Positions 1-64,000 of a DNA stretch of 64,000 bases are shown piece by piece (positions within the stretch are counted from its first letter, which is position 1; each line of letters starts with the position of its first letter). The DNA lies in assembly GCF_009931435.1 (NCBI RefSeq), contig NZ_CP043414.1; one strand, 5' to 3'. The notes below the pieces were generated by a model, which was not told the origin of the DNA, did not search any database, and saw only the letters and a program-made list of their open reading frames with translations. The DNA is from Escherichia coli. GTDB lineage: Bacteria; Pseudomonadota; Gammaproteobacteria; Enterobacterales; Enterobacteriaceae. The translations under genes were made by a program, and so were the position numbers.

Positions 1-1811
1 GCGCTTTGTGGCGCCGGAATTTTTTCGTAGATTTTTTCTCCGCTTTCCCGCCATTTTTCAAAACCAAGATGCCACAGTATTTGTTGCTCCGGTGTAAGCG
101 GTATTAAGTGTTTCTCCCAGCTTGCTTTTTTTATCGGCGGCAGGTCGGTAAACAATGTTTGTTTTGTCGCCTGCTGTTGGGCTATTTGCTGGAAGCGGGT
201 GACAAGGTAAGTACGGGTTAGTCTTTTGGCAATCTCGGGAGTGACATCAGAAACAGAAGGAACTGGAAGCACTGGAAGATCAAACACAGGCGTATTTTTC
301 TTTTTCTCTTTGGTCATCCAGGGCGGCGAAACAAACAGCTCCGGCAACATATCCACAGTGGCATATTCACATTCTTCAGCTACTGGCTGCGGACGACATT
401 CAGATAAGATGCCTGCCGCTTTAGCATTAACCCAGGGAATGACGTCACATACCAACTCTGGCCTGATGGTAATCAGTTTGATAAGTGCGTTACGCCACTG
501 TGCATCTTCGTGTATTGCAAGCAAAGTAGCATAAGCGGCAATAGCTGCAGCGGGATGTTTTTGACAGGCTTTGCTTAAGTATTCCAGGTGCTTTTTCTTG
601 CCAATCACAGCGAGGATCAGAATTTGAATCGCATCCGGGTGATTCGTTTTCCATAGCCATTTGACAAGATTTTCAGTCTCGCTGTTGCGCTCGAAAAGAT
701 AAGTGGGATTGTCAGAATGCTCTTCCGTAAACTCAAGAAGGATCTGGCTTACACCCCGAATTCCATTATTCGCCAGCAACATTGCCAGATAAGCGCGAAA
801 ATTACGAAAATCACGATACAACGGTGGGAAGTCGTATTTTTCCACTGTACTCAGAGCAGTATCATCGGTTATCACCAGTCTTAACCAGGTCATCGCCGGA
901 ACGTTTTGGTCTGCATAGCGTAGAGCCATAGCATTGGCAATATCCGGGCGTTCAGGGAGCAGTAACGCGGCAAAAGGTTGCCGTGCTGGAGATAGCGAGG
1001 GAATAGCCGCGAGTACTTTATCTACACAGCGTTGCCACTCATCTTCTGAAGTGAGTGAAAGATGATGACATAGACGTTGATGCCAACTAGGTAGCGATTC
1101 TGCTTCGTGATTAGGTGGAATGATGGTGGTTACTGCGCCTTTTACTGGTTTATATTTGAGTTGAATAGCGAGAAGGGCAATTTCAACGGCACTTTCCAGA
1201 CCACAGCGAATGACTAAGTCATCGACCAATTCATCTGCAGAGTAAGAGTTCCAAAAACTCCAAAGCAATGCTGCATCAGATTGCGCACTTCCTGTCTGTT
1301 GACTACCCAGAATTCGCATTTGTAACTCAGCAAACGCCTGCTGCCAGTTTTCTGGATAAGAACGGTAATTGTTGTCGGGATCATATGCCCTGGTGTTATC
1401 TGCAATACGCTTCCATATCTCACCGTCTTTGCGCAGATAATTGATCTCTCTGGGGCGAGAGCGATGTGGAAAAGCAAATCGGTTAATATCGTCGGTTAGC
1501 GGAATGGCTGCATCATCAGCCAGCCATGGGCGTTTGTTTTTACTCTCAGGTGAAGTTTCAACTTCAGGAGTGACTTTGGTGACGGGGGGGATATGCACGT
1601 TTGCCGAAGCGTCTTCCACATAGCCTTTTTTCGTTTTCTCAGCGATAAGCTTCAGTTCCGCTTTTTCCGCCGCCGCAGCATCCGCAAAGCTTTTTATCTG
1701 GCTTTGCCCTTGGGTGCCAACTTTTCCCCAACTGATATGCAACTCGTTACCTTGCTGCCCCACCGCCCAGAATTTATGCGATTTTTCGTCCTGATAGATA
1801 TAACTCTTCAT
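1..1811 (-). CDS. molR: WGR-domain protein, MolR-like; N-terminal ~603 codons, gene continues beyond window start
   Basis: ATG at 1811 on minus strand gives MKSYIYQDEKSHKFWAVGQQGNELHISWGKVGTQG (WGR-like N-terminus). Frame hand-checked at 1-360, 1020-1080, 1440-1480 and 1800-1811 with no stop or frame change; not every codon checked. Lies downstream of metG on the same strand as in K-12. Confidence 0.65.
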   Translation of the reverse strand, partial: MKSYIYQDEKSHKFWAVGQQGNELHISWGKVGTQGQSQIKSFADAAAAEKAELKLIAEKTKKGYVEDASANVHIPPVTKVTPEVETSPESKNKRPWLADDAAIPLTDDINRFAFPHRSRPREINYLRKDGEIWKRIADNTRAYDPDNNYRSYPENWQQAFAELQMRILGSQQTGSAQSDAALLWSFWNSYSADELVDDLVIRCGLESAVEIALLAIQLKYKPVKGAVTTIIPPNHEAESLPSWHQRLCHHLSLTSEDEWQRCVDKVLAAIPSLSPARQPFAALLLPERPDIANAMALRYADQNVPAMTWLRLVITDDTALSTVEKYDFPPLYRDFRNFRAYLAMLLANNGIRGVSQILLEFTEEHSDNPTYLFERNSETENLVKWLWKTNHPDAIQILILAVIGKKKHLEYLSKACQKHPAAAIAAYATLLAIHEDAQWRNALIKLITIRPELVCDVIPWVNAKAAGILSECRPQPVAEECEYATVDMLPELFVSPPWMTKEKKKNTPVFDLPVLPVPSVSDVTPEIAKRLTRTYLVTRFQQIAQQQATKQTLFTDLPPIKKASWEKHLIPLTPEQQILWHLGFEKWRESGEKIYEKIPAPQS

Positions 1812-1910
1812 CCGCGTTCCCTGTATTTATATCCAGTTATAAGCGGATGCTAGCAGTTAATGAAAAAAATTAAGAGCGTTGAACAAACAAGAAAACAACT
1901 TTAGGAATTC

Positions 1911-1940
1911 ATAAAGAAAAGGCGCTGTCGATGCAGCGCC
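1911..1940 (-). terminator. Probable rho-independent terminator of metG
   Basis: Inverted repeat ggcgctg/cagcgcc (about 1921-1940) followed on the minus-strand transcript by a U-rich run, directly after the metG stop. Confidence 0.5.
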
Positions 1941-1951
1941 TTGAAGGGGGA

Positions 1952-3985
1952 TTATTTCACCTGATGGCCCGGTTTAGCACCGGCATCCGGGCTTAGCAGG
2001 AAAATATCTTTCCCGCCAGGACCGGCAGCCATCACCATGCCTTCAGAGATACCGAAGCGCATTTTACGTGGTGCCAGGTTAGCCACCATAATGGTGTGAC
2101 GACCAATAAGTGCCTGCGGATCCGGGTAAGCAGAACGAATGCCGGAGAAGACATTGCGTTTTTCACCGCCGAGATCCAGTGTCAGGCGCAGCAGTTTGTC
2201 AGAACCTTCAACAAACTCTGCGTTTTCAATCAGCGCCACGCGCAGGTCAACTTTAGCGAAGTCGTCAAAGGTGATGGTTTCCTGAATCGGATCATCTGCC
2301 AGCGGGCCAGTCACGGGGGCGGCAGTGGCTTTCACTTCTTCTTTAGACGCTTCCACCAGTGCTTCAACCTGCTTCATATCGATGCGGTTATACAGCGCCT
2401 TGAACGGATTCACTTTGTGGCCCAGCAGCGGTTGCTGGATGCCATCCCAGGTCAGTTCCGTATTGAGGAATGCTTCTGCACGCTCGGTCAGTTTTGGCAG
2501 TACCGGCTTCAGGTAAGTCATCAGTACGCGGAACAGGTTAATGCCCATAGAGCAAATCGCCTGCAGGTCAGCATCGCGACCTTCCTGCTTCGCCACCACC
2601 CACGGAGCCTGTTCATCGACATAGCGGTTAGCCAGGTCAGCCAGTGCCATGATTTCGCGCACTGCTTTACCAAATTCACGGCTTTCCCATGCTTCACCAA
2701 TCACTTCAGCGGCATCCGTGAAGGTTTTGTACAACTGCGGGTCAGCCAGTTCGCTTGCCAGCACGCCGTCAAAACGTTTGTTGATAAAGCCTGCGTTACG
2801 GGACGCCAGATTAACCACTTTGTTGACGATATCGGCATTCACACGCTGAACGAAATCTTCCAGGTTGAGATCGATATCATCAATGCGCGAAGAGAGTTTC
2901 GCAGTGTAGTAGTAACGCAGGCTGTCAGCGTCAAAATGATTCAGCCAGGTGCTGGCTTTAATAAAGGTGCCGCGAGACTTGGACATCTTCGCGCCGTTCA
3001 CCGTTACATAGCCGTGAACAAACAGGTTGGTCGGCTTGCGGAAGTTGCTACCTTCCAACATGGCAGGCCAGAACAGGCTGTGGAAGTAAACAATATCTTT
3101 ACCGATGAAGTGGTACAGCTCGGCGGTGGAGTCTTTCTTCCAGTATTCATCGAAGCTTACGCTGTCGCCGCGCTTGTCACACAGATTCTTGAAAGAACCC
3201 ATGTAGCCAATCGGTGCGTCCAGCCAGACGTAGAAATATTTGCCCGGCGCGTTCGGAATTTCAAAACCGAAGTACGGTGCATCGCGGGAGATATCCCATT
3301 GTTGCAGGCCAGATTCAAACCACTCCTGCATTTTGTTTGCCACCTGCTCCTGCAACGCACCGCTGCGGGTCCATGCCTGCAGCATTTCGCTGAAAGAGGG
3401 CAGATCAAAGAAGAAGTGTTCAGAATCACGCATTACCGGGGTAGCGCCAGAAACCACCGATTTCGGCTCGATCAGTTCAGTCGGGCTATATGTTGCGCCG
3501 CAGACTTCACAGTTATCGCCGTATTGATCCGGTGATTTACATTTCGGGCAGGTGCCTTTCACAAAACGGTCCGGCAGGAACATGCCTTTTTCCGGATCGT
3601 ACAGTTGAGAGATGGTGCGGTTTTTAATAAAACCGTTTTCCTTCAGGCGAGTATAGATAAGCTCAGACAACTGACGGTTCTCTTCACTGTGCGTCGAGTG
3701 ATAGTTGTCATAGCTGATGTTAAAGCCTGCGAAATCAGTCTGATGCTCCTGACTCATTTCGCCAATCATCTGCTCCGGAGTGATACCAAGCTGCTGAGCT
3801 TTCAGCATGATTGGTGTACCGTGGGCATCGTCGGCGCAGATGAAGTTGACCTCGTGGCCGCGCATTCGCTGGTAACGGACCCAGACATCAGCCTGGATGT
3901 GCTCCAGCATATGGCCGAGGTGGATTGAGCCGTTAGCGTACGGCAGTGCGCACGTCACCAGAATTTTCTTCGCGACTTGAGTCAT
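1952..3985 (-). CDS. metG: Methionine--tRNA ligase
   Basis: 680-aa ORF with HIGH-type motif ([11 protein letters not shown]) and KMSKS motif. Start set at the internal ATG giving [10 protein letters not shown] (677 aa) from memory of K-12 MetG; the ORF could begin 3 codons upstream (MPTMTQ). Confidence 0.95.
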
Positions 3986-4152
3986 AGTAGGCATTACTTC
4001 TTTGTAGTGAAAAGGGCTTAGATAGTACCAAATGGGGCATGGTTACGTAAGTCCTGTGCAAGCATCTTATGATGCATTATTAGGTAAGTACTTAGCTGTT
4101 AACTTCAGGTAAACTAATAGCGATAAGTTATCTTTATAAATAAGGAGTCGGG

Positions 4153-5262
4153 ATGAACGAACAATCCCAGGCCAAATCACCAGAAGCCCTGCGCGCAATG
4201 GTCGCCGGGACACTGGCCAATTTTCAGCACCCAACCCTCAAGCATAACCTCACCACGCTGAAAGCGTTGCACCATGTCGCCTGGATGGACGACACGCTGC
4301 ATGTGGAACTGGTTATGCCGTTCGTATGGCATAGCGCGTTCGAAGAGTTAAAAGAGCAATGTAGCGCCGAACTGCTGCGCATTACCGGGGCGAAAGCTAT
4401 CGACTGGAAACTGTCGCACAATATCGCCACCTTAAAACGCGTGAAGAATCAGCCGGGAATTAACGGCGTGAAGAACATCATTGCGGTCAGCTCCGGTAAA
4501 GGCGGCGTGGGTAAATCCTCCACGGCGGTAAATCTGGCGCTGGCACTGGCGGCGGAAGGGGCGAAAGTCGGCATTCTGGACGCCGATATCTACGGCCCAT
4601 CAATACCCACCATGCTGGGCGCAGAAAATCAGCGTCCAACTTCGCCGGACGGTACCCATATGGCACCGATTATGTCTCATGGACTGGCAACCAATTCAAT
4701 TGGTTATCTGGTCACTGACGACAATGCGATGGTGTGGCGTGGTCCGATGGCGAGCAAGGCGTTAATGCAGATGTTGCAGGAAACCTTGTGGCCGGATCTC
4801 GACTATCTGGTGCTTGATATGCCGCCAGGCACCGGTGACATTCAATTGACACTGGCACAAAACATTCCAGTAACTGGCGCGGTAGTGGTCACCACCCCGC
4901 AGGACATTGCGTTGATCGATGCGAAAAAAGGCATTGTGATGTTCGAGAAAGTCGAGGTTCCGGTGCTCGGTATTGTCGAGAACATGAGTGTGCATATTTG
5001 CAGTAACTGTGGTCACCATGAACCGATTTTCGGTACCGGTGGTGCAGAGAAACTGGCCGAGAAATACCACACGCAGTTGCTGGGGCAGATGCCGTTACAC
5101 ATTTCCTTACGTGAAGATCTCGATAAAGGCACGCCAACAGTTATCAGCCGTCCGGAGAGCGAATTTACTGCTATCTACCGCCAGCTGGCTGACCGCGTTG
5201 CAGCCCAGCTTTATTGGCAGGGAGAAGTCATTCCTGGCGAGATTTCCTTCCGCGCGGTCTGA
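4153..5262 (+). CDS. mrp: Fe-S cluster carrier ATPase Mrp/ApbC
   Basis: 369-aa ORF with deviant Walker A (SSGKGGVGKSS) and CxxC (CSNCGHH); divergent from metG as in K-12. Confidence 0.95.
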   Translation: MNEQSQAKSPEALRAMVAGTLANFQHPTLKHNLTTLKALHHVAWMDDTLHVELVMPFVWHSAFEELKEQCSAELLRITGAKAIDWKLSHNIATLKRVKNQPGINGVKNIIAVSSGKGGVGKSSTAVNLALALAAEGAKVGILDADIYGPSIPTMLGAENQRPTSPDGTHMAPIMSHGLATNSIGYLVTDDNAMVWRGPMASKALMQMLQETLWPDLDYLVLDMPPGTGDIQLTLAQNIPVTGAVVVTTPQDIALIDAKKGIVMFEKVEVPVLGIVENMSVHICSNCGHHEPIFGTGGAEKLAEKYHTQLLGQMPLHISLREDLDKGTPTVISRPESEFTAIYRQLADRVAAQLYWQGEVIPGEISFRAV

Positions 5263-5290
5263 CGCGCATTAACCTTTTTGGTTGTTTTTT

Positions 5291-5335
5291 ATACACCGCA
5301 GAGATGTTACATTGATGCGGTGTATTTGTTTTTGC
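5291..5335 (+). terminator. Probable rho-independent terminator after mrp
   Basis: Hairpin acaccgca...tgcggtgt followed by atttgttttt. Confidence 0.5.
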
Positions 5336-5524
5336 CGCATTAATGAACACTTATTTAATGCTGCGAATATTCTGCGGACCTTCGTCCGAAACTCTATAAA
5401 GTCGATTGATCGTACAGGCAATGCATCATTATCATCCTTCGTGGCTGTGTAGTGGATGTACAGCTATAGTTTGTTATGCACTCATTCTATCCAGGCATAA
5501 CCTTTACTACAGGGATAACGTTCA

Positions 5525-5806
5525 ATGAATAAGTACTGGCTGTCAGGAATTATTTTTCTTGCCTATGGAATGGCTTCTCCCGCGTTCTCTTCACAGACTG
5601 CCACATTAACGATTAATGGCAGGATCAGTCCCCCAACATGCAGTATGGCTATGGTTAATGGTCAACCTCAACAGCATTGTGGTCAGTTAACGTATGATGT
5701 TGATACCCGTCATCAGGTTTCTTCGCCAGTCAAAGGTGTGACGACAGAAGTGGTTGTTGCAGGTAGCGATAGCAAACGTCGAATCGTGTTAAATCGCTAC
5801 GATTAA
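5525..5806 (+). CDS. yehE: Small secreted protein YehE
   Basis: 93-aa ORF with N-terminal signal peptide (MNKYWLSGIIFLAYGMASPAFS); position upstream of the yeh fimbrial genes. Confidence 0.75.
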   Translation: MNKYWLSGIIFLAYGMASPAFSSQTATLTINGRISPPTCSMAMVNGQPQQHCGQLTYDVDTRHQVSSPVKGVTTEVVVAGSDSKRRIVLNRYD

Positions 5807-6101
5807 TTTGCCACCCTGGTTTTTTAAGCGGATTTAGAAAGCTGAAATCATTCGTGTGAATGATTTCAGCTTTTTTATTGATATTAATAATACCATTTAA
5901 AAAAATCTGCATTAATTAATAGATGTGATAAATATTTAATATGCTTAAGTATTTGTTGTATTTATATTGCAATAGTTAATTTGTTTTAAATCAATAAAAC
6001 AATATGTTTACATTGCGGCAACTTTTTTGATGTGAGAAATTTGTTTCCAAGAGATACAGACTCTTAACAACCAAAAAATAAATTTTATTAAGGGACATAT
6101 T

Positions 6102-6644
6102 ATGAAACGTTCAATTATTGCTGCCGCTGTCTTTTCTTCTTTTTTTATGAGCGCTGGGGTATTTGCCGCAGACGTTGATACCGGAACATTAACCATTAAA
6201 GGGAATATTGCAGAATCTCCGTGTAAATTCGAAGCGGGTGGCGATTCAGTAAGTATTAATATGCCAACTGTACCAACCACTGTCTTTGAAGGTAAAGCTA
6301 AATACTCGACCTATGATGATGCAGTCGGTGTAACCAGCAGCATGTTAAAAATTAGCTGTCCGAAAGAAGTTGCTGGTGTAAAACTCTCGTTGATTACCAA
6401 CGATAAAATAACCGGAAACGATAAGGCGATAGCCAGTAGCAACGATACCGTGGGGTACTATCTCTATTTAGGTGATAACAGCGATGTCCTGGATGTTTCT
6501 GCACCTTTTAACATTGAAAGTTATAAAACAGCGGAAGGTCAATATGCTATTCCGTTTAAAGCAAAATACCTGAAGCTGACAGATAATTCAGTGCAATCAG
6601 GTGATGTGTTATCTTCTCTGGTTATGCGTGTGGCGCAGGATTAA
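6102..6644 (+). CDS. yehD: Fimbrial major subunit-like protein
   Basis: 180-aa ORF with signal peptide and conserved fimbrial Cys pair; first gene of a subunit-chaperone-usher-adhesin array. Confidence 0.85.
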   Translation: MKRSIIAAAVFSSFFMSAGVFAADVDTGTLTIKGNIAESPCKFEAGGDSVSINMPTVPTTVFEGKAKYSTYDDAVGVTSSMLKISCPKEVAGVKLSLITNDKITGNDKAIASSNDTVGYYLYLGDNSDVLDVSAPFNIESYKTAEGQYAIPFKAKYLKLTDNSVQSGDVLSSLVMRVAQD

Positions 6645-6724
6645 TAAATAAAATTTCAAATTTCTCCAGGTAATAAACATGGCCGCTATCCCCATGGCGG
6701 CCTTTTAATTTAAGAGGCATTAAG

Positions 6725-7399
6725 ATGAAAGGATTATTAGCTTTACTCATTTCTTCTATGGTCCTTCCTGCACATGCCGGTATTGTCATCTACGGGACGC
6801 GTATTATTTACCCGGCAGAAAACAAAGAAGTGACGGTGCAGTTGATGAATCAGGGAAACCGTTCTTCGCTGCTGCAGGCGTGGATTGATGATGGCGATAC
6901 GTCGTTACCACCAGAAAAAATTCAGGTTCCTTTCATGTTAACGCCACCAGTGGCAAAAATAGGGGCAAATTCCGGGCAGCAAGTAAAAATCAAAATTATG
7001 TCGAATAAACTGCCCACTAATAAAGAGAGCATTTTTTATCTGAATGTTCTGGATATTCCACCAAATAGTCCAGAGCAAGAGGGCAAGAATGCACTGAAAT
7101 TTGCAATGCAAAACAGAATCAAATTGTTTTACCGGCCTGCGGGTATTGCACCGGTAAATAAAGCGACATTTAAAAAGTTACTGGTAAATCGCAGTGGCAA
7201 TGGATTGGTGATAAAAAATGACTCAGCAAATTGGGTAACGATTTCGGATGTCAAAGCTAATAATGTCAAAGTCAATTATGAAACTATTATGATTGCCCCC
7301 TTAGAAAGTCAGAGTATTAATGTCAAAAGTAATAATGCGAATAACTGGTATCTGACCATTATCGATGACCATGGCAACTATATTAGTGACAAAATTTAA
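6725..7399 (+). CDS. yehC: Periplasmic fimbrial chaperone (PapD-like)
   Basis: 224-aa ORF with signal peptide; chaperone-like N-terminal region (IVIYGTRIIYPAENKEVTVQLMNQG). Confidence 0.85.
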   Translation: MKGLLALLISSMVLPAHAGIVIYGTRIIYPAENKEVTVQLMNQGNRSSLLQAWIDDGDTSLPPEKIQVPFMLTPPVAKIGANSGQQVKIKIMSNKLPTNKESIFYLNVLDIPPNSPEQEGKNALKFAMQNRIKLFYRPAGIAPVNKATFKKLLVNRSGNGLVIKNDSANWVTISDVKANNVKVNYETIMIAPLESQSINVKSNNANNWYLTIIDDHGNYISDKI

Positions 7400-7414
7400 T
7401 TGCAGGAGCTGCCT

Positions 7415-9895
7415 ATGTTGAGAATGACCCCACTTGCATCAGCAATCGTAGCGTTATTGCTCGGCATTGAAGCTTATGCAGCTGAAGAAACCTTTGATAC
7501 CCATTTTATGATAGGTGGAATGAAAGACCAGCAGGTTGCAAATATTCGTCTTGATGATAATCAACCCTTGCCGGGGCAGTATGACATCGATATTTATGTC
7601 AATAAGCAATGGCGCGGGAAATATGAGATTATTGTTAAAGACAACCCGCAAGAAACATGTTTATCAAGGGAAATTATCAAGCGGTTAGGCATTAATACCG
7701 ATAACTTTGCCAGCGGTAAGCAATGTTTAACATTTGAGCAACTTGTTCACGGTGGGAGATATACCTGGGATATCGGAGTTTTTCGTCTCGATTTCAGTGT
7801 ACCGCAGGCGTGGGTGGAGGAACTGGAAAGTGGCTATGTTCCACCGGAAAACTGGGAGCGGGGTATTAATGCGTTTTATACCTCTTATTATGTGAGTCAG
7901 TATTACAGCGACTATAAAGCGTCGGGTAATAGCAAGAGTACATATGTACGTTTTAACAGCGGGTTAAATTTACTGGGGTGGCAACTGCATTCTGATGCCA
8001 GTTTCAGTAAAACAAATAGCAATCCAGGGGTGTGGAAAAGCAATACCCTGTATCTGGAACGTGGATTTGCCCAACTTCTCGGCACGCTTCGCGTGGGTGA
8101 TATGTACACATCAAGCGATATTTTCGATTCTGTTCGCTTCAGCGGTGTGCGGTTGTTTCGTGATATGCAGATGTTGCCTAACTCGAAACAAAATTTTACT
8201 CCACGGGTGCAGGGGATTGCTCAGAGTAACGCGCTGGTAACGATTGAACAGAACGGTTTTGTGGTTTATCAGAAAGAGGTTCCTCCTGGCCCGTTTGCGA
8301 TTACAGATTTGCAGTTGGCCGGTGGTGGAGCAGATCTTGATGTCAGCGTGAAAGAGGCGGACGGTTCGGTAACCACCTATCTGGTGCCTTATGCAGCAGT
8401 GCCGAATATGCTGCAACCCGGCGTGTCGAAATATGATTTTGCGGCAGGTCGTAGCCATATTGAAGGGGCGAGCAAACAAAGTGATTTTGTTCAGGCGGGT
8501 TATCAGTATGGTTTTAATAACTTATTGACGCTGTATGGCGGATCGATGGTCGCGAATAATTATTACGCGTTCACTTTGGGCACAGGCTGGAATACACGCA
8601 TTGGTGCCATTTCCGTCGATGCCACGAAGTCGCATAGTAAACAAGACAACGGCGATGTGTTTGACGGGCAAAGTTATCAAATTGCCTACAACAAATTTGT
8701 GAGCCAAACGTCGACGCGTTTTGGTCTGGCGGCCTGGCGTTATTCGTCGCGTGATTACCGGACATTTAACGATCACGTTTGGGCAAACAATAAAGATAAT
8801 TATCGCCGTGATGAAAACGATATCTATGACATTGCCGATTATTACCAGAACGATTTTGGCCGTAAAAATAGCTTTTCTGCCAATATGAGCCAGTCATTGC
8901 CAGAAGGCTGGGGTTCTGTGTCCTTAAGTACGTTATGGCGAGATTACTGGGGGCGTAGCGGCAGCAGTAAGGATTATCAGTTGAGTTATTCCAACAACCT
9001 GCGACGGATAAGCTATACCCTCGCGGCAAGCCAGGCTTATGACGAGAATCATCATGAAGAGAAACGTTTTAATATTTTTATATCGATTCCCTTTGATTGG
9101 GGTGATGACGTTACGACGCCTCGTCGGCAAATATATATGTCTAACTCAACGACGTTTGATGATCAGGGTTTTGCCTCAAATAATACGGGATTATCGGGAA
9201 CCGTTGGAAGCCGGGATCAATTTAACTATGGGGTCAACCTGAGTCATCAGCATCAGGGAAATGAAACGACAGCTGGAGCGAATTTAACCTGGAACGCGCC
9301 GGTGGCAACGGTGAATGGCAGTTATAGTCAGTCGAGTACTTATCGACAGGCTGGAGCCAGTCTTTCAGGGGGCATTGTCGCCTGGTCGGGTGGCGTTAAT
9401 CTGGCGAACCGTCTTTCCGAAACGTTTGCTGTGATGAATGCGCCAGGAATTAAAGATGCTTATGTCAATGGGCAAAAATATCGCACAACAAACCGTAATG
9501 GAGTGGTGGTATACGACGGAATGACACCTTATCGGGAAAATCACCTGATGCTGGATGTGTCGCAAAGCGATAGCGAAGCAGAATTACGTGGCAACCGGAA
9601 CATTGCCGTCCCTTTTCGCGGCGCGGTTGTACTGGTTAATTTTGATACCGATCAGCGCAAGCCCTGGTTTATAAAAGCGTTAAGAGCGGATGGGCAACCA
9701 TTAACGTTTGGTTATGAAGTCAATGATATCCACGGTCACAATATTGGTGTTGTCGGTCAGGGAAGCCAGTTATTTATCCGCACTAATGATGTACCGCCAT
9801 CGGTTAATGTGGCAATTGATAAACAACAAGGGCTCTCATGCACAATCACCTTCGGTAAAGAGATTGATGAAAATAGGAATTATATTTGCCAGTAA
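7415..9895 (+). CDS. yehB: Outer-membrane fimbrial usher
   Basis: About 826 aa, usher-sized. Track ORF begins at a TTG at 7400; ATG at 7415 is preceded by aggag and gives MLRMTPLASA with a signal peptide. Confidence 0.9.
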   Translation: MLRMTPLASAIVALLLGIEAYAAEETFDTHFMIGGMKDQQVANIRLDDNQPLPGQYDIDIYVNKQWRGKYEIIVKDNPQETCLSREIIKRLGINTDNFASGKQCLTFEQLVHGGRYTWDIGVFRLDFSVPQAWVEELESGYVPPENWERGINAFYTSYYVSQYYSDYKASGNSKSTYVRFNSGLNLLGWQLHSDASFSKTNSNPGVWKSNTLYLERGFAQLLGTLRVGDMYTSSDIFDSVRFSGVRLFRDMQMLPNSKQNFTPRVQGIAQSNALVTIEQNGFVVYQKEVPPGPFAITDLQLAGGGADLDVSVKEADGSVTTYLVPYAAVPNMLQPGVSKYDFAAGRSHIEGASKQSDFVQAGYQYGFNNLLTLYGGSMVANNYYAFTLGTGWNTRIGAISVDATKSHSKQDNGDVFDGQSYQIAYNKFVSQTSTRFGLAAWRYSSRDYRTFNDHVWANNKDNYRRDENDIYDIADYYQNDFGRKNSFSANMSQSLPEGWGSVSLSTLWRDYWGRSGSSKDYQLSYSNNLRRISYTLAASQAYDENHHEEKRFNIFISIPFDWGDDVTTPRRQIYMSNSTTFDDQGFASNNTGLSGTVGSRDQFNYGVNLSHQHQGNETTAGANLTWNAPVATVNGSYSQSSTYRQAGASLSGGIVAWSGGVNLANRLSETFAVMNAPGIKDAYVNGQKYRTTNRNGVVVYDGMTPYRENHLMLDVSQSDSEAELRGNRNIAVPFRGAVVLVNFDTDQRKPWFIKALRADGQPLTFGYEVNDIHGHNIGVVGQGSQLFIRTNDVPPSVNVAIDKQQGLSCTITFGKEIDENRNYICQ

Positions 9896-9910
9896 TAATC
9901 GGGTGGCTCT

Positions 9911-10945
9911 ATGAAAATTCGCATAATGTTATTTATATTAATTATGATGGTAATGCCTGTGAGTTATGCAGCATGTTATGGAGAGTTATCTGCTCAGCAT
10001 AATTTGGCTGTTCAGGGGGATTTTGCACTGACTCAAACACAAACGGCGACATATGAGCATAATTTCAACGATTCATCATGTGTGAGTACAAATACCATCA
10101 TTCCCATGAATTCATCGGATATTATTGTTGGGCTGTATAACGATACTATTAAATTAAATTTACATTTTGAATGGATCAATAAAAACAACATCACGTTGTC
10201 AAATAATCAGACCAGTTTCACCAGTGGTTATTCGATAACGGTAACACCTGCGGCTAGTAATGCAAAAGTAAATGTTTCTGCGGGGGGCAGCGGTTCAGTG
10301 ATGATTAATGGTGTTGCGACATTATCCAGTGCTTCATCATCGACACGCGGGAGTGCTGCAGTACAATTTTTACTGTGTTTATTCGGTGGCAAGTCATGGG
10401 ATGCATGTGTAAATAGCTACAGAAATGCATTGGCACAAAATGCAGGTGTCTATTCCTTTAATCTGACATTGTCATACAACCCGATAACCACAACCTGCAA
10501 ACCGGACGATTTATTAATTACTTTAGAGAGTATTCCCATTTCACAATTACCAGCTACAGGTAACAAAGCAACAATAAATAGTAACAAAGGGGATATTGTT
10601 CTGCGTTGTAAAAACTTATTAGGTCAACAAAATCAAACATCACGGAAAATGCAGGTGTATTTATCAAGTTCTGATTTGTTAACCAACAGCAACACAATAC
10701 TGAAAGGTGCGGAAGATAATGGCGTAGGATTTATTCTTGAAAGTAATGGTTCTCCAGTCACACTTTTAAATATCACTAACAGCAGTAAAGAATACACAAA
10801 TTTAAAAGAAATTGCGGCAAAGTCAAAACTTACAGATACAACGGTTTCAATTCCGGTAACTGCCAGTTACTACGTCTACGATACAAATAAAGTTAAATCT
10901 GGCGCTCTGGAGGCTACCGCCTTAATCAACGTGAAATATGATTAA
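9911..10945 (+). CDS. yehA: Fimbrial adhesin-like tip protein
   Basis: 344-aa ORF with signal peptide, last gene of the yehDCBA array. Confidence 0.8.
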   Translation: MKIRIMLFILIMMVMPVSYAACYGELSAQHNLAVQGDFALTQTQTATYEHNFNDSSCVSTNTIIPMNSSDIIVGLYNDTIKLNLHFEWINKNNITLSNNQTSFTSGYSITVTPAASNAKVNVSAGGSGSVMINGVATLSSASSSTRGSAAVQFLLCLFGGKSWDACVNSYRNALAQNAGVYSFNLTLSYNPITTTCKPDDLLITLESIPISQLPATGNKATINSNKGDIVLRCKNLLGQQNQTSRKMQVYLSSSDLLTNSNTILKGAEDNGVGFILESNGSPVTLLNITNSSKEYTNLKEIAAKSKLTDTTVSIPVTASYYVYDTNKVKSGALEATALINVKYD

Positions 10946-10999
10946 TAACAAGTAAGACGAGCAAGTGGCTAATAATAAAAAATAACAAGGTGTCTGCAT

Positions 11000-11029
11000 T
11001 TCCCCCTCATGATGAGGGGGCTTTTTTTA
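11000..11029 (+). terminator. Probable rho-independent terminator after yehA
   Basis: Hairpin tccccctcat/gatgaggggg followed by a run of seven T. Confidence 0.55.
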
Positions 11030-11365
11030 GCGATGATAAAAAATCTCACCGTCGTAGGCTTTAATGATTTTACCGTCGGCATCGTTGATCAACACGTATG
11101 CGCCACCCATATAGGTCCAGTGCGTTCCGGCATCAGGAGCGGGCAGGTTACGTAACTGCCACTGCTTAATGTTGTACTCATCGGTGCGGTACATCTCTGG
11201 GACGGTATCGCCTGGTTTGAAATGCTTAAAGTCAGCAATGAAACTGCTTAACTCATACTTAGAAATTCCCGAGGTATTGGTCGAACCCGCGGTGGCTGGT
11301 GCGGCCCAGGCGGCACTGGTAACCAGCAATAGCGCACCCAGCAACATCTTATTTTTAATGGTCAT
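11027..11365 (-). CDS. rcnB: Periplasmic Ni/Co homeostasis protein RcnB
   Basis: Track ORF is 172 aa; internal ATG giving MTIKNKMLLGALLLVTSAAWA (signal peptide, 112 aa) matches my memory of RcnB; downstream of rcnA on the same strand. Confidence 0.85.
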   Translation of the reverse strand: MTIKNKMLLGALLLVTSAAWAAPATAGSTNTSGISKYELSSFIADFKHFKPGDTVPEMYRTDEYNIKQWQLRNLPAPDAGTHWTYMGGAYVLINDADGKIIKAYDGEIFYHR

Positions 11366-11569
11366 ATACTCTCCACTTTGGGGATCTGTAATATCAGTCG
11401 CATATCTTTCCTGCCATACAATATAACTGACAAGCGATATTTTGTTAGTGATCCCATGATTTCGTAAAAAGTGTAAATGAAAGGATGCCCTAAAAGCATC
11501 CTTAGCGAGCAGAGAGCCAGCGGAAATAGCTGATTTAAGAATCATCCTGGGCTGAAGATAACATGCAGC

Positions 11570-12391
11570 CTATCGCATAATGCCCATAAAGCCATGCACG
11601 CCCATATACACCCCAACTAAGCCAATCAACAGACTGGAAAAATAGGGCGCACGTTTAGCGAGAGTGTTAAATCCGCTCCAGCGTTTTGCGACCTGCTGAA
11701 CGCTGATTGCTGCGCCAACGCCTACGGTGACCAGCGTTAACGCCAGGCCAATGCTGAAACTGACGACCAGTGTTGCGCCCAGTGTCAGGGCTTTCAACTG
11801 AATACAAATCAACAGCACGGTAATTGCTGCCGGGCAGGGGATCAGTCCACCTGTTAACCCAAACAATAAAATTTGCCAGTTGGTCACTTCTCTGCCATTG
11901 AAGCGTCGTTTGATGTCATTGGCATGGGCTCGTGCATGAGCATCCTGATACTCCCCATGTTCGTGATGGTGATGATGTCCATGGTCGTGGTGATCTTCGT
12001 GATCGTGATGATACTCATGATCATGCCCGTGCATATTCTCCAGCCAGTTGCGTTCGCCGCGCCAGGTACGCCAGAACATCCAGAACGCGGTGCCAATAAT
12101 GATCACCGCGGAAATCAACTGGAGCCACGGTTCTGCAGATTGAGCAGTAAAACGTTTGCTGATCACCATCCCGCCAAAGGCAATCAACCAGACCACCGCG
12201 GTATGCGAAAGGGTTGCTGCCAGTCCGAGCATCACCGCCTGTTTAATGGTGCCTTTGATGGCGATGATAAACGCCGCCATCATCGTTTTTGAGTGCCCTG
12301 GTTCCAGGCCATGAAGCGCACCAAGTAAGATGGCGCTGGGAATGAAGAACCAGGCGTTTCCTTGCTGAAGAAGAGTGGTAAATTCGGTCAT
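11570..12391 (-). CDS. rcnA: Nickel/cobalt efflux permease RcnA
   Basis: 273-aa membrane protein with a His-rich loop (HGHDHEYHHDHEDHHDHGHHHHHEHGE). Confidence 0.9.
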   Translation of the reverse strand: MTEFTTLLQQGNAWFFIPSAILLGALHGLEPGHSKTMMAAFIIAIKGTIKQAVMLGLAATLSHTAVVWLIAFGGMVISKRFTAQSAEPWLQLISAVIIIGTAFWMFWRTWRGERNWLENMHGHDHEYHHDHEDHHDHGHHHHHEHGEYQDAHARAHANDIKRRFNGREVTNWQILLFGLTGGLIPCPAAITVLLICIQLKALTLGATLVVSFSIGLALTLVTVGVGAAISVQQVAKRWSGFNTLAKRAPYFSSLLIGLVGVYMGVHGFMGIMR

Positions 12392-12428
12392 GATAATAAT
12401 TCTTAGTATTAATTCGGCAATCCGATTC

Positions 12429-12463
12429 TACTCCCCCCCAGTACCTGATACTACCCCCCAGTA
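12429..12463. promoter_or_regulatory. Two tandem RcnR operator-like sites in the rcnA/rcnR divergent promoter region
   Basis: tactcccccccagta and tactaccccccagta seen directly, 5 nt apart; they fit the TACT-G-tract-AGTA operator form I recall for RcnR. Confidence 0.8.
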
Positions 12464-12511
12464 GAATAATAGTGCTATGATTTTTCATGTTCTTGTTAAC
12501 CAGGTGTTGCC

Positions 12512-12784
12512 ATGTCTCATACAATCCGTGATAAACAGAAACTGAAAGCGCGTGCCAGTAAGATTCAGGGTCAGGTCGTGGCGCTCAAGAAAATGCTCGA
12601 CGAGCCGCACGAATGCGCAGCTGTTCTACAACAGATTGCTGCTATCCGTGGCGCGGTAAACGGTCTGATGCGGGAAGTGATTAAAGGTCATCTGACGGAA
12701 CACATCGTTCACCAGGGGGATGAGCTAAAACGTGAAGAAGATCTGGATGTCGTTCTGAAGGTGCTGGATTCATATATCAAATAA
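12512..12784 (+). CDS. rcnR: Ni/Co-responsive repressor RcnR (CsoR/RcnR family)
   Basis: 90-aa [41 protein letters not shown]; divergent from rcnA. Confidence 0.9.
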
Positions 12785-12874
12785 TTTCACAACGTTATTG
12801 TAATCCCGCCGTTTTTCCTCGTTTACAACGTGTGCGCGGGACATTACCATCCATCTCTGCGATTCATCATCGCA

Positions 12875-12990
12875 ACCAAACGACTCGGGGTGCCCTTCTG
12901 CGTGAAGGCTGAGAAATACCCGTATCACCTGATCTGGATAATGCCAGCGTAGGGAAGTCACAGACCACCAGGTCATTGCTTCTTCACGTT
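12875..12990 (+). promoter_or_regulatory. TPP riboswitch (thi box) in the thiM leader
   Basis: ggggtgcccttctgcgtgaaggctgagaaatacccgtatcacctgatctggataatgccagcgtagggaa immediately upstream of thiM; conserved THI-element core (ctgaga, cctgatctggataatgccagcg). Boundaries approximate. Confidence 0.9.
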
Positions 12991-13006
12991 ATGGCAGGAG
13001 CAAACT

Positions 13007-13795
13007 ATGCAAGTCGACCTGCTGAGTTCCGCGCAATCAGCGCACGCGTTAAACCTCTTTTACCAACACTCTCCTCTTGTGCATTGCATGACCAATGATG
13101 TGGTGCAAACCTTTACTGCCAATACTTTACTGGTGCTCGGTGCATCGCCAGCGATGGTTATCGAAGCAGAAGAGGCCAGTCAATTTGCGGCTATCGCCAG
13201 TGCCTTGCTAATTAACGTCGGCACGCTGACGCAGCCACGCGCACAGGCAATGCGTGCTGCCGTTGAACAGGCAACACACTCCCAAACGCCCTGGACGCTT
13301 GATCCGGTCGCGGTTGGCGCACTCGATTATCGTCGCCGTTTTTGTCATGAACTTTTATCTTTTAAACCGACAGCGATACGTGGTAATGCTTCGGAAATCA
13401 TGGCATTAGCTGGCGTTGCTAATGGTGGACGGGGAGTGGACACCACTGACGCCGCGGCTAACGCGATACCTGCTGCACAAACACTGGCACGGGAAACTGG
13501 CGCAATCGTCGTGGTCACTGGCGAGGTGGATTATATTACCGATGGTCGTCGCACCGTTGGCATTCACGGCGGCAATTCGTTAATGACCAAAGTGGTAGGA
13601 ACTGGCTGTGCATTATCGGCAGTTGTCGCTGCCTGTTGTGCATTACCAGGCGATATGCTGGAAAATATCGCATCTGCCTGTCACTGGATGAAACAAGCCG
13701 GAGAACGCGCCGTCGCCAGAAGTGAAGGGCCTGGCAGTTTTGTTCCCCATTTTCTTGATGCGCTCTGGCAATTGACGCAGGAGGTGCAGGCATGA
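13007..13795 (+). CDS. thiM: Hydroxyethylthiazole kinase
   Basis: 262-aa ORF directly downstream of the thi box; 4-nt overlap with thiD. Confidence 0.95.
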
Positions 13796-14592
13796 AACGG
13801 ATTAACGCTCTGACAATTGCAGGCACTGATCCCAGTGGTGGCGCAGGAATTCAGGCAGATCTCAAAACGTTCTCTGCACTTGGTGCTTATGGTTGTTCAG
13901 TAATAACCGCCCTGGTAGCGCAAAACACCCGAGGCGTGCAATCGGTGTATCGCATAGATCCTGATTTTGTCGCCGCGCAGTTGGATTCGGTGTTCACTGA
14001 TGTGCGAATCGACACCACTAAAATCGGTATGTTGGCGGAAACCGATATTGTTGAAGCGGTGGCAGAACGGTTGCAACGTTATCAGATCCAAAACGTGGTA
14101 CTCGACACCGTTATGCTGGCAAAAAGCGGCGACCCTCTGCTTTCACCTTCGGCGGTTGCCACGCTGCGCAGTCGATTATTGCCACAGGTTTCATTAATAA
14201 CGCCAAACTTGCCCGAAGCTGCCGCCTTGCTCGACGCGCCACACGCGCGCAACGAACAGGAAATGCTGGAACAAGGGCGATCGCTGTTGGCGATGGGCTG
14301 TGGCGCAGTGCTAATGAAAGGTGGTCATCTGGATGATGAGCAAAGCCCGGACTGGCTGTTTACTCGCGAGGGGGAACAACGGTTTACTGCACCGCGCATT
14401 ATGACCAAAAACACCCACGGCACTGGTTGTACGCTCTCTGCGGCGTTGGCTGCACTGCGCCCGCGCCATACAAACTGGGCTGACACCGTCCAGGAGGCAA
14501 AAAGCTGGCTTTCATCGGCGTTAGCCCAGGCCGACACGCTGGAAGTTGGTCACGGTATTGGTCCGGTTCACCACTTCCACGCCTGGTGGTGA
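13792..14592 (+). CDS. thiD: Hydroxymethylpyrimidine/phosphomethylpyrimidine kinase
   Basis: 266-aa [30 protein letters not shown] (ribokinase-like HMP-P kinase). Confidence 0.95.
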
Positions 14593-14656
14593 GCACCTTA
14601 CTATAGCTGCTTTGGTTATTGTCAGTATTTAGCGCTGACATTCAGGGATGAAACCA

Positions 14657-15475
14657 ATGCAGCTGAGAATCACCAGTCGAAAAAAATTCACCGCTTTATT
14701 ATGCGCTCTTGGGCTAATTTCCATCGTTGCAATTTATCCGCGTCAGACGGTGAATTTTTTCTATTCGACAGCAATTCAGATTAAAGACTACATCCACTTC
14801 TACGGTTATCGTCCGGTTAAATCTTTCGCTATTCGCATTCCTGCCAGTTACACCATTCACGGAATAGATGTTTCGCGCTGGCAGGAGCGGATCGACTGGC
14901 AGCGGGTGGCAAAAATGCGCGATAACGGTATTCGCTTGCAATTTGCCTTTATCAAGGCGACGGAAGGCGAAAAACTGGTGGACCCGTATTTTTCGCGTAA
15001 CTGGCAACTAAGCCGCGAAAATGGCCTGTTGCGTGGGGCGTATCATTATTTTTCCCCGTCGGTATCCGCCTCAGTTCAGGCGCGATTATTTCTGCAAACG
15101 GTGGATTTTGCCCACGGTGATCTCCCTGCTGTGCTGGACGTAGAAGAGCGCGGAAAATTATCGGCGAAGGAATTACGCAAGCAGGTAAGTCAGTGGCTAA
15201 AAATGGTCGAAAAAAGCACAGGAAAAAAGCCGATTATTTATGCAGGCGCGACGTTTTATCACACGAATCTGGCGGGGTATTTCAATGAATATCCGTGGTG
15301 GGTGGCTCACTATTATCAACGTCGTCCGGACAATGACGGCATGGCCTGGCGCTTCTGGCAGCATTCCGACCGTGGACAGGTAGATGGCATTAATGGTCTG
15401 GTGGATTTTAATGTGTTTAATGGCACGGTGGAGGAGCTGCAGGGATTCGTTGATGGGATTAAAGAAACGCCTTAA
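14657..15475 (+). CDS. yegX: Glycoside hydrolase family 25 (lysozyme-like) protein
   Basis: Track ORF starts 14648; ATG at 14657 has better Shine-Dalgarno spacing and gives 272 aa. GH25-like motifs (GIDVSRWQ, FAFIKATEG). Confidence 0.8.
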   Translation: MQLRITSRKKFTALLCALGLISIVAIYPRQTVNFFYSTAIQIKDYIHFYGYRPVKSFAIRIPASYTIHGIDVSRWQERIDWQRVAKMRDNGIRLQFAFIKATEGEKLVDPYFSRNWQLSRENGLLRGAYHYFSPSVSASVQARLFLQTVDFAHGDLPAVLDVEERGKLSAKELRKQVSQWLKMVEKSTGKKPIIYAGATFYHTNLAGYFNEYPWWVAHYYQRRPDNDGMAWRFWQHSDRGQVDGINGLVDFNVFNGTVEELQGFVDGIKETP

Positions 15476-15526
15476 ATAAGAAGCAGTGATATACTCCCAC
15501 CAGACTCCCTGGCAGGAAAAAGACAA

Positions 15527-16273
15527 ATGGAACAAGCGCATACCCAGCTGATTGCCCAACTGAACGAACGTATTTTAGCGGCGGATAACACGCCGCTTTA
15601 TATTAAGTTTGCCGAAACGGTGAAAAATGCCGTGCGCAGCGGGGTGCTGGAACATGGCAATATTTTACCCGGCGAGCGCGATTTAAGTCAGTTAACCGGC
15701 GTTTCGCGCATTACGGTGCGCAAGGCGATGCAGGCGCTGGAAGAAGAGGGCGTGGTGACACGTTCGCGCGGCTACGGCACGCAGATTAATAACATCTTTG
15801 AATACTCGTTAAAAGAAGCGCGAGGATTTTCTCAGCAGGTGGTGTTGCGCGGGAAAAAGCCCGATACGCTATGGGTTAACAAGCGAGTGGTTAAATGCCC
15901 TGAAGAGGTGGCGCAGCAATTGGCGGTCGAAGCGGGTAGTGATGTCTTTTTGCTTAAGCGTATTCGCTATGTTGATGAAGAAGCGGTCTCTATTGAGGAG
16001 TCGTGGGTTCCGGCGCATTTAATTCATGATGTTGATGCCATCGGAATCTCTCTTTATGACTACTTCCGCAGTCAGCATATTTTTCCAAAGCGTACCCGTT
16101 CCCGCGTTAGCGCCCGGATGCCGGATGCCGAGTTTCAGTCACATATTCAATTAGATAGTAAAATACCGGTGCTGGTGATCAAGCAAGTGGCGCTTGACCA
16201 ACAGCAACGGCCTATTGAGTACAGCATCAGCCACTGTCGCAGTGATCTATACGTTTTTGTGTGTGAGGAGTAG
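15527..16273 (+). CDS. yegW: GntR-family transcriptional regulator
   Basis: 248-aa ORF with N-terminal GntR-type helix-turn-helix (LPGERDLSQLTGVSRITVRKAMQAL) and UTRA-like C-terminus. Confidence 0.85.
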   Translation: MEQAHTQLIAQLNERILAADNTPLYIKFAETVKNAVRSGVLEHGNILPGERDLSQLTGVSRITVRKAMQALEEEGVVTRSRGYGTQINNIFEYSLKEARGFSQQVVLRGKKPDTLWVNKRVVKCPEEVAQQLAVEAGSDVFLLKRIRYVDEEAVSIEESWVPAHLIHDVDAIGISLYDYFRSQHIFPKRTRSRVSARMPDAEFQSHIQLDSKIPVLVIKQVALDQQQRPIEYSISHCRSDLYVFVCEE

Positions 16274-17212
16274 TTCCTCGCGGGTTGGCGCGCAATCACC
16301 GCCGCGATGCCCGACAACCCACGACGCCACTGCATTGCCCAGCAATACGGCATCCGCCAGTGGCAAACCAGAGGCCAGTCCAGCTAATACGCCACCTGCA
16401 TGACTGTCGCCCGCCCCAATGGTGTCTACAACTTGCGTTGGAAATGCCGGGATGCAGCCAGAAGCGTTATTGCTGAAATACCATGCGCCTTCTTTATCGA
16501 GACGAACGATCAACGGCGCGGCAAATTTCTCCTGCCATTGCTTGCCAAGTGTTGTTATCTCTGCTGATAAAGCAAAACGTTCGGCGGCAATCTCACCCTC
16601 CTGACGATTGAGTGACACTAAAGGTCGACAGGCCATGATTCGCGCCAGTAATGCATCCGGGATATCGCCAATACGTGGGCCAAAATCGATGAACGGCGTC
16701 ACGTCTTGCAGACTCTCCAGCCATTCCACTAACAATTCACCGCAGGGCGAGGCCAGTTGATAACCAGAAAAATAGAGCAGGCTGCCAGGCGCAACGGTTA
16801 ATCGCGCCAACCATTCGCGATTCCACTGATTTTCCACACCACTGAACGACATAAACGTGCGTTCACCATCAGGCTCAACCAGCGCCAGACACCAGCCGTT
16901 ATCGCCTTCGGCGTTATCGATGAGGCTGATTAATCCTTCTTTCGCCATCCGGTTACGAATAATTTCCGCCCACACACCCTGGCCGAGCGGCAGGGCATTA
17001 CCCGCTTCGATACCGAGGCGCTTTAACGCCACGGCAATATTCAGTGCGCAGCCGCCAACGTTAACGCTCTGCTGTTTCAGTTCGATATCGCACCCACGCC
17101 AGGGGAGGGCATAAGCGTCGGCGATCACATCAATGACTGCCGCGCCGACGACCATCACCGGCTGACGCGTGGTTAATTCAGGCAGCAGCGTGTGTAATCG
17201 AGCGCCGCTCAT
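16247..17212 (-). CDS. yegV: PfkB-family sugar/nucleoside kinase
   Basis: 321-aa ORF with ribokinase-family signatures (GGCALNIAVALKRLG; DTIGAGDSHAGG). 3' end overlaps the convergent yegW by 27 nt. Confidence 0.85.
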   Translation of the reverse strand: MSGARLHTLLPELTTRQPVMVVGAAVIDVIADAYALPWRGCDIELKQQSVNVGGCALNIAVALKRLGIEAGNALPLGQGVWAEIIRNRMAKEGLISLIDNAEGDNGWCLALVEPDGERTFMSFSGVENQWNREWLARLTVAPGSLLYFSGYQLASPCGELLVEWLESLQDVTPFIDFGPRIGDIPDALLARIMACRPLVSLNRQEGEIAAERFALSAEITTLGKQWQEKFAAPLIVRLDKEGAWYFSNNASGCIPAFPTQVVDTIGAGDSHAGGVLAGLASGLPLADAVLLGNAVASWVVGHRGGDCAPTREELLLTHKNV

Positions 17213-18213
17213 GCCGCCTCCCGTTGTTGGCGATACTTTGCCAGCGCCGTGGCATAATGATTAAAATCAAGCTGATTTACCGCATCCAGCTCCGTCTTAA
17301 ACGCAGGATCGATAGCGTTAACGCCATGCAATGCGCCGCAAATCGCCGTCGCCATAGCGCCGATGGTGTCTGTGTCGCCGCCAAGGTTAGCGCACAGGAT
17401 GGCGCAACGGTTCGGGTCGGTTTGTGCCAGTTCAACCAGCGCAATGGCGCACGGAACGGACTCAATAGTACTGGTACCTGCCCCAACCACCTGATACAGC
17501 TGTTCGCTGGCGGATTCGGTGCCGTCGGCATTGCGCACAATTTTCAGCGCAATCTCCAGACGTGCTGCCAGTGAGGCGCTGAAGGTAGTGATGCGTTTTT
17601 GCTGTGCATGTCGCGCAATCGAGGGTAGAGAATCAACAATCGCTGACCAGCTTTCTCCGTCAATGGCACGGGAAATCGCCCATGCGATGACTACCGCACC
17701 TGCCACCGCCAGATCGGATTTATGGGTCGGGCTGGACGCCAGCGCCACATCATCAATAAAGGAATCAACATTGCGCGCCGGAAGCAAACAACCTAATGGC
17801 GAGACGCGCATCGCTGCGCCGTTGGTCACGCCATTGTTTTCCAGTTCAGCAACGGGTTTACCGTCGCGAATGGCGTTAAGCGCAATCTTCGAGGTCGGAC
17901 CTAGTACGTTTTTGTTAAAGGCGTCGAAACGCAGCGCCCAGTCGAGAATATTACGCCCAATCAGATCCGGATCGATCTTGCCTTCACGTTCCAGTAACGC
18001 ATCCGCCAGACACAGCGCCATCGAGGTATCGTCGGTGAATTCGGCGCGGTTAAAATAACAGGCCGCGTTATTCTCCTTTGGTCCAGGAAGAAAACGGTCA
18101 ATCCAGCCAAAGTGTGCTTTAACGCGGCTGCGTGGCCAAAGCTCGGAGGGCATCCCCATCGCATCCCCTAACGCCTGCCCATAAAGAGCACCGAGAATAC
18201 GTTCTGTTTTCAT
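17209..18213 (-). CDS. yegU: ADP-ribosylglycohydrolase-family protein
   Basis: 334-aa ORF MKTERILGALYGQALGDAMGMPSE; 4-nt overlaps with yegT upstream and yegV downstream. Confidence 0.85.
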   Translation of the reverse strand: MKTERILGALYGQALGDAMGMPSELWPRSRVKAHFGWIDRFLPGPKENNAACYFNRAEFTDDTSMALCLADALLEREGKIDPDLIGRNILDWALRFDAFNKNVLGPTSKIALNAIRDGKPVAELENNGVTNGAAMRVSPLGCLLPARNVDSFIDDVALASSPTHKSDLAVAGAVVIAWAISRAIDGESWSAIVDSLPSIARHAQQKRITTFSASLAARLEIALKIVRNADGTESASEQLYQVVGAGTSTIESVPCAIALVELAQTDPNRCAILCANLGGDTDTIGAMATAICGALHGVNAIDPAFKTELDAVNQLDFNHYATALAKYRQQREAA

Positions 18214-19487
18214 TTAACTTCCCCTTGTGTCAACGCAATATCGCGATCATCGACCTTGATAGCCGTAATTTCGTTGTCGGATTCGCGGAAAAAAATCATG
18301 AACAGCACGGCGATAATGGCAATCATCACCGCGCCGAAAGTCCACATCCCGGACCAGTTGAAAGTCAGTCCGTTTACCGGTTCCGGATAAGCGAACATCT
18401 TTTCCATCATCACACCGCCAAGACGATAGCCGAGCAAACTGCCGAATCCCTGGCAGCAGAGCGTGATCAGCCCCTGCGCAGCGGTACGCATATGCACGGG
18501 GGCTTTTTTATCGACATAGATGTAAGCGGTAACGTAGTAAAAATCGTAACTTACGCCATGCAGCAAAATGCCGAGGAACAGTAACGCGTAGGTGAAATAT
18601 TCATCCGCACTACCGTAAATAAAGAAGCCATAGCGGATCGCTGCGGTGACCAGACCAAGTAATAATACCTTTTTGATACCAAAGCGTTTAGTGAAAAACG
18701 GTAATGCCAGCATAAAGAATATTTCAGAGAACTGGCCGAGCGTCATCCAGCCGGTGGCATTTTTCATGCCGACTTCGGTCAGATAACCGTTGGCAAAGAT
18801 GTAATAGAACGCCAGTGGCATCGCAAACAGGAATGAACAGAAGAAAAAGACGAGGAAGTTTTTATCGCGCAGCAGGATCAGCGCATCCAGGCCGAGCATG
18901 ACTTTAATATCCATTTTGCCGGTGCTTTTTGGTGGCGTGTCGGGCAGGAAAAACGCAAACACACCGAGCAGAGCAGAACTTCCGGCGGTAATCAGCAGCG
19001 GGATGTTAGTCGGTGAGATATCGGCATACCCCAGTATTTGCGGCAAGAAACCACATGCCAGACCGGAGGCAATCCAGCCGATAGTGCCCATCACACGAAT
19101 GCGCGGGAAATCACGCTCAACATCCGGCACGTTGGCAAAAGCGATGCTGTTAGTCAGCGCAATGGTCGGCATATAGGTTAGCGAGTAGGCCAGCAGTAAC
19201 GGGAAGAACCCGGCAAAAGTGGTCTGTTGCGCAGCGAAATACATCAGCAGCGCGCCTGCGAACATCAATACCGCCAGCACTTTCTGCGCCGAGAAAAAGC
19301 GGTCAGTGATGGAGCCAACCAGAATTGGCGACAGGATCGCCGCAATGGCGGTACAGGCATACGACCAGCCAATTTCTCCGGCACTAAAACCGCTTTTACT
19401 TAACCACAACCACAATGGCACAAACCACGCGCCCCAGATAAACCATTCAACAAACATCATGAACGACAGCTTTGCTGTTGTTTTCAT
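18210..19487 (-). CDS. yegT: MFS nucleoside transporter-like protein
   Basis: 425-aa polytopic membrane protein; first gene of the yegT-yegU-yegV array. Confidence 0.85.
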   Translation of the reverse strand: MKTTAKLSFMMFVEWFIWGAWFVPLWLWLSKSGFSAGEIGWSYACTAIAAILSPILVGSITDRFFSAQKVLAVLMFAGALLMYFAAQQTTFAGFFPLLLAYSLTYMPTIALTNSIAFANVPDVERDFPRIRVMGTIGWIASGLACGFLPQILGYADISPTNIPLLITAGSSALLGVFAFFLPDTPPKSTGKMDIKVMLGLDALILLRDKNFLVFFFCSFLFAMPLAFYYIFANGYLTEVGMKNATGWMTLGQFSEIFFMLALPFFTKRFGIKKVLLLGLVTAAIRYGFFIYGSADEYFTYALLFLGILLHGVSYDFYYVTAYIYVDKKAPVHMRTAAQGLITLCCQGFGSLLGYRLGGVMMEKMFAYPEPVNGLTFNWSGMWTFGAVMIAIIAVLFMIFFRESDNEITAIKVDDRDIALTQGEVK

Positions 19488-19743
19488 CTTTTAATTCCTT
19501 CATGACAGGTAATGTAAGGTACACGATGACAATACCACTTAATAATACCTTTTAAATACCTTTGCGGTGAAAACTTGACCGCGCTAACATTTTTTCTGAT
19601 GAATCGAGCCAACAGAAAACGCTGAAAAAACATCCAAAAGATGGAAAAACTCGCCCGTAACGACCAGGATTATGATTGCCCGCAAAAGGCGGGCCAGGAC
19701 AATCCATAGCCGATATCCAATCGGAATTTACGGGAGCATAGTA

Positions 19744-20796
19744 ATGACAGATATTGCGCAGTTGCTTGGCAAAGACGCCGACAACCTTTTACAGCACCGT
19801 TGTATGACAATTCCTTCTGACCAGCTTTATCTCCCCGGACATGACTACGTAGACCGCGTAATGATTGACAATAATCGCCCGCCAGCGGTGTTACGTAATA
19901 TGCAGACGTTGTACAACACCGGGCGTCTGGCTGGCACAGGATATCTTTCTATTCTGCCGGTTGACCAGGGCGTTGAGCACTCTGCCGGAGCTTCATTTGC
20001 CGCTAACCCGCTCTACTTTGACCCGAAAAACATTGTTGAACTGGCGATCGAAGCGGGCTGTAACTGTGTGGCGTCAACCTACGGCGTGCTGGCATCGGTA
20101 TCGCGGCGTTACGCGCATCGCATTCCATTCCTTGTCAAACTTAATCACAACGAGACGCTAAGTTACCCGAACACTTACGATCAAACGCTGTATGCCAGCG
20201 TGGAGCAGGCGTTCAACATGGGCGCGGTGGCGGTTGGCGCGACCATCTATTTTGGCTCGGAAGAGTCACGTCGCCAGATTGAAGAAATTTCTGCGGCTTT
20301 TGAACGTGCGCACGAGCTGGGCATGGTGACCGTGCTGTGGGCCTATTTGCGTAACTCCGCCTTTAAGAAAGATGGCGTCGATTATCACGTTTCGGCTGAC
20401 CTGACCGGCCAGGCTAACCATCTGGCGGCAACCATAGGCGCAGATATCGTCAAACAAAAAATGGCGGAAAATAACGGCGGCTATAAAGCGATTAATTACG
20501 GTTATACCGACGATCGCGTGTACAGCAAGTTGACCAGCGAAAACCCGATTGATCTGGTGCGTTATCAGTTAGCTAACTGCTATATGGGTCGGGCTGGGTT
20601 GATAAACTCCGGCGGTGCTGCGGGCGGTGAAACTGACCTCAGCGATGCAGTGCGTACTGCGGTTATCAACAAACGCGCTGGCGGAATGGGGCTGATTCTT
20701 GGACGTAAGGCGTTCAAGAAATCGATGGCTGACGGCGTGAAACTGATTAATGCCGTGCAGGACGTTTATCTCGATAGCAAAATTACTATTGCCTGA
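19744..20796 (+). CDS. fbaB: Fructose-bisphosphate aldolase class I
   Basis: Track ORF 19672 has a 24-codon extension; ATG at 19744 gives [20 protein letters not shown] (350 aa). Confidence 0.95.
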
Positions 20797-20823
20797 TACG
20801 CCTCATACGAACAGCACCACCCC

Positions 20824-20937
20824 GTAGGACGGATAAGGCGTTTACACTGCATCCGGCAACCTATGCCTGATGCGACGCGGAAGCGTCTTATCATGCCTAC
20901 ATAGCACTGCCACGTATGTTTACACCGCATCCGGCAT
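20824..20937. repeat. REP/BIME cluster (about three REP units)
   Basis: Imperfect palindromic units of the gccggatgcggcgtaaacgccttatccggcctac type in alternating orientation. Confidence 0.7.
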
Positions 20938-20956
20938 AAAAACACGCGCACTTTGC

Positions 20957-20990
20957 TACGGCTTCCCTATCGGGAGGCCGTTTTTTTTTG
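20957..20990 (+). terminator. Probable rho-independent terminator of fbaB
   Basis: Hairpin cggcttccc...gggaggccg followed by a run of nine T. Confidence 0.6.
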
Positions 20991-21051
20991 CCTTTTACTC
21001 CTCGAACAATTTTCACATTGTCGTTTTTGTGATCGTTATCTCGACATTTAA

Positions 21052-21976
<925 letters not shown>

Positions 21977-21977
21977 T

Positions 21978-23251
<1,274 letters not shown>

Positions 23252-23260
23252 GGACGGTAT

Positions 23261-23713
23261 ATGACTAACCTGTTTGTTCGTAGCGGAATTTCTTTTGTCG
23301 ATCGTAGCGAAGTTTTAACCCATATCGGTAATGAGATGCTCGCCAAAGGTGTGGTTCATGATACCTGGCCACAGGCATTAATTGCCAGAGAAGCAGAATT
23401 CCCTACCGGGATAATGCTTGAGCAGCACGCCATTGCAATACCGCATTGTGAGGCGATTCATGCTAAGTCGTCAGCCATTTATCTGTTAAGGCCAACAAAT
23501 AAAGTTCATTTTCAGCAAGCGGATGATGATAACGACGTGGAGGTATCGTTGGTTATTGCGTTGATTGTGGAAAATCCGCAGCAGCAATTGAAACTTTTAC
23601 GCTGTTTATTTGGCAAGTTACAACAGCCCGATATCGTCGAGACACTAATCACTCTTCCTGAAACCCAGTTAAAGGAATACTTCACAAAGTATGTTTTAGA
23701 TTCAGACGAATAA
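23261..23713 (+). CDS. gatA: Galactitol PTS enzyme IIA
   Basis: 150-aa ORF, position in gat operon. Confidence 0.9.
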   Translation: MTNLFVRSGISFVDRSEVLTHIGNEMLAKGVVHDTWPQALIAREAEFPTGIMLEQHAIAIPHCEAIHAKSSAIYLLRPTNKVHFQQADDDNDVEVSLVIALIVENPQQQLKLLRCLFGKLQQPDIVETLITLPETQLKEYFTKYVLDSDE

Positions 23714-23743
23714 ATCCCTCTGTAACAATAAAAAGGACTATTT

Positions 23744-24028
23744 ATGAAACGCAAGATTATTGTCGCTTGCGGAGGCGCGGTTGCGACCTCTACGATGGCG
23801 GCGGAAGAAATTAAAGAGTTGTGTCAGAATCATAATATTCCTGTTGAATTAATCCAGTGTCGGGTTAATGAAATAGAAACCTATATGGATGGTGTGCATT
23901 TGATATGCACCATTGCCAAAGTGGATCGTAGTTTTGGCGATATTCCGTTAGTTCACGGCATGCCTTTTATTTCTGGTGTCGGTATCGAAGCATTACAAAA
24001 TAAAATTCTGACTATCTTACAGGGGTGA
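23744..24028 (+). CDS. gatB: Galactitol PTS enzyme IIB
   Basis: 94-aa ORF with N-terminal Cys motif ([12 protein letters not shown]). Confidence 0.9.
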
Positions 24029-24031
24029 CCT

Positions 24032-25387
24032 ATGTTTTCAGAAGTCATGCGTTATATTCTCGACCTCGGCCCTACAGTGATGCTGCCGGTTGTCATCATT
24101 ATTTTTTCTAAAATATTAGGCATGAAGGCAGGCGATTGCTTTAAAGCGGGTCTGCATATCGGGATTGGCTTTGTTGGCATTGGCCTTGTGATTGGCTTAA
24201 TGCTGGATTCCATTGGTCCGGCGGCGAAAGCGATGGCGGAAAATTTCGACCTGAATCTGCATGTGGTCGATGTCGGCTGGCCGGGCTCTTCACCAATGAC
24301 CTGGGCGTCGCAAATTGCGCTGGTGGCGATTCCGATTGCGATATTGGTTAACGTGGCGATGTTACTGACCCGTATGACGCGGGTGGTAAATGTTGATATC
24401 TGGAATATCTGGCATATGACCTTCACCGGCGCGTTGCTGCACCTGGCAACCGGTTCATGGATGATAGGGATGGCAGGTGTGGTAATTCACGCGGCGTTTG
24501 TTTATAAGCTCGGCGACTGGTTTGCCCGCGATACCCGAAATTTCTTTGAGCTGGAAGGTATTGCTATTCCGCACGGTACGTCGGCGTATATGGGGCCGAT
24601 TGCGGTGCTGGTCGATGCTATCATCGAGAAAATCCCAGGCGTTAACCGAATTAAATTTAGCGCCGACGATATTCAGCGCAAATTTGGCCCTTTTGGCGAA
24701 CCTGTCACCGTGGGTTTTGTGATGGGGCTGATTATCGGCATCCTCGCGGGTTACGATGTCAAAGGTGTATTGCAGCTGGCGGTAAAAACGGCGGCAGTTA
24801 TGCTGCTGATGCCACGGGTGATTAAACCCATCATGGATGGTTTAACGCCCATCGCTAAGCAGGCCCGTAGTCGTTTACAGGCGAAGTTCGGCGGTCAGGA
24901 GTTCCTGATTGGCCTGGATCCCGCATTACTGCTGGGGCATACGGCGGTGGTATCGGCAAGCCTGATTTTTATCCCACTCACCATTTTAATTGCTGTTTGT
25001 GTGCCGGGTAATCAGGTGCTGCCGTTTGGCGATCTTGCCACTATCGGCTTCTTTGTGGCGATGGCGGTCGCGGTGCATCGTGGAAATCTGTTCCGCACCT
25101 TAATCTCGGGTGTCATCATTATGAGCATCACCCTGTGGATCGCGACGCAAACTATTGGTTTGCACACCCAACTGGCGGCTAATGCTGGGGCGTTAAAAGC
25201 CGGGGGTATGGTGGCTTCAATGGATCAGGGCGGTTCTCCCATTACCTGGTTACTGATTCAGGTTTTCTCCCCGCAAAATATTCCCGGTTTCATTATTATC
25301 GGTGCAATTTATCTGACCGGTATTTTCATGACCTGGCGTAGAGCGCGTGGCTTTATTAAACAAGAGAAAGTCGTTCTCGCAGAATAA
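24032..25387 (+). CDS. gatC: Galactitol PTS enzyme IIC
   Basis: 451-aa polytopic membrane protein. Confidence 0.9.
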   Translation: MFSEVMRYILDLGPTVMLPVVIIIFSKILGMKAGDCFKAGLHIGIGFVGIGLVIGLMLDSIGPAAKAMAENFDLNLHVVDVGWPGSSPMTWASQIALVAIPIAILVNVAMLLTRMTRVVNVDIWNIWHMTFTGALLHLATGSWMIGMAGVVIHAAFVYKLGDWFARDTRNFFELEGIAIPHGTSAYMGPIAVLVDAIIEKIPGVNRIKFSADDIQRKFGPFGEPVTVGFVMGLIIGILAGYDVKGVLQLAVKTAAVMLLMPRVIKPIMDGLTPIAKQARSRLQAKFGGQEFLIGLDPALLLGHTAVVSASLIFIPLTILIAVCVPGNQVLPFGDLATIGFFVAMAVAVHRGNLFRTLISGVIIMSITLWIATQTIGLHTQLAANAGALKAGGMVASMDQGGSPITWLLIQVFSPQNIPGFIIIGAIYLTGIFMTWRRARGFIKQEKVVLAE

Positions 25388-25434
25388 TTTTTACCTGAGG
25401 GGGAGGTTATCCCCCTTAACAATCAGGAGTTTTT

Positions 25435-26475
25435 ATGAAATCAGTGGTGAATGATACTGATGGTATCGTGCGCGTTGCAGAAAGCGTCATTCCTGAAATT
25501 AAACATCAGGATGAGGTGCGGGTAAAAATTGCCAGCTCGGGCTTATGTGGTTCCGATTTACCCAGGATATTTAAAAATGGTGCACATTATTATCCAATAA
25601 CGTTAGGCCATGAATTTAGCGGCTATATTGATGCGGTGGGATCCGGTGTTGATGATTTACACCCTGGCGATGCGGTTGCCTGTGTGCCGTTATTACCCTG
25701 TTTTACTTGTCCAGAGTGTCTGAAAGGGTTTTATTCCCAGTGCGCAAAATATGATTTTATTGGCTCGCGGCGTGATGGTGGATTTGCTGAATATATTGTC
25801 GTTAAGCGAAAAAATGTCTTTGCTCTACCCACGGATATGCCTATTGAGGATGGGGCTTTTATTGAGCCGATTACCGTTGGTCTGCATGCTTTTCATTTAG
25901 CGCAAGGTTGTGAGAATAAAAACGTTATTATTATTGGTGCCGGAACCATTGGCCTGCTGGCTATTCAGTGCGCTGTCGCGCTGGGAGCAAAGAGTGTGAC
26001 GGCTATCGACATTAGCTCAGAAAAACTGGCACTGGCAAAATCTTTCGGTGCGATGCAAACATTTAACAGTAGCGAAATGAGCGCGCCGCAAATGCAGAGC
26101 GTTTTACGCGAACTGCGTTTTAATCAGCTTATCCTCGAGACGGCTGGCGTACCGCAAACTGTCGAACTGGCGGTAGAGATTGCCGGTCCTCATGCCCAAC
26201 TGGCGCTGGTGGGCACGTTGCATCAGGATCTGCATTTAACATCGGCAACGTTTGGCAAAATATTGCGTAAAGAGCTGACGGTTATCGGCAGTTGGATGAA
26301 CTATTCCAGCCCTTGGCCGGGGCAGGAGTGGGAAACGGCGAGCCGGTTGCTGACAGAACGTAAGTTAAGCCTGGAGCCATTAATCGCTCACCGTGGAAGC
26401 TTTGAAAGCTTCACCCAGGCGGTGCGTGACATCGCTCGTAATGCCATGCCGGGCAAAGTGTTGCTCATTCCATGA
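25435..26475 (+). CDS. gatD: Galactitol-1-phosphate 5-dehydrogenase (Zn-dependent MDR family)
   Basis: 346-aa ORF with zinc-ADH signatures (GHEFSGYI; CxxCxxC; GAGTIG). Confidence 0.95.
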   Translation: MKSVVNDTDGIVRVAESVIPEIKHQDEVRVKIASSGLCGSDLPRIFKNGAHYYPITLGHEFSGYIDAVGSGVDDLHPGDAVACVPLLPCFTCPECLKGFYSQCAKYDFIGSRRDGGFAEYIVVKRKNVFALPTDMPIEDGAFIEPITVGLHAFHLAQGCENKNVIIIGAGTIGLLAIQCAVALGAKSVTAIDISSEKLALAKSFGAMQTFNSSEMSAPQMQSVLRELRFNQLILETAGVPQTVELAVEIAGPHAQLALVGTLHQDLHLTSATFGKILRKELTVIGSWMNYSSPWPGQEWETASRLLTERKLSLEPLIAHRGSFESFTQAVRDIARNAMPGKVLLIP

Positions 26476-26574
26476 AACCGCGGGCCAGCGTGATGCTGGC
26501 CCGGTATTGTGCAAAACAGATCATTCACCAATGGTCCCCCTTCGTTTACACTAGCCACAATTGAATATGGGTAA

Positions 26575-27354
26575 ATGACGATGAATTCATTCGAGCGAAG
26601 GAATAAGATCATCCAATTAGTGAATGAACAGGGAACCGTGCTTGTTCAGGATCTGGCGGGAGTATTTGCTGCCTCGGAAGCGACAATCCGTGCCGATTTG
26701 CGCTTTCTCGAACAAAAAGGCGTGGTTACGCGCTTTCATGGCGGTGCGGCGAAAATAATGTCCGGTAATAGTGAAACCGAGACCCAGGAAGTCGGGTTTA
26801 AAGAGCGATTTCAGCTCGCCAGCGCGCCCAAAAACAGAATAGCGCAGGCGGCAGTCAAAATGATCCATGAAGGGATGACCGTTATTCTCGACAGCGGAAG
26901 TACCACAATGCTTATCGCCGAAGGATTAATGACCGCTAAAAATATCACGGTGATTACCAACAGTCTCCCGGCTGCGTTTGCCCTTTCCGAAAATAAAGAC
27001 ATTACTCTGGTCGTCTGCGGTGGCACGGTCCGCCATAAAACGCGCTCGATGCATGGTTCCATTGCCGAGCGTTCATTGCAGGATATTAATGCCGATTTAA
27101 TGTTTGTCGGTGCTGATGGTATTGATGCGGTTAATGGTATTACGACCTTTAATGAAGGTTATTCGATTAGCGGGGCGATGGTCACCGCCGCTAATAAAGT
27201 GATTGCCGTTCTCGATTCATCGAAATTTAACCGTCGCGGTTTTAATCAGGTACTGCCAATCGAAAAAATTGACATTATTATTACCGATGATGCTGTGTCT
27301 GAGGTGGATAAACTGGCATTGCAGAAGACACGGGTAAAATTAATTACGGTGTAG
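26575..27354 (+). CDS. gatR: DeoR-family repressor of the gat operon (uninterrupted)
   Basis: 259-aa continuous ORF with N-terminal DeoR helix-turn-helix and C-terminal sugar-phosphate-binding domain; no insertion element present. Confidence 0.9.
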   Translation: MTMNSFERRNKIIQLVNEQGTVLVQDLAGVFAASEATIRADLRFLEQKGVVTRFHGGAAKIMSGNSETETQEVGFKERFQLASAPKNRIAQAAVKMIHEGMTVILDSGSTTMLIAEGLMTAKNITVITNSLPAAFALSENKDITLVVCGGTVRHKTRSMHGSIAERSLQDINADLMFVGADGIDAVNGITTFNEGYSISGAMVTAANKVIAVLDSSKFNRRGFNQVLPIEKIDIIITDDAVSEVDKLALQKTRVKLITV

Positions 27355-27365
27355 TATTGTTCTGT

Positions 27366-27399
27366 ATGCCGGATAAGGTATTTACACTGCATCCGGCAT
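27366..27399. repeat. REP element
   Basis: atgccggataaggtatttacactgcatccggcat palindromic unit between gatR and yegS. Confidence 0.6.
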
Positions 27400-27435
27400 T
27401 TCGGATTCTCCCTGGTTCAAGAGAGAATAGTTTGA

Positions 27436-28335
27436 TTAACGCAATAATGGACAATCTGGTGGTAATCGACAACGCAACGCCGCCGGAAGTATTTCAATAT
27501 GAAAGTTTTGTCCGCTCAACGGTTCGCCATCAAGATTAAAAGTGATTTCGTGTGGGGCTTGTATATCAAACCACGACGAAGCGCCTTCGATAATATTCGG
27601 GTTATCTTCGTCAGATTTTAAGGTTGATACGAGAGCCGGAAGAATTTCATCGCCGGTAAAAATGCGCAGTTGCAGCAAGCCATCGTTAATTAACGCGTTC
27701 GGACACAATTGCTGACCGCCACCGGCCTGACGCCCGTTACCAATACCAATGACCAGGGCGTCACCTTGCCAGTGAAAGTTTTCACCGCGGATTTCACAAC
27801 GGTCCGGTTGCAGAGTATCCATGCGCATTAAGCCATGAATGATGTAAGAGACGCCACCCAGCGCGGCTTTTAATTTTTCCGGCGTTTCTGTGGTAATACG
27901 CGTCCCAAATCCGCCTGTCGCCATATTAATAAAACAGGTTTGTTTGTTGACCTGCGCCATATCTATCGCAATGGCGTTACCGGCAATTGCCAGTTTCAGC
28001 GCCTTATCCAGTGCCTCAGGAATCCCTACACTGGTGGCAAAATCATTGGCGGTTCCTAATGGCAAAATTCCCAGCGCGGGTATGTCATCCCCCTCACACT
28101 GAATCAACGCCGTAGAAACTTCATTAATGGTGCCATCGCCACCACCGGCAATCACCGTTGCGACGCCCAACTTCCGGGCCTCCTCTACATATCGTGCGGC
28201 ATCGCCTTTCTCCCAGGTGACCCGCACATGGATCGTCATTCCTTCCTCACGCAACAGCATAATTGCTTCGCGCAAGGGTAGATTGTCAGTACTTTTGCCA
28301 TTAAGAATCAGTAAGCTGGCGGGAAATTCTGCCAT
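27436..28335 (-). CDS. yegS: Lipid kinase YegS (DAGK/sphingosine-kinase-like fold)
   Basis: 299-aa ORF with GGDGT motif ([13 protein letters not shown]). Confidence 0.9.
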
Positions 28336-28741
28336 GATCGTATGTGCCTTTATGATTGGTCTGTAGATAGTGTAGAGCAGAAAACAAAAGGTGGAGTCAG
28401 AACAGGATGAAAGTCGGAGGATAAAAAGTCAGTTCAAGTATGGAGGATTCAGTGGTTACCACCAGGAGCTTGCAATGGGGGACAGCGAATACTAACGGCT
28501 GCCACCGATAAATTTCAAAAAAGAGCATATACCTAATATTCAACTAAACAGTGGCATCTTCAATATAATATATTAAAGCCCCCATGGAGTTACCCTGAAG
28601 GGCCTCAATGTCCGTAATTCCTACTTATGTAGGAAATGTTGTACAGAACATTTATTATAATCCTATTCAATTATAATAATCATGCCATTATTATATTTAA
28701 ACACTAGAGAGTGTCGTTGGTATTTAATGGGGGAAGGTGAG

Positions 28742-29059
28742 ATGAAAAAGATAGCTGCTATATCATTAATTAGTATTTTTATTGTGTCTGGTTGTGCTGT
28801 GCATAATGATGAGACAAGTATCGGTAAATTTGGTCTTGCATATAAAAGTAATATTCAGCGTAAACTCGATAACCAATACTACACCGAAGCCGAAGCTTCT
28901 TTAGCCAGGGGCAGAATATCTGGTGCAGAAAATATAGTAAAAAATGATGCAGCCCATTTCTGTGTTACTCAGGGCAAAAAAATGCAGATAGTTGACCTGA
29001 AGACAGAAGGTGCAGGATTACATGGCGTCGCTCGTCTGACATTCAAATGTGGAGAGTGA
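28742..29059 (+). CDS. yegR: Small lipoprotein
   Basis: ATG at 28742 preceded by ggggaaggtgag; MKKIAAISLISIFIVSGCAVH has a lipobox (VSGC); 105 aa. Track ORF carries an unlikely 20-codon extension. Gene symbol from position and size, from memory. Confidence 0.65.
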   Translation: MKKIAAISLISIFIVSGCAVHNDETSIGKFGLAYKSNIQRKLDNQYYTEAEASLARGRISGAENIVKNDAAHFCVTQGKKMQIVDLKTEGAGLHGVARLTFKCGE

Positions 29060-29217
29060 GAATATTTTTTGGTAAGCGTCAAACATGCGCGTTCTGGTTG
29101 TGCTTAGCCGGAACCTGTGCGAGCACGATGCCGTTACGTGAAAGGCATCGTGCTATGAAGGGAGATTCTATCGATGTGGTCAATGGAAGACGGTGACCAG
29201 GGATAGGGCTTATGCAT

Positions 29218-29304
29218 AAAAAATAAGCCCGTGTAAGGGAGATTACACAGGCTAAGGAGGTGGTTCCTGGTACAGCTAGCATTTTATGGGTTATGTTTTT
29301 CAGC
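29218..29304 (-). ncRNA. cyaR: CyaR (RyeE) Hfq-dependent small RNA
   Basis: Minus-strand sequence GCUGAAAAACAUAACCCAUAAAAUGCUAGCUGUACCAGGAACCACCUCCUUAGCCUGUGUAAUCUCCCUUACACGGGCUUAUUUUUU matches the CyaR sequence as I recall it, including the terminator hairpin and U-tail. Confidence 0.85.
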
Positions 29305-29388
29305 GAAACGGATGATAACCTTAATAAATGCAGCTGTATGTGATCGGTTTCTAAGAATTTTCCATCCGGGAAAAATAATCGAAATTAA

Positions 29389-30750
29389 TCACTTACCGTG
29401 GGGGTTACGCGTGGTTTCCCCGGAGAAATGACGCATCAGCAGCGCGTAATTTAGCTCAAGATCCTGCGGCACCGGGAGCCACACAGTATAACCATCGCCT
29501 GGTGCTACCGGCATAGCTTCGCCTTTGGCGTTTTCCATGTGCTCAAGGGTAAAGTTAATGTTGCCTTGCGGCGTCATCAGCTCAAGGCTGTCGCCAACGG
29601 AGAATTTATTTTTCACCGCTACCGCCGCGAGGTCCCCCTTGCGCTCACCGGTAAACTCACCAACAAACTGCTGGCGGTCAGAAACCGAATAACCGTATTC
29701 GTAGTTCTGATAATCGTCGTGAGTATGACGACGCAGGAAACCTTCGGTATAGCCACGATGCGCCAGACCTTCCAGAGTTTCCAGCAGGCTGGTATCGAAC
29801 GGTTTGCCCGCAGCGGCATCATCGATAGCTTTACGATAAACCTGTGCGGTGCGTGCGCAATAGTAGAAAGATTTAGTACGGCCTTCGATCTTCAGCGAAT
29901 GCACGCCCATTTTGGTCAGGCGTTCTACATGGGCGATGGCGCGCAGATCTTTCGAGTTCATGATGTAAGTGCCGTGCTTATCTTCAAACGCGGTCATATA
30001 CTCGCCCGGACGCTGGGCCTCTTCGATCATAAACACTTTGTCGGTTGGTGCGCCGATACCCAGCGTCGGCTCAACATTTTGCACCGGAATCGGCTCGTAC
30101 TTGTGTACGATGTTGCCAACATCATCTTCTTTCCCTTCCTGGACGTTGTACTCCCAGCGGCAGGCGTTGGTGCAGGTGCCCTGGTTCGGGTCGCGCTTGT
30201 TGATATAGCCAGAGAGCAGGCAGCGACCGGAGTAGGCCATGCACAGCGCGCCGTGAACGAAGATCTCGATCTCCATATCCGGCACCTGATTGCGGATCTC
30301 TTCAATCTCTTCCAGCGACAGCTCGCGAGAGAGGATCACGCGGGTCAGGCCCATTTGCTGCCAGAATTTCACCGTCGCCCAGTTCACGGCGTTAGCCTGC
30401 ACCGAAAGGTGGATCGGCATTTCAGGGAAGTGCTCACGCACCAGCATAATCAGCCCTGGATCGGACATAATCAGCGCATCCGGCCCCATTTCCACCACCG
30501 GTTTCAGGTCACGGATAAAGGTTTTCAGCTTGGCGTTGTGCGGTGCAATGTTGACCACGACATAAAACTTTTTCCCCAGCGCGTGGGCTTCATTGATGCC
30601 GAGCTGAAGATTTTCGTGGTTGAATTCGTTGTTGCGCACACGCAGGGAATAACGCGGCTGGCCCGCATAAACAGCATCTGCGCCATAAGCGAAAGCGTAA
30701 CGCATATTTTTCAGCGTTCCCGCCGGGGAAAGGAGTTCCGGTTTAAACAT
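29389..30750 (-). CDS. yegQ: Peptidase U32-family protein
   Basis: 453-aa ORF MFKPELLSPAGTLKNMRYAFAYGADAVYAG, U32 collagenase-like family. Confidence 0.9.
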   Translation of the reverse strand: MFKPELLSPAGTLKNMRYAFAYGADAVYAGQPRYSLRVRNNEFNHENLQLGINEAHALGKKFYVVVNIAPHNAKLKTFIRDLKPVVEMGPDALIMSDPGLIMLVREHFPEMPIHLSVQANAVNWATVKFWQQMGLTRVILSRELSLEEIEEIRNQVPDMEIEIFVHGALCMAYSGRCLLSGYINKRDPNQGTCTNACRWEYNVQEGKEDDVGNIVHKYEPIPVQNVEPTLGIGAPTDKVFMIEEAQRPGEYMTAFEDKHGTYIMNSKDLRAIAHVERLTKMGVHSLKIEGRTKSFYYCARTAQVYRKAIDDAAAGKPFDTSLLETLEGLAHRGYTEGFLRRHTHDDYQNYEYGYSVSDRQQFVGEFTGERKGDLAAVAVKNKFSVGDSLELMTPQGNINFTLEHMENAKGEAMPVAPGDGYTVWLPVPQDLELNYALLMRHFSGETTRNPHGK

Positions 30751-30852
30751 AATTCTCTCGTTCTGATGACAGGTCAGATCCGCTTCACCTGATGAAGCGG
30801 TTAGGGGAGTGCCCCCACTTTAAGGGCGGGCATTGTAGCGCAATCGGCGGGT

Positions 30853-31149
30853 TTAGCTCCAGTGTAAATGTCTGGTGGCGTCCTGGTTTTGGTTAAGGAT
30901 ACGAATGACGATAATTTCCCCTGGTGATTGCAGGAAATAAATGACGTGGCGTTCAAAAGAAAGAACAAAAATACCTTCGCCTAATTCAGGTCTGGGCGTA
31001 CCTATATTATTGTTACTCAGAATCTGGAGAACGTCTGAAAGATGTTCCACATATCTGTCGGCTTGTGGTTCGCCGAAATGGTGATAGCTGTAATACCAGA
31101 TGCCTTCTAAATCCTCATTGGCTTTTGGCATGAGTTTAATAATACGCAC
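30853..31149 (-). CDS. ParE/RelE-superfamily type II toxin
   Basis: 98-aa ORF MRIIKLMPKANEDLEGIWYYSYHHFGEPQADRYVEHLSDVLQILSNN, ParE-like; starts 1 nt after the stop of the upstream antitoxin ORF. Confidence 0.8.
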   Translation of the reverse strand: MRIIKLMPKANEDLEGIWYYSYHHFGEPQADRYVEHLSDVLQILSNNNIGTPRPELGEGIFVLSFERHVIYFLQSPGEIIVIRILNQNQDATRHLHWS

Positions 31150-31150
31150 A

Positions 31151-31402
31151 TTATTTCCTTATCCCTGCTTTCACCTTCCGTAAGAACGCGTCCTTTTCCC
31201 ACGGCTGAGCTTCACCACTACTCAACCCTTCTGCGAGCATGTCACGTAACGCTTGCAGGCGAGACTCTGCTTGCTTTTCTCGAAGTAATCGCAGTGACTC
31301 ACGGATCACTTCGCTTTGGGTGCGATAGTCGCCGGATTCAATTAAGGACTCGATAAATTCACGCAACTCATCGCCGAGATCAACCGTCATCGTTCTGGCC
31401 AT
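31151..31402 (-). CDS. ParD-family type II antitoxin (RHH)
   Basis: MARTMTVDLGDELREFIESLIESGDYRTQSEVIRESLRLLREKQ resembles ParD antitoxins; start chosen at ATG 31402 (83 aa) over the track start at 31447. Confidence 0.8.
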   Translation of the reverse strand: MARTMTVDLGDELREFIESLIESGDYRTQSEVIRESLRLLREKQAESRLQALRDMLAEGLSSGEAQPWEKDAFLRKVKAGIRK

Positions 31403-31617
31403 TTTACGCCCGCCTGTAAGTAAAAATCTTACATCAGTGTATGTCATAAACCGGATAGCGTCACGAAAGTATTAGAAGATATTTTGGCACATGAACATGT
31501 TCAGGAGGATAAGTATGGGATGGTAAACAAAGAAAGCACAACGAGTGCTCGTCAGTGCCCACTATTTTAATGGCGGCGGTTACTCTTAATTATTAATAAC
31601 TAAGCGTTATTTGGATA

Positions 31618-31652
31618 TAAAGCCGGACGCCAACAACCCACGCCCGGCATCG
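31618..31652 (-). terminator. Probable rho-independent terminator of yegP
   Basis: Hairpin gccgggcgtgg...cgtccggc followed by UUUAUAU on the minus-strand transcript, just downstream of the yegP stop. Confidence 0.5.
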
Positions 31653-31655
31653 TAA

Positions 31656-31988
31656 TTACGTATTGTCTTTCACCGTCTGGCTTGTGCCATTGGCTTTAAC
31701 GGAGGCAATTCCGGTTTCACGAGATTGCGCGGTGGCGTACATCTGGCTGGAGCCGATAATTTGATGATTAGCGGCTTTCAGATTGAAATAGAATTTGCCG
31801 TTACTTGCCGTTTTTTTCTCATAGCGTTCTTCTTGCGGGCTGTTGCTACGCACCGACGCGATGCCCTTTTCCGCAGAGGCTTTTGAGGTATACAGCTCGC
31901 TGGTGAGGATAGTCTCACCATTGCCCGCTTTTAGCACAAACCGGAACTGATTATCACTGCTCTTACTGAGTTCAAACCAACCAGCCAT
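31656..31988 (-). CDS. yegP: UPF0339/DUF1508 tandem-repeat protein YegP
   Basis: Internal ATG gives MAGWFELSKSSDNQFRFVLKAGNGETILTSELYTSKASAEKGIASV (110 aa) with two DUF1508-like repeats. Confidence 0.85.
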   Translation of the reverse strand: MAGWFELSKSSDNQFRFVLKAGNGETILTSELYTSKASAEKGIASVRSNSPQEERYEKKTASNGKFYFNLKAANHQIIGSSQMYATAQSRETGIASVKANGTSQTVKDNT

Positions 31989-32178
31989 AATGACTCCTTG
32001 ATTGAAATTGCGTATCGAAAACAGCATCTAAAGGTGCTGTTTACCGATTAAAGTATGAGCGATTTTCTGATGCCTGCCAGGGCGGAGAGATAATGTCAGT
32101 TTGCTGACCATGCGTGGGATAATGTTGCCGGATCTGGTCTGAACGCCATCTCCGGCTAACAAAGTCATGTCGCTAAAA

Positions 32179-32901
32179 CTAAACGATGCGGCAGGCGTCG
32201 GCTTCCCAGCGGTAACCGACGCCGTAAACGGCGCGGATAAATGACTGTTCGGCGTCGAGAGATTCCAGCTTGCGGCGCAGGTTTTTAATGTGGCTGTCGA
32301 TGGTGCGGTCGGTTACTACGCGGTAGTCGTCATAAAGATGATTGAGCAAATGCTCGCGGGAGAACACTTTTCCTGGTTCATGAGAGAGCGTTTTCAGCAG
32401 ACGAAATTCCGCAGGTGTCAGGTCAAGCATTTTACCGCGCCATGAAGCCTGAAAACGACCTTCGTCGATAATCAACGGGCTTTCAGCATCCTGTTGCTGC
32501 AACTCGCGCTGCGGTTTGCAACGGCGCAAAATGGTTTTGACGCGCGCTACCACTTCCCGTGGGCTGTACGGCTTGCAGATGTAGTCATCTGCGCCAATCT
32601 CCAGTCCGAGCAGGCGGTCGATCTCTTCGATTTTTGCCGTCACCATCACGATAGGAATGTCAGAAAAACGACGAATTTCCCGGCACAGCGTCAAGCCATC
32701 GATGCCAGGGAGCATCAGATCCAACAGGATCAGATCCGGTGGTGTCTGGCGCACATACGGCAGTACCTGATCGCCGTGGCTGATAAGCGTCGGCGCATAG
32801 CTCGCAGCACGCAGATAATCAATGAGCAACTGCCCCAGCTTCGGTTCATCTTCCACGATCAAAATACGCGGTGTGTTTTCGTCGATTGGTAACTCGGTCA
32901 T
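32179..32901 (-). CDS. baeR: Envelope-stress response regulator (OmpR family)
   Basis: 240-aa ORF with receiver domain ([11 protein letters not shown]; [14 protein letters not shown]) and winged-helix C-terminus. Confidence 0.95.
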
Positions 32902-34301
32902 ACTTCTCTCTGTAAATCCCGTTCCAGCGGTAACTCTACTGTAATGCTTACCCCGCCAAAAGGCGAATGGGCAGCAATAATGCGACCATTATGTGCTTCA
33001 ACAATGTTCAGGCAAATCGCCAGCCCCAGCCCGGAACCGCCGCTGGCACGGTTGCGGGAACCGTCGGTGCGATAAAAACGTTCAAACAATTTTTGTAGCT
33101 GATCGTCACTGACACCTGGCGCACTGTCGGCAAAGGTCAGGCGCACCGTTTTGTCGCGCTGCCCGGCAGAGATTTGCAGGCTGCCGCCGCTGTCAGTGTA
33201 GCGCAGGCTGTTTTCCAGTAAGTTATTGAATAACTGCATTAAACGGTCGCGATCGCCAAATACGGTAATACTGTCTGGCAGGGAAAATTGCAGTTTCAGG
33301 CCACGACTGGCGAATCGTTCGCGAAATGCGCCGCCCGCCACTTCCAGCAGTGGGATCAAATCTACCGGTGCTTTTTGATAGGCGAGAGCGCCTTCATCAG
33401 ACATCGACAACTGATGGAGATCGTCAACCAGTTTGGTCAGTGTACCGACCTCCGCCTGTAAAGACGCCACCGTCTCCGGCGTGAATTTACGCACGCCATC
33501 CTGAATGGCTTCCAGTTCACCGCGCAGCACCGCTAATGGCGTACGCAGTTCGTGAGAAATATCGGCCATAAAATCGCGCCGCATTTGCTGGTTTTTCTCC
33601 AGTGTGCTGGCAAGCTGGTTGAAGTCTTGCGCCAGTTTGCCCAGTTCATCTTCACTGGTGGGCGTTACGCGGGTAGTGAAATCGCCCGCCGCCAGTTTGT
33701 GCGTGCCATCGACAAGTCGTTTTACCGGTGCCAGTAAACCGCGCGCCAGCAGAAAAGTGGCAAGTGCCGCGAGTAACGTTGCCAGGGCGACAATCAACCA
33801 GCTGGTTTGCCGCTGTTGTTTATCGAAATTGATATCAGTATTGCGCGTTAACCGCTCAACGGGGGAGGCGATCACCGCGCCAACTTCCGCACCGTTGACC
33901 AGAATGGGTCGCCGTGTACCGTCAGGTGGAATCGGCGCTCGCGGACCAACCAGCACTTTGTTGTTTTGATCAACCACCCAGAACTGGGTACGCCAGCCGT
34001 GCGGTGGCATACCCGGGCCGGGTTTATCTTCCGAATTATCGTGTTCAAATGAACGCAGGATCTGAAAGACAAAGCGATCATTGTTGCGCAGGAAGCGCCA
34101 GTTGCCATGCTGCGCATACTGCTCGCCAAGCGCATCACTTAACAGTTGTAATCGCTGTTCATTACCATGCTTGATGTAATCAATAAAGCCACGCTCAAAA
34201 CTGATACGCACCGCCCAGTGCATACTGATCAGCAAGACAATGCAGGTGGCGAAAATCGCCAGAAACAGTTTGCCGGTAATACCAGGTCGCCAGAACTTCA
34301 T
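32898..34301 (-). CDS. baeS: Envelope-stress sensor histidine kinase
   Basis: 467-aa ORF with H-box ([11 protein letters not shown]) and ATP-binding G-boxes; 4-nt overlap with baeR. Confidence 0.95.
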
Positions 34302-35713
34302 TGCGCGCTCCTTTTTCGCCGCGAAATAGCTACATTTTGATGCGTATCGTTCGGCACTCTGGCAAAGATGAACGCCGGAAGGGCGATGATAAACGCCATG
34401 CTAAGCCAGGTGTACATAAAGACGGTTTGTGTGGTGCCGCTGTCGACGCTGACATGCTGCGAACCAAAAAGTCCCAGCAACAGCCCGGCGATGGTGACGC
34501 CGATACTCATCGACAATTGCATAATCATCGACAGCAGGCTGTTTCCGCTGCTCGCCAGATTGTCCGGGAGATCTTTCAGCGTCAGGGTGTTCATGGAGGA
34601 GAAACGCGTCGAGTTGACCATCCCTTGTAAAAACAGGACGAACGGCAAAACGTAGTACCAGCCCAGCAGAGCGGTAGTCATAAACAACAGGGTGACCAGC
34701 GACAGACCCAGCGTGGTCGCTACCAGTACCCGACGATAACCAAAGCGATTCACCACCTGTACAACAATTCGCTTCATTCCCATGCTGCCAAGCACCATCG
34801 GGATCATCATCAGTCCGGCATGAAACGGCGAGAAACCGAGGCCAATTTGCAGGAAAACCGGTGTCATAAAGGGCAACATGCCACTGCCAATACGTCCGGC
34901 AAAGCTCCCCGCCAGGCCCAGCGAAAAGGTACGAGTGCGGAACAGTTTCAGACTGAAAAGAGCGCGGTTGTTATTTCTGGCGTGCAGCAAATAAAGCACC
35001 AGTGCCACCACGCCAACTGCGACCAGGCCATCAATCGTCAGCGGCGATAAACCTGTACCTTTACTGCCGTCCAGCGCCAGGGTTAATACCGCCATGCCAA
35101 CCGCTAGCAATAAAAAGCCGGAGAGATCGAAGCGCCGCGTCTGCATGGTATAGTTCGGCATTAACATCAATGTGGCGATCGCACCGATAATCCCCACCGG
35201 AATGTTGATCAAAAAGATCCAGTGCCACGACGCGTACTCCACCAGCAGACCGCCGAGCGCCGGACCGAGCAGCGGACCGACCTGACCGGGTAACGTGACA
35301 AAGGTCATCGCCGCCATATATTGCTCGCGCGGTACGATTTTCATCACCGTCAATCTGCCGACCGGCACCATCATCGCGCCGCCAACGCCCTGTAACGCGC
35401 GTGCCAGCAACAGTTCGTTCAGCGTGCCGGAAAGCGCGCAAAACAGTGAACCGAGAGTAAACAGCACGATGGCGGTAAAGAAAATATTGCGCACGCCGAC
35501 TTTGTCCGCCAGCCAGCCGCTGGCGGGCAGCATCACCGCCACGGTCAGCACATAAGAGACAATGACCATGTGCATATGCAACGGACTTTCCCCGAGGCTT
35601 TGCGCCATTGAGGGAAGGGCGGTGTTTACGATGGTGGTGTCCAGCGACTGCATAAAGAAGCCGAAAGCCACAATCCACAATTGCCAACGGGTGCTGTCGG
35701 GAAGATCTGTCAT
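34298..35713 (-). CDS. mdtD: MFS transporter MdtD
   Basis: 471-aa membrane protein; 4-nt overlap with baeS. Confidence 0.95.
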
Positions 35714-38700
35714 TTACTCGGTTACCGTTTGTTTAGGTTTACGCGAAAAACGCAGCCGCAGACGGTCGAAAAAGAGATACACCACCGGCGTGGTATACAG
35801 CGTAAGGAGCTGGCTCATTACCAGTCCGCCGACAATGGTGATCCCCAGGGGTTGCCGCAGCTCCGAGCCGTCGCCGCCCGACAATACCAGCGGCAGCGCA
35901 CCAAACAGCGCCGCCAGGGTGGTCATCATAATCGGGCGAAAACGCAGCAGACAGGCCTGGAAAATAGCTTCCTGCGGCGTCAGGTTACCGTGCCGTTGGG
36001 CTTCAAGCGCAAAATCGACCATCATAATGGCGTTTTTCTTCACGATGCCGATTAATAGCATGATCCCTATCAGGGCGATTAGGCTGAACGGGGCATTGAA
36101 CAGCTCCAGCGCCAACAGCGCTCCAACGCCCGCCGAGGGCAGGGTGGAGAGAATCGTCAGCGGATGTACGTAACTCTCGTAAAGGATACCCAGCACGATA
36201 TACACCGTGGCGATGGCGGCGATAATCAGGATCACCTGCGAGTTCATCGTCTCCTGGAACACCTGCGCCGTGCCGGCAAAACTGCCGCGCACCGTCGAAG
36301 GCACCCCAAGCTGGGTCATTGCGCGATCGATCGCCGCACTGGCGTCCGAGAGCGATTTTCCGGTCGGCAGGTTAAACGAAATGGTCGAGGCCGCCGATAA
36401 TCCCTGATGATTCACCGATAGTGGGGCATTCGCCGGTTGCCATTTAGCGAAATACGACAGCGGGATCGCTTTGCCTTCGTTATTGATAACGAACATTTTT
36501 TCCAGCGCACTGATGTCCTGGGTATAGCGCGGATCCACTTCCATCACCACTTTATACTGGTTCATCGGCTGGTAAATGGTCGAGATTTGCCGCTGACCGA
36601 AGGCGTTATTTAACAGACTGTTGGCGGCTTGTACGTCGATTCCCAGCCGTGCCATGGTGTCGCGGTCGTAAACCAGATTCATCTCCGCGCCGTTATCCTG
36701 CTGATCGGAGTTCACGTCCGCCAGTTCCGGCAACGTCGCCAGTTTTTTGCGGATTTTCGGCTCCCATTCTCGCAGTGCCGCCAGGTCGTCGGATAACAAC
36801 GTGTACTGGTAGCTGGCGTTCGACTGACGCCCACCAACGCGAATATCCTGTACCGCCATCAGGAACAGATTCGCCCCCGGTTCTTTCGCCAGTTTTACGC
36901 GCAGACGGTCGATAATTTGCTGCGCCGTTTCGCTGCGTTCGTCGCGTGGCTTGAGGGTGATAAACATCATCCCACTGTTAACTCGTGAACCGCCGGTAAA
37001 GCCGGTGACATTATCCACTGCCGGATCGTCACGGATAATTTTCATGAAATCCTGCAATTTGCCGCGCATCGCCTGAAACGAAATGCTCTGATCCGCCTGT
37101 ATCCCGCCCATCAGCACGCCGGTGTCCTGCTCCGGGAAGAAGGTTTTCGGGATCGAGATATACAGCCAGATATTCAGCGCAATGGTGCCAAGCAGCACCA
37201 CACCCACCAGACGGGTATGATTGAGCACCCATTTCAGCGACTTGCCGTAGCCTTGTTGCAGGGCTACCAACATGCGGCCAAAACCACGCAGTCGCTTTTG
37301 CTCACGCGGCTTGCTGGCTTTCAGCATCCAGCCACACATCATTGGCGTTAATGTCAGAGAAACCAGCAACGATATAACAATGGCGACAGAAAGCGTCACG
37401 GCAAATTCGCGTAACAGTCGGCCCGGCAATCCGCCCATCAACAGCAGCGGCAGGAACACCGCCACCAGTGACAGACTCATCGACAGCACCGTAAAGCCGA
37501 CTTCGCGAGTACCTTGTAGCGCGGCCTGTAGCGGTTTCATCCCCGCTTCCAGATGACGGGCAATGTTTTCCAGCACCACGATGGCGTCATCCACCACGAA
37601 ACCAGTAGCGATGGTGAGCGCCATTAACGAAAGGTTATTGAGACTGAATCCGCACAGGTACATCGCTGCAAACGTACCAATCAGCGAAACCGGCACCGCA
37701 ACGGCGGGAATAATAGTGGCGCGACCCGAGCGCAGGAATAAAAACACCACCAGAATCACCAGCGCCACCGAGATAATCAGCGTTTGCTCGACTTCTTCCA
37801 GCGAGGCGCGAATGGTGGGGGAGCGATCCTGAGCAATTTGCAGATCAATCGCCGCCGGAATGGTTTCCTGCAACTCCGGTAATTTTGCCCGGATGCTGTC
37901 TACCGTCTGGATAATATTGGCTTCCGGCAGCTTGCGGATCATCAGCAAAATAGCCGGTTTGGCGTTGGTCATCCCGGCGTTGCGCACATCCTGCACCGAG
38001 TCGGTCACCGTCGCCACATCGCCCAGACGAACCGCGCCGCCGTTGTTGTAATGAATAATCAACGGCTGATATTCGGCGGCGGTTTTTAGCTCATCATTGG
38101 TCTGGATCTGCCAGCGGTGAGTGCCATCTTCCAGCGCCCCCTGCGGTTTACGCACGTTGGCATTGCTGATGGCGGTGCGTACGTCGTCCAGAGAGACGCC
38201 CTGATTAAACAGCGCCTGCGGATTCAGCCCGACGCGTACGGCGGGCAGCGAGCTGCCGCCAACATCGACATCACCGACACCGTCGATTTGCGAAATCGTC
38301 GGAGCCAGCTGCGTCGAGGCGAAATCGTACAGTTCACCCTGCGAATAAGTATCGGATGTCAGCGTGAGGATCATAATTGGCGCATCCGACGGGTTCGCTT
38401 TGCGATAGGTCGGGCGGCTGGGCATCCCACTGGGCAGCAAACTTTGTGCAGCGTTGATCGCCGCCTGCACATCACGCGCTGCGCCGTTGATATCCCGGTC
38501 AAAATCAAACTGCAAAATAATACGCGTGCTGCCGAGCGAACTGCTGGAGGTCATTTCACTGACTCCGGCAATGCGCCCAAGTGAGCGCTCCAGCGGCGTG
38601 GCAACGGAAGACGCCATTGTTTCTGGTGACGCACCGGGCAGCGAGGCGCTGACCATAATCACCGGAAAATCGACCTGCGGCAGCGGGGCGACCGGCAGCA

Positions 38701-38791
38701 TACGGAAGCCCAGTATGCCGCACAGGGTAATGGCAACCGACAGTAAAATCGTCGCCACCGGACGGTAAATGAAGAGGGCAAAAAACTTCAC
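35714..38791 (-). CDS. mdtC: RND multidrug efflux pump subunit MdtC
   Basis: 1025-aa RND transporter; immediately follows mdtB. Confidence 0.95.
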
Positions 38792-41700
38792 TTACGCCTC
38801 CTCTTCATGACGGGCAAAGCGGCTTTTGGTCCACAATGCCAGGCGGTCGAACAGCAAATAAATCACCGGCGTGGTAAACAGCGTCAGCACCTGGCTGACA
38901 ATCAGGCCGCCGACCATGCCGATACCTAACGGACGACGCAGTTCCGCGCCGACCCCGGTACTCAACATCAGCGGCAGCGCGCCAAGCAGAGCCGCCAGAG
39001 TGGTCATCAGGATCGGACGAAAACGCAACAGACAAGCCTGGTAGATGGCATCGCGCGGCGACATGCCTTGCTCGCGCTCAGCAGCCAGCGCGAAGTCGAT
39101 CATCATGATGGCGTTCTTCTTCACGATACCGATCAGCAAAATAATGCCGATAATCGCAATCACATCCAGCTCACTTCCGGCAATCATTAATGCCAGCAGT
39201 GCGCCGACCCCTGCGGTGGGTAGCGTCGAGAGAATGGTGATCGGGTGAATAAAGCTCTCGTACAGAATGCCGAGCACGATATACATCGCCACCACCGCCG
39301 CGACAATCAGCCAGACAGTGCTGCCCAGTGCCGACTGGAAGGCGAGGGTGCTGCCCTGGAACTGCGTGGTGATATCCACCGGCAGATTCAGCGTCTTCTC
39401 GGTGTCCATAATCGCCTGCACCGCATCGCCCAGCGAATAGTTATCCGGCACGTTAAAGGAGATGGTCGTTACCGGGAACTGATCCAGATGGTTAATGGAA
39501 AGCGGCGCAAAACGCTGTTCAACTTTGGCAATTGAGCTTAACGGCACCACGCCGCCGTCGCTACTGGTCAGGCGAATGGTATCCAGCGCCGCGAGGCCCG
39601 GGGTAATTTCGGTGTTGTGCTCCAGCACTACGCGATACTGGTTAGCCTGAGTATAAATAGTGGAAATCAGCCGCTGACCAAACGCGTTGTACAGGGCGTT
39701 ATCGACATCCGCCATGCTGATCCCCAGACGGCTGGCGCTGTCGCGATCAACATTGACATACGCAACCAGCCCTTTGTCCTGCCAGTCGCTGGAGACATCA
39801 GAAAGCTGTGGCAGTTGCTGGAGTTTTTCCATCAACTGTGGCACCCAGGTACTGAGCGCATCCAGTGAGGTGGCCTGCAAGGTAAACTGGTACTGGGTGC
39901 GGCTGACCTGAGTATCGATGGTCAGGTCCTGCGTTGGTTGCAGGAAGAGATCGACGCCCGGCACTTTATCCACCGCCGTTTGCAGACGGGCGATGACTTT
40001 TTGCACCCGATCATCACGTTCCTCCAACGGTTTGAGGTTGATCTGCAAACGCGCACTGTTCAGCGACGGGTTAGTGCCATCAACGCCAACAAATGAGGTC
40101 AAACTTTGCACCGCTGGATCCTGCAAAATCACGTCCGCGACCTGGCGTTGCCGCTGGGCCATATTGGCAAAGGAGCTGGATTGCGGTGCCTGCAAAGTGC
40201 CCTGAATAATGCCGTTGTCCTGTACCGGGAAGAAACCTTTCGGAATGAACACCCACAGCAGCACGCTAAGCAGCAGCGTGCTGAGTGCCACGCTTAAGGT
40301 CAGCCACGGATGATTCAGCACTTTCGCAAGTCCCTGACCATAGGCGGCGATTATCCTGTCGAACATTTTTTCCGAGGCACGGGAGAAGCGGTTCTGTTTA
40401 CGCAACGACTCCTGGCTGAGCATCCGCGCGCACATCATCGGTGTCAGGGTCAGCGACACCACCGCTGAGATCAAAATCGCTACCGCCAGCGTAATAGCAA
40501 ATTCGCGGAACAGTCGCCCGACGATATCGCCCATAAACAGCAGTGGGATCAACACCGCAATCAGTGAGAAGGTCAGCGAGATAATGGTAAAGCCGATTTC
40601 ACCTGCGCCCTTGAGCGCCGCCGCCAACGGTTTTTCGCCTTTTTCGATATAGCGGGAAATGTTTTCGATCACCACGATGGCGTCATCGACCACGAATCCG
40701 GTGGCGATAGTTAACGCCATCAGTGTCAGGTTATTGATTGAAAAATCGAGAAACACCATAACCGCGAAAGTGCCGATTAACGACAGCGGTACAGCAACAC
40801 CGGGAATGATGGTCGCCGGAATATTGCGCAAAAACAGGTAGATAATCATGACTACCAGCGCGATAGCCATCATCAATTCAAACTGAGTATCATCGACGGA
40901 TGCGCGGATATTGGTGGTGCGATCGGAAAGCACTGTCACCTTCACCGATTTCGGCAGACTCTCAGTGAGCTGTGGCAGCATCTGCCGAATGCTGTCGGCG
41001 GTGGAGATAATGTTAGCACCGGGCTGGCGCTGAACATTCATCACAATGGCCTGTTCTTTGTTCGCCCACGCGCCGAGCCAGCTGTTTTCTGCACCTTGCT
41101 CTACAGTTGCGACATCGCCCAGACGAATTGGCGCGCCGTTCTGGTAGGCGATGATTAGCTGGCGATACTCTTCGGCGGATTGCATCTGGTCGTTCGCGGA
41201 AAGCGTGACCGCACGGGAAGGGCCGTCGAGGCTACCTTTTGCCGAGTTAACGTTAGCGCCGGTAATGGCGGTGCGCACGGTTTCGCTGGTCAGGCCGAGG
41301 GCGGCAATCGCCTGAGCGTTAAGTTTGACGCGAACAGCCGGACGCTGACCGCCGGAAAGCGTCACCAGGCCGACGCCGGAAATCTGCGAGATTTTCTGCG
41401 CGACGCGGGTTTCCACCATATCTTCCACTTGCGTCATCGGCATGGCGGTTGAGGTGACGGCGAGCGTCATGATCGGCGGATCTGCCGGGTTCACTTTGCT
41501 GTAAACCGGCGGGTTAGGCAGATCGCTCGGCAACAAGTTGGTCGCAGCGTTAATCGCGGCCTGCACTTCCTGCTCGGCGACATCGAGCGGTAATGTTAGC
41601 TGGAACTGCAAAGTGATAACTGACGCACCGCCGGAACTTTGCGACGACATCTGTTTCAGGCCAGACATCTGCCCGAACTGGCGTTCGAGCGGCGCGGTAA

Positions 41701-41914
41701 CGGCAGAGGTCATGACATCCGGGCTGGCACCTGGGTAGAGCGTGACCACCTGAATGGTCGGATAGTCCACTTCCGGCAGCGCCGAAACGGGCAGGGCGCG
41801 ATAACCGATAATCCCGGCGAGTAAGATCGCCACCATCAGCAGCGTGGTGGCGACAGGACGCATAATAAACAGGCGCGACGGGCCGCCTGTGCTGCTCGGG
41901 GGTAACACCTGCAT
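38792..41914 (-). CDS. mdtB: RND multidrug efflux pump subunit MdtB
   Basis: 1040-aa RND transporter. Confidence 0.95.
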
Positions 41915-43161
41915 CAGGAGCGTGCTCCTTTTTTCGCGTATTCGCGGCTGGTGGCTTTCTCTTCCGGAGTGGTGGCGCTCTGGGCTTCCACCACTTCCAC
42001 TTTCGCCCCTTCGGTCAGGCGATCAATGCCGTCTGTCACCACGCGATCGCCCGCAGAAATACCTGCACGGATCACCACTTTCTGACTGTCCTGAATGCCC
42101 GGCGTCACCAGATGTTTGCTGACCTTGTTTTCGCTATTCAGCACCCAGACAAAATGGCCTTCATTGCCCATTTGCAGGGCGGCTGTTGGGATCACTACGG
42201 CGTTTTGTTCGGTGTCGACTAACATGCGCGCGTTAACAAACTGATTGGGAAACAGCGCATCATCCTGATTATTAAAGCGTGCTTTCACTTTAATCGTACC
42301 GGTTGTGGCATCGATTTGGTTATCGAGGCTTAACAGCGTGCCTTCACTTAATTTCTTCGAATTGGTGCGATCCCAGGCTTCTACCACCAGCGGTTTTCCG
42401 GCTTTTTGCGCCTGCACTACAGTAGCGATATCGCTTTCCGGCAGGGTAAAGACTAAATCGATAGGATGCGTCTGGGTGATCACCACAATTCCGGTGGTAT
42501 CACCACTGGAGATTTGGTTACCAACATCAACCTGCTTGAGACCAACGCGACCATCGACTGGTGCGGTGATGCGGCTCCAGTCGAGTTGCAGCTGCGCGCT
42601 GGCGACGCTTGCTTCATCAGCCTTAATGGTGCCTTCGGTTTCACTGACCAGCGCCTGTTGGGCATCCAGCTCCTGACGGGAGACGAGATTGGTTTTTGCC
42701 AGTTGCTGATAACGCGCCAGATCACGGCGGGCGTTAGCAAGCGTGGCTTTATCTTTTGCCAGTTGGCCCTGGGCTTGTGCTAATGCAACTTTGAACTGGC
42801 TGGGGTCAATTTCTGCCAGTAAATCGCCTGCTTTGACCTGCTGGCCTTCCTGGAAATGTAACGCCATCAGTTGACCGTCCACGCGGCTGCGCACCGTAAC
42901 AGTATTAGCGGCGGTAATGGTGCCAAGCCCGGTGAGGTAACGCGGAACTGCCTGTTCTACGGCGGTCGCCGCCTGAACCGGGGCTAATGGGCCGGAACGC
43001 ATACCACGGCGACCACCCGCTGGCGATTGCTGCGCTTGTTTCGTCGCCCCTGGGGCTGCACTCTGGGAGTCATTGCGGCCTTGCCAGAACCAGAATGCGG
43101 CGATGGCGGCGATAACCACCACGATTACGATTACCCAACGGGATTTATAACTGCCTTTCAT
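41914..43161 (-). CDS. mdtA: RND efflux membrane-fusion protein MdtA
   Basis: Track ORF starts with GTG at 43308; internal ATG at 43161 gives [27 protein letters not shown] (415 aa) as I recall for MdtA. Stop overlaps the mdtB start. Confidence 0.9.
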
Positions 43162-43214
43162 CGTTAAGAGTTTCTCTTCCTGAAACGTTTCGCGGAATGA
43201 TACTAGTGTAGCCA

Positions 43215-43232
43215 GCCAATAAGGGAGAAAAA
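43215..43232 (-). promoter_or_regulatory. BaeR-box-like sequence upstream of mdtA
   Basis: Minus-strand TTTTTCTCCCTTATTGGC, close to the BaeR binding consensus as I recall it (TTTTTCTCCATDATTGGC). Confidence 0.55.
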
Positions 43233-43389
43233 TGGAGGAATTATGAAACACTATCGGGAATCGTCTGAATGGCGGGCACATTTGCGAGCACGCATCCAGT
43301 AATAACACAGGAAACTATTTTATCTACGCGTTAGCGATGGACTGCATACAGGGCGAAAGGAGGTAAGCCGCAGATTTCAGCCGGATGCT

Positions 43390-43531
43390 GAAACGGGAAA
43401 GCCCCTCCCGAGGAAGGGGCCTTAAATAAGGAAAGGGTCATGATGAAGCTACTCATCATCGTGGTGCTCTTAGTGATTAGCTACCCAGCATACTAAGACT
43501 ACCAGGGCGGGGGAAACCCCGCTCTACCCTC
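43390..43531 (-). ncRNA. sibB: Sib antisense RNA covering ibsB
   Basis: Minus-strand promoter: -35 TTGACA (revcomp of about 43562-43567), 17-nt spacer, -10 TACTTT (revcomp of about 43539-43544); terminator-like hairpin gcccctcc...ggaagggg near 43401-43420. Ends approximate. Confidence 0.6.
43440..43496 (+). CDS. ibsB: Type I toxin Ibs (18 aa, hydrophobic)
   Basis: ATGATGAAGCTACTC... encodes MMKLLIIVVLLVISYPAY, preceded by aaggaaaggg. A/B assignment by position (copy nearer mdtA), from memory. Confidence 0.8.
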   Translation: MMKLLIIVVLLVISYPAY

Positions 43532-43717
43532 ACTCCTGAAAGTATGCCTTCACGATAAGATTGTCAATCCGCAGGATTTGCCGTCTGCGATCCTGCCAGC
43601 AAATATTCTTTGCGAGTCGTTACGCAATAATCACAGAGGAAACTATTTTATTCACGCGTTAGCGATAGACTGCATTCAGGGCGAAAGGAGGTAAGCCGAT
43701 GATTTCAGCGGGACGCT

Positions 43718-43866
43718 GAAACGGGAAAGCCTCTCCCGGAGAAGAGGGCTTTTAATAAGGAAAGGGTTATGATGAAGCACGTCATCATACTGGTGATACT
43801 CTTAGTGATTAGCTTCCAGGCTTACTAAGAACACCAGGGGGAGGGGGAAACCTCTCCCTAACCCTC
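43718..43866 (-). ncRNA. sibA: Sib antisense RNA covering ibsA
   Basis: Minus-strand promoter: -35 TTGACA (revcomp of about 43897-43902), 17-nt spacer, -10 TAATTT (revcomp of about 43874-43879); hairpin gcctctcccggagaagagggc near 43730-43750. Ends approximate. Confidence 0.6.
43769..43828 (+). CDS. ibsA: Type I toxin Ibs (19 aa, hydrophobic)
   Basis: ATGATGAAGCACGTC... encodes MMKHVIILVILLVISFQAY; second copy of the repeat unit, nearer yegL. Confidence 0.8.
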   Translation: MMKHVIILVILLVISFQAY

Positions 43867-44048
43867 ACTCCTGAAATTATGTCACTCCGCACTTAGTGTC
43901 AATCGACGGCTCTCCGTTCTTGCGAGGCGAATAGCAAAATTTTCTGCGCCGCCGGGCCTAATTCTGAAAGTTTCTTCGTTTGCTCTTATTTCATTATTGC
44001 AGTCGGTATGATACCGGACCTCGATAATTCTCTAAGAAAGGATTTCTT

Positions 44049-44708
44049 ATGAGCGAACAAATCACGTTTGCCACCAGCGATTTTGCCAGTAACCCGGAAC
44101 CACGTTGCCCCTGCATTTTGCTGCTGGATGTTTCTGGCTCGATGAGCGGCAGACCTATTAATGAACTTAACGCCGGATTGGTGACCTTTCGTGATGAACT
44201 GCTTGCCGATCCGCTGGCTTTAAAAAGAGTGGAACTCGGCATTGTGACGTTCGGCCCGGTGCATGTGGAACAACCCTTTACCAGCGCCGCTAATTTTTTT
44301 CCGCCCATCCTGTTTGCCCAGGGCGATACACCAATGGGTGCGGCCATTACCAAAGCCCTGGATATGGTAGAGGAGCGGAAACGTGAGTATCGTGCAAATG
44401 GTATTTCGTATTATCGCCCGTGGATTTTCCTGATTACCGATGGTGCACCAACCGATGAGTGGCAGGCTGCAGCCAACAAAGTGTTTCGGGGGGAAGAAGA
44501 TAAAAGGTTTGCTTTCTTTTCCATCGGTGTTCAGGGGGCGGATATGAAGACGCTGGCCCAAATCAGCGTTCGTCAGCCTTTGCCTCTGCAAGGATTACAA
44601 TTCCGTGAACTGTTTAGCTGGTTATCCAGTTCGCTGCGTTCGGTTTCCCGCTCCACGCCGGGAACGGAAGTTGTGCTGGAAGCGCCAAAAGGCTGGACGT
44701 CAGTGTGA
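44049..44708 (+). CDS. yegL: von Willebrand factor A domain protein (TerY-like)
   Basis: 219-aa ORF with MIDAS-type DxSxS motif ([11 protein letters not shown]) and downstream acidic residues ([12 protein letters not shown]). Confidence 0.9.
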
Positions 44709-45466
44709 GCTGGCGTCTGGTTTATGCATCCGCTGTTGGAACATCGCACATCAGCGCGGACTTGCCTTGCCAGGATGCCTGCCAGATGCAGGTTGCCTGG
44801 CTAAATGACCAGCAGCCATTACTGGTGATGTTCCTTGCTGATGGCGCAGGTAGCGTTTCGCAGGGAGGAGAAGGCGCGACGCTCGCCGTCAATGAAGCGA
44901 TGGCTTATATGTCGCAAAAAGTGCAGGGTGGGGAATTGGGGCTTAATGATATCCTCGCCACGGATATTGTGCTGACCGTTTGTCAGCGACTTTTTGCCGA
45001 GGCGGAAGCCAAAGAATTAGCAGTTCGCGATTTTGCCTGCACGTTTCTGGGATTGATTTCATCGCCTGACGGCACCTTGATTATGCAGATTGGCGATGGC
45101 GGCGTGGTGGTGGATTTTGGTCACGGTCTGCAATTGCCGCTTACGCCGATGGTGGGTGAATATGCCAATATGACGCACTTCATTACCGATGAAGATGCCG
45201 TTTCCAGACTGGAAACTTTCACCAGCACTGAGCGTGTGCATAAAGTTGCAGCATTTACGGATGGTATCCAGCGACTGGCGTTAAATATGCTGGATAATTC
45301 TCCTCATGTACCTTTCTTTACCCCGTTTTTCAATGGACTGGCGTCAGCAACGCAGGAACAACTCGATTTATTACCTGAATTGTTAAAGCAGTTTTTGTCC
45401 AGCCCGGCGGTAAACGAGCGTACGGATGATGATAAAACGTTGGCACTGGCGCTGTGGTTACCATGA
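44705..45466 (+). CDS. yegK: PP2C-like Ser/Thr protein phosphatase
   Basis: 253-aa ORF starting with GTG that overlaps the yegL stop (GTGA); metal-binding Asp motifs ([10 protein letters not shown]; [11 protein letters not shown]; AFTDG). Confidence 0.88.
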
Positions 45467-47403
45467 AACCCACTTTATATACTGCTACTGGTGAGTGCGT
45501 TACGCCAGGCCGTGAACTGGGCAAAGGCGGTGAAGGCGCGGTTTATGATATCAATGAGTTTGTCGATAGCGTCGCCAAGATTTATCACACGCCGCCACCC
45601 GCCTTAAAACAGGACAAACTTGCCTTTATGGCTGCGACAGCTGACGCGCAATTGTTGAATTATGTCGCCTGGCCGCAGGCAACGCTTCACGGTGGACGAG
45701 GCGGAAAAGTTATCGGTTTTATGATGCCAAAAGTTTCTGGTAAAGAACCGATTCATATGATCTATAGCCCGGCACATCGTCGTCAACGTTACCCTCATTG
45801 TGCGTGGGATTTTCTACTCTATGTTGCGCGCAATATTGCTTCATCTTTTGCTACGGTTCACGAGCACGGGCACGTCGTGGGTGACGTAAACCAGAACAGT
45901 TTTATGGTAGGTCGCGACAGCAAAGTGGTATTGATTGATAGCGACTCCTTTCAGATTAACGCTAATGGCACGTTGCATTTATGCGAAGTCGGTGTGTCGC
46001 ATTTTACGCCGCCAGAGCTACAAACCTTGTCGTCATTTGTCGGCTTTGAACGCACCGCGAATCACGATAATTTTGGCCTTGCCTTGCTGATATTTCACGT
46101 CTTGTTTGGTGGTCGGCATCCTTATTCCGGTGTACCGCTTATCTCTGAAGCGGGTAATGCACTGGAGACGGATATTGCCCATTTCCGTTATGCCTACGCG
46201 TCAGACAACCAGCTACGTGGTTTAAAACCGCCGCCACGATCGATTCCGCTGGCGATGTTACCGGGCCATGTTGAAGCCATGTTTCAGCAGGCATTCACGG
46301 AAAGTGGCGTGGCAACCGGGCGTCCGACGGCTAAAGCGTGGGTAGCGGCACTGGACTCTCTACGCCAACATTTAAAGAAATGTACCGTTTCAGCAATGCA
46401 TGTTTACCCCGCTCATTTGACTGACTGCCCGTGGTGTGCGCTGGATAATCAAGGCGTTATCTATTTTATTGATCTCGGCGAAGAGGTCATTACCACCAGC
46501 GGTGATTTTGTGCTGGCGAAATTCTGGGCGATGGTGATGGCGTCAGTAGCACCGCCAGCATTGCAATTGCCATTACCCGATCATTTCCAACCGACTGGCC
46601 GGCCGCTTCCTTTAGGCCTGTTACGGCGCGAATACATCATTCTGATTGAGATCGCACTGTCAGCGTTATCGCTGTTGCTTTGCGGCCTTCAGGCAGAACC
46701 GCGTTATATTATTTTGGTTCCTGTGCTGGCGGCTATCTGGATTATTGGCAGTCTGACAAGCAAAGCTTATAAAGCAGAAATCCAGCAACGCCGTGAGGCA
46801 TTTAATCGCGCGAAAATGGACTATGACCATTTAGTCAACCAGATCCAACAGTTGGGCGGGCTGGAAGGTTTTATCGCCAAACGGGCGATGCTCGAAAAAA
46901 TGAAAGACGAAATTCTCGGGTTACCGGAAGAAGAGAAACGCGCTCTGGCAGCACTTCACGACACCGCAAGGGAACGGCAGAAGCAGAAGTTTCTGGAGGG
47001 ATTTTTTATTGATGTTGCCTCTATTCCCGGCGTTGGCCCTGCGCGTAAAGCGGCGTTACGGTCCTTTGGTATTGAAACAGCGGCAGATGTTACCCGTCGT
47101 GGTGTTAAGCAAGTGAAAGGGTTTGGCGACCATCTGACCCAGGCAGTTATCGACTGGAAAGCAAGTTGCGAACGCCGTTTTGTGTTCAGGCCGAACGAAG
47201 CGGTAACGCCAGCAGACAGACAAGCGGTAATGGCGAAAATGACCGCCAAACGACATCGGCTGGAATCGACGTTGACTGTCGGCGCGACAGAGTTGCAGCG
47301 ATTTCGCCTTCATGCTCCAGCACGGACCATGCCGTTGATGGAACCTTTACGTCAGGCGGCAGAAAAACTGGCTCAGGCGCAGGCAGATTTAAGCCGCTGC
47401 TGA
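45463..47403 (+). CDS. yegI: Ser/Thr protein kinase-like protein with C-terminal helical/TM region
   Basis: ATG overlapping the yegK stop (ATGA); Gly-rich loop (GKGGEGAVYD), catalytic-loop-like (HGHVVGDVNQNSF), DFG-like (IDSDSF); predicted TM segment around residues 380-420. Confidence 0.88.
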   Translation: MKPTLYTATGECVTPGRELGKGGEGAVYDINEFVDSVAKIYHTPPPALKQDKLAFMAATADAQLLNYVAWPQATLHGGRGGKVIGFMMPKVSGKEPIHMIYSPAHRRQRYPHCAWDFLLYVARNIASSFATVHEHGHVVGDVNQNSFMVGRDSKVVLIDSDSFQINANGTLHLCEVGVSHFTPPELQTLSSFVGFERTANHDNFGLALLIFHVLFGGRHPYSGVPLISEAGNALETDIAHFRYAYASDNQLRGLKPPPRSIPLAMLPGHVEAMFQQAFTESGVATGRPTAKAWVAALDSLRQHLKKCTVSAMHVYPAHLTDCPWCALDNQGVIYFIDLGEEVITTSGDFVLAKFWAMVMASVAPPALQLPLPDHFQPTGRPLPLGLLRREYIILIEIALSALSLLLCGLQAEPRYIILVPVLAAIWIIGSLTSKAYKAEIQQRREAFNRAKMDYDHLVNQIQQLGGLEGFIAKRAMLEKMKDEILGLPEEEKRALAALHDTARERQKQKFLEGFFIDVASIPGVGPARKAALRSFGIETAADVTRRGVKQVKGFGDHLTQAVIDWKASCERRFVFRPNEAVTPADRQAVMAKMTAKRHRLESTLTVGATELQRFRLHAPARTMPLMEPLRQAAEKLAQAQADLSRC

Positions 47404-47414
47404 GCCATTTTCTT

Positions 47415-48767
47415 TTAACGAAATACCACTTCCGCCCAGCGTGCCAGCCCGGCGGTGACGGAGCCAAAGTCATCGCCGCCTGCAATCGGAATGCCCGGCA
47501 ACTGTTCTGCCAGCGCTTTTTTAATCAGCGGCGAACGGGCGCTACCGCCGGTCAGGTAGATGACATCCGGTTTTTCCTGGGCGTTATCCAGGGCCAGTTG
47601 CACCTGTTCCAGAATCCGCGCCAGTGGCTGGCTGAGGGCGCTTTCCAGCCCTTGCTGGCTAATCAGCGTAGCCAGTTCATTGCTGATAAACGGCAGTGAG
47701 GCGCGGGTTTCCGTTACGCTTGAAAGAGCAATTTTGCACTCTTCTGCGCTACGCACCAGGCGATAGCTTAAACGCTGACGCCAGACTTTCTGTAGCAGGG
47801 CCACTTTTTCCGGTTCGCGGGCATCGCGTACCAGATCGTTAAGCAGACGACCGTTGGCACTACTGTAGAAATCACTCTGCGCAGGTACGTCGTTGATGGC
47901 AACCGCATTCCACCACGGCAGGATCGGCAGGGCGATGCCTTTTTCGGTTTCGCCACCCATACCCAGCAGTGGCATCAGGTTTTTAAACGCCAGGGCGATA
48001 TCCAGATCGTTACCGCCAATACGACAACCACTGTGACCCAGCAGACTGGCTTCACGATCGAGACGCGAACGCCACTGCGGCCCCATCAGCAGCAATGAAC
48101 AGTCAGTCGTACCACCGCCGATATCCACCACCAGCACCCGTTTTTCTTCCTGCAAGGTGGCTTCGTAATCCAGCCCAGCCGCGACCGGCTCGTACTGGAA
48201 TACCACGTCCCTGAATCCGGCACGCTTCGCCGCGCGTTCCAGAATCCCTTGCGCCTGGGCGTTTGCTTCATCGCCGCCCAGCCCCTGGAAGTTGATCGGG
48301 CGACCAATCACCGCCTGAGTAATCGCTTCTGGCAGCTGCGCCTGCGCCTGCTGGCGAATGTGCAACATCATTGCGCAGACCAGATCCTCAAACAGCGCTA
48401 CCTGCTGCGGTTTTAAGCCGCTGGCACCGAGGAACGATTTTGGTGATTTCACAAACCACACTTCTTCTGGATCATCAATGTACTGTGCCAGTGAGGAAAG
48501 ACCGAACTGCACGCTTTTCGCCGTAACATCGATATCTTCTTCGCGGTTATAACGAATCGCCCGACGTAACAGCGCCTGCGTTTCATCGTCGTCTGCCGGA
48601 ACATCATGATGGCGGTACAGCCATTCGCTTACCGATTCACGCGTTGGCGCGCAAAGCATTGAAGGCAGCAGCGTGCTGTCGTTTTCCATTTTCAGTAATT
48701 GCGGTTTACCGTCACGCATGACCGCCACTGAACAGTTTGCTGTACCGTAATCAAAACCAATAAACAC
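47415..48767 (-). CDS. yegD: Hsp70/actin-fold ATPase (DnaK-like nucleotide-binding domain only)
   Basis: 450-aa ORF with Hsp70 signatures (IGFDYGTANCSVAV; VVDIGGGTTDCSLL); convergent with yegI, 11-nt gap. Confidence 0.9.
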   Translation of the reverse strand: MFIGFDYGTANCSVAVMRDGKPQLLKMENDSTLLPSMLCAPTRESVSEWLYRHHDVPADDDETQALLRRAIRYNREEDIDVTAKSVQFGLSSLAQYIDDPEEVWFVKSPKSFLGASGLKPQQVALFEDLVCAMMLHIRQQAQAQLPEAITQAVIGRPINFQGLGGDEANAQAQGILERAAKRAGFRDVVFQYEPVAAGLDYEATLQEEKRVLVVDIGGGTTDCSLLLMGPQWRSRLDREASLLGHSGCRIGGNDLDIALAFKNLMPLLGMGGETEKGIALPILPWWNAVAINDVPAQSDFYSSANGRLLNDLVRDAREPEKVALLQKVWRQRLSYRLVRSAEECKIALSSVTETRASLPFISNELATLISQQGLESALSQPLARILEQVQLALDNAQEKPDVIYLTGGSARSPLIKKALAEQLPGIPIAGGDDFGSVTAGLARWAEVVFR

Positions 48768-48900
48768 GAATTAATCCCCATGCCGGTGAAGAAGGGGCGT
48801 GACTTTAGCGAAATGTTGCTGTCGCGACAACCGGAATATGAAAGCAAAGCGTAGCGTCTGAATAACGTTTATGCTGAAAGCGGATGAATAAGGAGATGCG

Positions 48901-49758
48901 ATGTATACCCTGAACTGGCAGCCGCCGTATGACTGGTCGTGGATGTTGGGATTTCTCGCCGCCCGTGCAGTGAGTGGTGTGGAAACGGTCGCGGACAGTT
49001 ATTATGCCCGTAGTCTGGCGGTGGGCGAATATCGCGGCGTGGTGACTGCTATTCCGGATATAGCCCGCCATACTCTGCACATAAATTTAAGTGCAGGTTT
49101 AGAACCCGTTGCCGCTGAGTGTCTGGCGAAAATGAGCCGCCTGTTTGATCTGCAATGTAACCCGCAGATTGTTAACGGTGCGTTGGGCAAGTTAGGCGCG
49201 GCGCGGCCCGGATTGCGTTTACCCGGCTGTATTGATGCTTTTGAGCAGGGTGTGCGGGCGATTTTAGGCCAACTGGTGAGCGTGGCGATGGCGGCAAAAT
49301 TGACTGCCAAAGTTGTACAGCTTTATGGCGAACGGCTGGATGATTTTCCGGAGTATATCTGCTTCCCCACGCCTCAGCGGCTGGCAGCAGCCGACCCGCA
49401 GGCATTAAAAGCGTTAGGCATGCCGTTGAAACGGGCAGAGGCACTGATTCATCTGGCAAATGCGGCGCTGGAGGGCAGCTTACCAATGACAATTCCGGGC
49501 GATGTGGAGCAGGCGATGAAAACGCTGCAAACTTTTCCGGGTATCGGGCGCTGGACGGCGAATTATTTCGCTTTGCGTGGCTGGCAGGCGAAAGATGTTT
49601 TTCTGCCGGATGATTATCTGATTAAACAGCGATTTCCGGGGATGACACCGGCACAAATCCGCCGTTATGCCGAGCGCTGGAAGCCCTGGCGTTCTTATGC
49701 GCTGTTGCATATCTGGTATACGGAAGGCTGGCAACCAGACGGAACGGACGAATTGTAG
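48901..49758 (+). CDS. alkA: DNA-3-methyladenine glycosylase II
   Basis: 285-aa ORF MYTLNWQPPYDWSWMLGFLAARAVSGVE with helix-hairpin-helix region (FPGIGRWTANYFALRG). Confidence 0.95.
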   Translation: MYTLNWQPPYDWSWMLGFLAARAVSGVETVADSYYARSLAVGEYRGVVTAIPDIARHTLHINLSAGLEPVAAECLAKMSRLFDLQCNPQIVNGALGKLGAARPGLRLPGCIDAFEQGVRAILGQLVSVAMAAKLTAKVVQLYGERLDDFPEYICFPTPQRLAAADPQALKALGMPLKRAEALIHLANAALEGSLPMTIPGDVEQAMKTLQTFPGIGRWTANYFALRGWQAKDVFLPDDYLIKQRFPGMTPAQIRRYAERWKPWRSYALLHIWYTEGWQPDGTDEL

Positions 49759-49779
49759 GCCTGATGCGTCGCATCAGGC
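49759..49779. repeat. REP-like palindrome between convergent alkA and dgcE
   Basis: Perfect inverted repeat gcctgatgcg-t-cgcatcaggc directly after the alkA stop. Confidence 0.5.
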
Positions 49780-49796
49780 AATGGGCAAACGCTCCC

Positions 49797-52700
49797 TCAG
49801 TTAATCGCGAAATAACTGCTATTCACCAGCAAATCCAGCGGTTGGGCATCGGCAATCACATCACCATAAATCAGATCGACGCCGATGCCAGAAAGCGTAT
49901 CCATCACTAAGGGTAAAACGACTGGCCCGGCGATGGTTTTCATCCCGAGTCGCTGAGCGTGCCCCTGAATAATCGTAATCAGCATCTCATCCATCAAATT
50001 ACCCTGCACGTTGGCGCATAACTCACCATCAAGTAGCAGGTAATCTGCCATATTCGCTTTCAGCGAGTTGAAGATTTGCAGATCGCGGCCCACCTGGCTG
50101 AGCACTATCCGACATCCCGCCAGCCGCAGTTTTTGCACGCTTTCTGCGTGATCTAAAATCGCGTCTGCCGGAATAATCAGATGTAATAACCGTGGTGGTA
50201 GAGGGCTATTTTCCAGCTGCTCAAGCAGATCATTCACCAGCGTGGCGCTACTCAAACCGGCAACGGAAAGGGGGAGGGCGATGCTTATGCCTTTACTGGC
50301 AACCGCTTTTGCGGCCAGCTGGAAAAATTCGTGGAATACCCGTCGGTCAAGAGCATGGCTAAGTGCCGGATCGCTGAAGCTACGACGAAATTTTTGTTCA
50401 TCAATAATCTCGCCTTCGCAACTCCAGAGTTTAAGCGAAATCAGCCACAAATTACGCGCTTCCGGGATCCGCGGCGAAGCGACACCGTGGGCCATCATCA
50501 TCAACTGATTCTCTTTAATCATCCGCCACTGTTCATCAAGCGACATCGCCGCCCGTTCGCTATGTGCGGCAGCTTGCTGTGGTTCGTAAACCGTCACCCG
50601 GCCACGGCCACCATTTTTGGAGGCATAACAGGCGATATCAGCCTGCGACATCACTTCAGCCGCCTGATGATTGTTGTCATCAATCAAGGTAATCCCGGCA
50701 CTGGCACCTACCCGATGTACACGTCCTTCCCAGATAAAGTGATAGTCATTCACAGCACTGATAATACGTGTAGCGATAAAACGAGCGCTTTCGACATTGC
50801 AGTCTGGCAGCAGCAGACCAAATTCATCACCGCCGAGCCGCGCCAGCACGTCGCTGGAGCGCAGCATGCTCAGCATCAACGACGCCAGTTCGCGCAGTAA
50901 AGCGTCGCCAGCGGCGTGCCCGGCGCTGTCATTCACCGCTTTAAAGCGATCAAGATCGATAAACACCAGGGCATGTCGCTGATGTGTACTGTTTACCGTT
51001 TGCAGCAGGATACGCAGTTGCTTCTCAAAACTGGCGCGATTGGCGAGATGCGTTAGTGCATCATGGGAGGCGCTGTAGCTCAGCTGGCGTAGCATTTTGC
51101 GTGATTCGGTGACGTCCTGAATCACCAGAACCGAACCAATATTGCTGCCGTCCAGAGTACTTAACGGCGTAATACTGTAATGCACGTCGTAGCTGCCGCC
51201 GCTCCGGCAGTGCAACACCACATCTTGTTCAATCGCGGAACGTGAGGTGTCGGCACTGTAAATGTTCTCCATCAGGGGACCATTGTCGCCAAAGGTAATA
51301 TGCAACACCGTCAGGAGCGGAACACCTAATGCTTCTTCCTGCGTCCAGCCGCTCATCTTCTCCGCCACTGGATTCATAAAGGTAATTTTCATTGCCATAT
51401 CAATACAGACCACGGCTTCGCCGATGGAGTCCAGCGTTATGTGCAGGCGCTCTTTTTCCTGAAACAATGCCTCGTTAAGCTGTTTAACCTCAGTCATATC
51501 CATATTAATGCCGAGCAGGCGTTCGACTTCGCCTTCTTTATTCAGTACCCGGTTGGCGAGGGCGCGGATATGGCGAATACCGTCTTTTACGGTAATGCGA
51601 AATTCCAGTTTAAAGGGCGAGCGTGATTGCAACGAATCACGAATCACTTTTTCGGCATGCTGGCGATCTTCCGGCAGCACGCACTCGTACCACACCTGCC
51701 AGTTCGGTTTGATATGTGGAGGAATTTCATACAGCTCGAACATCCGCTTATCCCAGCTAAAAATATTCGGCTTCAACTCCCACTCCCAGATGCCAATCCC
51801 GCCCGCTTCGTTAGCCAGCGTGATGCGCTCCATCAGTTGCTGATTCACCTGTTCGGTGCGTTTTAGCTCGTTAATGTCTTCAATCTGAGCGATAAAATAG
51901 AGCGGCGTGCCATCCGTGTGGCGCACCAGTGAGACGGCAAGCAACGCCCAGACAACATCGCCATTGCGGTTGTAGTAGCGTTTTTCCATTGAATAGGTGT
52001 TTATTTCACCGCTTATCAGCTTTTCAACCTGTTGGAGATCTTTATTGAGATCCTCCGGCCAGGTCAGTTGCTGAAAGGTGAGTCCGCGCAGCTCTTCCTG
52101 ACTGTACCCGAGAAACTGGCAGAGCGCTTTGTTGGTTTGCAGCCATTGTCCCTCGGTGCCCACTAACGCCATACCGATAGCGGAATATTCCATGGCGTTC
52201 CGAAAACGGGTTTCGCTTTCGGAAATGTGTTTGCGTTCCGCACGAAAGGCATACATCACCATCGTCATGATGTTGGCGGGCAGCAGGATCAGCAAAAACG
52301 GTAGCCACGGCATATGGCTCATCAGGTATGTACGCGGCGTAGCAAGCAGGGAGGGATCCGCGGCCATCATCAGCGACACCATCATCACCGTGGTAAGGAA
52401 GATCAAAAAGGCTTCCATTCGTGGCAGGCGCACGGCGCTCCACATCAACAGCACAATAATGAAAGTAAAAGGCCACGGCAGATACAGCATCGAAAGCCAG
52501 CTTAACGTCAGTGTGATGGCTAACGTGAGCAGCGACTCAAAAAGCAACCGTGGGTTGCGATGGCGCAGCAGATAGTGTGGTTTAAATAACAATCCCAGCG
52601 GCACCAGTGCCAGAGCGCCGATGGATTCTGACAGTACCCATATCAAAAATGCCCTGAGAGGATCGTCTCCGGCCGTCAGCAGGACAACCAGACCCCCCCC

Positions 52701-53114
52701 CAACAGAGGCGGAACAATGGCGCTGCCGAGTGCCAGACGCAGCCAGTCAGCCAGATTTTGCAAGGGGTTATACCACGGCAGCAATTTACGTAGCAGCACT
52801 GCCCCGACCACGGCTTCAACAATATTGATGGTCGTCCAGGTCATGTTCAGCGAGCTGGTGGAAAAAAGCAGGATGGATGCGGCGATATTTCCCAGCGAGC
52901 AGCTCAGCGCAATTCCCGGCCACATGCGCCCGGCATGGCGATAAAACGCCACCATCATGATGGACGTCGGGAACCACAGTGGGGCGAGTTGGGTGCCAAA
53001 CTGCGAAAGCTCAAGCGAGAAAAGGGTAAAGATAAACGAGACTAAACCTAAACTGACCAGGTGAAGCAGCGGGTGGGGCAGGGCAATTAATACATGCTGT
53101 GATTGTTTGCTCAT
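49797..53114 (-). CDS. dgcE: Diguanylate cyclase/phosphodiesterase with MASE1, PAS, GGDEF and EAL domains
   Basis: 1105-aa ORF; membrane N-terminus, PAS-like regions, GGDEF motif (RLGGDEFGLLL), EAL-type C-terminus. Confidence 0.95.
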   Translation of the reverse strand: MSKQSQHVLIALPHPLLHLVSLGLVSFIFTLFSLELSQFGTQLAPLWFPTSIMMVAFYRHAGRMWPGIALSCSLGNIAASILLFSTSSLNMTWTTINIVEAVVGAVLLRKLLPWYNPLQNLADWLRLALGSAIVPPLLGGGLVVLLTAGDDPLRAFLIWVLSESIGALALVPLGLLFKPHYLLRHRNPRLLFESLLTLAITLTLSWLSMLYLPWPFTFIIVLLMWSAVRLPRMEAFLIFLTTVMMVSLMMAADPSLLATPRTYLMSHMPWLPFLLILLPANIMTMVMYAFRAERKHISESETRFRNAMEYSAIGMALVGTEGQWLQTNKALCQFLGYSQEELRGLTFQQLTWPEDLNKDLQQVEKLISGEINTYSMEKRYYNRNGDVVWALLAVSLVRHTDGTPLYFIAQIEDINELKRTEQVNQQLMERITLANEAGGIGIWEWELKPNIFSWDKRMFELYEIPPHIKPNWQVWYECVLPEDRQHAEKVIRDSLQSRSPFKLEFRITVKDGIRHIRALANRVLNKEGEVERLLGINMDMTEVKQLNEALFQEKERLHITLDSIGEAVVCIDMAMKITFMNPVAEKMSGWTQEEALGVPLLTVLHITFGDNGPLMENIYSADTSRSAIEQDVVLHCRSGGSYDVHYSITPLSTLDGSNIGSVLVIQDVTESRKMLRQLSYSASHDALTHLANRASFEKQLRILLQTVNSTHQRHALVFIDLDRFKAVNDSAGHAAGDALLRELASLMLSMLRSSDVLARLGGDEFGLLLPDCNVESARFIATRIISAVNDYHFIWEGRVHRVGASAGITLIDDNNHQAAEVMSQADIACYASKNGGRGRVTVYEPQQAAAHSERAAMSLDEQWRMIKENQLMMMAHGVASPRIPEARNLWLISLKLWSCEGEIIDEQKFRRSFSDPALSHALDRRVFHEFFQLAAKAVASKGISIALPLSVAGLSSATLVNDLLEQLENSPLPPRLLHLIIPADAILDHAESVQKLRLAGCRIVLSQVGRDLQIFNSLKANMADYLLLDGELCANVQGNLMDEMLITIIQGHAQRLGMKTIAGPVVLPLVMDTLSGIGVDLIYGDVIADAQPLDLLVNSSYFAIN

Positions 53115-53431
53115 TACCGCTTTATCCGCAAGACCAGGTCGCCAGTATTCGTTTCTGTGTTTATGCTAGTACAAAAGTTTTACATTTTATATGCGAATTG
53201 CTCATAAAGTGACGTAAAGGCGGATAATTTGCGCAACTGCGTATAACATTTTTTACCTTGTATAAAACTGATCAACGTAATTTGCCACCGGGAATTCTTC
53301 GTCAACAATTAACTCTGAGCGCGCGGCAGCGCTATTCGACTGGTATCAGGCGGATGAAATCCCTATAATTGCCGCGTTTGGCGCTTCGTCGCCCCCTTCC
53401 TAACATCCAGGTTAATCAGGTCGCTAAATAT

Positions 53432-54073
53432 ATGACTGATCAGTCTCATCAGTGCGTCATTATCGGTATCGCTGGCGCATCGGCTTCCGGCAAGAGTCTT
53501 ATTGCCAGTACCCTTTATCGTGAATTACGTGAGCAAGTCGGTGATGAACACATCGGCGTAATTCCCGAAGACTGCTATTACAAAGATCAAAGCCATCTGT
53601 CGATGGAAGAACGCGTTAAGACCAACTACGACCATCCCAGCGCGATGGATCACAGCCTGTTGCTTGAGCATTTACAAGCGTTGAAACGCGGCTCGGCAAT
53701 TGACCTGCCGGTTTACAGCTATGTTGAACATACGCGTATGAAAGAAACGGTGACGGTTGAGCCGAAGAAGGTCATCATTCTCGAAGGCATTTTGTTGCTG
53801 ACGGATGCGCGTTTGCGTGACGAACTTAACTTCTCCATTTTCGTTGATACCCCGCTGGATATCTGCCTGATGCGCCGCATCAAGCGTGACGTTAACGAGC
53901 GTGGGCGTTCAATGGATTCCGTGATGGCGCAATATCAAAAAACCGTGCGCCCGATGTTCCTGCAATTCATTGAGCCTTCTAAACAATATGCGGACATTAT
54001 CGTGCCGCGCGGCGGGAAAAACCGCATCGCGATCGATATATTGAAAGCGAAAATAAGTCAGTTCTTTGAATAA
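53432..54073 (+). CDS. udk: Uridine/cytidine kinase
   Basis: Internal ATG gives [22 protein letters not shown] (P-loop), 213 aa; track ORF has a 21-codon extension. Confidence 0.95.
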
Positions 54074-54164
54074 GCTTGATAAATTGTGTACCGTTCAGTG
54101 ATAACCTGGTATGCCCTTGACGTAATTGGCGTTAAGGGAGTGATGCGCGAAAGGAGAAAATGCC

Positions 54165-54746
54165 ATGCGTCTGTGTGACCGAGATATTGAAGCCTGGCTT
54201 GATGAAGGCCGTTTGTCGATCAACCCACGTCCGCCAGTGGAGCGTATTAACGGCGCGACGGTGGATGTACGCCTGGGCAATAAATTTCGTACCTTCCGTG
54301 GTCACACGGCAGCGTTTATCGATCTGAGCGGTCCCAAAGATGAAGTGAGCGCCGCGCTTGACCGCGTGATGAGCGATGAGATCGTTCTCGACGAGGGCGA
54401 GGCGTTCTATCTTCACCCAGGAGAGCTGGCGCTGGCGGTGACGCTGGAGTCGGTGACGCTGCCAGCCGATCTGGTGGGCTGGCTGGACGGGCGTTCCTCT
54501 TTGGCGCGTCTGGGGCTGATGGTGCACGTCACCGCGCACCGTATCGATCCGGGCTGGTCTGGTTGCATTGTGCTGGAGTTCTACAACTCCGGTAAGCTGC
54601 CGCTGGCGCTGCGTCCGGGCATGTTAATTGGTGCGCTGAGCTTTGAGCCGCTTTCCGGCCCGGCGGCGCGACCTTACAACCGCCGTGAAGATGCGAAATA
54701 TCGCAACCAGCAGGGCGCGGTAGCCAGCCGAATCGATAAAGACTAA
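54165..54746 (+). CDS. dcd: dCTP deaminase
   Basis: 193-aa [26 protein letters not shown]. Confidence 0.95.
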
Positions 54747-54767
54747 TTCAGGCCCATTGAGGATACC

Positions 54768-56621
54768 ATGAGACGATTTCTGACGACGCTGATGATACTC
54801 CTGGTCGTGCTGGTGGCCGGGTTATCTGCGTTAGTGTTGCTGGTGAATCCGAATGATTTCCGCGACTATATGGTCAAGCAAGTTGCTGCACGTAGCGGTT
54901 ATCAATTGCAGCTCGACGGGCCACTGCGTTGGCACGTCTGGCCGCAGCTTAGTATCCTCTCCGGGCGAATGTCTCTCACCGCCCAGGGCGCAAGCCAGCC
55001 ACTGGTTCGCGCCGACAACATGCGTCTGGACGTGGCGCTTTTACCACTACTGAGTCATCAACTGAGCGTTAAGCAGGTGATGCTAAAAGGGGCAGTGATC
55101 CAACTGACGCCGCAGACGGAAGCGGTGCGCAGTGAAGACGCTCCGGTTGCACCGCGCGACAATACCTTGCCGGATCTGTCAGACGATCGCGGATGGTCGT
55201 TTGATATATCCAGTCTTAAGGTGGCGGACAGCGTGCTGGTGTTCCAGCATGAAGATGACGAGCAGGTGACAATCCGCAATATTCGCCTGCAAATGGAACA
55301 AGATCCCCAACATCGTGGTTCATTTGAGTTCTCCGGGCGGGTTAATCGCGATCAGCGCGATCTCACGATATCCCTTAACGGTACGGTAGATGCTTCTGAT
55401 TATCCGCATGATTTAACGGCGGCTATTGAACAAATTAACTGGCAGTTGCAGGGTGCAGATTTACCAAAACAAGGTATTCAGGGGCAGGGGAGTTTCCAGG
55501 CCCAGTGGCAGGAGTCACATAAACGCCTTTCATTTAACCAAATCAGCTTGACCGCCAATGACAGCACGCTGAGCGGGCAAGCACAGGTCACGCTGACAGA
55601 GAAACCTGAATGGCAGCTGAGACTGCAATTCCCGCAACTGAATCTTGACAACCTCATCCCGCTTAATGAAACAGCGAATGGTGAAAACGGTGCCGCGCAG
55701 CAGGGGCAGAGCCAATCAACATTGCCGCGCCCGGTCATTTCTTCGCGTATTGATGAACCGGCATATCAGGGACTGCAAGGCTTTACGGCTGATATTTTGT
55801 TGCAGGCCAGTAACGTGCGCTGGCGCGGAATGAATTTTACAGATGTTGCCACGCAAATGACCAACAAGTCGGGTTTGCTGGAGATTATCCAGTTGCAGGG
55901 CAAACTTAACGGTGGACAGGTTTCACTGCCGGGCACGCTGGACGCGACATCAGTAAATCCGCGGATAAACTTCCAGCCACGGCTGGAAAACGTTGAGATT
56001 GGTACCATTCTGAAGGCGTTTAACTATCCGATTTCGTTGACCGGAAAAATGTCACTGGCTGGTGATTTCTCCGGTGCTGACATAGATGCCGACGCATTCC
56101 GCCACAACTGGCAAGGACAGGCACATGTCAAAATGACCGACACGCGCATGGAAGGGATGAACTTCCAGCAGATGATTCAGCAAGCGGTAGAGCGTAATGG
56201 CGGTGATGTGAAGGCCGCTGAAAACTTTGATAACGTGACGCGGCTTGACCGCTTTACCACCGATTTGACGTTGAAGGATGGCGTCGTGACGTTAAACGAC
56301 ATGCAAGGTCAATCGCCTGTGCTGGCGCTGACAGGGGAAGGCATGTTGAATCTGGCAGATCAAACCTGCGACACCCAGTTTGATATTCGGGTCGTGGGTG
56401 GCTGGAACGGGGAAAGCAAACTGATTGATTTCCTCAAAGAAACGCCAGTACCGCTGCGGGTTTATGGCAACTGGCAGCAACTCAATTACAGTCTGCAAGT
56501 GGATCAGTTACTGCGCAAACATCTACAGGACGAAGCGAAACGTCGCCTGAATGACTGGGCCGAGCGGAATAAAGATTCCCGCAATGGCAAAGATGTGAAG
56601 AAGTTGCTGGAGAAGATGTAG
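54768..56621 (+). CDS. asmA: Outer-membrane assembly protein AsmA
   Basis: 617-aa ORF with N-terminal membrane anchor (MRRFLTTLMILLVVLVAGLSALVLLV). Confidence 0.9.
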   Translation: MRRFLTTLMILLVVLVAGLSALVLLVNPNDFRDYMVKQVAARSGYQLQLDGPLRWHVWPQLSILSGRMSLTAQGASQPLVRADNMRLDVALLPLLSHQLSVKQVMLKGAVIQLTPQTEAVRSEDAPVAPRDNTLPDLSDDRGWSFDISSLKVADSVLVFQHEDDEQVTIRNIRLQMEQDPQHRGSFEFSGRVNRDQRDLTISLNGTVDASDYPHDLTAAIEQINWQLQGADLPKQGIQGQGSFQAQWQESHKRLSFNQISLTANDSTLSGQAQVTLTEKPEWQLRLQFPQLNLDNLIPLNETANGENGAAQQGQSQSTLPRPVISSRIDEPAYQGLQGFTADILLQASNVRWRGMNFTDVATQMTNKSGLLEIIQLQGKLNGGQVSLPGTLDATSVNPRINFQPRLENVEIGTILKAFNYPISLTGKMSLAGDFSGADIDADAFRHNWQGQAHVKMTDTRMEGMNFQQMIQQAVERNGGDVKAAENFDNVTRLDRFTTDLTLKDGVVTLNDMQGQSPVLALTGEGMLNLADQTCDTQFDIRVVGGWNGESKLIDFLKETPVPLRVYGNWQQLNYSLQVDQLLRKHLQDEAKRRLNDWAERNKDSRNGKDVKKLLEKM

Positions 56622-56641
56622 GTTACCAGGTGACCTGTCCT

Positions 56642-56679
56642 GTAGGCCTGATAAGACGCGTAAAGCGTCGCATCAGGCG
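56642..56679. repeat. REP element
   Basis: gtaggcctgataagacgcgtaaagcgtcgcatcaggcg after the asmA stop. Confidence 0.6.
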
Positions 56680-56894
56680 TTCGCGGCGGCACCATTATAT
56701 TCTGAATATGTAAGATCGAAGGCTGTTCCGTTCACTTGATGTTCCTCACTACTATGGAACGCTCAAGCCGGTGAACGTGCCAGGGTGGCTCAATCGCCAC
56801 CACCCTGGCAACCCGGGCTCCCGGCGGTAAATCGCCGCTGGCGCGGTTCCCTCATCTTATTCCTTTCGGCTATCGGGTAAAATGACCGATACCA

Positions 56895-58478
56895 TCACAC
56901 CTCGTACTCCAACTCGCCATCCTTATGCAGCGGAATAATCTGCACCTTCTGCACGCGATGGCTTTCCACCTGCAACGTTTTAAGCAAATAATCCCCCACC
57001 TGAACTTCTTCGCCAGGTTTTGGAATACGCTGTAAATATTCCATCAACAGCCCGGCAATGGTGTGATATTCACGTTTTTCATCCAGCGGCAGCGGCACAT
57101 ATTGCACCAGATCTTCCAGCGGCATATGACCATTCGCCGTCCAGGAACCGTCCGCATTCTTCTGAATATCATGGCGGGCGTCGATCTCTTCCACTTCGTT
57201 CGGTAAGTTACCGGCAATGGTTTCAGTGACGTCACTTAATGTCACAATCCCTTCCACCGAGCCAAACTCATCCACCACAAAAGCAAAGTGCGTGCGGGCA
57301 TTACGGAACTGCTCCAGGGCAGGTAACAACGGCAAGGTTTCCGGGAACACCAGCGGCTGGCGAATCAACACCCGCAGGTTGAGCGGTTCGCCACGCAGTG
57401 ACTGTTGTAGCAGGTCGATAACGTGAACAACACCGAGCAAATCTTCTGCGTCATCACCGTCGGTAACCACCAGCCGCGTATGCTGATTTCGCTCCAGCAA
57501 CTGGCGGATCTCGTCTTCCGGCGCGTTGAGATCGATATGCTCAATATCGTGGCGCGACGTCATAATGCTGCTGACAGTACGCTGGTTAAGATTAAGTACC
57601 CGCTCAATCATCCGCCGTTCCTGCGGATTAAAGATCTGCTGGTTACCATGATCCACCAGCATGGACGCGGTTTCGGCGTCCAGTTCCGCATCTTCTTTTT
57701 GCCCGCTAAGCAGGCGCATTACCGCTTCGGTAGTCCGCTGGCGTAGCGTCTGGTTAGCGGAAAGAAAACGTCGCCGGTTAAAGATAGCCAACTGATTGAG
57801 CGCCTCGATCATCACCGAGAAACCAATGGCAGCGTACAGGTAGCCTTTCGGAATGACGAAGCCGAAACCTTCTGCCACCAGGCTAAAGCCAATCATCAAC
57901 AGGAAGCTTAAGCAGAGAATAACGATGGTCGGGTGACTGTTAACAAATTGCGTTAACGGCTTGCTGGCCATCAACATCAGGCTGATAGCGATAACCACGG
58001 CGGCCATCATGACCAGTAAATGGTCGACCATCCCGACGGCGGTAATCACTGAGTCGAGTGAGAAGATGGCGTCCAGTACCACAATTTGTGTCACCACCCC
58101 CCAGAACTTCGCACCTTTGCGTTGTGTGGGATTATTGCTGTCTTTCCCTTCCAGCCGTTCGTTCAGCTCCATCGTGGCTTTGAACAACAGGAAGAAACCA
58201 CCAAACAGCATGATTAAGTCGCGGGCGCTAAAGGTAAACGAGCGGAAGCTGAACAGCGGTTGCGTCAGGGTGACCAGCCAGGAGATTGACGCCAGCAGTA
58301 ACAGGCGCATTAACATCGCCAGCAGCAGCCCGGTAACCCGTGCGCGGTCGCGCTGCTTCGGCGGTAGTTTTTCGGCGAGGATGGCAATAAAGACCAGGTT
58401 ATCAATGCCGAGGACCAGTTCGATCACAATCAGCGTGATTAACCCGGCCCAGATAGACGGATCGGCAATCCATTCCAT
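56895..58478 (-). CDS. yegH: TerC-family membrane protein with CBS and CorC/HlyC domains
   Basis: Internal ATG gives [34 protein letters not shown] (527 aa); track ORF has a 22-codon extension. Confidence 0.9.
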
Positions 58479-58946
58479 AGTAAGTACAAAACCTATTCGT
58501 TGTATGACAAATGTCACAATTCGATCATGGATAAATCGGGGCAAAAATGCAATGTTGCAGCACTATTTATCTCATATTATTTGAGGGTAATAACCTCACA
58601 TTATCCCTGAATTAAAAGTGGTAATAATAAAACATTATTTAAGAAATATCGCATGTGGAGGCGCAATATTAAATATTGTCAACCTAAAGAAACTCCTAAA
58701 AACCATATTGAATGACACTTAATATAATTCTTAAAAATAGCCAATTGCCGAATTGTTACCTTGCCTGCTATTCCGTTAGCTGTAACACTTCCTCCTGCAT
58801 TATTGGAGAGCCAATATTCAATTACCATAATGTCACCTTATATTCGGAAGTTAATTTCCGCAATAACCCTTTCTCATCAACGATTGTATGCAGAGAGGGT
58901 TTGAAAAATTAAGCTAAATCAGTGTATTGGTAGCTAAAAAGCCAGG

Positions 58947-58958
58947 GGCGGTAGCGTG
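58947..58958 (+). promoter_or_regulatory. ops (operon polarity suppressor) element in the wza 5' leader
   Basis: ggcggtagcgtg seen directly, about 180 nt upstream of the wza ATG; matches the RfaH-recruiting ops consensus GGCGGTAGnnTG. Confidence 0.7.
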
Positions 58959-59136
58959 TCTGGATGCCTGAAAGACCAGTCTGAATTATTCTGTCAATAG
59001 CCTGCGGATGAAATCAATTTTTTTAGGACTGATGCCAGTTAAATTTGTATTCAATTAACTGCAAGGTAAATGTGCATGGCGACATTGCTATTAATAGTGC
59101 ACAGGATAATTACTCTGCCAAAGTGATAAATAAACA

Positions 59137-60276
59137 ATGATGAAATCCAAAATGAAATTGATGCCATTATTGGTGTCAGTAACCTTGATAAGCGGTTGCA
59201 CAGTACTTCCGGGCAGCAATATGTCGACGATGGGCAAAGACGTCATCAAACAGCAGGACGCTGATTTCGATCTCGACAAAATGGTGAATGTTTATCCGTT
59301 GACCCCGCGCCTGATTGACCAATTACGTCCACGACCCAACGTAGCGCGCCCCAATATGACGCTGGAAAGCGAGATCGCGAATTACCAGTATCGCGTCGGG
59401 CCGGGGGACGTTCTTAATGTCACCGTCTGGGATCACCCGGAACTCACCACGCCAGCCGGTCAGTACCGCAGCTCCAGTGACACCGGCAACTGGGTACAGC
59501 CTGACGGCACCATGTTCTACCCGTATATCGGCAAGGTTCACGTAGTCGGGAAAACGCTCGCTGAAATCCGCAGTGATATTACCGGGCGCTTAGCGACGTA
59601 CATCGCTGACCCGCAGGTGGACGTTAATATCGCCGCCTTCCGCTCACAAAAGGCCTATATCTCAGGTCAGGTGAATAAATCCGGTCAACAGGCGATCACC
59701 AACGTACCACTGACTATTCTCGACGCCATCAACGCCGCAGGTGGCCTGACCGACACCGCTGACTGGCGCAACGTGGTGCTAACACACAATGGTCGTGAAG
59801 AACGCATTTCTTTGCAGGCGCTGATGCAAAACGGCGACCTCAATCAGAACCGACTGCTTTATCCCGGCGATATTCTCTACGTGCCGCGTAATGATGATCT
59901 GAAAGTATTTGTGATGGGTGAAGTGAAGAAACAGAGCACCCTGAAAATGGACTTTAGCGGCATGACCCTGACTGAAGCCCTGGGTAATGCTGAAGGCATC
60001 GACATGACCACCTCCAACGCCAGCGGCATCTTTGTCATTCGTCCGCTGAAAGGCGAGGGCGGGCGTAATGGCAAGATTGCCAATATCTACCAGCTGGATA
60101 TGTCCGATGCGACGTCGCTGGTGATGGCGACAGAATTCCGCCTGCAACCTTATGACGTGGTGTATGTCACCACCGCCCCGGTTTCCCGCTGGAACCGTCT
60201 GATCAATCAGTTGCTGCCAACTATTAGCGGTGTCCGTTACATGACGGATACAGCCAGCGACATTCATAACTGGTAA
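59137..60276 (+). CDS. wza: Outer-membrane polysaccharide export lipoprotein
   Basis: 379-aa [24 protein letters not shown] with lipobox; first gene of the colanic-acid cluster. Confidence 0.95.
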
Positions 60277-60281
60277 TCGTC

Positions 60282-60725
60282 ATGTTTAACAACATCTTAG
60301 TTGTCTGTGTCGGCAATATTTGCCGTTCCCCGACGGCGGAACGCTTACTGCAACGTTATCACCCGGAGCTGAAAGTGGAGTCCGCTGGACTCGGCGCGCT
60401 GGTCGGTAAGGGCGCTGATCCTACCGCTATCAGCGTCGCCGCAGAACATCAACTGTCTCTGGAAGGTCACTGTGCCCGTCAAATCAGCCGCCGTCTGTGT
60501 CGCAACTACGACCTGATTTTGACCATGGAAAAGCGCCATATCGAACGCTTATGCGAGATGGCACCGGAGATGCGCGGCAAAGTGATGCTGTTTGGTCACT
60601 GGGATAACGAATGTGAAATCCCCGATCCGTATCGCAAAAGCCGGGAAACGTTTGCAGCGGTGTACACATTACTTGAACGGTCTGCCCGCCAGTGGGCGCA
60701 GGCATTGAACGCAGAGCAGGTATAA
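60282..60725 (+). CDS. wzb: Low-molecular-weight protein-tyrosine phosphatase
   Basis: 147-aa ORF with CX5R P-loop (VCVGNICRSP). Confidence 0.95.
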   Translation: MFNNILVVCVGNICRSPTAERLLQRYHPELKVESAGLGALVGKGADPTAISVAAEHQLSLEGHCARQISRRLCRNYDLILTMEKRHIERLCEMAPEMRGKVMLFGHWDNECEIPDPYRKSRETFAAVYTLLERSARQWAQALNAEQV

Positions 60726-60727
60726 GA

Positions 60728-62890
60728 ATGACAGAAAAAGTAAAACAACATGCCGCTCCGGTAACGGGCAGTGATGAAATCGATATTGGTCGCCTGGTCG
60801 GCACCGTCATTGAAGCGCGCTGGTGGGTGATTGGCATCACCACCGTATTTGCCCTCTGTGCCGTGGTTTACACCTTCTTCGCCACGCCGATTTATAGTGC
60901 CGACGCACTGGTACAAATCGAGCAAAACAGCGGCAATTCGTTAGTGCAGGACATTGGTTCGGCATTAGCCAACAAACCGCCTGCATCGGACGCCGAGATC
61001 CAGTTGATTCGTTCGCGTCTGGTGCTTGGTAAAACGGTGGACGATCTCGACCTCGATATTGCGGTGAGCAAAAACACGTTCCCGATTTTCGGTGCGGGCT
61101 GGGATCGTTTGATGGGACGTCAGAACGAGACGGTGAAAGTGACCACCTTTAACCGCCCGAAAGAGATGGCGGATCAGGTGTTTACGCTTAATGTGCTGGA
61201 CGATAAAAACTACACCCTGAGCAGTGATGGCGGCTTTAGCGCCCGTGGACAAGCGGGCCAGATGCTGAAAAAAGAAGGCGTCACGCTGATGGTTGAAGCC
61301 ATTCACGCCCGCCCGGGCAGTGAGTTTACCGTCACCAAATACTCCACGCTGGGGATGATCAATCAACTGCAAAACAGCCTGACGGTAACGGAGAACGGCA
61401 AAGACGCAGGCGTACTGAGCCTGACTTATACCGGTGAAGATCGCGAACAGATCCGCGACATTCTTAACAGCATCGCCCGTAACTATCAGGAACAAAATAT
61501 TGAGCGCAAATCGGCGGAAGCGTCGAAAAGCCTCGCTTTCCTCGCGCAACAGTTACCGGAAGTACGTAGCCGCCTTGATGTTGCCGAAAACAAACTGAAT
61601 GCCTTCCGTCAGGATAAAGATTCTGTTGATCTGCCGCTGGAAGCGAAAGCGGTGCTCGATTCGATGGTGAACATCGACGCCCAGTTGAACGAACTGACCT
61701 TTAAAGAGGCGGAAATCTCCAAGCTGTACACCAAAGTTCACCCGGCGTACCGCACGCTGCTGGAGAAACGTCAGGCGCTGGAAGACGAAAAAGCCAAACT
61801 TAACGGTCGCGTAACGGCGATGCCGAAAACCCAGCAGGAGATTGTCCGTCTGACCCGCGATGTCGAGTCTGGTCAGCAGGTCTATATGCAACTGCTGAAT
61901 AAAGAGCAGGAGCTGAAAATCACCGAAGCCAGCACCGTCGGCGATGTGCGCATTGTTGACCCGGCAATCACTCAGCCTGGTGTGCTAAAACCGAAGAAAG
62001 GGCTGATTATCCTTGGGGCGATTATTCTTGGCCTGATGCTCTCTATCGTGGGTGTGCTGCTGCGCTCGTTGTTTAATCGCGGCATCGAAAGCCCGCAGGT
62101 GCTGGAAGAACACGGTATCAGCGTCTATGCCAGCATCCCGTTGTCGGAATGGCAGAAAGCGCGCGATAGCGTCAAAACCATCAAAGGGATTAAACGCTAT
62201 AAACAGAGCCAGCTACTGGCGGTGGGGAATCCAACCGATCTGGCGATTGAAGCCATCCGCAGTCTGCGTACCAGTCTGCACTTCGCGATGATGCAGGCGC
62301 AGAACAATGTGTTGATGATGACCGGGGTTAGCCCGTCAATCGGTAAAACCTTTGTCTGCGCCAACCTGGCGGCGGTGATCAGCCAGACCAATAAACGCGT
62401 GTTGTTGATCGACTGCGATATGCGCAAAGGCTACACCCACGAGCTGTTGGGCACCAATAACGTCAATGGCCTGTCGGAAATTCTGATTGGTCAGGGCGAT
62501 ATTACTACCGCTGCTAAACCGACCTCTATTGCCAAATTTGACCTCATCCCGCGCGGTCAGGTGCCGCCAAATCCTTCTGAACTGTTGATGAGCGAACGCT
62601 TTGCCGAACTGGTGAACTGGGCGAGTAAAAACTATGACCTGGTGTTGATTGATACGCCGCCGATTCTGGCAGTGACCGATGCGGCAATTGTTGGTCGTCA
62701 TGTCGGAACCACGTTAATGGTGGCGCGTTATGCGGTCAACACCTTGAAAGAAGTGGAAACCAGTCTGAGCCGCTTTGAGCAAAACGGTATTCCGGTGAAA
62801 GGGGTGATTCTGAACTCCATCTTCCGCCGCGCCAGCGCGTATCAGGATTATGGCTATTACGAATACGAATATAAGTCGGATGCGAAATAA
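60728..62890 (+). CDS. wzc: Tyrosine autokinase / polysaccharide co-polymerase
   Basis: ATG giving MTEKVKQHAAPVTGSDEIDIG (720 aa); Walker A (GVSPSIGKT); C-terminal Tyr cluster (YQDYGYYEYEYKSDAK). Confidence 0.95.
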   Translation: MTEKVKQHAAPVTGSDEIDIGRLVGTVIEARWWVIGITTVFALCAVVYTFFATPIYSADALVQIEQNSGNSLVQDIGSALANKPPASDAEIQLIRSRLVLGKTVDDLDLDIAVSKNTFPIFGAGWDRLMGRQNETVKVTTFNRPKEMADQVFTLNVLDDKNYTLSSDGGFSARGQAGQMLKKEGVTLMVEAIHARPGSEFTVTKYSTLGMINQLQNSLTVTENGKDAGVLSLTYTGEDREQIRDILNSIARNYQEQNIERKSAEASKSLAFLAQQLPEVRSRLDVAENKLNAFRQDKDSVDLPLEAKAVLDSMVNIDAQLNELTFKEAEISKLYTKVHPAYRTLLEKRQALEDEKAKLNGRVTAMPKTQQEIVRLTRDVESGQQVYMQLLNKEQELKITEASTVGDVRIVDPAITQPGVLKPKKGLIILGAIILGLMLSIVGVLLRSLFNRGIESPQVLEEHGISVYASIPLSEWQKARDSVKTIKGIKRYKQSQLLAVGNPTDLAIEAIRSLRTSLHFAMMQAQNNVLMMTGVSPSIGKTFVCANLAAVISQTNKRVLLIDCDMRKGYTHELLGTNNVNGLSEILIGQGDITTAAKPTSIAKFDLIPRGQVPPNPSELLMSERFAELVNWASKNYDLVLIDTPPILAVTDAAIVGRHVGTTLMVARYAVNTLKEVETSLSRFEQNGIPVKGVILNSIFRRASAYQDYGYYEYEYKSDAK

Positions 62891-62892
62891 CG

Positions 62893-63010
62893 ACATCCGC
62901 TGTCGGATGCGATGCTGACGCATCTTATCCGACCTACCTTCACGCCGCATCCGGCAAGCAAACCAGCTCCGTAGGCCGGATAAGGCGCTCACGCCGCATC
63001 CGGCAACAGA
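62893..63010. repeat. REP/BIME cluster
   Basis: Several palindromic units (gacatccgctgtcggatgcg..., ccgcatccggcaa..., gtaggccggataaggcgc...) between wzc and wcaA. Confidence 0.7.
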
Positions 63011-63067
63011 ACCCGTAAACAAGCTTATAAACCGGCAGAACATCTCGACACTCCGGGAGAACAACCT

Positions 63068-63907
63068 ATGAAAGACAATCCGCTGATTTCAATCTATATG
63101 CCGACCTGGAACCGCCAACAACTGGCGATTCGGGCGATAAAATCGGTCCTGCGCCAGGACTACAGCAACTGGGAGATGATCATCGTGGATGATTGCTCCA
63201 CCTCCTGGGAACAACTGCAACAGTACGTCACTGCCCTCAACGATCCGCGTATTACCTACATTCACAACGACATTAACAGCGGGGCGTGCGCGGTACGTAA
63301 CCAGGCGATTATGCTGGCGCAAGGGGAATACATTACCGGGATCGATGACGATGATGAATGGACGCCCAACCGCCTGAGCGTCTTCCTCGCCCATAAACAG
63401 CAACTGGTCACTCACGCCTTTTTGTACGCTAACGACTACGTATGCCAGGGAGAAGTTTATTCCCAACCAGCAAGCTTACCACTGTATCCCAAATCGCCGT
63501 ACTCACGCCGCCTGTTCTATAAACGCAATATCATTGGCAATCAGGTTTTTACCTGGGCGTGGCGTTTCAAAGAGTGCTTGTTCGATACCGAACTGAAAGC
63601 AGCACAGGATTACGACATCTTCCTGCGGATGGTGGTGGAGTATGGCGAACCGTGGAAAGTGGAAGAGGCGACGCAGATCCTGCATATCAATCACGGTGAA
63701 ATGCAGATCACCTCGTCACCGAAAAAATTCTCCGGGTACTTCCACTTTTACCGCAAGCACAAAGACAAATTCGACCGTGCCAGTAAAAAATATCAGCTGT
63801 TTACCCTCTACCAGATCCGCAATAAACGTATGACCTGGCGCACCTTGTTGACGCTGCTGTCGGTGCGTAACGGCAAACGTCTGGCTGATGGTATTCGGGG
63901 GCGCTAA
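63068..63907 (+). CDS. wcaA: Colanic-acid glycosyltransferase (GT2 family)
   Basis: 279-aa ORF with GT2 signatures (ISIYMPTWNR; IIVDDCS; GIDDDDEW). Confidence 0.9.
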   Translation: MKDNPLISIYMPTWNRQQLAIRAIKSVLRQDYSNWEMIIVDDCSTSWEQLQQYVTALNDPRITYIHNDINSGACAVRNQAIMLAQGEYITGIDDDDEWTPNRLSVFLAHKQQLVTHAFLYANDYVCQGEVYSQPASLPLYPKSPYSRRLFYKRNIIGNQVFTWAWRFKECLFDTELKAAQDYDIFLRMVVEYGEPWKVEEATQILHINHGEMQITSSPKKFSGYFHFYRKHKDKFDRASKKYQLFTLYQIRNKRMTWRTLLTLLSVRNGKRLADGIRGR

Positions 63908-63909
63908 AG

Positions 63910-64000
63910 ATGCTGGAAGATCTGCGCGCCAACAGCTGGAGTTTACGCCCGTGCTGCATGGTACTTGCCTATCGTATTGCTCATTTTTGTTCGGTGTGGC
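63910..64000 (+). CDS. wcaB: Colanic-acid acetyltransferase, first ~30 codons only (runs off window end)
   Basis: ATG 3 nt after the wcaA stop; MLEDLRANSWSLRPCCMVLAYRIAHFCSVW. Confidence 0.7.
   Translation, partial: MLEDLRANSWSLRPCCMVLAYRIAHFCSVW

Follow-up and report, generated by a model that had tools for sequence, protein, structure and literature searches.

Does the gatR gene of this Escherichia coli strain encode a working repressor of galactitol catabolism, or is it broken as in laboratory K-12? We addressed this question in a 64,000-nucleotide stretch of contig NZ_CP043414.1, referred to here as the window. A first-pass annotation had noted that an insertion sequence (IS) in K-12 gatR makes gat expression constitutive, and the literature agrees in linking the two (PMC5850726, PMC4072538, bioRxiv 10.64898/2026.01.05.697630). 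Constitutive gat expression in K-12 leads in turn to the selection of gat-negative mutants during mouse gut colonisation (PMC5850726, PMC5094792). Both the function of gatR and its disruption in K-12 are thus already known, from a literature going back to 1996; the wild-type gene was originally reported in isolate EC3132 (Nobelmann & Lengeler 1996, J Bacteriol 178:6790, as cited in PMC4072538 and PMC9997739). Our analysis indicates with high confidence that positions 26575/26581-27354 of the window are the functional wild-type gatR of a non-K-12 E. coli, encoding a DeoR-family repressor of gatYZABCD.

The gatR reading frame is uninterrupted

In the window, which is E. coli chromosome, the gene was found directly downstream of gatYZABCD on the same strand and convergent with yegS, within the gene order yegT-fbaB-gatYZABCD-gatR-yegS-yegR-cyaR-yegQ-parED-yegP-baeRS-mdtDCB. 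The frame and its protein domains were as follows.

26575..27354, plus strand: gatR coding sequence; longest ORF, 259 aa, ATG start (ORF list and translation)
26596..26754, plus strand: HTH_DeoR, N-terminal winged helix-turn-helix DNA-binding domain (Pfam PF08220, residues 8-60 of the 259-aa frame)
26827..27288, plus strand: DeoRC, C-terminal effector-sensing/oligomerisation domain (Pfam PF00455, residues 85-238)

The frame translates without an internal stop to a TAG at 27352-27354. It is separated from the gatD stop (gatD 25435..26475) by a spacer of 99 nt, and gatR itself contains no insertion sequence. A frameshift or premature stop had been named as grounds for abandoning the intact-gene reading, and re-translation revealed neither. 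The helix-turn-helix domain was matched with E=1.3e-16 (60.5 bits against a cut-off of 21) and the sensor domain with E=2.5e-51 (174 bits, covering profile positions 5-159 of 160), which gives GatR both of the domains that characterise the DeoR family of transcriptional regulators. The earlier description of a continuous 259-aa DeoR-family ORF following gatD without an IS is therefore upheld by the ORF list, the translation and the Pfam domains.

The length of 259 aa should be read as that of the longest ORF and not as that of the annotated gatR product, because annotations of both C41 and MG1655 begin at the second ATG (26581). In strain C41, which matches the window at 100% identity over 26400-27500, the PGAP annotation starts there and yields a 257-aa protein, WP_001295426.1; the curated MG1655 record agrees on this start, with a first gene fragment of 299 nt. 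Neither candidate start (26575 or 26581) is preceded by a good Shine-Dalgarno sequence. A mini-ORF of 3 codons (ATG GGT AAA TGA) at 26564-26577 has a stop that overlaps the first gatR ATG (ATGA), probably by chance.

The IS3E target site is empty

In K-12 strains JM83 and MG1655, gatR is annotated as two pseudogene fragments with an IS3 between them (IS3E in MG1655). Aligning the window to these K-12 fragments had been suggested as a check, and doing so located the insertion point precisely.

26877..26879, plus strand: GAC, empty IS3E target site (K-12 alignment, junction analysis, blastn and MG1655 annotation)

This triplet, duplicated in K-12, lies at about codons 101-102 (Met-Thr) of the 259-aa frame. 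The K-12 5' fragment ends in ...GGGATGAC, the IS3E is 1258 bp long (TGATCCTACCC...GGGTAAGATCA), and the 3' fragment restarts with GACCGTT, from which it follows that GAC is a 3-bp target duplication. PGAP's K-12 fragment end runs one base too long, taking in one base of the IS3. In a local blastn comparison of the window with MG1655, the blocks break at 26879/26877 with a gap of 1258 bp on the window side. The window runs continuously across the GAC site, and it does not carry the MG1655-type gatR::IS3E allele. When IS3E and one copy of GAC were removed from K-12 gatR in silico, a 780-nt frame was restored whose product is 100% identical to that of the window; the two differ at 14/780 nucleotides, all of them at third codon positions and synonymous. 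The statement that an IS disrupts K-12 gatR was thus accurate, and the element and its target duplication can now be named.

Other gat lesions exist in these strains. JM83 carries an IS4 within gatY (JM83 locus 12566-14859) and gatC is annotated as a pseudogene in the MG1655 reference (MG1655 locus 10922-12279), each separate from the gatR insertion. The gat locus has been described as an IS hotspot in K-12, which these extra lesions fit, and in the K-12 strain EMG2 the locus has been lost (PMC9997739).

The protein is that of a genetically tested repressor

Read from the ATG at 26581, the window protein is the GatR of E. coli HS, with the same RefSeq accession (WP_001295426.1), and identity is 100% to the reconstructed K-12, HS and C41 proteins alike. 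This matters for function: Sousa et al. (2017) replaced the MG1655 gatR pseudogene with HS gatR and obtained a regulated gat operon, and new IS insertions in the swapped-in gene gave constitutive mutants in mice (PMC5850726). Further background comes from a CRISPRi preprint, in which the wild strains LF82 and CFT073 benefited strongly when gatR was silenced; its authors read this as gatR holding the gat operon repressed in these strains, and attributed the lack of such a signal in MG1655 to the IS3E insertion (bioRxiv 10.64898/2026.01.05.697630).

The expected targets of the repressor are also in order.

21106..26475, plus strand: gatYZABCD structural genes, expected GatR targets; ORFs full length with no internal stops

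GatY, Z, A, B, C and D measure 284, 420, 150, 94, 451 and 346 aa, respectively, with 1-3 substitutions each relative to HS.

The gatY promoter and the gat spacers

We searched the control region of the operon by promoter/terminator scan, repeat search and allele alignment.

20986..21105, plus strand: gatY promoter/operator region (promoter/terminator scan, repeat search, allele alignment)
21041-21070, plus strand: -35/-10-like pair TCGACA-18 nt-CATTAT (consensus scan of the gatY region)
21028-21032, plus strand: CRP-like half-site TGTGA in the gatY region
21019-21026 and 21088-21095, flanking the gatY promoter: 8-bp inverted repeat TGTCGTTT/AAACGACA, candidate GatR operator pair (repeat search)

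Four positions of the window's gatY promoter differ from MG1655 and three from HS, and each of these states is seen in other natural strains. Six E. coli alleles chosen for their divergence hardly vary in the promoter core (~21010 to 21105). The window's 120-bp promoter stretch was matched at >=99% identity in 1212 genomes. Identity bands reaching down to 90% raised the idea of a hypervariable promoter, which we rejected: in the alignment, most between-strain variation of the probe lies in the fbaB terminator and T-run of the spacer (20958-20990), and not in the core. The inverted repeat is the only one found at gatY and is about what chance could give; we treat its two arms as a putative GatR operator pair. 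The repeat search returned no motif common to the regions upstream of gatY and gatR. The AgaR operator consensus was compared with the gatY promoter by eye and had too many mismatches to claim anything.

Two further palindromic features border gatR.

26481..26503, plus strand: hairpin CGGGCCAGC-5 nt-GCTGGCCCG, 9-bp, G+C-rich, no T-run, just after the gatD stop (repeat search)
27366..27399, no strand assigned: REP-like palindrome ATGCCGGAT...ATCCGGCAT between the convergent gatR and yegS (read from the sequence)

The consensus scan did not score the hairpin as a terminator. From its sequence, it may serve as a weak attenuator or as a stabiliser of the mRNA end between gatD and gatR. The palindrome at 27366-27399 we take to be a REP element, going by its likeness to the REP consensus; REP-like palindromes of the GCCGGATAAGGCGTTTACACTGCATCCGGCA type occur both in this gatR-yegS gap and in the fbaB-gatY spacer (20828-20945). 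A consensus promoter/terminator scan of the 99-nt gatD-gatR spacer found no credible sigma-70 promoter for gatR.

Because the GatR protein is identical to that of the functional HS allele, the gatYZABCD genes are intact and the gatY promoter core belongs to common natural alleles, we predict a repressible, galactitol-inducible gat operon in this strain, and hold this to be highly probable. The repressible operon proposed in the first-pass annotation thus gains support from the identity with HS GatR, the protein with which regulation was restored (PMC5850726), and from the integrity of the structural genes and promoter core.

gatR is widely uninterrupted and under selection in E. coli

The window segment 26400-27500 found a match in 5110/5426 complete E. 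coli genomes and was uninterrupted in 4756/5426 (about 88%), uninterrupted meaning that a single place accounted for 80% or more of the query. Since such a coverage count misses frameshifts and nonsense mutations, the number of intact gatR copies is at most 4756; Sousa et al. predicted that natural loss-of-function alleles of gatR should segregate. A 120-bp probe spanning the K-12 gatR/IS3 junction was present whole in 344/5426 genomes, and the junction-positive genomes listed include the laboratory K-12 strains ER1709, RP437 and TG1. Partial gatR matches that are not of the K-12 type remain in only about 10 genomes (5110 - 4756 - 344). Rosetta2-DE3, a BL21 derivative, has a gatR without its N-terminus (locus 4001-4549), the 3' part of which adjoins uspF/ompN, and a second partial match elsewhere in its genome, which points to a rearrangement that broke within gatR.

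We then looked at coding integrity allele by allele. All eight genomes sampled evenly over the range of 99.0-97.0% identity carry an intact 257-aa CDS, and in five the protein is identical. Across 10 alleles (these eight, the window and HS) there are 42 polymorphic nucleotide sites, 40/42 of which lie at codon position 3, and the protein varies at two positions only (I196V and E241D). This concentration at the third position shows that selection acts on the frame and that the ORF did not arise by chance. For the same reason, two minus-strand ORFs within gatR (26617-26868 and 26811-27062, 83 aa each) were rejected as genes. Strong purifying selection of this kind, as judged from the alleles compared, is the signature of a gene in use.

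The strain is not K-12

The intact gatR had been taken, together with a ParDE insertion and the absence of ogrK/yegZ, as a sign of a non-K-12 lineage. The following features bear on this.

29221-29306, minus strand: cyaR sRNA gene between yegR and yegQ (Rfam CyaR_RyeE, 100.7 bits)
30842-31621: 780-bp ParDE type II toxin-antitoxin cassette between yegQ and yegP (Pfam ParE_toxin and ParD_antitoxin)
30853-31149, minus strand: ParE (Pfam ParE_toxin)
31151-31447, minus strand: ParD (Pfam ParD_antitoxin)

Over 16308-35177 the window is 97.9-98.9% identical to MG1655 at the nucleotide level, a divergence of 1.1-2.1%, and three structural differences separate the two: the window has no IS3E, has no PR-X remnant and carries the ParDE cassette. 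The roughly 0.6-kb PR-X remnant (ogrK, yegZ) is missing at the 3' end of cyaR. In MG1655 this cryptic P2-like prophage remnant adjoins the cyaR 3' end, and the window presents the empty site; the blastn blocks overlap there by ~26 nt (29210-29235), as expected of an attachment-site duplication. Pfam and the comparison with MG1655 thus verify both the ParDE insertion and the missing ogrK/yegZ. Neither MG1655 nor HS has the cassette, but 1843/5426 complete E. coli genomes do, strain W among them. Its presence or absence is a common polymorphism and not a rarity. E. coli HS lacks PR-X as well as ParDE.

Because of the 1.1-2.1% divergence and the three indels, the window is not K-12, and to this extent the conclusion on lineage stands. 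The use of gatR as evidence for it does not: gatR is also undisrupted in the K-12 strain NCM3722 (PMC3045373), so an intact copy alone is no proof of a non-K-12 lineage. As for the origin of the strain, the best match to the 24-kb segment 17000-41000 in the 5426-genome collection reaches 99.4%, although over the 1.1 kb at gatR identity to C41 is 100%. This points to a region made mosaic by recombination, or to a source strain that the collection does not contain.

Proposed mechanism

On the preferred reading, the winged helix-turn-helix at the N-terminus of GatR would bind operator DNA at the gatY promoter and block transcription of gatYZABCD. Binding of a pathway intermediate by the C-terminal DeoRC domain would then release the repressor. 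By analogy with other DeoR-family members, a sugar phosphate, for instance galactitol-1-phosphate, would most likely act as inducer. Catabolite control by cAMP-CRP is probably added on top, and the galactitol PTS and the tagatose-bisphosphate pathway would be expressed in this strain only when galactitol is present. In MG1655-type K-12, by contrast, IS3E in gatR leaves gat expression constitutive. Transcription of gatR itself would be supplied by read-through from the gatY promoter, by a weak promoter of its own, or by both.

A more speculative extension, which we think doubtful, is that GatR represses by DNA looping, the TGTCGTTT/AAACGACA arms bracketing the gatY -35/-10 pair and the CRP-like site, and/or that repression is too tight for wild strains to make full use of galactitol in the gut. 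Such under-use was suggested for LF82 and CFT073 by the CRISPRi preprint (bioRxiv 10.64898/2026.01.05.697630). If a near-invariant GatR did repress so tightly, gatR would be a recurrent target of adaptive loss.

Alternative readings of the locus

Could the ORF be a DeoR-family paralogue with another target, AgaR- or SrlR-like, and not the galactitol repressor? The best NCBIfam matches do point that way at first sight (AgaR, 232.9 bits over residues 3-259; SrlR, 226.3 bits), and the PGAP name is only the generic 'DeoR/GlpR family DNA-binding transcription regulator'. Both scores fall below the curated equivalog cut-offs (260 bits for AgaR, 350 for SrlR), however, and neither identity was accepted. 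NCBIfam holds no GatR-specific model, and with AgaR and SrlR below their cut-offs the assignment of the gene as the gatR orthologue rests on synteny and identity: it sits at the exact gatR locus, and its product is 100% identical in amino-acid sequence to reconstructed K-12 gatR (b4498) and to the genetically tested HS gatR (PMC5850726). We give a paralogue with another target virtually no chance. The same holds for the idea that the intact ORF stems from an error of sequencing or assembly, or from a pseudogene that reverted recently; nothing was found in favour of this, given that the same uninterrupted locus recurs in 4756/5426 independent complete genomes, that all eight sampled genomes carry the intact 257-aa CDS, and that the GAC target site is single-copy with no IS scar.

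A further reading is that the ORF is intact while regulation is lost or altered, through promoter or operator variants at gatY or through low transcription of gatR, leaving the operon constitutive or poorly inducible. Compared with MG1655 the gatY promoter does carry four substitutions, and compared with HS three, one of which turns the -35-like hexamer TCGATA into TCGACA; no clear gatR promoter was found; and the authors of the CRISPRi preprint suggest that in the mouse gut gat stays repressed in LF82 and CFT073 (bioRxiv 10.64898/2026.01.05.697630). Yet many natural strains share these promoter variants, and most of the six divergent alleles have TCGACA. The 1.1-kb gatD-gatR-yegS segment is moreover 100% identical to C41, its uninterrupted arrangement is shared by 4756 genomes, and the strong purifying selection on GatR implies a protein in use. 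We therefore regard lost or altered regulation as improbable, and a functional GatR acting on a repressible gat operon remains the preferred reading.

Significance and comparison with known systems

An intact gatR is the ordinary state of E. coli and the IS-broken copy of laboratory K-12 is the exception. With 4756/5426 complete genomes uninterrupted, the intact gene is not novel; it is also a weak strain marker, the same state being found in about 88% of complete genomes and even in K-12 NCM3722. By itself, the finding carries little weight. Its use lies in the contrast: MG1655-type K-12 is atypical at gat, with constitutive expression from IS3E, and galactitol catabolism should be normally regulated in the present strain, so that what K-12 leads one to expect, constitutive gat expression with the fitness cost it brings, does not carry over.

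The closest known system is E. coli GatR itself (b4498 in K-12), which occupies the same gatD-gatR-yegS locus as the window gene. The window gatR shows 14 synonymous nucleotide differences from K-12 and from HS alike, and lacks the IS3E that K-12 has. AgaR and SrlR (GutR), DeoR-family repressors of the neighbouring hexosamine and hexitol PTS pathways of E. coli, share with GatR the two-domain architecture and similarity over the full length; they differ in being at other loci, with other regulons and with scores under the equivalog cut-offs. A search for PDB matches found no solved GatR structure. The sole solved structure matching GatR at E<=1e-5 is PDB 7l6l, the C-terminal domain of E. coli DeoR, which has the DeoRC sensor domain in common with GatR (E=1.9e-11, residues 85-256). 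DeoR is a distant paralogue and responds to deoxyribose-5-phosphate. Finally, in Salmonella Typhimurium the gat promoters are likewise repressed by a DeoR-type GatR, which depends on its helix-turn-helix motif for this (Nolle et al. 2017, as cited in PMC7972205). We liken the two by description; the Salmonella protein belongs to another species and another gene cluster, in which the gat region handles D-tagatose as well.

Follow-up and report, generated by a model that had tools for sequence, protein, structure and literature searches.

The spacer between the divergent genes yegS and yegR of Escherichia coli very probably represents a two-part divergent promoter region, which consists of a promoter for yegS and an EvgA-activated promoter for yegR and contains no other genetic element. 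The spacer was studied within a stretch of 64,000 nucleotides of contig NZ_CP043414.1 (hereafter the window), to which all of the coordinates given below refer. The coordinates of the different features, the EvgA box and its rarity, its likeness to known EvgA sites, the division of the spacer into three blocks of conservation and the lack of RNA or open reading frame (ORF) signals are results of the present analysis; the binding of EvgA, the co-induction of yegR and the EvgA regulon, the position of the yegS start site, and the SELEX binding of H-NS and RpoD are taken from the literature. The spacer is thus an ordinary regulatory region, and yegR is already on record as an EvgA target. Our results allow the spacer to be labelled in annotations as the yegS promoter plus the EvgA-dependent yegR promoter, and they make yegR an example of a low-GC, lineage-specific gene that is wired into a two-component regulon of its host by a single palindromic site.

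Location and Composition of the yegS–yegR Spacer

The spacer occupies positions 28336–28741 (406 bp) and it is bounded by yegS on the minus strand and yegR on the plus strand. The genes in its vicinity are as follows:

26575–27354, plus strand: gatR, intact, 259 aa
27436–28335, minus strand: yegS, 299 aa, with DAGK_cat and YegS_C domains
28742–29059, plus strand: yegR, 105 aa, ATG at 28742, with a lipoprotein-type signal (MKKIAAISLISIFIVSGC)
29221–29306, minus strand: CyaR (RyeE) sRNA in the yegR–yegQ spacer, Rfam RF00112, 100.7 bits
29389–30750, minus strand: yegQ/trhP

Near-identical E. coli genomes have the same gene boundaries in their RefSeq annotation, and the spacer itself is found in 5,423 of the 5,426 complete E. 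coli genomes. Its GC content is 38.2%, compared to 50.8% for the whole 64 kb window, and the AT-richness resides chiefly in the yegR half (33.6% GC in 28501–28741 vs. 44.8% in 28336–28500, the yegS half). An earlier reading of this DNA, made from the sequence only, had described an AT-rich divergent spacer of about 400 bp, the coordinates of which are exact, and had counted it among the larger non-coding stretches. This is in accordance with a survey of gap sizes in 40 kb of collinear annotated genome, where the spacer is the largest gap outside of an island: the sole bigger gap (~1.8 kb) is located inside the island and the next largest gaps measure 329, 307, and 278 bp. The same reading had found no element that could be assigned to the spacer, a statement that has to be revised in view of the presence of the yegS promoter and the EvgA box, and of published work on the binding of EvgA, RpoD holoenzyme, and H-NS to this region (PMC8147483, PMC3946193).

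Compared to K-12 and all of the top database hits (best identity 99.8%, 5,426 genomes), the window carries an additional G in the G5 run at 28477–28481, which belongs to the unconserved middle segment. This G is due either to rare variation or to an error in the sequencing of the homopolymer.

Conservation of the Spacer within Escherichia

The conservation of the spacer was assessed in an alignment (A2) of ten Escherichia spacers that span the diversity of the database, including the representative of a divergent species (L007) and the strain N96. Three blocks can be demarcated in this alignment:

28336–28412, yegS side: mean pairwise identity 0.97 (0.92 to L007, 0.94 to N96), 69 of 77 columns invariant
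28413–28613, middle: mean pairwise identity 0.75 (0.47 to L007, 0.54 to N96), 66 of 281 columns invariant
28614–28741, yegR side: mean pairwise identity 0.90 (0.72 to L007, 0.90 to N96), 82 of 130 columns invariant

The block adjoining yegS thus retains an identity of 92–94% even to L007 and N96, the two most divergent of the Escherichia sequences. On the side of yegR, a block of 75 bp that comprises the EvgA box and the promoter is present in 5,395 of the 5,426 complete E. coli genomes; an identity of at least 99% is seen for this block in 3,316 genomes and for the whole spacer in 1,718.

The EvgA Box Upstream of yegR

Evidence for the regulation of yegR by EvgA, a response regulator that acts in the response to acid, is provided by a palindrome in the yegR-side block, which the by-eye sequence-only reading had missed:

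28618–28635, unstranded: EvgA box TTCCTACTTATGTAGGAA, 18 bp, a perfect 7 bp inverted repeat with a 4 bp centre

According to what Masuda and Church reportedly described in 2003, EvgA recognizes the sequence TTCPyTACA-NN-TGTAPuGAA (viz. TTCYTACANNTGTARGAA). The palindrome departs from this consensus by one mismatch (15 of the 16 specified positions agree), and it is the single match with two or fewer mismatches in the 64 kb window, in which 0.01 such matches are expected. In a control covering 36 kb of K-12 sequence over the classical EvgA targets, all of the matches at this threshold were located upstream of safA, ydeP, emrK/evgA, frc, and yfdX/ypdI. The confinement of these matches to the upstream regions of known EvgA targets supports the validity of the consensus and indicates that the yegR site belongs with them.

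The palindrome might alternatively be a chance occurrence or the operator of another regulator, in which case the induction of yegR by EvgA would be indirect (e.g., via YdeO or GadE). We consider this very unlikely, both in view of the rarity of the consensus match and on account of several other characteristics of the site. The cores TTCYTAC-N4-GTARGAA, which are found upstream of the EvgA-activated promoters (viz. safA-ydeO, ydeP, frc/yfdW, yfdX, and emrKY), are common to yegR, and its half-site cores equal those of six sites that precede known direct targets of EvgA. The centre TTAT of the yegR box, in contrast, is unlike the CA..TG-type centre of the other EvgA-activated promoters, and this difference is reflected in the result obtained with a weight matrix, in which the box ranks first in the window with a score of 14.6 bits, a value that is below those of the training sites (20–27 bits) because TTAT replaces the usual CA-NN-TG, and that is not significant relative to the maxima of shuffled windows (13.0 ± 2.1 bits); only six known sites went into this matrix. 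The location of the box upstream of the gene that it would regulate is as in the known targets, with 106 bp between the end of the box and the ATG of yegR, a distance that resembles those for safA (111 bp) and yfdX (97/135 bp); the corresponding distances are 173 bp for emrK, 243 bp for ydeP, and 251 bp for frc. Across E. coli the box does not vary, and nine of the ten diverse Escherichia spacers have it in identical form. The tenth, from the divergent L007, reads TTCCTACAAACGTAGGAA and retains both half-site cores, only central bases being changed in a manner that creates a CGTA half-site as in emrK. Lastly, yegR is counted in a review, along with ydeP, safA, yfdX, frc, and gadE, among the promoters to which EvgA binds strongly (PMC8147483).

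The Promoter and Expression of yegR

The box at 28618–28635 is followed by a sequence in which three overlapping −10 candidates and a ribosome-binding region can be recognized:

28656–28661, plus strand: −10 candidate TATAAT
28664–28669, plus strand: −10 candidate TATTCA
28672–28677, plus strand: −10 candidate TATAAT
28730–28741, plus strand: yegR Shine-Dalgarno region GGGGAAGGTGAG, conserved in alignment A2

In the known EvgA promoters, a T-rich sequence resembling a −10 element follows the box after 27–28 nt, and the equivalent position upstream of yegR is occupied by TATTCA, which is without the final T. At 28 nt past the box the sequence is CC-TATTCA in yegR, CC-TATTTC in safA, and CT-TATTTT in ydeP. 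The TATAAT hexamers flank TATTCA at a distance of 8 nt to each side, and none of the three candidates in the region 28656–28677 is clearly favoured. Depending upon whether the first TATAAT, TATTCA, or the second TATAAT is used, the box would be centred at −41.5, −49.5, or −57.5, respectively, of which −49.5 is the spacing common to safA, ydeP, emrK, frc, and yfdX. The −10 region (CTATTCAA) is invariant in alignment A2. From these sequence features, transcription of yegR is predicted to start at about 28668–28684, producing a leader of about 60–75 nt that would end in GGGGAAGGTGAG.

Just past the EvgA box there is also a perfect 10 bp inverted repeat composed of A and T only (28652–28661, TTATTATAAT; 28670–28679, ATTATAATAA), which flanks CCTATTCA and has a TATAAT in each of its arms. 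The possibility that this repeat is an operator was dropped, as neither N96 nor L007 has preserved it.

Published data on the expression of yegR concern both EvgA and Nac. The gene was found to be up-regulated 11.9-fold together with ydeO, yfdX, ypdI, emrK, frc, and oxc, which the authors credited to control by EvgA (PMC5811628). Among the entries listed from the start-site map of Kim et al. (2012), there is one start site for evgA and none for yegR, ydeP, b1500 (safA), yfdX, emrK, or yfdW (frc), and such an absence of start sites for yegR and other EvgA targets fits with a regulon that is silent and inducible (PMC3415461). A Nac ChIP-seq peak has been assigned to yegR (K-12 v2 coordinate 2165875) and the gene is down-regulated 22-fold upon induction of nac; by coordinate conversion this peak is located ~136 bp downstream of yegR, at roughly position 29195 of the window (PMC5217608). 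The effect of Nac on yegR may be indirect, evgA being repressed as well (PMC5217608).

For the YegR protein, no family was found in Pfam or NCBIfam. In contrast to the acid-resistance regulon that is activated by EvgA, yegR is not known to have a role in acid resistance.

The Promoter and Leader of yegS

The conserved block on the yegS side contains the following features:

28336–28362, minus strand: yegS 5′ leader, 27 nt, with the Shine-Dalgarno sequence AAGG at 28350–28347
28363–28412, minus strand: yegS core promoter, with the −10 element TACACT at 28374–28369 and a poor −35 element, ACTCCA, at a spacing of 17 bp

In the map of Kim et al. (2012), a yegS start supported by only 4 reads is placed at position 2166709 of NC_000913.2 with a 27 nt untranslated region, and its counterpart in the window is 28362 on the minus strand (PMC3415461). 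The yegS upstream sequence that accompanies this start site, as far as it is given, reads ...CTCTACACTATCTACA / ...TTCTGCTCTACACTATCTACA (PMC3415461). Relative to the published start, the hexamer TACACT extends from −12 to −7. The yegS start is the sole start site within the spacer among the entries listed from this map (PMC3415461), and in the work of Mendoza-Vargas et al. (2009) yegS appears as a primer only. The leader region is less structured than shuffled sequences (folding z = +1.70).

A search by eye for a sigma-E-type or a better sigma-70 promoter for yegS revealed no convincing sequence. Three candidates on the minus strand from a promoter scan (28518–28489, 28701–28673, and 28717–28690) are unsupported by the mapped start at 28362, and the yegS promoter predicted by Shimada et al. 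(TTTAAA-17-TATTAT, 28673–28701, minus strand) likewise disagrees with it (PMC3946193).

The Variable Middle of the Spacer and H-NS

The two conserved ends of the spacer are separated by a segment in which both indels and promoter-like sequences are abundant. The features noted in this segment and in its surroundings are:

28413–28613, unstranded: variable middle segment of ~200 bp, with indels, an AT-rich right part, and promoter-like hexamers
28505–28514, plus strand: CCGATAAATT, which matches an H-NS motif at 9 of 10 positions
28545–28574, plus strand: promoter-like TAAACA-18-TATATT, from the scan
28673–28701, minus strand: promoter-like TTTAAA-17-TATTAT, from the scan

The sequence CCGATAAATT was scored against TCGATAAATT, which we take to be the high-affinity motif of H-NS. 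Matches of this quality are not above chance, the window containing 6 of them where 5.15 are expected. The variability of the middle segment is due in part to a 9 bp insertion (ACTATTNNA) after position 28566, found in roughly half of the E. coli sampled, and in part to an insertion of ~70 bp in strain N96. The latter is found at about 3120–3200 of the N96 sequence L018 and aligns to about position 28468 of the window.

Promoter-like pairs of hexamers are in excess in the spacer (7 vs. 2.9 ± 1.6 in shuffled sequences). Two of them correspond to published predictions, as the spacer is itself among the H-NS-bound divergent "type-A" spacers of Shimada et al. (2014) and both of the promoters predicted there were recovered by our scan: TAAACA-18-TATATT is their "constitutive yegRZ promoter," which sits upstream of the EvgA box, and TTTAAA-17-TATTAT is their yegS promoter (PMC3946193). 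In Table 1 of that work the spacer is flagged HNS; both H-NS and the RpoD holoenzyme bound to it in vitro in genomic SELEX, the peaks being located to the spacer as a whole and not to its middle segment (PMC3946193). The 9 bp insertion splits the spacing of TAAACA-18-TATATT in the strains that carry it, about half of those sampled, and hence the predicted yegRZ promoter is without visible constraint. The two hexamer-based predictions in the literature are probably wrong and probably represent nothing other than AT-rich promoter-like sequence. With regard to silencing by H-NS, the GC content of 33.6% in 28501–28741 compares to 50.8% in the window, motif matches occur at the level of chance, and binding is known only from the published SELEX data.

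The middle ~200 bp of the spacer is poorly conserved filler in which no specific function is detectable, and it probably includes the junction between the ancestral DNA upstream of yegS and the yegR islet. It could be supposed that this segment is instead a regulatory polymorphism, in which the alleles of the 9 bp indel and the rarer insertions alter H-NS silencing, or read-through that originates at a promoter farther upstream, and thereby the strength of yegR induction in different lineages, or that the EvgA box, which lies 256 bp from the lipid kinase gene yegS on the opposite strand, also couples yegS to the acid response, but we regard this as quite unlikely.

A Proposed Mode of Action

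The features described above can be combined into the following working model of the two-part promoter region. At the yegS end, ~77 bp would hold a weak sigma-70-type promoter, from which transcription on the minus strand would begin at 28362 with an unstructured leader of 27 nt. At the other end, dimers of phosphorylated EvgA would bind in mild acid to 28618–28635, which precedes the −10 candidates by 20–36 bp, and the bound EvgA would activate the sigma-70 promoter of the small lipoprotein gene yegR through one of these three hexamers. While EvgA is inactive, the AT-rich region is probably silenced by H-NS, and EvgA would counter this silencing. We infer the start site of yegR, the geometry of its activation, and the antagonism with H-NS from the arrangement of these features.

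Searches for a Hidden RNA or Small Protein

In addition to regulatory sites, of which the yegS promoter and the EvgA box are now identified, the sequence-only reading had supposed that the spacer might hold small transcripts. This part of its supposition found no support, as the spacer has no Rfam match, no terminator, and no excess of structure. With regard to the two checks that it had proposed, transcription starts were looked up in a published map and an Rfam scan was run; among the entries listed from Kim et al. (2012), the yegS start is the only one in the spacer. The scan of 27300–29500 with E-values up to 10 yielded only noise matches of 14–15 bits in the spacer. The CyaR sRNA next door, in the yegR–yegQ spacer, was recovered at 100.7 bits, which demonstrates that these methods are able to detect a known sRNA in this region, and nothing comparable to it is seen within the yegS–yegR spacer. 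Folding of the spacer revealed no excess stability relative to shuffled sequences (z = −0.44 and −0.96 for the plus and minus strands, respectively), no terminator-like site was found in the spacer by a terminator scan, and a search for repeats identified short AT-rich two-copy chance matches but no repeat family. These results, along with the conservation analysis of the ORFs described below, agree with the earlier statement that no ORF, repeat, or structured RNA is apparent by eye.

The size of the spacer (406 bp), its excess of promoter-like hexamers, and the binding of RpoD holoenzyme to it in vitro (PMC3946193) could be accounted for by an unannotated sRNA or by a structured cis-regulatory leader (riboswitch, thermosensor, or attenuator). 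We consider such an RNA highly improbable, in view of the noise-level Rfam matches, the folding z-values (−0.44 and −0.96, and +1.70 for the yegS leader), and the lack of a terminator in the spacer. The yegS start as the only listed one in the spacer (Kim et al., 2012; PMC3415461) argues against it as well, and so does the text of the supplement to the 3′-end map of Adams et al. (2021), in which yegR and yegS are not mentioned. Furthermore, the middle segment, which lies outside of the two promoter blocks, is the least conserved and most indel-rich part of the spacer.

That the spacer encodes a small protein is scarcely credible: it does contain several ORFs of 21–48 codons, one of which (28608–28676, 22 aa) has AAGGG 6 nt before its ATG and lies inside the conserved block, but the conservation at this ORF falls where the EvgA box and the −10 region lie, its start codon is GAG in strain 2018-05-5CC, CCC in L007, and GTG in others, three ORFs over 28477–28481 are shifted in frame relative to K-12 by the 1 nt indel, and the RefSeq annotations of K-12 MG1655 and of eight further genomes that were inspected show no gene within the spacer.

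The Origin of yegR and Neighbouring Elements

The distribution of yegR provides information regarding the origin of the right part of the spacer. In Klebsiella pneumoniae, the locus tags of the yegQ and yegS orthologues (KPN_02532 and KPN_02533) are consecutive, and yegR is absent from this site. Homologues of YegR with 82–84% identity are found in Klebsiella sp. BIGb0407, in a Cedecea metagenome-assembled genome (MAG), and in an Enterobacteriaceae MAG (L009 2475–3318, L010 2429–3318, and L011 677–985). The homologues in L009 and L010 are located just downstream of an ORF of 149 aa, which is GNAT-like in L009, where a glutaminase-like gene is also found upstream. The EvgA box is absent from all three of these non-Escherichia homologues, and the relatedness of their upstream DNA ends after about 50 bp. 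The lack of yegR in Klebsiella pneumoniae, the differing context of the homologues, and the low GC content of both yegR (38.7%) and the right half of the spacer are most readily understood if yegR was inserted in a lineage-specific manner beside the cyaR integration hot spot. The comparison of these sequences thus indicates that yegR and its promoter constitute a lineage-specific insertion and that the EvgA site belongs to the Escherichia copy. The AT-rich DNA on the side of yegR looks to be horizontally acquired.

Several other elements were noted in the flanking regions. The terminator hairpin of CyaR is located at 29253–29226, and a remnant of the P2-like element PR-X (ogrK, yegZ), which in K-12 is found between yegR and cyaR, is missing from the window. 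A REP-like hairpin, TGCCGGATAAGG...CATCCGGCA (27367–27402, plus strand), lies in the gap that separates gatR from the 3′ end of yegS; it gives a weak, partial match to the Rfam family naRNA4, whose gathering score is not reached (26 bits). The gatR gene, which is split by IS3 in K-12 MG1655 and DH10B, is intact in the window.

Follow-up and report, generated by a model that had tools for sequence, protein, structure and literature searches.

A vacant P2 attachment site in the CyaR terminator of Escherichia coli and the probable relic of an earlier P2-like element beside it

In this E. coli chromosome, an attachment core of phage P2 with no prophage in it lies within the terminator of cyaR, a small RNA gene. 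We analysed a 64-kb stretch of DNA around the gene (hereafter the window). The locus as a whole is very probably the primary P2 attB, unoccupied and lying within the CyaR terminator, and the adjacent ~800 bp are probably the decayed remains of an earlier P2-like element. Five lines of evidence were computed directly: the identity of the core, the comparison with K-12, the frequencies of each state in the E. coli population, the presence of an insertion when outgroups are compared, and the relics of arm and core sequence at each end of it. The recombination chemistry (integration by Int and IHF, excision with Cox, strand exchange in the core) is inferred from established P2 biology and would operate here by analogy. 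The features of the locus, in window coordinates, are as follows.

27436..28335, minus strand: yegS, encoding a lipid kinase; ancestral neighbour of cyaR
28336..28418, minus strand: ancestral flank, the upstream region of yegS (beginning CGACTTTCATCCTGTTCTGAC...), from sister-species alignment
28419..29217: the "yegR island", an insertion of ~795-800 bp that the ancestral cyaR-yegS arrangement lacks; it contains the spacer, yegR and the region upstream of yegR
28423..28478, minus strand: putative decayed attL, with a P'-arm-proximal part (28450-28478) and a degenerate second core (28423-28449), abutting the ancestral flank
28742..29059, plus strand: yegR, an orphan gene encoding a 105-aa predicted lipoprotein (lipobox VSGC), from the ORF and RefSeq annotation
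29060..29217: non-coding spacer from the yegR stop to the core (the "B arm" of today's attB), read from the sequence
29171..29200, plus strand: putative relic of a P2 Int P-arm binding site, aligning to P2 24293-24322
29218..29244: 27-nt P2 att core (attB "O", locI), equal to the P2 attP core (AF063097 24356-24382)
29218..29304, minus strand: cyaR (CyaR/RyeE small RNA), 87 nt, Rfam RF00112, with ends from alignment to K-12 b4438
29389..30750, minus strand: yegQ (trhP), a 453-aa ORF, the upstream neighbour of cyaR on the same strand

The P2 attachment core in the CyaR terminator

An Rfam scan of the window places CyaR at 29221-29306 on the minus strand (RF00112, 100.7 bits, E 1e-19). The match is full-length, covering model positions 1-85 of 85, and lies above the gathering score of 47. 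The usual synteny is kept, with cyaR directly downstream of yegQ and convergent with yegR. Both points on which the sequence-only reading had begun are borne out: CyaR lies on the minus strand right after yegQ, and the distance from its 3' end to the yegR stop, given there as about 160 bp, is 158 nt (29060-29217), or 161 nt if the Rfam end is used. A TCACA half-site and a TATCAT -10-like hexamer, candidate elements of a CRP-type promoter, lie 5' of cyaR.

We searched a phage collection with positions 29060-29310. Window positions 29217-29244 are identical to P2 (AF063097) 24355-24382 at 28 of 28 positions, comprising the 27-nt core and a flanking T. This P2 segment is annotated as attP and as the Int core-binding site, which upholds the earlier suggestion that the 3' end of CyaR is a phage attachment site. 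In P2 it is flanked on one side by ogr and the P arm, with its Int and IHF sites, and on the other by the P' arm, the Cox sites and int. Read in the orientation of CyaR, the core is AATCTCCCTTACACGGGCTTATTTTTT and extends from the terminator loop through the 3' half of the stem and along the U-tract. It occurs once in the 64-kb window, at the end of cyaR, and is the site known as P2 locI.

That 29218-29244 is the chromosomal attB of P2, with no current prophage, is close to certain. A tblastn search with P2 proteins returned no homologue of Ogr, Int or gpD in the whole 64-kb window at E<=1. The cryptic remnant of the K-12 type, with ogr and a gene D fragment beside cyaR, is absent, and the junction is contiguous.

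Temperate phages and islands integrate in the 3' ends of tRNA, tmRNA and sRNA genes (sdsR/ryeB in Salmonella; rybB, P2-like; ssrA). As in those systems, the att core here overlaps the 3' end and terminator of the sRNA, the phage copy would restore the gene, and repeated use appears to have left tandem or nested relics. The target is the terminator of an Hfq-dependent sRNA instead of a tRNA. The P2 integrase, a tyrosine recombinase acting with IHF, would exchange strands within the 27-nt core common to attP and attB. Since the phage core equals the host core, recombination within it would regenerate the CyaR 3' end; terminator and U-tract would be restored and the sRNA would survive. An integrated prophage would then have ogr and D beside cyaR (attR) and int beside yegR (attL). 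With its preferred site present as a perfect core, P2 should readily lysogenise this strain there, unlike K-12.

Two further features of the window were recorded in passing. Between yegQ and yegP, at 30853-31447 on the minus strand, lie two 98-aa ORFs that are annotated as a RelE/ParE-family toxin and a ParD antitoxin in a genome with an identical locus. The yegQ-yegP gap in K-12 is only 146 bp, so these ORFs form a short insertion that varies between strains; the att site lies two genes away. Two Sib antitoxin RNAs (43425-43902), the thiM TPP riboswitch (12876-12972) and a JUMPstart element (58920-58958) are expected for this chromosomal region.

Occupied and empty states of the site

The cyaR gene of K-12 MG1655 (2167114-2167200) is followed by "cryptic prophage PR-X" (2167183-2167811), which contains ogrK and the yegZ pseudogene, and then by yegR. 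PR-X is a 629-bp P2 remnant in which yegZ is a D' fragment, and it lies at exactly the point where the sequence-only reading had placed ogrK and yegZ. In the alignment to K-12 and P2 attP that it had suggested, exactly the PR-X block is extra in K-12 and missing from the window, and the core matches attP. The K-12 order is cyaR, core, P arm, ogrK, D' (yegZ), partial core (TACACGGGCTTATTTTTTT), spacer and yegR. In this arrangement a deletion has fused an attR end to the middle of the attL core. The cyaR gene of K-12 terminates in the attR core and does not differ from the window across the core stretch. Compared with P2 locI of E. coli C and its occupied counterpart in K-12, the window has an identical 27-nt core in an identical place, with yegQ/cyaR on one side and yegR on the other. 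In K-12 the locus holds ogr, D' and attR (PR-X); in the window the site is free and otherwise the same. Barreiro and Haggard-Ljungquist reportedly described the K-12 remnant at P2 locI in 1992. The other end of an intact prophage is seen in ON470606, a phage record with host flank, in the order yegR, spacer, core, int, C, cox, B.

Use of this site by P2 is already known. Archer et al. (2011, PMC3032704, Table 2) list "cyaR RNA" as an insertion site in laboratory E. coli, occupied by Wphi2 (P2) in W, by ogr-D' in K-12 and by P2*B in B, and empty in Crooks. Since cyaR is named there as a P2 insertion site, the attB and the K-12 ogr-D' remnant, and with them the interpretation offered by the sequence-only reading, were established before this analysis. 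In the literature on cyaR and attachment or prophages, this table is the only direct statement that we found. It names the same site, treats the empty state as the lack of an element, and makes no mention of an older relic in the yegR block. BL21 was considered as an example of the P2*B state and set aside, as the BL21 assembly examined has an empty site.

As had also been suggested, the states of the junction were surveyed in 5426 complete E. coli genomes, with queries that span it.

Uninterrupted spacer-core-cyaR, as in the window: 4146 genomes (76%)
cyaR-core-P2 P arm (attR): 1273 genomes (23.5%)
Spacer-core-P' arm-int (attL), counting prophages that keep at least the int end: 787 genomes (14.5%)
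K-12-type D'/partial-core junction: 358 genomes (6.6%)
Other remnants (1273 minus 787 minus 358): about 128 genomes (about 2.4%)

The uninterrupted and attR counts together cover essentially all 5426 genomes. Natural lysogens have attL and attR at the cyaR junction, each with a copy of the core, and the P2-like prophages there have int on the yegR side and ogr on the cyaR side. One of the other remnants is a 410-bp version that lacks ogrK. The empty state is the majority state, so an empty site in this genome is ordinary.

The yegR island as an insertion at the same core

The suggestion that this strain shows the uninterrupted site holds for contemporary P2. It does not hold for the spacer and yegR, which form an older insertion at the same core that sister species lack. 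We scanned one genome per species for the cyaR pattern (loci L007-L126). The distance from the cyaR terminator to the yegS start is 84-97 nt in 31 species, including three sister Escherichia as well as Klebsiella, Enterobacter, Kosakonia and Cedecea, against 891 nt in the window. The sister Escherichia, with gaps of 95-97 nt, are E. whittamii, Escherichia sp. E1V33 and an assembly labelled E. coli E69; the last is a separate species in the one-per-species collection, and its YegS is only 94.8% identical to that of the window. In these species the U-tract is followed by ~5 nt and then by CGACTTTCATCCTGTTCTGAC..., which in the window runs from 28418 downward on the minus strand. As the sister species pass from the U-tract straight to CGACTTTCATCCTGTTCTGAC, positions 28419-29217 are an insertion. 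Its start coincides exactly with the end of the P2 core, right after the U-tract, and it includes 325 bp of AT-rich DNA in which GC drops to 0.31-0.38. In principle, the same pattern could come from excision of the island in the sister species instead of a gain in E. coli.

The island is present in essentially all complete E. coli genomes, and none of them has the ancestral cyaR-yegS junction. Alone among the complete genomes, FDAARGOS_1077 has its cyaR and yegS pieces close enough for joining (708 bp), and there ~300 bp including yegR are deleted from the island. Genomes of the B2/ST131 type differ in another way: as in L003 (~1660-1830; ST131, phylogroup B2), they have ~170 bp more between the stop codon of yegR and the spacer. 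This segment corresponds to window ~29060-29068 and is missing in the window. Its first bases are also found in a relic in a divergent Escherichia assembly (L026), so the form in the window may be a deletion.

Both ends of the island resemble P2 attachment sites. Near the cyaR end, window 29171-29200 (TCGATGTGGTCAATGGAAGACGGTGACCAG) aligns to P2 24293-24322 (TCGATGTGGTCAATGTGTGGACGTGACCAG), the annotated P-arm site of Int. The first 15 of 15 bases match, and the local score of 38 compares with 14.6 +/- 2.2 for shuffled sequences, a score reached by 0 of 2000 shuffles (z about 10.7). Relative to the core, the putative relic has the side and the orientation that the P arm has in attP and attR. 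It lacks the IHF-site segment that separates arm from core in P2, the distance being 17 nt in the window against 35 nt in P2. In the L026 relic, a variant of the E. coli one, the P arm is more complete and an AT-rich, IHF-like part is kept; L026 also shares the yegR-proximal spacer (29080-29122).

At the yegS end, the putative decayed attL aligns over 57 nt to P2 24356-24412, which covers the core and the adjacent 30 nt on the P' side. About 40 of the 57 positions match (18 of 27 in the core and 21 of 30 beyond it), with a score of 19.5 against 7.9 +/- 1.3 for shuffled sequences and 0 of 5000 shuffles reaching it (z about 9). Across 20 kb of the window, higher scores were given only by segments overlapping the real core and by one at 29225 that overlaps cyaR. 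The segment also aligns to the intact attL of a relic in E. albertii, described below. Compared with cyaR by itself, the degenerate core is not significant in stringent local alignment, has p about 0.03 with soft scoring, and has p 0.003-0.04 in a position-anchored test. The degenerate core is thus weak when taken alone, and the attL claim rests on the combined match of core and P' side.

Several minor features of the spacer were also noted. Where P2 has the ogr terminator there is a perfect 11-bp hairpin (29122-29132 / 29144-29154), neither strand of which has a T-run. After it, at 29158-29167, comes a 10-nt sequence (AAGGGAGATT) that repeats the right end of the att core. Positions 29064-29112, inside the putative relic, match the right end of phage 186 (30517-30565) over 49 nt at 77.6% identity; this match is weak (E 0.8) and is probably due to chance. 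Apart from it, the phage collection gave only host-flank records for the spacer and the interior of the island.

Origin of the yegR island

We consider it probable that the "empty" site is the attR of a fossil P2-like prophage, and that the yegR block (28419-29217) is what remains of that prophage. An earlier P2-like element would have entered at the cyaR core in an ancestor of E. coli, become fixed, and lost everything except a lipoprotein cargo gene. Its attR would have kept a perfect core that now serves present-day P2 as attB, and its attL would have decayed. The core at attR presumably stayed perfect because it is also the CyaR terminator and would have been under selection as such. A tblastn search of the island with Ogr, Int and gpD found no residual P2 structural or regulatory genes, and yegR is the only gene inside.

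A better preserved case occupies the same slot in E. albertii NBRC 107761 (locus L010, 4906-8412), where cdtABC lies in the cyaR-yegS gap. The order is cyaR with its core, a P-arm relic, an IS fragment, cdtA, cdtB and cdtC, a P' arm, a second core, GTACCGCGACTTTCATCC and yegS. The cdt ORFs match the Pfam families CDtoxinA and Exo_endo_phos. The P' arm is ~70 nt long and about 90% identical to P2, the second core (ATCCCCCTTACGCAGGCTTATTTTTTT) matches at 23 of 27 positions, and the ancestral flank starts right after it. In this arrangement cdtABC is toxin cargo that a P2-like phage has left in the cyaR-yegS slot. The relic is direct evidence that elements of the P2 type decay in this gap, with cargo and att copies staying behind. 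It shares with the yegR island the slot, the ancestral flank, attR and attL ends of P2 type, and the loss of all phage genes. It differs in being far better preserved, in having an IS fragment, and in carrying cytolethal distending toxin genes instead of yegR.

P2-like P arms follow cyaR in ten species representatives, including Citrobacter, Enterobacter and Salmonella diarizonae. Several of these P2-like prophages carry cargo ORFs flanked by the P arm and ogr, where yegR would correspond in position. Such ORFs indicate a likely cargo-gene (moron) slot right inside attR. At three loci (L039, L109 and L030; Citrobacter youngae and Enterobacter sp.) the ORFs between P arm and ogr are unrelated and span 0.2-2.3 kb.

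Among the alternatives to a fossil P2-like prophage, the one that survives best, though we think it unlikely, is that another kind of mobile element (an IS, a satellite or an island with an unrelated integrase) brought the yegR block, and that the thin P2 scar arose later, for example by imprecise loss of a prophage. The interior of the block has no P2 homology, distant yegR homologues occur in an IS/Tn3-rich Enterobacter island and at an unrelated chromosomal spot elsewhere, and the 10-nt partial core in the spacer hints at more than one event. Against this, both boundaries of the block are of P2 att type (the core at one end, P' and core abutting the ancestral flank at the other), as a single att integration predicts, and besides the copy of the core we saw no IS ends or target duplications.

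A site that was never occupied is less probable still and is already disfavoured. The spacer and yegR would then be ordinary ancestral chromosome, and their resemblance to P2 arms would be chance. Such a reading fits the lack of phage genes in or near the site, the presence of the block in essentially every E. coli and the annotation of yegR as a normal chromosomal gene. It is opposed by the sister Escherichia and many other genera, in which cyaR lies ~90 nt from yegS without the block, and by two independent likenesses to P2 att arms, one at each end, in the right order and orientation and unmatched in 2000 and 5000 shuffles. The low GC of the island and the unmistakable relic in the same slot of E. 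albertii also stand against it.

The most improbable reading is that the arm-like sequence in the host flank is functional, as an arm-type Int site aiding the preference for locI: its first arm repeat is perfect (TCGATGTGGTCAATG, 15/15) and it is 95% or more conserved across E. coli, but there is degradation of both the second repeat and the IHF segment, a perfect 27-nt core already accounts for the preference, low divergence within E. coli may be all that the conservation reflects, and tyrosine-integrase attB sites, as in the lambda and P2 systems, normally need only the core.

The reading of the empty site as the scar of a fossil P2-like prophage is the one addition made here, and a modest one, being an incremental example of a well-known process. 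No statement of the empty site as an attR/decayed-attL scar was found in the literature searched on cyaR and P2 or prophages. If the scar reading is true, K-12 carries one remnant nested in another, and P2-type phages would have a pan-enterobacterial hot spot for depositing cargo in the cyaR-yegS gap, with yegR in E. coli and cdtABC in E. albertii as examples. An sRNA terminator would preserve an att core over evolutionary time as the duplicate copy decays. "Empty" reference sites used in calling prophage boundaries could themselves be scars.

The scar reading would also give the orphan gene yegR an origin. YegR belongs to a single family, PF27694, and its homologues are found almost exclusively in E. 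coli and Shigella. The distant copies are 51% identical, in the IS/Tn3-rich Enterobacter island, and 47% identical, beside mug in another taxon. No yegR homologue was found among the P2-like phages and the P2-like prophages of other species that were searched, so its arrival as cargo of the fossil element is argued from position only. A match of YegR to PHROG 21109 (E 9e-71) was rejected as evidence for phage origin, as the matches in the phage collection are carry-over of host flank. ON470606 (L004, "phage vB_EcoM-720R8") contains the host genes gatR, yegS and yegR. Both this record and PHROG 21109, which is essentially YegR, are likely host-flank contamination caused by the att site at cyaR, and scar sites of this kind probably explain how host genes such as yegR leak into phage records and into a PHROG family.

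Follow-up and report, generated by a model that had tools for sequence, protein, structure and literature searches.

A ParD/ParE type II toxin-antitoxin operon directly upstream of trhP (yegQ) in Escherichia coli, most likely an older chromosomal state that K-12 has lost

Introduction

The spacer between yegP and yegQ (trhP) in the 64-kb stretch of E. coli DNA analyzed here (hereafter the window) holds two small genes that are missing from K-12, which raises the question of what the pair encodes, what its toxin would act upon, and which of the two chromosomes preserves the older state. A first-pass annotation made from the letters of the window took the pair for a ParD/ParE-like toxin-antitoxin module that had been inserted as strain-specific accessory DNA. 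We find the pair itself to be ordinary and known in kind, as it is already annotated: RefSeq names it ParD/ParE in the complete E. coli genomes that carry it, while a literature search for this specific pair returned nothing specific to it. Taking the evidence below together, we are confident that the locus is a canonical autoregulated type II ParD/ParE operon that has long resided on the chromosome, directly upstream of trhP.

Results

Operon Layout

The intergenic region from the yegQ start to the yegP stop corresponds exactly to positions 30751–31655, and the list of open reading frames together with the sequence gives two intact minus-strand genes within it, parD and then parE (Table 1). 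The parD stop codon (TAA, 31153–31151) is followed by a single base (31150) and then by the GTG start of parE at 31149, so that the order (antitoxin first, toxin second), strand and one-nucleotide spacing first proposed for the pair are all confirmed by the coordinates, as is the reading of the ParD N-terminus as MARTMTVDLGDELREF. This is the layout of a type II operon, with small, adjacent and co-oriented genes, the antitoxin upstream and tight spacing between the two. The same junction is found in E. whittamii and Pseudocitrobacter, the latter also carrying the GGAAATA(A/G)NGTG motif at the parD-parE boundary. RefSeq gives parD as a 98-residue protein starting from an ATG at 31447; the true start is likely the ATG at 31402, which yields 83 residues, since the ATG at 31447 does not share the parD frame in E. 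whittamii or Pseudocitrobacter and lies inside the conserved spacer of a promoter-like element. Downstream of the toxin, a terminator scan of 30751–30852 found no minus-strand terminator between parE and trhP, and the TACAAT hexamer and leader hairpin that precede trhP are kept in K-12, E. whittamii and Pseudocitrobacter.

Table 1. Positions of the features discussed in the text, numbered along the window.
Feature	Position	Strand	Description
parE-stop to trhP (yegQ)-start spacer	30751..30852	-	102 nt; TACAAT 30837-30832, leader hairpin 30780-30800
Variable segment	30842..31621	-	780 nt here vs. 21 nt (GCTTTACCAGAGCCCCCCACA) in K-12; from alignment
parE toxin	30853..31149	-	98 aa; GTG start 1 nt past parD stop
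P64S toxin variant	30960..30960	-	single-base difference from common E. coli allele; sole difference in 1,801 bp vs. strain Ec-042
parD antitoxin	31151..31402	-	83 aa, MARTMTV...IRK, stop included in coordinates; N-terminal ribbon-helix-helix DNA-binding domain and C-terminal toxin-binding region
parE Shine-Dalgarno	31156..31160	-	AAGGA, inside parD end; read from sequence
Candidate ParD operator	31415..31433	.	palindrome TGTAAG-N7-CTTACA between -10-like hexamer and parD Shine-Dalgarno
Putative parDE promoter	31436..31464	-	GTGACG (31464-31459), 17 nt, TACACT (31441-31436); inferred from sequence
yegP terminator hairpin	31622..31648	-	GCCGGGCG...CGTCCGGC then TTTATAT; terminator scan; yegP-side edge of variable segment

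Family Assignment of Antitoxin and Toxin

The upstream product had been called ParD-like, and full-length family models place it there above their cut-offs. It scores 88.4 bits against TIGR02606 (curated cut-off 46.2; residues 4–74 on model positions 1–69 of 70) and matches PF03693 with an E-value of 4.7e-19 over model positions 1–76 of 81. Residues 6–42 give a secondary match to RHH_1, with further matches to ribbon-helix-helix (RHH) domains of the NikR/CopG type, and the RHH region aligns without gaps to the solved RHH domain of PrpA (7YCV, E 8e-18). Over the whole protein, ParD is 61% identical to the PrpA chain of 7YCS (E 1.9e-27).

The downstream product, first described as ParE/RelE-like, belongs with ParE by PF05016, phmmer and Foldseek alike. 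It matches PF05016 at E 3.9e-13 over model positions 1–88 of 89, and no NCBIfam model matched it at E≤0.01. It is important to consider here that PF05016 by itself cannot tell ParE from RelE (PMC11980606), and because the family also holds RelE ribonucleases, the structural ranking of ParE over RelE matters for the assignment. At E<0.01, ParE toxins are the sole phmmer matches in the PDB, namely PrpT (3.4e-11), M. tuberculosis ParE1 (1.3e-8), Caulobacter ParE1 (1.3e-7) and V. cholerae ParE2 (1e-5), with no RelE, YoeB or HigB among the matches at E<1. The AlphaFold (AF2) model of the toxin (pLDDT 91) places helices at residues 8–25 and 27–46 followed by three strands, which reproduces the long N-terminal alpha-hairpin typical of ParE. 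All of the first 23 Foldseek ranks for this model are ParE toxins (TM 0.66–0.88 over these ranks, the matches to solved ParE toxins lying at TM 0.75–0.88 with rmsd 1.1–2.9), with RelE, YafQ and YoeB lower in the list at TM 0.5–0.66, the first RelE-type match standing at rank 24 (TM ~0.6).

These results bear directly on the idea that the toxin acts as a ribosome-dependent mRNA endonuclease of the RelE kind and not as a gyrase poison. PF05016 covers both kinds, the RefSeq protein name is “RelE/ParE family,” and a histidine that is highly conserved among ParE toxins (His88 of V. cholerae ParE2) is absent from the clade to which this toxin belongs. Set against this, the phmmer matches, the Foldseek ranking and the modeled hairpin all speak for ParE, and the toxin is paired with a PF03693 ParD, as Caulobacter-type ParE usually is, all of which leaves an endonuclease most improbable in our estimation. 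The assignment of the pair to the ParD(RHH)/ParE type II family is solid as judged from sequence and predicted structure.

Comparison with Characterized Systems

By sequence and by structural model, the closest solved relative is PrpA/PrpT of the Pseudoalteromonas rubra plasmid pMBL6842 (PDB 7YCS), which likewise comprises a PF03693 ParD-type RHH antitoxin of 83–86 residues followed by a 98-residue ParE-type toxin (PMC7848731, PMC9731233). The DNA-reading strand RTMTVD is identical in PrpA and the ParD described here, and the toxins are 31% identical with a TM of 0.88 and an rmsd of 1.1. Toxicity has been shown for PrpT, and PrpA acts as a repressor of the promoter from which it is expressed, its sites lying within the -35 and -10 regions (PMC7848731). 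PrpTA differs in being plasmid-borne, with PrpA also binding origin iterons and controlling copy number, whereas the pair here is chromosomal and single-copy with no replicon nearby.

The Caulobacter ParDE1 (3KXE), M. tuberculosis ParDE1 (8C24) and V. cholerae ParDE2 (7R5A) systems share the fold and the architecture with the RHH antitoxin first (toxin E 1e-5 to 1e-8, antitoxin E 3e-12 to 9e-11, TM 0.83–0.84), but are only 26–32% identical to the pair. Much closer are the ParD/ParE pairs of Enterobacteriaceae plasmids (conjugative plasmids of Salmonella, Klebsiella and Citrobacter, and Yersinia relatives), which fall in the same clade with toxins 60–68% identical. These plasmid copies adjoin Rep and integrase genes and would be expected to serve plasmid maintenance, in contrast to the pair here, which is fixed between chromosomal housekeeping genes. 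The founding ParDE system of RK2 is similarly type II, autoregulated and antitoxin-first with a ParE-type toxin, but its ParD belongs to PF09386 and has no sequence relationship with the PF03693 ParD of the present pair (PMC7848731).

Likely Target of the Toxin

Free ParE most likely poisons DNA gyrase, by analogy with its relatives. Gyrase inhibition has been demonstrated for the Caulobacter, M. tuberculosis and V. cholerae toxins, from which it is extended by homology to the toxin here, and ParE of the Yersinia plasmid pYV leads to an SOS response and DNA compaction (PMC10203498). For PrpT, the two papers describing it (PMC7848731, PMC9731233) contain no gyrase data.

The residues associated with gyrase poisoning are changed in this toxin, with Phe25 and Asn86 aligning to Trp25 and His88 of V. 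cholerae ParE2 (Trp is also found in the M. tuberculosis and Caulobacter toxins). Trp25 is poorly conserved across ParE toxins and His88 is highly conserved (V. cholerae ParE2 preprint). PrpT also has Phe at the Trp25 position but retains the conserved histidine in a VLHQ motif that reads ILNQ here, and all members of the clade at 60–100% identity, the plasmid toxins included, carry Asn or Ser in place of His88. As read from the alignment, Phe25 and Asn86 would only weaken the case for gyrase. The combination of Asn or Ser for His88 with Phe for Trp25 in this enterobacterial clade means that potency or target could differ; that this clade acts on a target other than gyrase is a reading of low probability.

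Candidate Operator and Promoter

We aligned the regions upstream of parD from five diverged loci (the window, E. whittamii, Pseudocitrobacter, Pluralibacter and a plasmid-like contig), in which no block other than the palindrome TGTAAG-N7-CTTACA is invariant. The 64-kb window contains this palindrome a single time where 0.05 occurrences are expected, and its center, ATTT(T/G)TAC, resembles the PrpA site (G/A)TTTG(T/A)AAT(A/G) (PMC9731233). This footprint suggests that the palindrome is likely the ParD operator. A second palindrome, TGAACATGTTCA (31492–31503), was considered as an operator and rejected, as neither Pseudocitrobacter nor the other diverged loci have it.

No minus-strand promoter upstream of parD reached the scanner threshold of 9; the GTGACG-17-TACACT element scores 8 of 12. 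Both of its hexamers and their 17-nt spacing are kept in E. whittamii and Pseudocitrobacter, and it is from this conservation that we infer it to be the parDE promoter.

Distribution and Origin of the Locus

The pair occupies the yegP-yegQ site in 1,843 of 5,426 complete E. coli genomes (34%), the variable segment being found in 1,845 of them, with one copy in each, on the chromosome only and never on a plasmid, and falls into two allele classes (99% or more, and about 97% identity). The remaining yegP-trhP spacers hold either a 5-kb cassette of four genes (5.5%) or the short allele of the K-12 type. Alignment with XL1-Blue, used as the K-12 representative, bears out that K-12 lacks the pair, the 780 nt of the variable segment (30842–31621; first put at roughly 700 bp) being replaced there by 21 nt. 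As had been described, the segment begins directly past the yegP terminator hairpin, up to which (position 31622) the sequence is shared with K-12. The K-12 site is a replacement of 21 nt, not a clean empty site, and in this allele a -35-like TTTACC lies 17 nt from the conserved TACAAT.

Beyond E. coli, E. whittamii carries the pair at this site, and so does Pseudocitrobacter, which belongs to another genus and in which the pair is 74–79% identical at the nucleotide level as compared to 75–86% for baeS, baeR and trhP. Escherichia sp. E1V33 has an internally deleted ParDE remnant at the site, and the B2-type allele with the 5-kb cassette keeps ParDE sequence at its two ends, namely 112 nt from upstream of the operon and the final codons of the toxin gene. 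Relatives elsewhere are found on the conjugative plasmids named above and on a Rep3/integrase contig, the nearest of these plasmid relatives being only ~65% identical, while a tblastn search against phages gave one partial match, to an unannotated record of 2 kb, from which nothing can be concluded about a phage origin. A peptide-pattern scan of the genome collection returned close relatives only and missed Pseudocitrobacter, such that its low yield does not mean absence elsewhere.

The alternative to be weighed is that a mobile toxin-antitoxin cassette recently entered a hitherto empty yegP-yegQ spacer by horizontal transfer, as a strain-specific event, with K-12 as the ancestral state. The absence of the segment from K-12 and the existence of plasmid- and integrase-associated relatives would fit such an event, as would the composition of the segment (GC 43.8% vs. 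50.8% for the window), which implies a foreign origin of the pair at some point in the past. The pair has also diverged less from its E. whittamii counterpart than the flanks have, with a synonymous divergence of 0.16–0.23 as compared to 0.38–1.05, so that some homologous recombination within Escherichia is likely, not pure vertical descent. Finally, the test for a deletion scar in K-12 is weak: local alignment of the 21-nt spacer with the toxin 3' end against shuffles gives p ~0.03 for the E1V33 variant, and the likeness is not significant with the window, E. whittamii or the cassette allele, which makes the scar suggestive only. A recent insertion nevertheless has to contend with a single site shared by 1,843 of 5,426 genomes in two allele classes, with the same junctions in two further taxa at a divergence that in Pseudocitrobacter resembles that of the flanks, with the remnants in two other alleles, and with plasmid relatives of at most ~65% identity. 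The signs of mobility are likewise missing, as no target-site duplication or direct or inverted terminal repeats were found at the segment flanks beyond short chance matches, and no integrase or transposase lies beside the pair among the window ORFs. We regard a recent insertion as quite unlikely.

Loss in K-12 is the better reading because the same site is occupied in E. whittamii and Pseudocitrobacter, remnants persist in two other alleles, and a mobility signature is lacking. Across the E. coli, E. whittamii, Escherichia sp. E1V33 and Pseudocitrobacter loci compared, ParDE is most likely the oldest recognizable state of the spacer, from which the K-12 state would have arisen by deletion. 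Of the original description as strain-specific accessory DNA inserted here, “accessory” holds given the 34% occupancy, “strain-specific” does not, and “inserted” probably does not.

Selection and Possible Decay

Relative to E. whittamii, dN/dS is 0.023 for parD and 0.13 for parE, values that indicate purifying selection on both genes. The strain examined carries one coding change in the toxin, P64S, and no 100% match to its allele exists among the 5,426 complete E. coli genomes. Position 64 is Pro in the other 12 rows of the alignment, Ser in M. tuberculosis ParE1 and Ala in Caulobacter ParE1.

It could be argued from this private change at a near-invariant proline that the pair is decaying or attenuated, its toxin no longer harmful and the locus neutral for this strain. 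Two thirds of E. coli do without the locus, which shows it to be dispensable, the Pluralibacter copy is a pair of pseudogenes (ATA start, in-frame stop), and some chromosomal ParE toxins, such as P. aeruginosa ParE1, are described as barely toxic. Both reading frames are intact, however, the operator and coupling signals are conserved, the low dN/dS over a species-level divergence reflects selection on both proteins, and active ParE1 toxins have Ser or Ala at the very position that is changed. Attenuation in this strain therefore seems unlikely.

Discussion

The features of the locus can be assembled into a mechanism in which ParD would neutralize ParE and repress its own operon, as its characterized relatives do. 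A ParD dimer, through its N-terminal ribbon-helix-helix domain, would bind the TGTAAG-N7-CTTACA palindrome just past the -10 element and repress parDE, while its C-terminal region would wrap and neutralize ParE, probably in a PrpTA-like ParE:ParD2:ParE heterotetramer given the 61% identity to PrpA. As the sequence shows, translation of parE is coupled to that of parD by the single-nucleotide gap and the Shine-Dalgarno sequence within parD. Upon degradation of ParD, or when it is no longer made, the ParE set free would most likely poison DNA gyrase and induce the SOS response, in the manner of its nearest characterized relatives.

A more far-reaching proposal is that the position of ParDE upstream of trhP, with no intervening terminator and across at least two genera, reflects a functional link, in which derepression of a stress-responsive parDE promoter reads through into trhP, so that hydroxylation of tRNA U34 would be tied to activation of the toxin-antitoxin pair. 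A deletion of the K-12 type, by bringing TTTACC within 17 nt of TACAAT, would then have rewired trhP expression. We consider this very unlikely. A role in abortive infection, which the first-pass annotation had raised among others, is unsupported, since neither ParD nor ParE matched a PADLOC-DB family at E≤0.01; PADLOC also gave no match for the alternative 5-kb cassette.

In one respect the finding matters little beyond bookkeeping, since the module is a standard one and already bears the ParD/ParE name in RefSeq for over 1,800 complete E. coli genomes. The absence from K-12 is nonetheless misleading, for a segment that looks accessory most likely represents the older state, retained across genera at a single place on the chromosome, with the reference strain showing a derived loss. 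The yegP-trhP spacer emerges as a recombination hotspot with at least three alternative contents, which gives context for pangenome and toxin-antitoxin surveys. The phylogenetic footprint, in turn, provides a precise candidate operator for the enterobacterial ParDE clade, including its plasmid copies, as the plasmid-like contig shares the TGTAAG-N7-CTTACA candidate with the pair described here.

Identity and layout of the pair

The two genes between yegP and trhP (yegQ) make up a genuine ParD/ParE module that is well supported; its naming was already known from RefSeq, which labels the products "ParD family antitoxin" and "RelE/ParE family toxin". We found no study of the yegP-trhP pair specifically in the literature. 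Surveys of E. coli toxin-antitoxin systems describe >20 ParE_toxin groups whose patterns are lineage-specific (PMC10790755), and ParDE-family loci have been statistically linked to the emergence of quinolone resistance (PMC10575684).

The ORF and junction sequences agree with the anatomy described in the first-pass annotation (antitoxin then toxin on the minus strand, with a 1-nt gap), and the parE ribosome-binding site, AAGGA, lies within the 3' end of parD. RefSeq gives parD as 98 aa from an ATG at 31447, which falls within the spacer of the conserved promoter-like element and is out of frame in E. whittamii and Pseudocitrobacter through 1-nt indels. Since the extension is not conserved, the 98-aa form is disfavoured, and these alignments make MARTMTV (ATG 31402) the most likely start, for a product of 83 aa.

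Features of the yegP-trhP region and comparison loci (minus-strand ORF order from 32027 to 29389: yegP, antitoxin-like ORF, toxin-like ORF, yegQ/trhP)
Feature	Position	Remark
yegP	31656-31988	stop at 31656
yegP of E. whittamii (L003)	3160-3492	
Second terminator-like hairpin	31550-31534	T-rich run after
Perfect 12-nt palindrome	31492-31503	TGAACATGTTCA
Promoter-like element	31464-31436	GTGACG-17 nt-TACACT
Candidate operator	31415-31433	TGTAAG-N7-CTTACA
parD	31402-31151	stop TAA 31153-31151
parE	31149-30853	GTG start at 31149
Variable-segment junction	30832-30860	TACAAT upstream of trhP
trhP 5' leader hairpin	30780-30800	8 bp, CCGCTTCA/TGAAGCGG
yegQ/trhP		start at 30750
CyaR sRNA	29221-29306	adjoins trhP
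Two Sib antitoxin RNAs	43425-43902	type I Ibs/Sib modules
thiM TPP riboswitch	12876-12972	
JUMPstart element	58920-58958	
Cassette, E. coli 401656 (L007)	6600-11700	5.1 kb; site of window 30842-31621
Pluralibacter gergoviae pair (L004)	3748-4290	

The antitoxin scores 88.4 bits against NCBIfam TIGR02606 "ParD family antitoxin" (cut-off 46.2 bits) and also matches Pfam PF03693 (4.7e-19), with an RHH match nested within it; the toxin covers the whole PF05016 model (3.9e-13). Because PF05016 holds gyrase-poisoning ParE and RNase RelE proteins together (PMC11980606), the toxin's nearest neighbours were checked. Among solved structures at E<0.01, the sequence search returned ParE toxins exclusively: PrpT (7YCS, 3.4e-11), M. 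tuberculosis ParE1 (1.3e-8), Caulobacter ParE1 (1.3e-7), V. cholerae ParE2 (1e-5) and Mesorhizobium ParE (2e-3). The AlphaFold2 model of the toxin (pLDDT 91.1, pTM 0.81) predicts a short strand, a helix hairpin (long helices 8-25 and 27-46) and three strands; in its Foldseek ranking against the PDB, ranks 1-23 are all ParE chains (top group TM 0.75-0.88, rmsd 1.1-2.9), with RelE, YafQ and YoeB below them at TM about 0.5-0.66. PDB 7YCS is PrpT/PrpA of a Pseudoalteromonas rubra megaplasmid, and PrpA is 61% identical to the window antitoxin (E 1.9e-27), the RTMTVD strand being identical. The proposed ParD/ParE identity is thus upheld by the family models, the solved-structure matches and Foldseek, and the assignment is sound.

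Regulation, selection and toxin residues

Purifying selection acts on both genes, with dN/dS against E. whittamii of 0.023 for parD and 0.13 for parE. The upstream region was aligned for five loci (the window, E. whittamii, Pseudocitrobacter, Pluralibacter and a plasmid-like contig that carries Rep3 and an integrase and has a 65% identical toxin), and TGTAAG-N7-CTTACA alone is unchanged, the rest having diverged. This palindrome sits 12-18 nt 5' of the start codon and occurs once in the 64 kb; the promoter-like element directly upstream of it is kept in three chromosomal taxa. Standard type II autoregulation places an RHH repressor on a palindrome at the transcription start. The centre of the window palindrome resembles the motif (G/A)TTTG(T/A)AAT(A/G) recognised by PrpA (PMC9731233), which represses its own promoter (PMC7848731). 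The second terminator-like hairpin and TGAACATGTTCA, which lie past the yegP terminator and ahead of the parDE promoter, are both kept in E. whittamii and both absent from Pseudocitrobacter.

From the operator and autoregulation pattern and the likeness to PrpA, we propose a model in which ParD dimers would repress parDE at the candidate operator, the C-terminal part of ParD would neutralise ParE, and free ParE would presumably poison gyrase. Homologues of ParE from M. tuberculosis, Caulobacter and Vibrio inhibit gyrase. PrpT is toxic (PMC7848731), and ParE of Yersinia pYV brings about SOS induction and DNA compaction (PMC10203498). At the positions of Trp25 and the highly conserved His88 of V. 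cholerae ParE2, however, the window toxin has Phe and Asn, and the His88 equivalent is Asn or Ser throughout the clade of 60-100% identity; these residues count against a simple transfer of function. As PADLOC models matched neither ParD nor ParE, the suggested role in abortive infection or defence is without support.

A single base in 1,801 bp separates the window from the common allele (strain Ec-042, WP_001220181.1): a minus-strand C-to-T change at 30960 giving toxin P64S. The 12 other clade members in the alignment all have Pro at position 64, no complete E. coli genome matches the window allele at 100%, and the difference could be a sequencing error. The substitution need not inactivate the toxin, since the equivalent residue is Ser in M. 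tuberculosis ParE1 and Ala in Caulobacter ParE1.

The trhP side and neighbouring RNAs

K-12 shares the trhP leader hairpin; the Pseudocitrobacter version has different stem bases with pairing largely kept (CCGCG..CAC/GTG..CGCGG). No T-run follows the hairpin, which may serve to regulate trhP. The conserved TACAAT lies right at the variable-segment junction, and the K-12 replacement places TTTACC 17 nt upstream of it, a better -35 than the ParDE allele offers at that spacing, so that trhP promoter strength may differ between alleles. The RNA elements tabulated are Rfam matches at gathering score. An ogrK/P2 remnant beside cyaR in K-12 is absent from the window strain, where yegR lies directly next.

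Distribution and history of the site

K-12 (XL1-Blue) has yegP and trhP at the site and nothing else, as the first-pass annotation had stated. Its alignment with the window is common up to 31622, directly after the yegP terminator hairpin, and resumes at 30841 (GCGCTACAATG...), with 780 nt between the shared flanks in the window and 21 nt, GCTTTACCAGAGCCCCCCACA, in K-12; the difference is a replacement and not a clean empty site. Direct or inverted repeats flanking the 780-nt segment were not found beyond chance, nor was a mobility gene at the ParDE locus. The low GC of the segment (43.8%) shows an ultimately foreign origin of the pair.

A strain-specific insertion does not fit the wider distribution, 1,843 E. 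coli genomes, E. whittamii and Pseudocitrobacter sharing the site. Among 5,426 complete E. coli genomes, 1,845 carry the segment (near full length in 1,843), each as a single chromosomal copy at yegP-trhP. Carriers, including O104:H4 2011C-3493 and O111 and O121 strains, fall into two allele classes, with 1,514 genomes at >=99% identity and 330 at about 97%. A third allele of the site, in 298 of the 5,426 genomes, Nissle 1917 and UTI89 among them, holds a cassette of four co-oriented genes on the opposite strand (PcfJ-domain, DUF1266, DUF4034 and a hypothetical protein), with no PADLOC match. Both of its edges come from ParDE: next to yegP it keeps 112 nt of the upstream region, and next to trhP about 17 nt from the end of the toxin ORF. 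The cassette has therefore taken the place of a ParDE core. IS1 insertions occur in the region in several genomes: E. coli 29A20CPO013 has IS1 within the yegP terminator hairpin and an intact pair, and in strain 1283 it replaces yegP and the pair is fragmented.

Outside E. coli, the direction of change was read from E. whittamii, Escherichia sp. E1V33 and Pseudocitrobacter. E. whittamii has the order baeS-baeR-yegP-parD-parE-trhP-yegS, with the toxin 95% and the antitoxin 99% identical to the window; synonymous divergence is 0.16-0.23 for the pair vs. 0.38-1.05 for the flanks, a difference suggesting that recombination has exchanged alleles to some extent. The 345-nt spacer of E1V33, about 115 nt of upstream region fused to the 3' half of parE, is an internal-deletion remnant of ParDE. 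The likeness of the K-12 21-mer to the 3' end of the toxin ORF is only weak (p about 0.03 against the E1V33 variant). Contigs whose BaeR, TrhP and YegS exactly match Pseudocitrobacter (P. corydidari) proteins carry a homologue (79% toxin identity) between baeR and trhP, without yegP. Its divergence is flank-like (nucleotide identity to the window: parE 74%, parD 79%; baeS 75%, baeR 82%, trhP 86%), and its downstream junction is the same as in the window.

Variation or recombination in the region may extend to yegP: the synonymous divergence of this gene from E. whittamii, about 1.05, exceeds the values for baeR (0.53) and trhP (0.38) two- to threefold, and yegP is absent between baeR and parD in Pseudocitrobacter. 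In Pluralibacter gergoviae ATCC 33028 a homologous pair lies at another chromosomal site, between alr and tyrB, and is decayed (antitoxin start codon ATA, in-frame stop in the toxin), with its operator palindrome intact.

The first-pass annotation identified the pair correctly and had its history backwards. The E. coli distribution, the cassette edges, E. whittamii, the E1V33 remnant and Pseudocitrobacter, taken together, point to ParDE as the oldest recognisable state of the yegP-trhP site and to the short K-12 allele as having most likely arisen by deletion.

What the first reader, a model, noticed from the sequence alone, without database searches (positions are those of the whole stretch)
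43310..43880. Two tandem Ibs/Sib type I toxin-antitoxin units with readable antisense promoters
A duplicated unit carries two tiny hydrophobic ORFs on the plus strand (MMKLLIIVVLLVISYPAY and MMKHVIILVILLVISFQAY), each with a Shine-Dalgarno sequence. Opposite each ORF, on the minus strand, is a near-consensus sigma-70 promoter (TTGACA, 17 nt, TACTTT or TAATTT) positioned to make an antisense RNA covering the whole ORF and ending at a hairpin. The second peptide ends FQAY where I recall FPAY for K-12 IbsA, a possible strain variant if my memory is right.
Basis: partly seen in the sequence, partly recalled or inferred. Interest (0 to 1): 0.5.

Follow-up and report, generated by a model that had tools for sequence, protein, structure and literature searches.

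The report
Known E. coli ibsB-sibB, ibsA-sibA locus

Summary
Window 43281-43902 holds the two tandem ibs/sib type I toxin-antitoxin units found between mdtA and yegL in almost every E. coli (5,419 of 5,426 complete genomes). Rfam SIB_RNA matches the minus strand twice (149 and 142 bits; threshold 56). The second unit is identical to K-12 ibsA/sibA over the whole 144-nt RNA and the 19-aa peptide. The first is the ibsB/sibB ortholog.

Three corrections:
- K-12 IbsA itself ends FQAY, so the suspected strain variant does not exist.
- The real difference is in the other peptide, IbsB F15Y. It is a common allele (2,513 of 5,426 genomes).
- The Sib promoters have a perfect -35 and a 17-nt spacer, but their -10 hexamers match TATAAT at only 3 of 6 positions. 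The locus also runs past the stated coordinates at both ends.

Two minor points are new but small. All five differences between the ibsB alleles fall in the TRD1 recognition loop of SibB. One base upstream of ibsB (G43339) is seen in no other complete genome.

Verdict: already known, low interest.

The parts
43281..43423 (+). Conserved 5' part of unit 1 (ibsB upstream region and 5' UTR). It is the repeat partner of 43609-43751. The inferred ibsB transcription start is near 43378.
   Evidence: Direct repeat D1, 84% identity. The start is inferred from the 18-nt 5' overhang of ibsC mRNA beyond the SibC 3' end (PMC2943612). It was not mapped for ibsB.
43428..43432 (+). ibsB Shine-Dalgarno core AAGGA, 7 nt before the ATG. 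It lies inside the SibB TRD2 target.
   Evidence: Sequence; TRD2 mapping.
43440..43496 (+). ibsB, an 18-aa hydrophobic toxin ORF MMKLLIIVVLLVISYPAY (Y15 allele).
   Evidence: Translation. 17 of 18 residues match K-12 IbsB b4668. Identical to RefSeq WP_001386901.1 'Ibs family toxin'. This allele is in 2,513 of 5,426 genomes.
43396..43531 (-). SibB antisense antitoxin RNA, 136 nt, +1 G at 43531. It covers the ibsB ribosome-binding site and the whole ORF.
   Evidence: Ends mapped from K-12 sibB b4437 through a gap-free alignment. Rfam RF00113, 141.6 bits. Fold -59.6 kcal/mol, z -3.9. +1G agrees with PMC12956327.
43539..43567 (-). SibB sigma-70 promoter: -35 TTGACA (43567-43562), 17-nt spacer, -10 TACTTT (43544-43539).
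   Evidence: Sequence. Seven nt separate the -10 from the annotated +1. The homologous sibD 35-bp promoter is sigma-70 dependent.
43398..43423 (-). SibB terminator hairpin (11 pairs, then UUUCC).
   Evidence: Fold. The K-12 annotated 3' end lies just after it.
43468..43490 (-). SibB TRD1 (homolog of SibC +46..+68), pairing with ibsB ORF nt 29-51. It holds all five differences between the two E. coli ibsB alleles.
   Evidence: Alignment to SibC and TRD definitions from PMC2943612. SNP positions 43475, 43478, 43483, 43487 and 43490.
43422..43440 (-). SibB TRD2 (homolog of SibC +99..+115), pairing with the ibsB Shine-Dalgarno region and start codon.
   Evidence: PMC2943612.
43609..43751 (+). Conserved 5' part of unit 2 (ibsA upstream region and 5' UTR). 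The inferred ibsA transcription start is near 43705.
   Evidence: Repeat D1. Start inferred as for ibsB.
43769..43828 (+). ibsA, a 19-aa toxin ORF MMKHVIILVILLVISFQAY, with Shine-Dalgarno AAGGA at 43757-43761.
   Evidence: DNA and peptide are identical to K-12 ibsA b4667. RefSeq WP_010723109.1 'toxin IbsA'.
43723..43866 (-). SibA antisense antitoxin RNA, 144 nt, +1 G at 43866. TRD1 is at 43800-43822, TRD2 at 43751-43769, and the terminator hairpin at 43726-43752.
   Evidence: 144 of 144 nt identical to K-12 sibA b4436. Rfam RF00113, 149.1 bits. Fold -54.7 kcal/mol, z -4.4.
43874..43902 (-). SibA sigma-70 promoter: -35 TTGACA (43902-43897), 17-nt spacer, -10 TAATTT (43879-43874). The one difference from K-12 in this unit is in the spacer (A43891 versus C).
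   Evidence: Sequence.

Best explanation
The region is the chromosomal ibsB-sibB / ibsA-sibA locus of Escherichia coli. It consists of two tandem type I toxin-antitoxin units in the mdtA-yegL intergenic region.

Each unit encodes an 18- or 19-residue hydrophobic membrane peptide (Ibs) on the plus strand. A constitutive sigma-70 promoter on the minus strand makes a 136- or 144-nt Sib RNA that is fully complementary to the ibs ribosome-binding site and ORF.

Sib first contacts the ibs mRNA through two exposed segments: TRD1 in the 3' half of the ORF and TRD2 over the Shine-Dalgarno sequence and start codon. Pairing then spreads. This blocks translation and gives a duplex that RNase III degrades, so the toxin is not made. 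If Ibs were made, it would insert in the inner membrane, collapse membrane potential and ATP supply, and stop growth.

What is shown here: the sequence anatomy, the family matches, and identity or orthology to the K-12 genes. What is carried over from published work on K-12 sibC/ibsC, sibD and Salmonella ibsA: transcription, repression and toxicity.
For: - Rfam SIB_RNA (RF00113) gives two full-length minus-strand matches of 149.1 and 141.6 bits against a gathering score of 56.
- Unit 2 is identical to K-12 ibsA (60 of 60 nt) and sibA (144 of 144 nt).
- Unit 1 aligns without gaps to K-12 ibsB/sibB.
- The flanking genes are the same as in K-12, mdtA on one side and yegL-pphC on the other.
- The locus is in 5,419 of 5,426 complete E. 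coli genomes, with the ORFs annotated as Ibs toxins.
- The promoters place +1 at G43531 and G43866, matching the published +1G of sibA and sibB.
- Both RNAs fold far better than shuffles and end in a terminator hairpin.
- The two ibsB alleles differ by 4 synonymous changes and 1 conservative change. P is about 0.01 for at least 4 of 5 being synonymous by chance, so the peptide is under coding constraint.
- Published mechanism: TRD1, TRD2 and RNase III in vitro; an ibsA/sibA dsRNA cluster captured in vivo; membrane depolarisation by IbsC; Salmonella IbsA inhibits the Fo sector of ATP synthase.
Against: - Nothing in the sequence contradicts this reading.
- No expression or toxicity data exist for this strain.
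- K-12 annotation calls IbsB only a 'putative' toxic peptide.
- No convincing sigma-70 promoter for ibsA or ibsB could be read. The promoter elements of ibsC and ibsD are not conserved in the A and B units.
- Cells lacking sibA tolerate ibsA expression, so the cognate pair is not strictly required there.
- NCBIfam gave no Ibs model hit, but the peptides are too short for that tool.
Confidence: 0.97

Rival explanations
1. One or both units are silenced relics. The Sib RNAs are still made, but the ibs genes are not expressed enough, or the peptides (especially IbsB-Y15) are not toxic enough, to matter. On this reading the locus no longer works as a toxin-antitoxin pair in this strain.
For: - No good sigma-70 promoter can be read upstream of ibsA or ibsB, and the ibsC/ibsD promoter elements are not conserved there.
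- IbsB is annotated as 'putative' in K-12.
- Cells lacking sibA survive ibsA expression.
- A private base change, G43339, lies near -39 of the inferred ibsB start.
Against: - Both ORFs, their ribosome-binding sites and both Sib promoters are intact and kept in nearly all E. coli.
- The allele differences are 4 synonymous to 1 conservative.
- dsRNA from ibsA/sibA is captured in vivo, so both strands are transcribed in K-12.
- The C-terminal residues needed for IbsC toxicity are retained apart from the F-to-Y change.
Confidence: 0.1
2. The Sib RNAs of this locus act mainly on non-cognate targets, such as other ibs mRNAs or unrelated mRNAs, rather than each repressing only the gene opposite it.
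For: - ibsA is reported to be repressed by non-cognate Sib RNAs.
- SibA and SibB share a 14-nt identical run in TRD2, and in this strain a 15-nt identical run in TRD1.
Against: - Published assays show cognate-only repression for the other pairs, and SibA does not repress ibsE.
- Full complementarity to the opposite gene makes the cis target by far the best one.
- No trans target is known.
Confidence: 0.05
3. The small ORFs and promoter-like hexamers are chance features of a repeated intergenic sequence.
For: The ORFs are below usual gene-calling length, and the generic promoter scan did not call the Sib promoters.
Against: - Rfam E-values are 4e-31 and 3e-29.
- Unit 2 is identical to experimentally studied K-12 genes.
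- The locus is conserved in 5,419 genomes.
- The substitutions follow a coding pattern.
Confidence: 0.005

Closest known systems
E. coli K-12 ibsA/sibA (b4667/b4436; SibA = RyeC, QUAD1a - the older names are from my own knowledge)
   Same: The 60-nt ORF and the 144-nt RNA are identical. The position next to yegL is the same. The promoter has the same -35, -10 and +1G.
   Different: One base differs, in the promoter spacer (A43891 versus C in K-12).
E. coli K-12 ibsB/sibB (b4668/b4437)
   Same: Same position next to mdtA, same length (18 aa, 136 nt), identical Sib promoter, gap-free alignment.
   Different: - There are 14 base differences in the unit.
- Six lie in the SibB transcript, and five of those in TRD1.
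- The peptide has F15Y.
- This is a common alternative allele, found in 46% of complete genomes.
E. coli K-12 ibsC/sibC, the experimentally dissected member (Han et al. 2010, PMC2943612)
   Same: Same architecture and same Sib fold, with TRD1 and TRD2 at homologous positions and the same terminator type.
   Different: - It is a single copy at another locus (fau-serA).
- Its +1 is A, so the RNA can be NAD-capped, whereas sibA and sibB start with G.
- The ibsC promoter elements are not conserved upstream of ibsA and ibsB.
Other chromosomal type I toxin-antitoxin repeats of E. coli (ldr/rdl, hok/sok, zorO/orzO)
   Same: Small hydrophobic toxin, antisense RNA antitoxin, often tandemly duplicated in one intergenic region.
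   Different: - The sequence families are unrelated.
- In those systems the antisense RNA overlaps only part of the mRNA or its 5' UTR.
- Sib covers the entire ribosome-binding site and ORF.

Membership tests
Sib RNA (Rfam RF00113) | Match to the family covariance model at or above the gathering score | tested here: met
   149.1 and 141.6 bits against a threshold of 56, full model length 1-147, both on the minus strand.
Sib RNA (Rfam RF00113) | A ~136-145-nt RNA with its own sigma-70 promoter and terminal hairpin, with ends matching the mapped K-12 RNAs | tested here: met
   Gap-free mapping of K-12 sibA and sibB gives 43866-43723 and 43531-43396. TTGACA-17-TAATTT/TACTTT lies 7 nt upstream of +1G. 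Each RNA ends in an 11-pair hairpin.
Sib RNA (Rfam RF00113) | Abundant transcript detectable in vivo | not testable with these tools
   Known for K-12. No expression data exist for this strain.
Ibs toxin family | An 18-19-aa hydrophobic ORF with a ribosome-binding site, lying entirely opposite a Sib RNA | tested here: met
   ORFs at 43440-43496 and 43769-43828 lie inside 43396-43531 and 43723-43866. AAGGA is 7 nt upstream of each ATG.
Ibs toxin family | Sequence identity to named Ibs proteins | tested here: met
   IbsA is 19 of 19 identical to K-12 b4667. IbsB is 17 of 18 identical to K-12 b4668 and identical to WP_001386901.1, 'type I toxin-antitoxin system Ibs family toxin'.
Ibs toxin family | Match to a curated protein profile | tested here: inconclusive
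   NCBIfam returned no Ibs model for the peptides padded to 20 aa. They are too short for a significant HMM score, and the Pfam tool needs at least 30 aa.
Ibs toxin family | Growth arrest or membrane depolarisation on overexpression | not testable with these tools
   Published for IbsC and Salmonella IbsA. Not known for the IbsB-Y15 allele.
Type I toxin-antitoxin system | The antitoxin is an RNA complementary to the toxin mRNA's translation initiation region and/or ORF | tested here: met
   The antitoxin is encoded on the opposite strand, so complementarity is perfect. It spans from 44-46 nt upstream of the ATG to 35-38 nt past the stop codon.
Type I toxin-antitoxin system | The antisense RNA represses toxin synthesis | not testable with these tools
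   Shown for SibC/ibsC and SibD/ibsD. Inferred here by homology.
ibsAB-sibAB locus of E. coli | Tandem pair in the mdtA-yegL intergenic region | tested here: met
   mdtA ends at 43161 (-) and yegL starts at 44049 (+). The order is the same as K-12 and 5,241 genomes with a full-length match.

The most novel reading that the evidence does not exclude
In this strain, and in about 46% of E. coli, the sibB/ibsB allele has a TRD1 loop whose 3' two-thirds is identical to that of sibA/ibsA: a 15-nt identical run, against 7 nt in K-12. All five allele differences lie in TRD1. This may reflect short-tract gene conversion between the tandem copies. It could relax cognate discrimination, so that SibA and SibB cross-protect against each other's toxins. 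In addition, a base found in no other complete genome (G43339) lies near -39 of the inferred ibsB start and could alter ibsB expression.
Probability: 0.12. Interest if true: 0.25.

Novelty: already known. Interest (0 to 1): 0.07.

Why it matters
It matters little as a discovery. This is a textbook chromosomal type I toxin-antitoxin locus, first described in 2008 and present in nearly every E. coli.

The check still has some value:
- It corrects a false 'variant' that came from a faulty memory of the K-12 peptide.
- It documents that natural variation at ibsB/sibB is concentrated in the antisense RNA's recognition loop (TRD1). This is a small, testable point about how duplicated antisense pairs keep or lose specificity.

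Tried and rejected
- The generic promoter and terminator scan did not call the Sib promoters, whose -10 hexamers match 3 of 6, or the Sib terminators, which have only 3 U. It found only a plus-strand terminator-like site that is the reverse complement of the SibA terminator. I relied instead on K-12 mapped ends and the literature.
- The NCBIfam search of the peptides gave nothing useful because they are too short. Pfam and the exact-sequence look-ups need at least 30 aa and were not run.
- The primary paper (Fozo et al. 2008, PMC2597788) and the 2008 MMBR review (PMC2593563) are not held. What I report of those results comes from papers that cite the 2008 work.
- I tried to read the ibsA and ibsB promoters by aligning them to the ibsC and ibsD upstream regions. 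The C/D/E elements, which I read as TTGTGT/TTGCGT and TACGAT/AACAAT, are not conserved in A and B. The ibsA and ibsB promoters and starts therefore stay inferred.
- Simple gene conversion from ibsA into ibsB is not clean. At the five variable sites the window allele matches ibsA at two, the K-12 allele matches ibsA at two, and neither matches at one. I keep it only as speculation.
- The E. coli collection already answered the question.

Full report
**Observation**

Reading the sequence and translating it confirms two tiny plus-strand ORFs.
- 43440-43496 encodes MMKLLIIVVLLVISYPAY.
- 43769-43828 encodes MMKHVIILVILLVISFQAY.
- Each has AAGGA 7 nt upstream of the ATG.

They sit in a duplicated unit with a period of 328-335 nt and 72-84% identity between copies.

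On the minus strand, each ORF faces TTGACA, a 17-nt spacer, and then TACTTT (43567-43539) or TAATTT (43902-43874).

The generic promoter scan did not list these sites because the -10 hexamers match TATAAT at only 3 of 6 positions. They do keep the first T, the A at position 2 and the final T. 'Near-consensus' is therefore true of the -35 and the spacing only.

The stated range 43310-43880 is slightly too narrow. The repeat starts at 43281 and the second promoter ends at 43902.

**Identity**

A scan of the whole window against Rfam gives two full-length minus-strand matches to SIB_RNA (RF00113). They score 149.1 and 141.6 bits against a gathering score of 56, with E-values of 4e-31 and 3e-29.

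A 701-nt query around the locus matches 5,419 of 5,426 complete E. coli genomes, and the ORFs there are annotated as Ibs toxins. The flanking genes are mdtA (minus strand, ending at 43161) and yegL-pphC-yegI (plus strand, from 44049), as in K-12 in reverse orientation.

The window aligns to K-12 MG1655 across the whole intergenic region without gaps. The annotated K-12 RNAs therefore map directly.
- SibB is 43531 to 43396, 136 nt.
- SibA is 43866 to 43723, 144 nt.
- Both start with G, and 7 nt lie between the proposed -10 and +1. This agrees with the published +1G of sibA and sibB and with the sigma-70 dependence of the 35-bp sib promoter (PMC12956327).

Both RNAs fold much better than shuffled controls (z of -3.9 and -4.4) and end in an 11-pair hairpin followed by UUUCC.

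The unit next to mdtA is ibsB/sibB. The unit next to yegL is ibsA/sibA.

**The 'variant'**

It does not. K-12 b4667 translates to MMKHVIILVILLVISFQAY, identical to the window, and SibA is identical over all 144 nt. The only difference from K-12 in unit A is one base in the SibA promoter spacer (43891).

The real difference is in IbsB. K-12 has ...ISFPAY and the window has ...ISYPAY (F15Y), with four synonymous changes nearby. I probed each allele with a 37-nt sequence in which every 28-mer spans all five sites.
- The window allele is in 2,513 of 5,426 genomes.
- The K-12 allele is in 2,992 of 5,426 genomes.

This is an ordinary dimorphism, already present in RefSeq as WP_001386901.1. A split of four synonymous changes to one conservative change has P of about 0.01 by chance, which argues that the peptide is under coding constraint.

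**Mechanism**

Everything beyond the anatomy is carried over from published work.

- Recognition. Han et al. 2010 (PMC2943612) showed that SibC recognises ibsC mRNA through two independent domains. TRD1 (+46..+68) is a loop pairing with the 3' half of the ORF. TRD2 (+99..+115) pairs with the translation initiation region. Pairing then spreads, and the full duplex is an RNase III substrate.
- Mapping to the window. Aligning the window's Sib RNAs to SibC places TRD1 at 43468-43490 (SibB) and 43800-43822 (SibA). TRD2 lies at 43422-43440 and 43751-43769, over the Shine-Dalgarno sequences and start codons.
- In vivo evidence. An ibsA/sibA dsRNA cluster is captured in E. coli by p19, so both strands are transcribed there (PMC7373196).
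- Toxin action. IbsC depolarises the membrane and needs its central and C-terminal residues (review PMC8309996). A Salmonella Ibs peptide inhibits the Fo sector of ATP synthase (bioRxiv 10.1101/2025.05.26.656083).
- ibs transcription starts. By homology with the 18-nt 5' overhang of ibsC mRNA, ibsB and ibsA should start near 43378 and 43705. I could not read a convincing promoter there, and the ibsC/ibsD promoter elements are not conserved in the A and B units.

**Small points that are not in the annotation**

1. All five differences between the ibsB alleles fall inside SibB TRD1. In this strain SibA and SibB share a 15-nt identical run in TRD1, against 7 nt in K-12. This might weaken discrimination between the two pairs. 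It fits the published note that ibsA is repressed by non-cognate Sib RNAs, but it is speculation.
2. Unit B differs from K-12 at 14 sites and unit A at 1.
3. G43339, about 39 nt upstream of the inferred ibsB start, is found in none of the 5,426 genomes. The 19 best genomes differ from the window only at this base.

**Membership**

Tested and met:
- the Rfam model match;
- the RNA ends, promoter and hairpin;
- the ORF lying fully opposite the RNA;
- identity to named Ibs proteins;
- synteny.

A protein-profile test was inconclusive because the peptides are too short. Transcription, repression and toxicity cannot be tested with these tools.

**Verdict**

This is a correct recognition of an already known, near-universal E. 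coli locus. Novelty: already known. Interest: low.

Noticed in passing
window 43339: G here is found in none of 5,426 complete E. coli genomes. K-12, the 19 closest genomes and the paralogous ibsA copy all have A. It lies about 39 nt upstream of the inferred ibsB start, in the column that aligns with the -35 hexamer I read for ibsC and ibsD.
   Followed up: partly
window 43215-43232 (-): BaeR-binding box TTTTTCTCCCTTATTGGC, 1 mismatch to the published consensus and about 0.02 expected by chance. It lies upstream of mdtA, so the BaeR-controlled mdtA promoter region sits back-to-back with the ibsB unit.
   Followed up: partly
window 43281-43902: Against K-12, the ibsB/sibB unit has 14 base differences and the ibsA/sibA unit only 1. 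Polymorphism is very uneven between the two tandem copies.
   Followed up: partly
window 43425-43567 and 43754-43902 (-): The Rfam SIB_RNA model begins at the -35 hexamer and stops before the terminator. Its hit coordinates are therefore shifted about 36 nt upstream of the real transcripts (43396-43531 and 43723-43866).
   Followed up: yes
window 30853-31447 (-): Two 98-aa ORFs between trhP and yegP are annotated in the closest genome as a RelE/ParE-family toxin and a ParD antitoxin. This ~780-bp segment is absent from K-12, where the yegP-trhP gap is 146 bp.
   Followed up: partly
window 44705-47403 (+): pphC overlaps yegI directly (45454-45466). K-12's yegJ gene and the 725-bp yegI-pphC spacer have no match anywhere in the window.
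   Followed up: partly
window 28335-29306: CyaR (29221-29306, minus strand, Rfam 100.7 bits) is present, but the PR-X cryptic prophage remnant (ogrK, yegZ) that adjoins cyaR in K-12 has no match in the window.
   Followed up: partly
window 49797-53114 (-): dgcE (diguanylate cyclase) is an intact 1,105-aa ORF here but is annotated as frameshifted in the closest genome, STEC17-190.
   Followed up: no
window 12876-12972 (+) and 58920-58958 (+): A TPP riboswitch lies just upstream of an ORF starting at 13007, which I take to be thiM from K-12 gene order (not checked). A JUMPstart element lies upstream of wza (59137), the start of the colanic acid cluster. Both are expected features.
   Followed up: no
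window 43730-43748 (+): On the ibs-sense strand, the reverse complement of the SibA terminator forms a hairpin followed by TTTTAATA, just upstream of the ibsA Shine-Dalgarno sequence. It might attenuate ibsA transcription or sequester part of the 5' UTR. The ibsB copy has TTAAATAA instead and was not called.
   Followed up: no

Follow-up and report, generated by a model that had tools for sequence, protein, structure and literature searches.

The region examined lies within a 64,000-nucleotide stretch of Escherichia coli DNA (contig NZ_CP043414.1; hereafter, the window), where three closely packed genes encode a vWA protein, a PP2C-type phosphatase, and a kinase. The genes were previously known: the locus is the already annotated yegL-pphC-yegI operon of E. 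coli, and the RefSeq annotation of the closest genome, IBS28 (99.7% identity), gives an identical gene set. The locus and its flanks comprise the following features.

43425-43567, minus strand: Sib RNA 1 (Rfam SIB_RNA, 141.6 bits)
43440-43496, plus strand: ibs open reading frame 1
43754-43902, minus strand: Sib RNA 2 (Rfam SIB_RNA, 149.1 bits)
43769-43828, plus strand: ibs open reading frame 2
43886-44048, plus strand: leader 5' of yegL and left edge of the Escherichia-specific insertion, at the break in alignment with Salmonella and Citrobacter
44049-44708, plus strand: yegL, 219 amino acids, cytoplasmic TerY-like vWA protein
44127-44141, plus strand: MIDAS motif of YegL (D27-V-S29-G-S31), its site completed by T94 and D131
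44619-44660, plus strand: Ser-rich C-terminal tail of YegL (W191 to residue 204), candidate phospho-acceptor segment
44705-45466, plus strand: pphC (yegK), 253 amino acids, Mn2+-dependent PP2C-type phosphatase
45463-47403, plus strand: yegI, 646 amino acids, kinase
45463-46371, plus strand: kinase domain of YegI (residues 1-303), atypical Hanks-type fold
46381-46437, plus strand: zinc-ribbon-like motif of YegI (C307-x5-H313-x4-H318-x3-C322-P-W-C325)
46612-46758, plus strand: transmembrane hairpin of YegI (approximately residues 384-432)
46759-47400, plus strand: cytoplasmic C-terminal module of YegI, with coiled-coil helices and a helix-hairpin-helix (HhH) pair (approximately residues 515-571)
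47415-48767, minus strand: yegD, Hsp70/actin-fold ATPase lacking a substrate-binding domain; a neighbor outside the cassette

Open reading frames and junctions bear out an earlier note on this DNA, which had described a vWA/PP2C/kinase triad with overlapping stop and start codons, a convergent yegD 11 nt away, and two ibs/sib loci upstream, the latter recovered here with the Rfam SIB_RNA model. The GTG start of pphC lies inside GTGA and overlaps the yegL stop, the ATG of yegI lies inside ATGA and overlaps the pphC stop, and the stop codons of yegI and yegD face each other across 11 nt. This coupling is not fortuitous: a 4-nt overlap between the vWA and PP2C genes is the median arrangement of 70 related loci. 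The junctions show yegL, pphC, and yegI to be a single, translationally coupled operon. A scan of the locus for promoters and terminators returned nothing above chance, with no consensus promoter in the yegL leader and no terminator between the convergent yegI and yegD. The coding sequences of yegL, pphC, and yegI are intact, and their dN/dS values of 0.05 to 0.20 show purifying selection; positive selection, which had been suspected from low between-strain identity, was ruled out by these values.

The compact arrangement is not universal in the species. In 35% of E. coli genomes, K-12 included, yegJ sits between pphC and yegI, whereas the compact, yegJ-free allele is found in B strains, in O157, and in this window. 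The statement that the locus is also present in K-12 thus holds for the genes and fails for their arrangement, as yegJ splits the K-12 operon and removes the ATGA junction.

YegL matches the Pfam VWA profile (1.7e-9) and is the best conserved member of the triad, at 54 to 85% identity across phyla and a dN/dS of approximately 0.05. The DxSxS motif that had been read as a MIDAS site was confirmed as D27-x-S29-x-S31, and these residues, together with T94 and D131, are nearly invariant among 21 aligned homologues, TerY2 included. In the same alignment, the C-terminal tail has S193, S195, and S200 in every homologue and W191, S202, and P204 in nearly all; the resulting W-x-S-x-S...S-x-S motif is common to TerY1 and TerY2, and from it we infer that the tail is a candidate phospho-acceptor segment.

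Assignment of YegK (PphC) as a PP2C-type phosphatase was upheld by profile search (Pfam PP2C_2, 2.7e-50). Published in vitro work describes PphC as an active Mn2+-dependent phosphatase, reports a D46N mutant, and shows that PphC dephosphorylates YegI, removing its activation-loop serine phosphates.

The kinase is less conventional. YegI contains GKGGEG, K39, VGDVNQNS (with D141), and DSD in the DFG position, yet a Pfam search gave no match to Pkinase, the only Pfam match being HHH_5 at 0.0025. Kinase-domain matches were weak (NCBIfam LanL, 2.5e-6; PADLOC PD-T4-6, 1e-4), and the best PDB sequence match was TTK (E 0.07). YegI has nonetheless been published as an active, Mn2+-preferring kinase that autophosphorylates on activation-loop serines, with K39D and D141N mutants described, and that is active with 7 of 10 conserved kinase residues. 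The earlier kinase assignment is borne out by published activity, and the DFG-like motif proposed with it is in fact DSD; though catalytically active, YegI is an outlying member of the Hanks-type family.

Directly 3' of the kinase domain, C307, H313, H318, C322, and C325 are invariant in 20 YegI homologues. Full-length YegI was modeled with AlphaFold2 from 20 close homologues, the kinase half at low confidence, and a Foldseek search of the model against the PDB gave nothing significant, its best-ranked matches all being protein kinases. The model places two hydrophobic helices in the transmembrane region, in agreement with a published PhoA-LacZ topology of two inner-membrane passes with both termini cytoplasmic. 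The C-terminal module is modeled as all-helical, a coiled coil plus HhH, at a pLDDT of 95.8, so that the membrane/coiled-coil region noted earlier was recovered in both its parts. A structure search with this C-terminal model returned generic coiled-coil matches only, and the module occurs in 3324 cluster representatives, where it nearly always ends kinases of approximately 645 amino acids.

The assignment of the triad to the TerY-P type was examined by sequence comparison. A tblastn search with YegL, on 2332 plasmid records, matched TerY proteins. YegL, PphC, and YegI are pairwise homologous to TerY2, the PP2C, and the kinase, respectively, of an IncHI2 tellurite-resistance plasmid: YegL matches TerY2 at 35% identity (E 1e-18); PphC matches the PP2C over its full length at 25% identity (E 2e-6), with a C-terminal DD-x-T-x-A-x-LW motif in common; and YegI matches the kinase at 23% identity (E 3e-6) over the C-lobe and the C...CPxC motif, its zinc-ribbon-like motif aligning with CPYC of the plasmid kinase. 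On plasmid pHXY0908 (terY1-terX-terY2-...-PP2C-kinase), the three families and their order are identical to those of yegL-pphC-yegI. Because all three proteins match the plasmid triad, Ser-rich tail, MIDAS site, and zinc-ribbon motif included, the proposal of a co-transcribed TerY-P-type triad is supported at the level of homology. Differences from the plasmid system are nevertheless substantial, as identities reach only 23 to 35%, several TerY paralogues are present there compared with one vWA gene and no nearby ter genes here, and the plasmid kinase (517 amino acids) lacks the transmembrane hairpin and coiled-coil/HhH module of YegI.

The founding description of TerY-P systems (Anantharaman, Iyer & Aravind 2012, as relayed in PMC11090510 and PMC4978471) names a TerY-like vWA protein, a PP2C, and a kinase with a zinc ribbon; linkage to tellurite-resistance genes of the TerD family characterizes the founding examples without being part of the definition. 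In this sense the locus holds a TerY-like vWA protein with a MIDAS site (YegL), an adjacent PP2C-family phosphatase (PphC), an adjacent Ser/Thr kinase with a predicted C-terminal zinc ribbon (YegI), and a three-gene neighborhood conserved elsewhere.

Defense-system models do not recognize the locus. PADLOC made no TerY-P call for YegL, PphC, YegI, and YegD, and the locus was absent from its candidate systems; with PADLOC-DB 2.0, YegL matched PDLC02224 ('TerY') at E 0.03, PphC had no match, and YegI matched generic kinase models only. In a control, TerY1, TerY2, and the PP2C of the eponymous ter plasmid were likewise missed by the TerY models. These models must therefore be narrow, and the negative PADLOC result carries little weight on whether the locus is of the TerY-P type, broadly defined. 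Of the PADLOC check suggested earlier, the formal call thus failed, while the homology to the ter-plasmid triad favors the assignment. A TerY-P-like triad is reported to be protective against T7-like phages (Gao et al. 2020; 'TerY' in PADLOC, Gao_TerY in DefenseFinder). It is, like yegLKI, a stand-alone cassette of a vWA protein, a PP2C, and a Ser/Thr kinase. Its models in PADLOC-DB 2.0 do not detect yegLKI. Kinases of the tested systems are described in PMC11090510 as fused to an OB fold, in place of which YegI has a zinc-ribbon motif, a membrane hairpin, and an all-helical HhH C terminus.

Similarity to other kinase systems is more limited. PrkC-PrpC and PknB-PstP also pair an adjacent kinase and PP2C in which the phosphatase resets the autophosphorylated kinase, as reported in vitro for PphC and YegI; unlike these kinases, YegI has no extracytoplasmic sensor domain, lacks 3 of 10 conserved kinase residues, and has DSD for DFG, and a vWA gene always goes with the PphC/YegI-type pair. 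Weak profile similarity links the YegI catalytic core to PD-T4-6 and to the kinase region of Mokosh MkoA (E 1e-4 to 3e-3). As these matches span approximately 100 to 130 residues of generic kinase core, and neither system includes a vWA or PP2C protein, YegI is not considered a member of either family.

Comparison with related genera indicates how the triad arrived. In Salmonella and Citrobacter the gene order is alkA-yegD-ibs-mdtA and the triad is missing; their DNA aligns to window position 43885 and picks up again at 47415, with the boundary exactly at the yegD stop codon. This empty site shows that the triad is a 3.5-kb cassette, which the Escherichia lineage acquired between yegD and ibs/sib. 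In that lineage it occupies one fixed site in 5333 of 5426 E. coli genomes (98%) and is also present in other Escherichia species. Identity of YegI is at least 89% within Escherichia and 63% in Klebsiella, whereas that of YegD declines smoothly. The earlier description of the locus as conserved rather than accessory is thus correct for E. coli, where it is core, but needs qualifying at genus level, where it is an acquired cassette scattered patchily across phyla.

Beyond Escherichia, 77 loci were surveyed, of which 71 hold all three genes. The compact order vWA, PP2C, kinase is kept in 70 of these, the exception (L032) having its vWA gene approximately 7 kb from the PP2C and kinase genes. Triad loci occur in many bacterial phyla and in Methanoregula, patchily and at 31 to 68% identity, with plasmid copies in Pseudomonas, Ralstonia, and rhizobia. 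This distribution, together with carriage on plasmids and a transposon, indicates that the triad has moved horizontally more than once as a self-contained unit. Neighbors of the triad elsewhere include GmrSD, type I restriction-modification (RM) genes (in one setting with Mrr), SymE, BrnA, BrxR, JetB, an SLFN-type helicase, ScoMcrA, AbiH, a KAP NTPase, a Tn7-like element, and conjugation genes. The type I RM M subunit neighbors the triad at 5 loci, and a further 2 have JetC/JetD; as raw co-occurrence, the triad is often near type I RM, Wadjet, GmrSD, or AbiH genes or on plasmids. Other loci, among them L087 and those of Planctomycetota, lie in housekeeping contexts. A search for a fourth conserved gene across the triad loci found none. 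GspE-like ATPase, RecQ, ABC ATPase, and RNase II-like neighbors were rejected as lineage synteny confined to related Planctomycetota or Methanoregula genomes, and two apparent neighbor families proved to be antisense shadow open reading frames in GC-rich DNA. No full-length homologue was found in 50,697 phage records, and near-identical PHROG families look like prophage-boundary artifacts.

Overall, we consider it rather probable that yegL-pphC-yegI is a self-contained TerY-P-type phosphorylation switch, most likely serving in conflict or phage defense and since fixed in Escherichia; a defense role is plausible. In such a switch, PphC would silence YegI as long as the cell is unstressed. A stimulus arising on DNA or at the inner membrane, possibly incoming foreign DNA or damage to DNA or the envelope, would be sensed through the coiled-coil/HhH module and lead to trans-autophosphorylation of YegI dimers. 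Active YegI would then phosphorylate YegL on its Ser-rich tail, and perhaps host proteins as well; this would alter what the MIDAS site of YegL binds and give a growth-arresting or protective output. A hint of toxicity comes from a published E. coli screen in which overproduced YegL and YegI both scored as DNA-damage-up. The literature also reports very low expression of the triad under laboratory conditions; it agrees with the earlier view that the role of this chromosomal copy is not established, and the literature searched yielded no phage-protection data for yegLKI. Against defense stand this low expression, the housekeeping contexts of some homologues, the fixed site in 98% of E. coli genomes, which is unusual for defense systems, and the split operon that 35% of genomes tolerate.

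That same fixation, extending to other Escherichia, suits a different function, in which the triad is a domesticated endogenous module for stationary-phase, envelope, or DNA damage stress that regulates host proteins by Ser/Thr phosphorylation and does not act against phages or mobile elements. Purifying selection, reported weak stationary-phase expression, the DNA-damage reporter results, and the homologues among housekeeping genes all fit. The patchy cross-phylum spread and mobile carriage, the recurrence of RM and Wadjet genes as neighbors, and the absence of the triad from close relatives, Salmonella and Citrobacter among them, argue the other way, as does the lack of any known host substrate or phenotype. 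We give this stress module a real but clearly lesser chance. More tentative still is a specific form of the immune hypothesis, namely, that yegLKI is a genus-wide, fixed anti-phage/anti-plasmid module of a TerY-P subtype beyond current models, in which HhH senses incoming DNA and YegI phosphorylates the YegL tail; the yegJ-uncoupled version in K-12 could then explain the absence of a phenotype there.

That the triad senses metal or tellurite stress, as TerY-P triads embedded in ter operons would, appears improbable. Homology of YegL to TerY1 and TerY2, its intact MIDAS metal site, the reported preference of both PphC and YegI for Mn2+, and the original proposal of TerY-P as a metal-sensing switch would all suit such a sensor. 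Yet no homologue of TerX (TerD-family) or TerW was found in approximately 100 fetched loci, all triad neighborhoods included, no ter genes lie near the locus within the window, and the ter-plasmid proteins are distant.

Least credible is YegD as a functional fourth component. As had been noted, YegD is a DnaK-like nucleotide-binding domain without a substrate-binding domain (Pfam HSP70 nucleotide-binding domain only; NCBIfam PRK11678, 809 bits), and its convergence with yegI without an intervening terminator, a published listing of the pair as an overlapping-transcript 'excludon', the reported rise of yegD mRNA in K-12 upon yegJ overexpression, and the occurrence of Hsp70-like ATPases in some defense systems could suggest a link. 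That link is unsupported, because no YegD homologue lies beside the triad at any of the 77 non-Escherichia loci and Salmonella and Citrobacter have yegD but lack the triad; moreover, the insertion ends at the yegD stop codon, and the sole PADLOC match of YegD is a 27-residue ATPase motif. A literature search on YegD function gave nothing useful. YegD is 86 to 90% identical in Citrobacter, Salmonella, and Leclercia, where it adjoins ibs-mdtA without the triad, and is a vertically inherited enterobacterial gene. One ibs copy lies at the equivalent place in triad-less Salmonella and Citrobacter, so the ibs/sib type I toxin-antitoxin loci predate the insertion. From their phylogenetic distribution, yegD and ibs/sib are unrelated neighbors rather than cassette members, and membership of YegD in the module, as once proposed, is already largely refuted.

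Ser/Thr kinases are scarce in E. coli, and the substrates and physiological role of YegI and PphC are still sought. The analysis indicates that their operon is a mobile cassette of the TerY-P type, found with RM and Wadjet genes in other taxa, that yegD is irrelevant to it, and that the unstudied YegL, with its invariant Ser-rich tail, is its best-conserved part. The results narrow the hypotheses and supply concrete mutants to test. As K-12 and about one-third of E. coli strains carry the yegJ-split operon, a practical trap, the compact allele is advised for experiments. Should a defense role be demonstrated, a system carried by almost all E. coli genomes would be escaping current defense-finding tools.

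The locus is real and was correctly described in the earlier note, although its component genes were already known: the ORF list and junction sequences bear out the reading frames, the GTGA and ATGA overlaps, and the spacing to yegD. The features in the window are as follows.

43425-43902: two Sib antitoxin RNAs upstream of the triad (Rfam, 142 and 149 bits), with one ibs ORF each
44049-44708, plus strand: yegL, vWA protein (ORF list)
44705-45466, plus strand: pphC (yegK), PP2C phosphatase, GTG start within GTGA (ORF list and junction sequence)
45463-47403, plus strand: yegI, Ser/Thr kinase, ATG start within ATGA (ORF list and junction sequence)
47415-48767, minus strand: yegD, Hsp70-like, 11 nt from the yegI stop

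This 5.6-kb region has a match in 5423 of 5426 complete E. coli genomes, with at least 80% of its length covered in 5333; the closest is strain IBS28 (99.7%), and RefSeq yegL, pphC, yegI, and yegD lie at the same positions. The copy number of ibs/sib at the site differs, with one copy in Salmonella and Citrobacter, two in the window (43425-43902) and K-12, and three in O157:H7 and strain 23AR0303 (comparison loci L095 8451-8510 and L099 1645-2360). Further Rfam matches in the window are a TPP riboswitch (12876-12972, plus), CyaR sRNA (29221-29306, minus), and a JUMPstart element (58920-58958, plus).

The proposed TerY-P assignment of the triad holds, on homology of all three proteins and conserved motifs. 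Direct comparison with an IncHI2 tellurite-resistance plasmid, whose genes include terY1, terX, and terY2 as well as those for a PP2C and a kinase, shows that each of the three proteins has a homolog there: YegL and TerY2 share 35% identity (E 1e-18), PphC and the plasmid PP2C 25% end to end (E 2e-6), and YegI and the plasmid kinase 23% (E 3e-6) in an alignment spanning the C-lobe into a Cys...CPxC motif. Alignment of 19 YegL homologs with TerY1 and TerY2 demonstrates a conserved MIDAS site and an invariant or nearly invariant serine-rich C-terminal tail, W-x-S-x-S-x4-S-x-S. In YegI, C307, H313, H318, C322, and C325 are invariant among 20 homologs, a zinc-ribbon motif that fits the TerY-P description of a kinase plus zinc ribbon; the YegI kinase differs in its extra membrane hairpin and coiled-coil/helix-hairpin-helix (HhH) module. 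PADLOC made no TerY-P call on the triad (YegL against the TerY model, E 0.03; PphC, no match), but the TerY and PP2C proteins of the plasmid, used as a control, likewise failed, so these models are narrow and their silence says nothing about membership in the family at large. TerD-family genes were absent beside every triad copy in the fetched loci. We conclude from the sequences that yegL-pphC-yegI is a triad of the TerY-P kind.

Of the folds proposed in the earlier note, the phosphatase was recovered by Pfam (PP2C_2, 2.7e-50), as were VWA in YegL and HSP70 in YegD, the latter confined to the nucleotide-binding part. YegI gave no Pkinase match in Pfam and only weak matches to its kinase core in NCBIfam and PADLOC; under the refuting condition set in the earlier note, this might have told against a kinase, yet its activity is established by published experiments. 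Rajagopalan and Dworkin demonstrated Mn2+-dependent PP2C activity of PphC (abolished by D46N) and autophosphorylation of YegI (abolished by K39D and by D141N), in which DSD replaces DFG; the reset of YegI by PphC and the membrane topology of YegI are likewise established in the literature. Their papers and a 2026 study mention neither TerY, phages, nor the HhH region. This C-terminal module gave a marginal HHH_5 match (residues 515-550) and an AlphaFold2 model with pLDDT 95.8, and it marks a large family, with 3324 cluster representatives at the 50% level, almost all of which have the ~645-aa kinase architecture. A stand-alone ~290-aa protein corresponding to the module (aa 428-623) is encoded on Agrobacterium plasmid pAtEML4 (L093 4776-5657), immediately after hxsB-hxsC-hxsA and followed by SH3-domain, CHAT-domain, and AAA ATPase genes.

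Full-length YegI relatives (~646 aa) share at least 89% identity within Escherichia and 63% in two Klebsiella species; those at 31 to 62% occur in Beta- and Gammaproteobacteria, Desulfobacterota, Planctomycetota, Acidobacteriota, Cyanobacteria, one actinobacterium, and the archaeon Methanoregula. All three genes were present in 71 of 77 distinct non-Escherichia loci, in the compact order vWA, PP2C, kinase in 70 of the 71, with a 4-nt vWA/PP2C overlap as the median arrangement. Median identity was highest for YegL (65%; PphC, 42%; YegI, 44%), and no further gene proved to be conserved beside the three when all flanking ORFs were clustered. In PHROGs v4, YegL, PphC, and YegI (window 44049-47403) each have a family that matches them almost identically over the full length (phrog_28389, 37072, and 37888), although the triad is present in none of the phage genomes searched; the families probably derive from prophage prediction overrunning into chromosomal DNA.

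Membership of yegD in the module, as the earlier note suggested, was not borne out. No YegD homolog lies near the triad in the 77 non-Escherichia loci, while Salmonella and Citrobacter have the triad-free order alkA-yegD-ibs-mdtA; YegD identity is 86 to 90% in Citrobacter, Salmonella, and Leclercia. Alignment of Salmonella and Citrobacter DNA with the window breaks off after 43885 and resumes at 47415; the Escherichia-specific insertion is therefore 43886-47414 and consists solely of the triad with its leader. The cassette is mobile, and the 11-nt convergence of yegD and yegI, as well as their overlapping transcription reported in the literature, thus follow from where it landed. Some secondary regulatory interplay between yegD and the triad in E. 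coli might nevertheless exist.

Within E. coli, purifying selection acts on the triad genes, which are all intact: dN/dS is about 0.05 in yegL and 0.1 to 0.2 in pphC and yegI, values comparable to those of alkA. Identity between strains is unusually low, and the cause is therefore looser constraint together with some imported alleles rather than an arms race. The pphC allele of E. coli E69 (L035 2980-3738; dS 0.73, 84% amino acid identity to the window) lies between genes with dS of 0.27 to 0.35, which suggests an imported divergent allele. In 1899 to 1934 of 5426 complete genomes (35%), K-12 included, yegJ splits the operon on the opposite strand between pphC and yegI (window junction 45463-45466; E. 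coli locus L001 3671-4395), so that the ATGA coupling is lost; the Rajagopalan and Dworkin papers and the 2026 study report this arrangement in K-12 strains. One genome has IS1 within yegJ. AlkA (window 48901-49758) has 285 residues here and in IBS28, UTAK-18, and 23AR0303 and 282 in K-12, O157, and THO-003, indicating a C-terminal length polymorphism; alkA dN/dS is relatively high (0.13 to 0.28).

Precomputed Pfam annotation was available for eight non-Escherichia neighborhoods, and four had canonical defense genes within 10 kb of the triad (GmrSD, type I RM, SymE, and BrnA; BrxR, JetB, SLFN-type helicase, and ScoMcrA; AbiH, KAP NTPase, and a Tn7-like transposon; type I RM and Mrr). Conjugation genes, a hypothetical-gene island, and housekeeping genes flanked one each; L091 (Klebsiella aerogenes) has its left flank in common with a K. 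spallanzanii locus, with no defense gene recorded on the right. Across the larger set of loci, the methyltransferase of a type I RM system recurred near the triad at five unrelated loci, and two others had Wadjet JetC/JetD; copies were plasmid-borne in Pseudomonas, Ralstonia, and rhizobia, and Planctomycetota contexts were ordinary-looking. Judged on raw counts, this pattern looks typical of defense-island cargo. Pseudomonas plasmid pQBR103 (L094 16543-17926) bears the triad, with a second gene annotated with an HhH domain 6.6 kb downstream. In Piscinibacter (L005 7932-8474) and a metagenomic contig (L089 7917-8501), the vWA gene is preceded at ~70 to 100 nt by a codirectional staphylococcal-nuclease-domain gene, which could be an accessory effector. 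L005, L012, L023, L044, and L064 share a 125-aa ORF family (representative L023 999-1373) that had no match in NCBIfam or PADLOC and may be distinct from this nuclease.

In the mechanism we propose, the HhH/coiled-coil module of YegI would act as sensor, the YegL tail would be the kinase substrate, and MIDAS-mediated binding would supply the output. In a published overexpression screen, YegL and YegI both scored as DNA-damage-up proteins, which would fit an output that is toxic or directed at DNA, but many membrane proteins were hits as well. We consider this overall picture of cassette and mechanism moderately probable. The main rival for its role is stress signaling unrelated to defense; that the triad may specifically serve defense is a reasonable hypothesis, which we hold tentatively.
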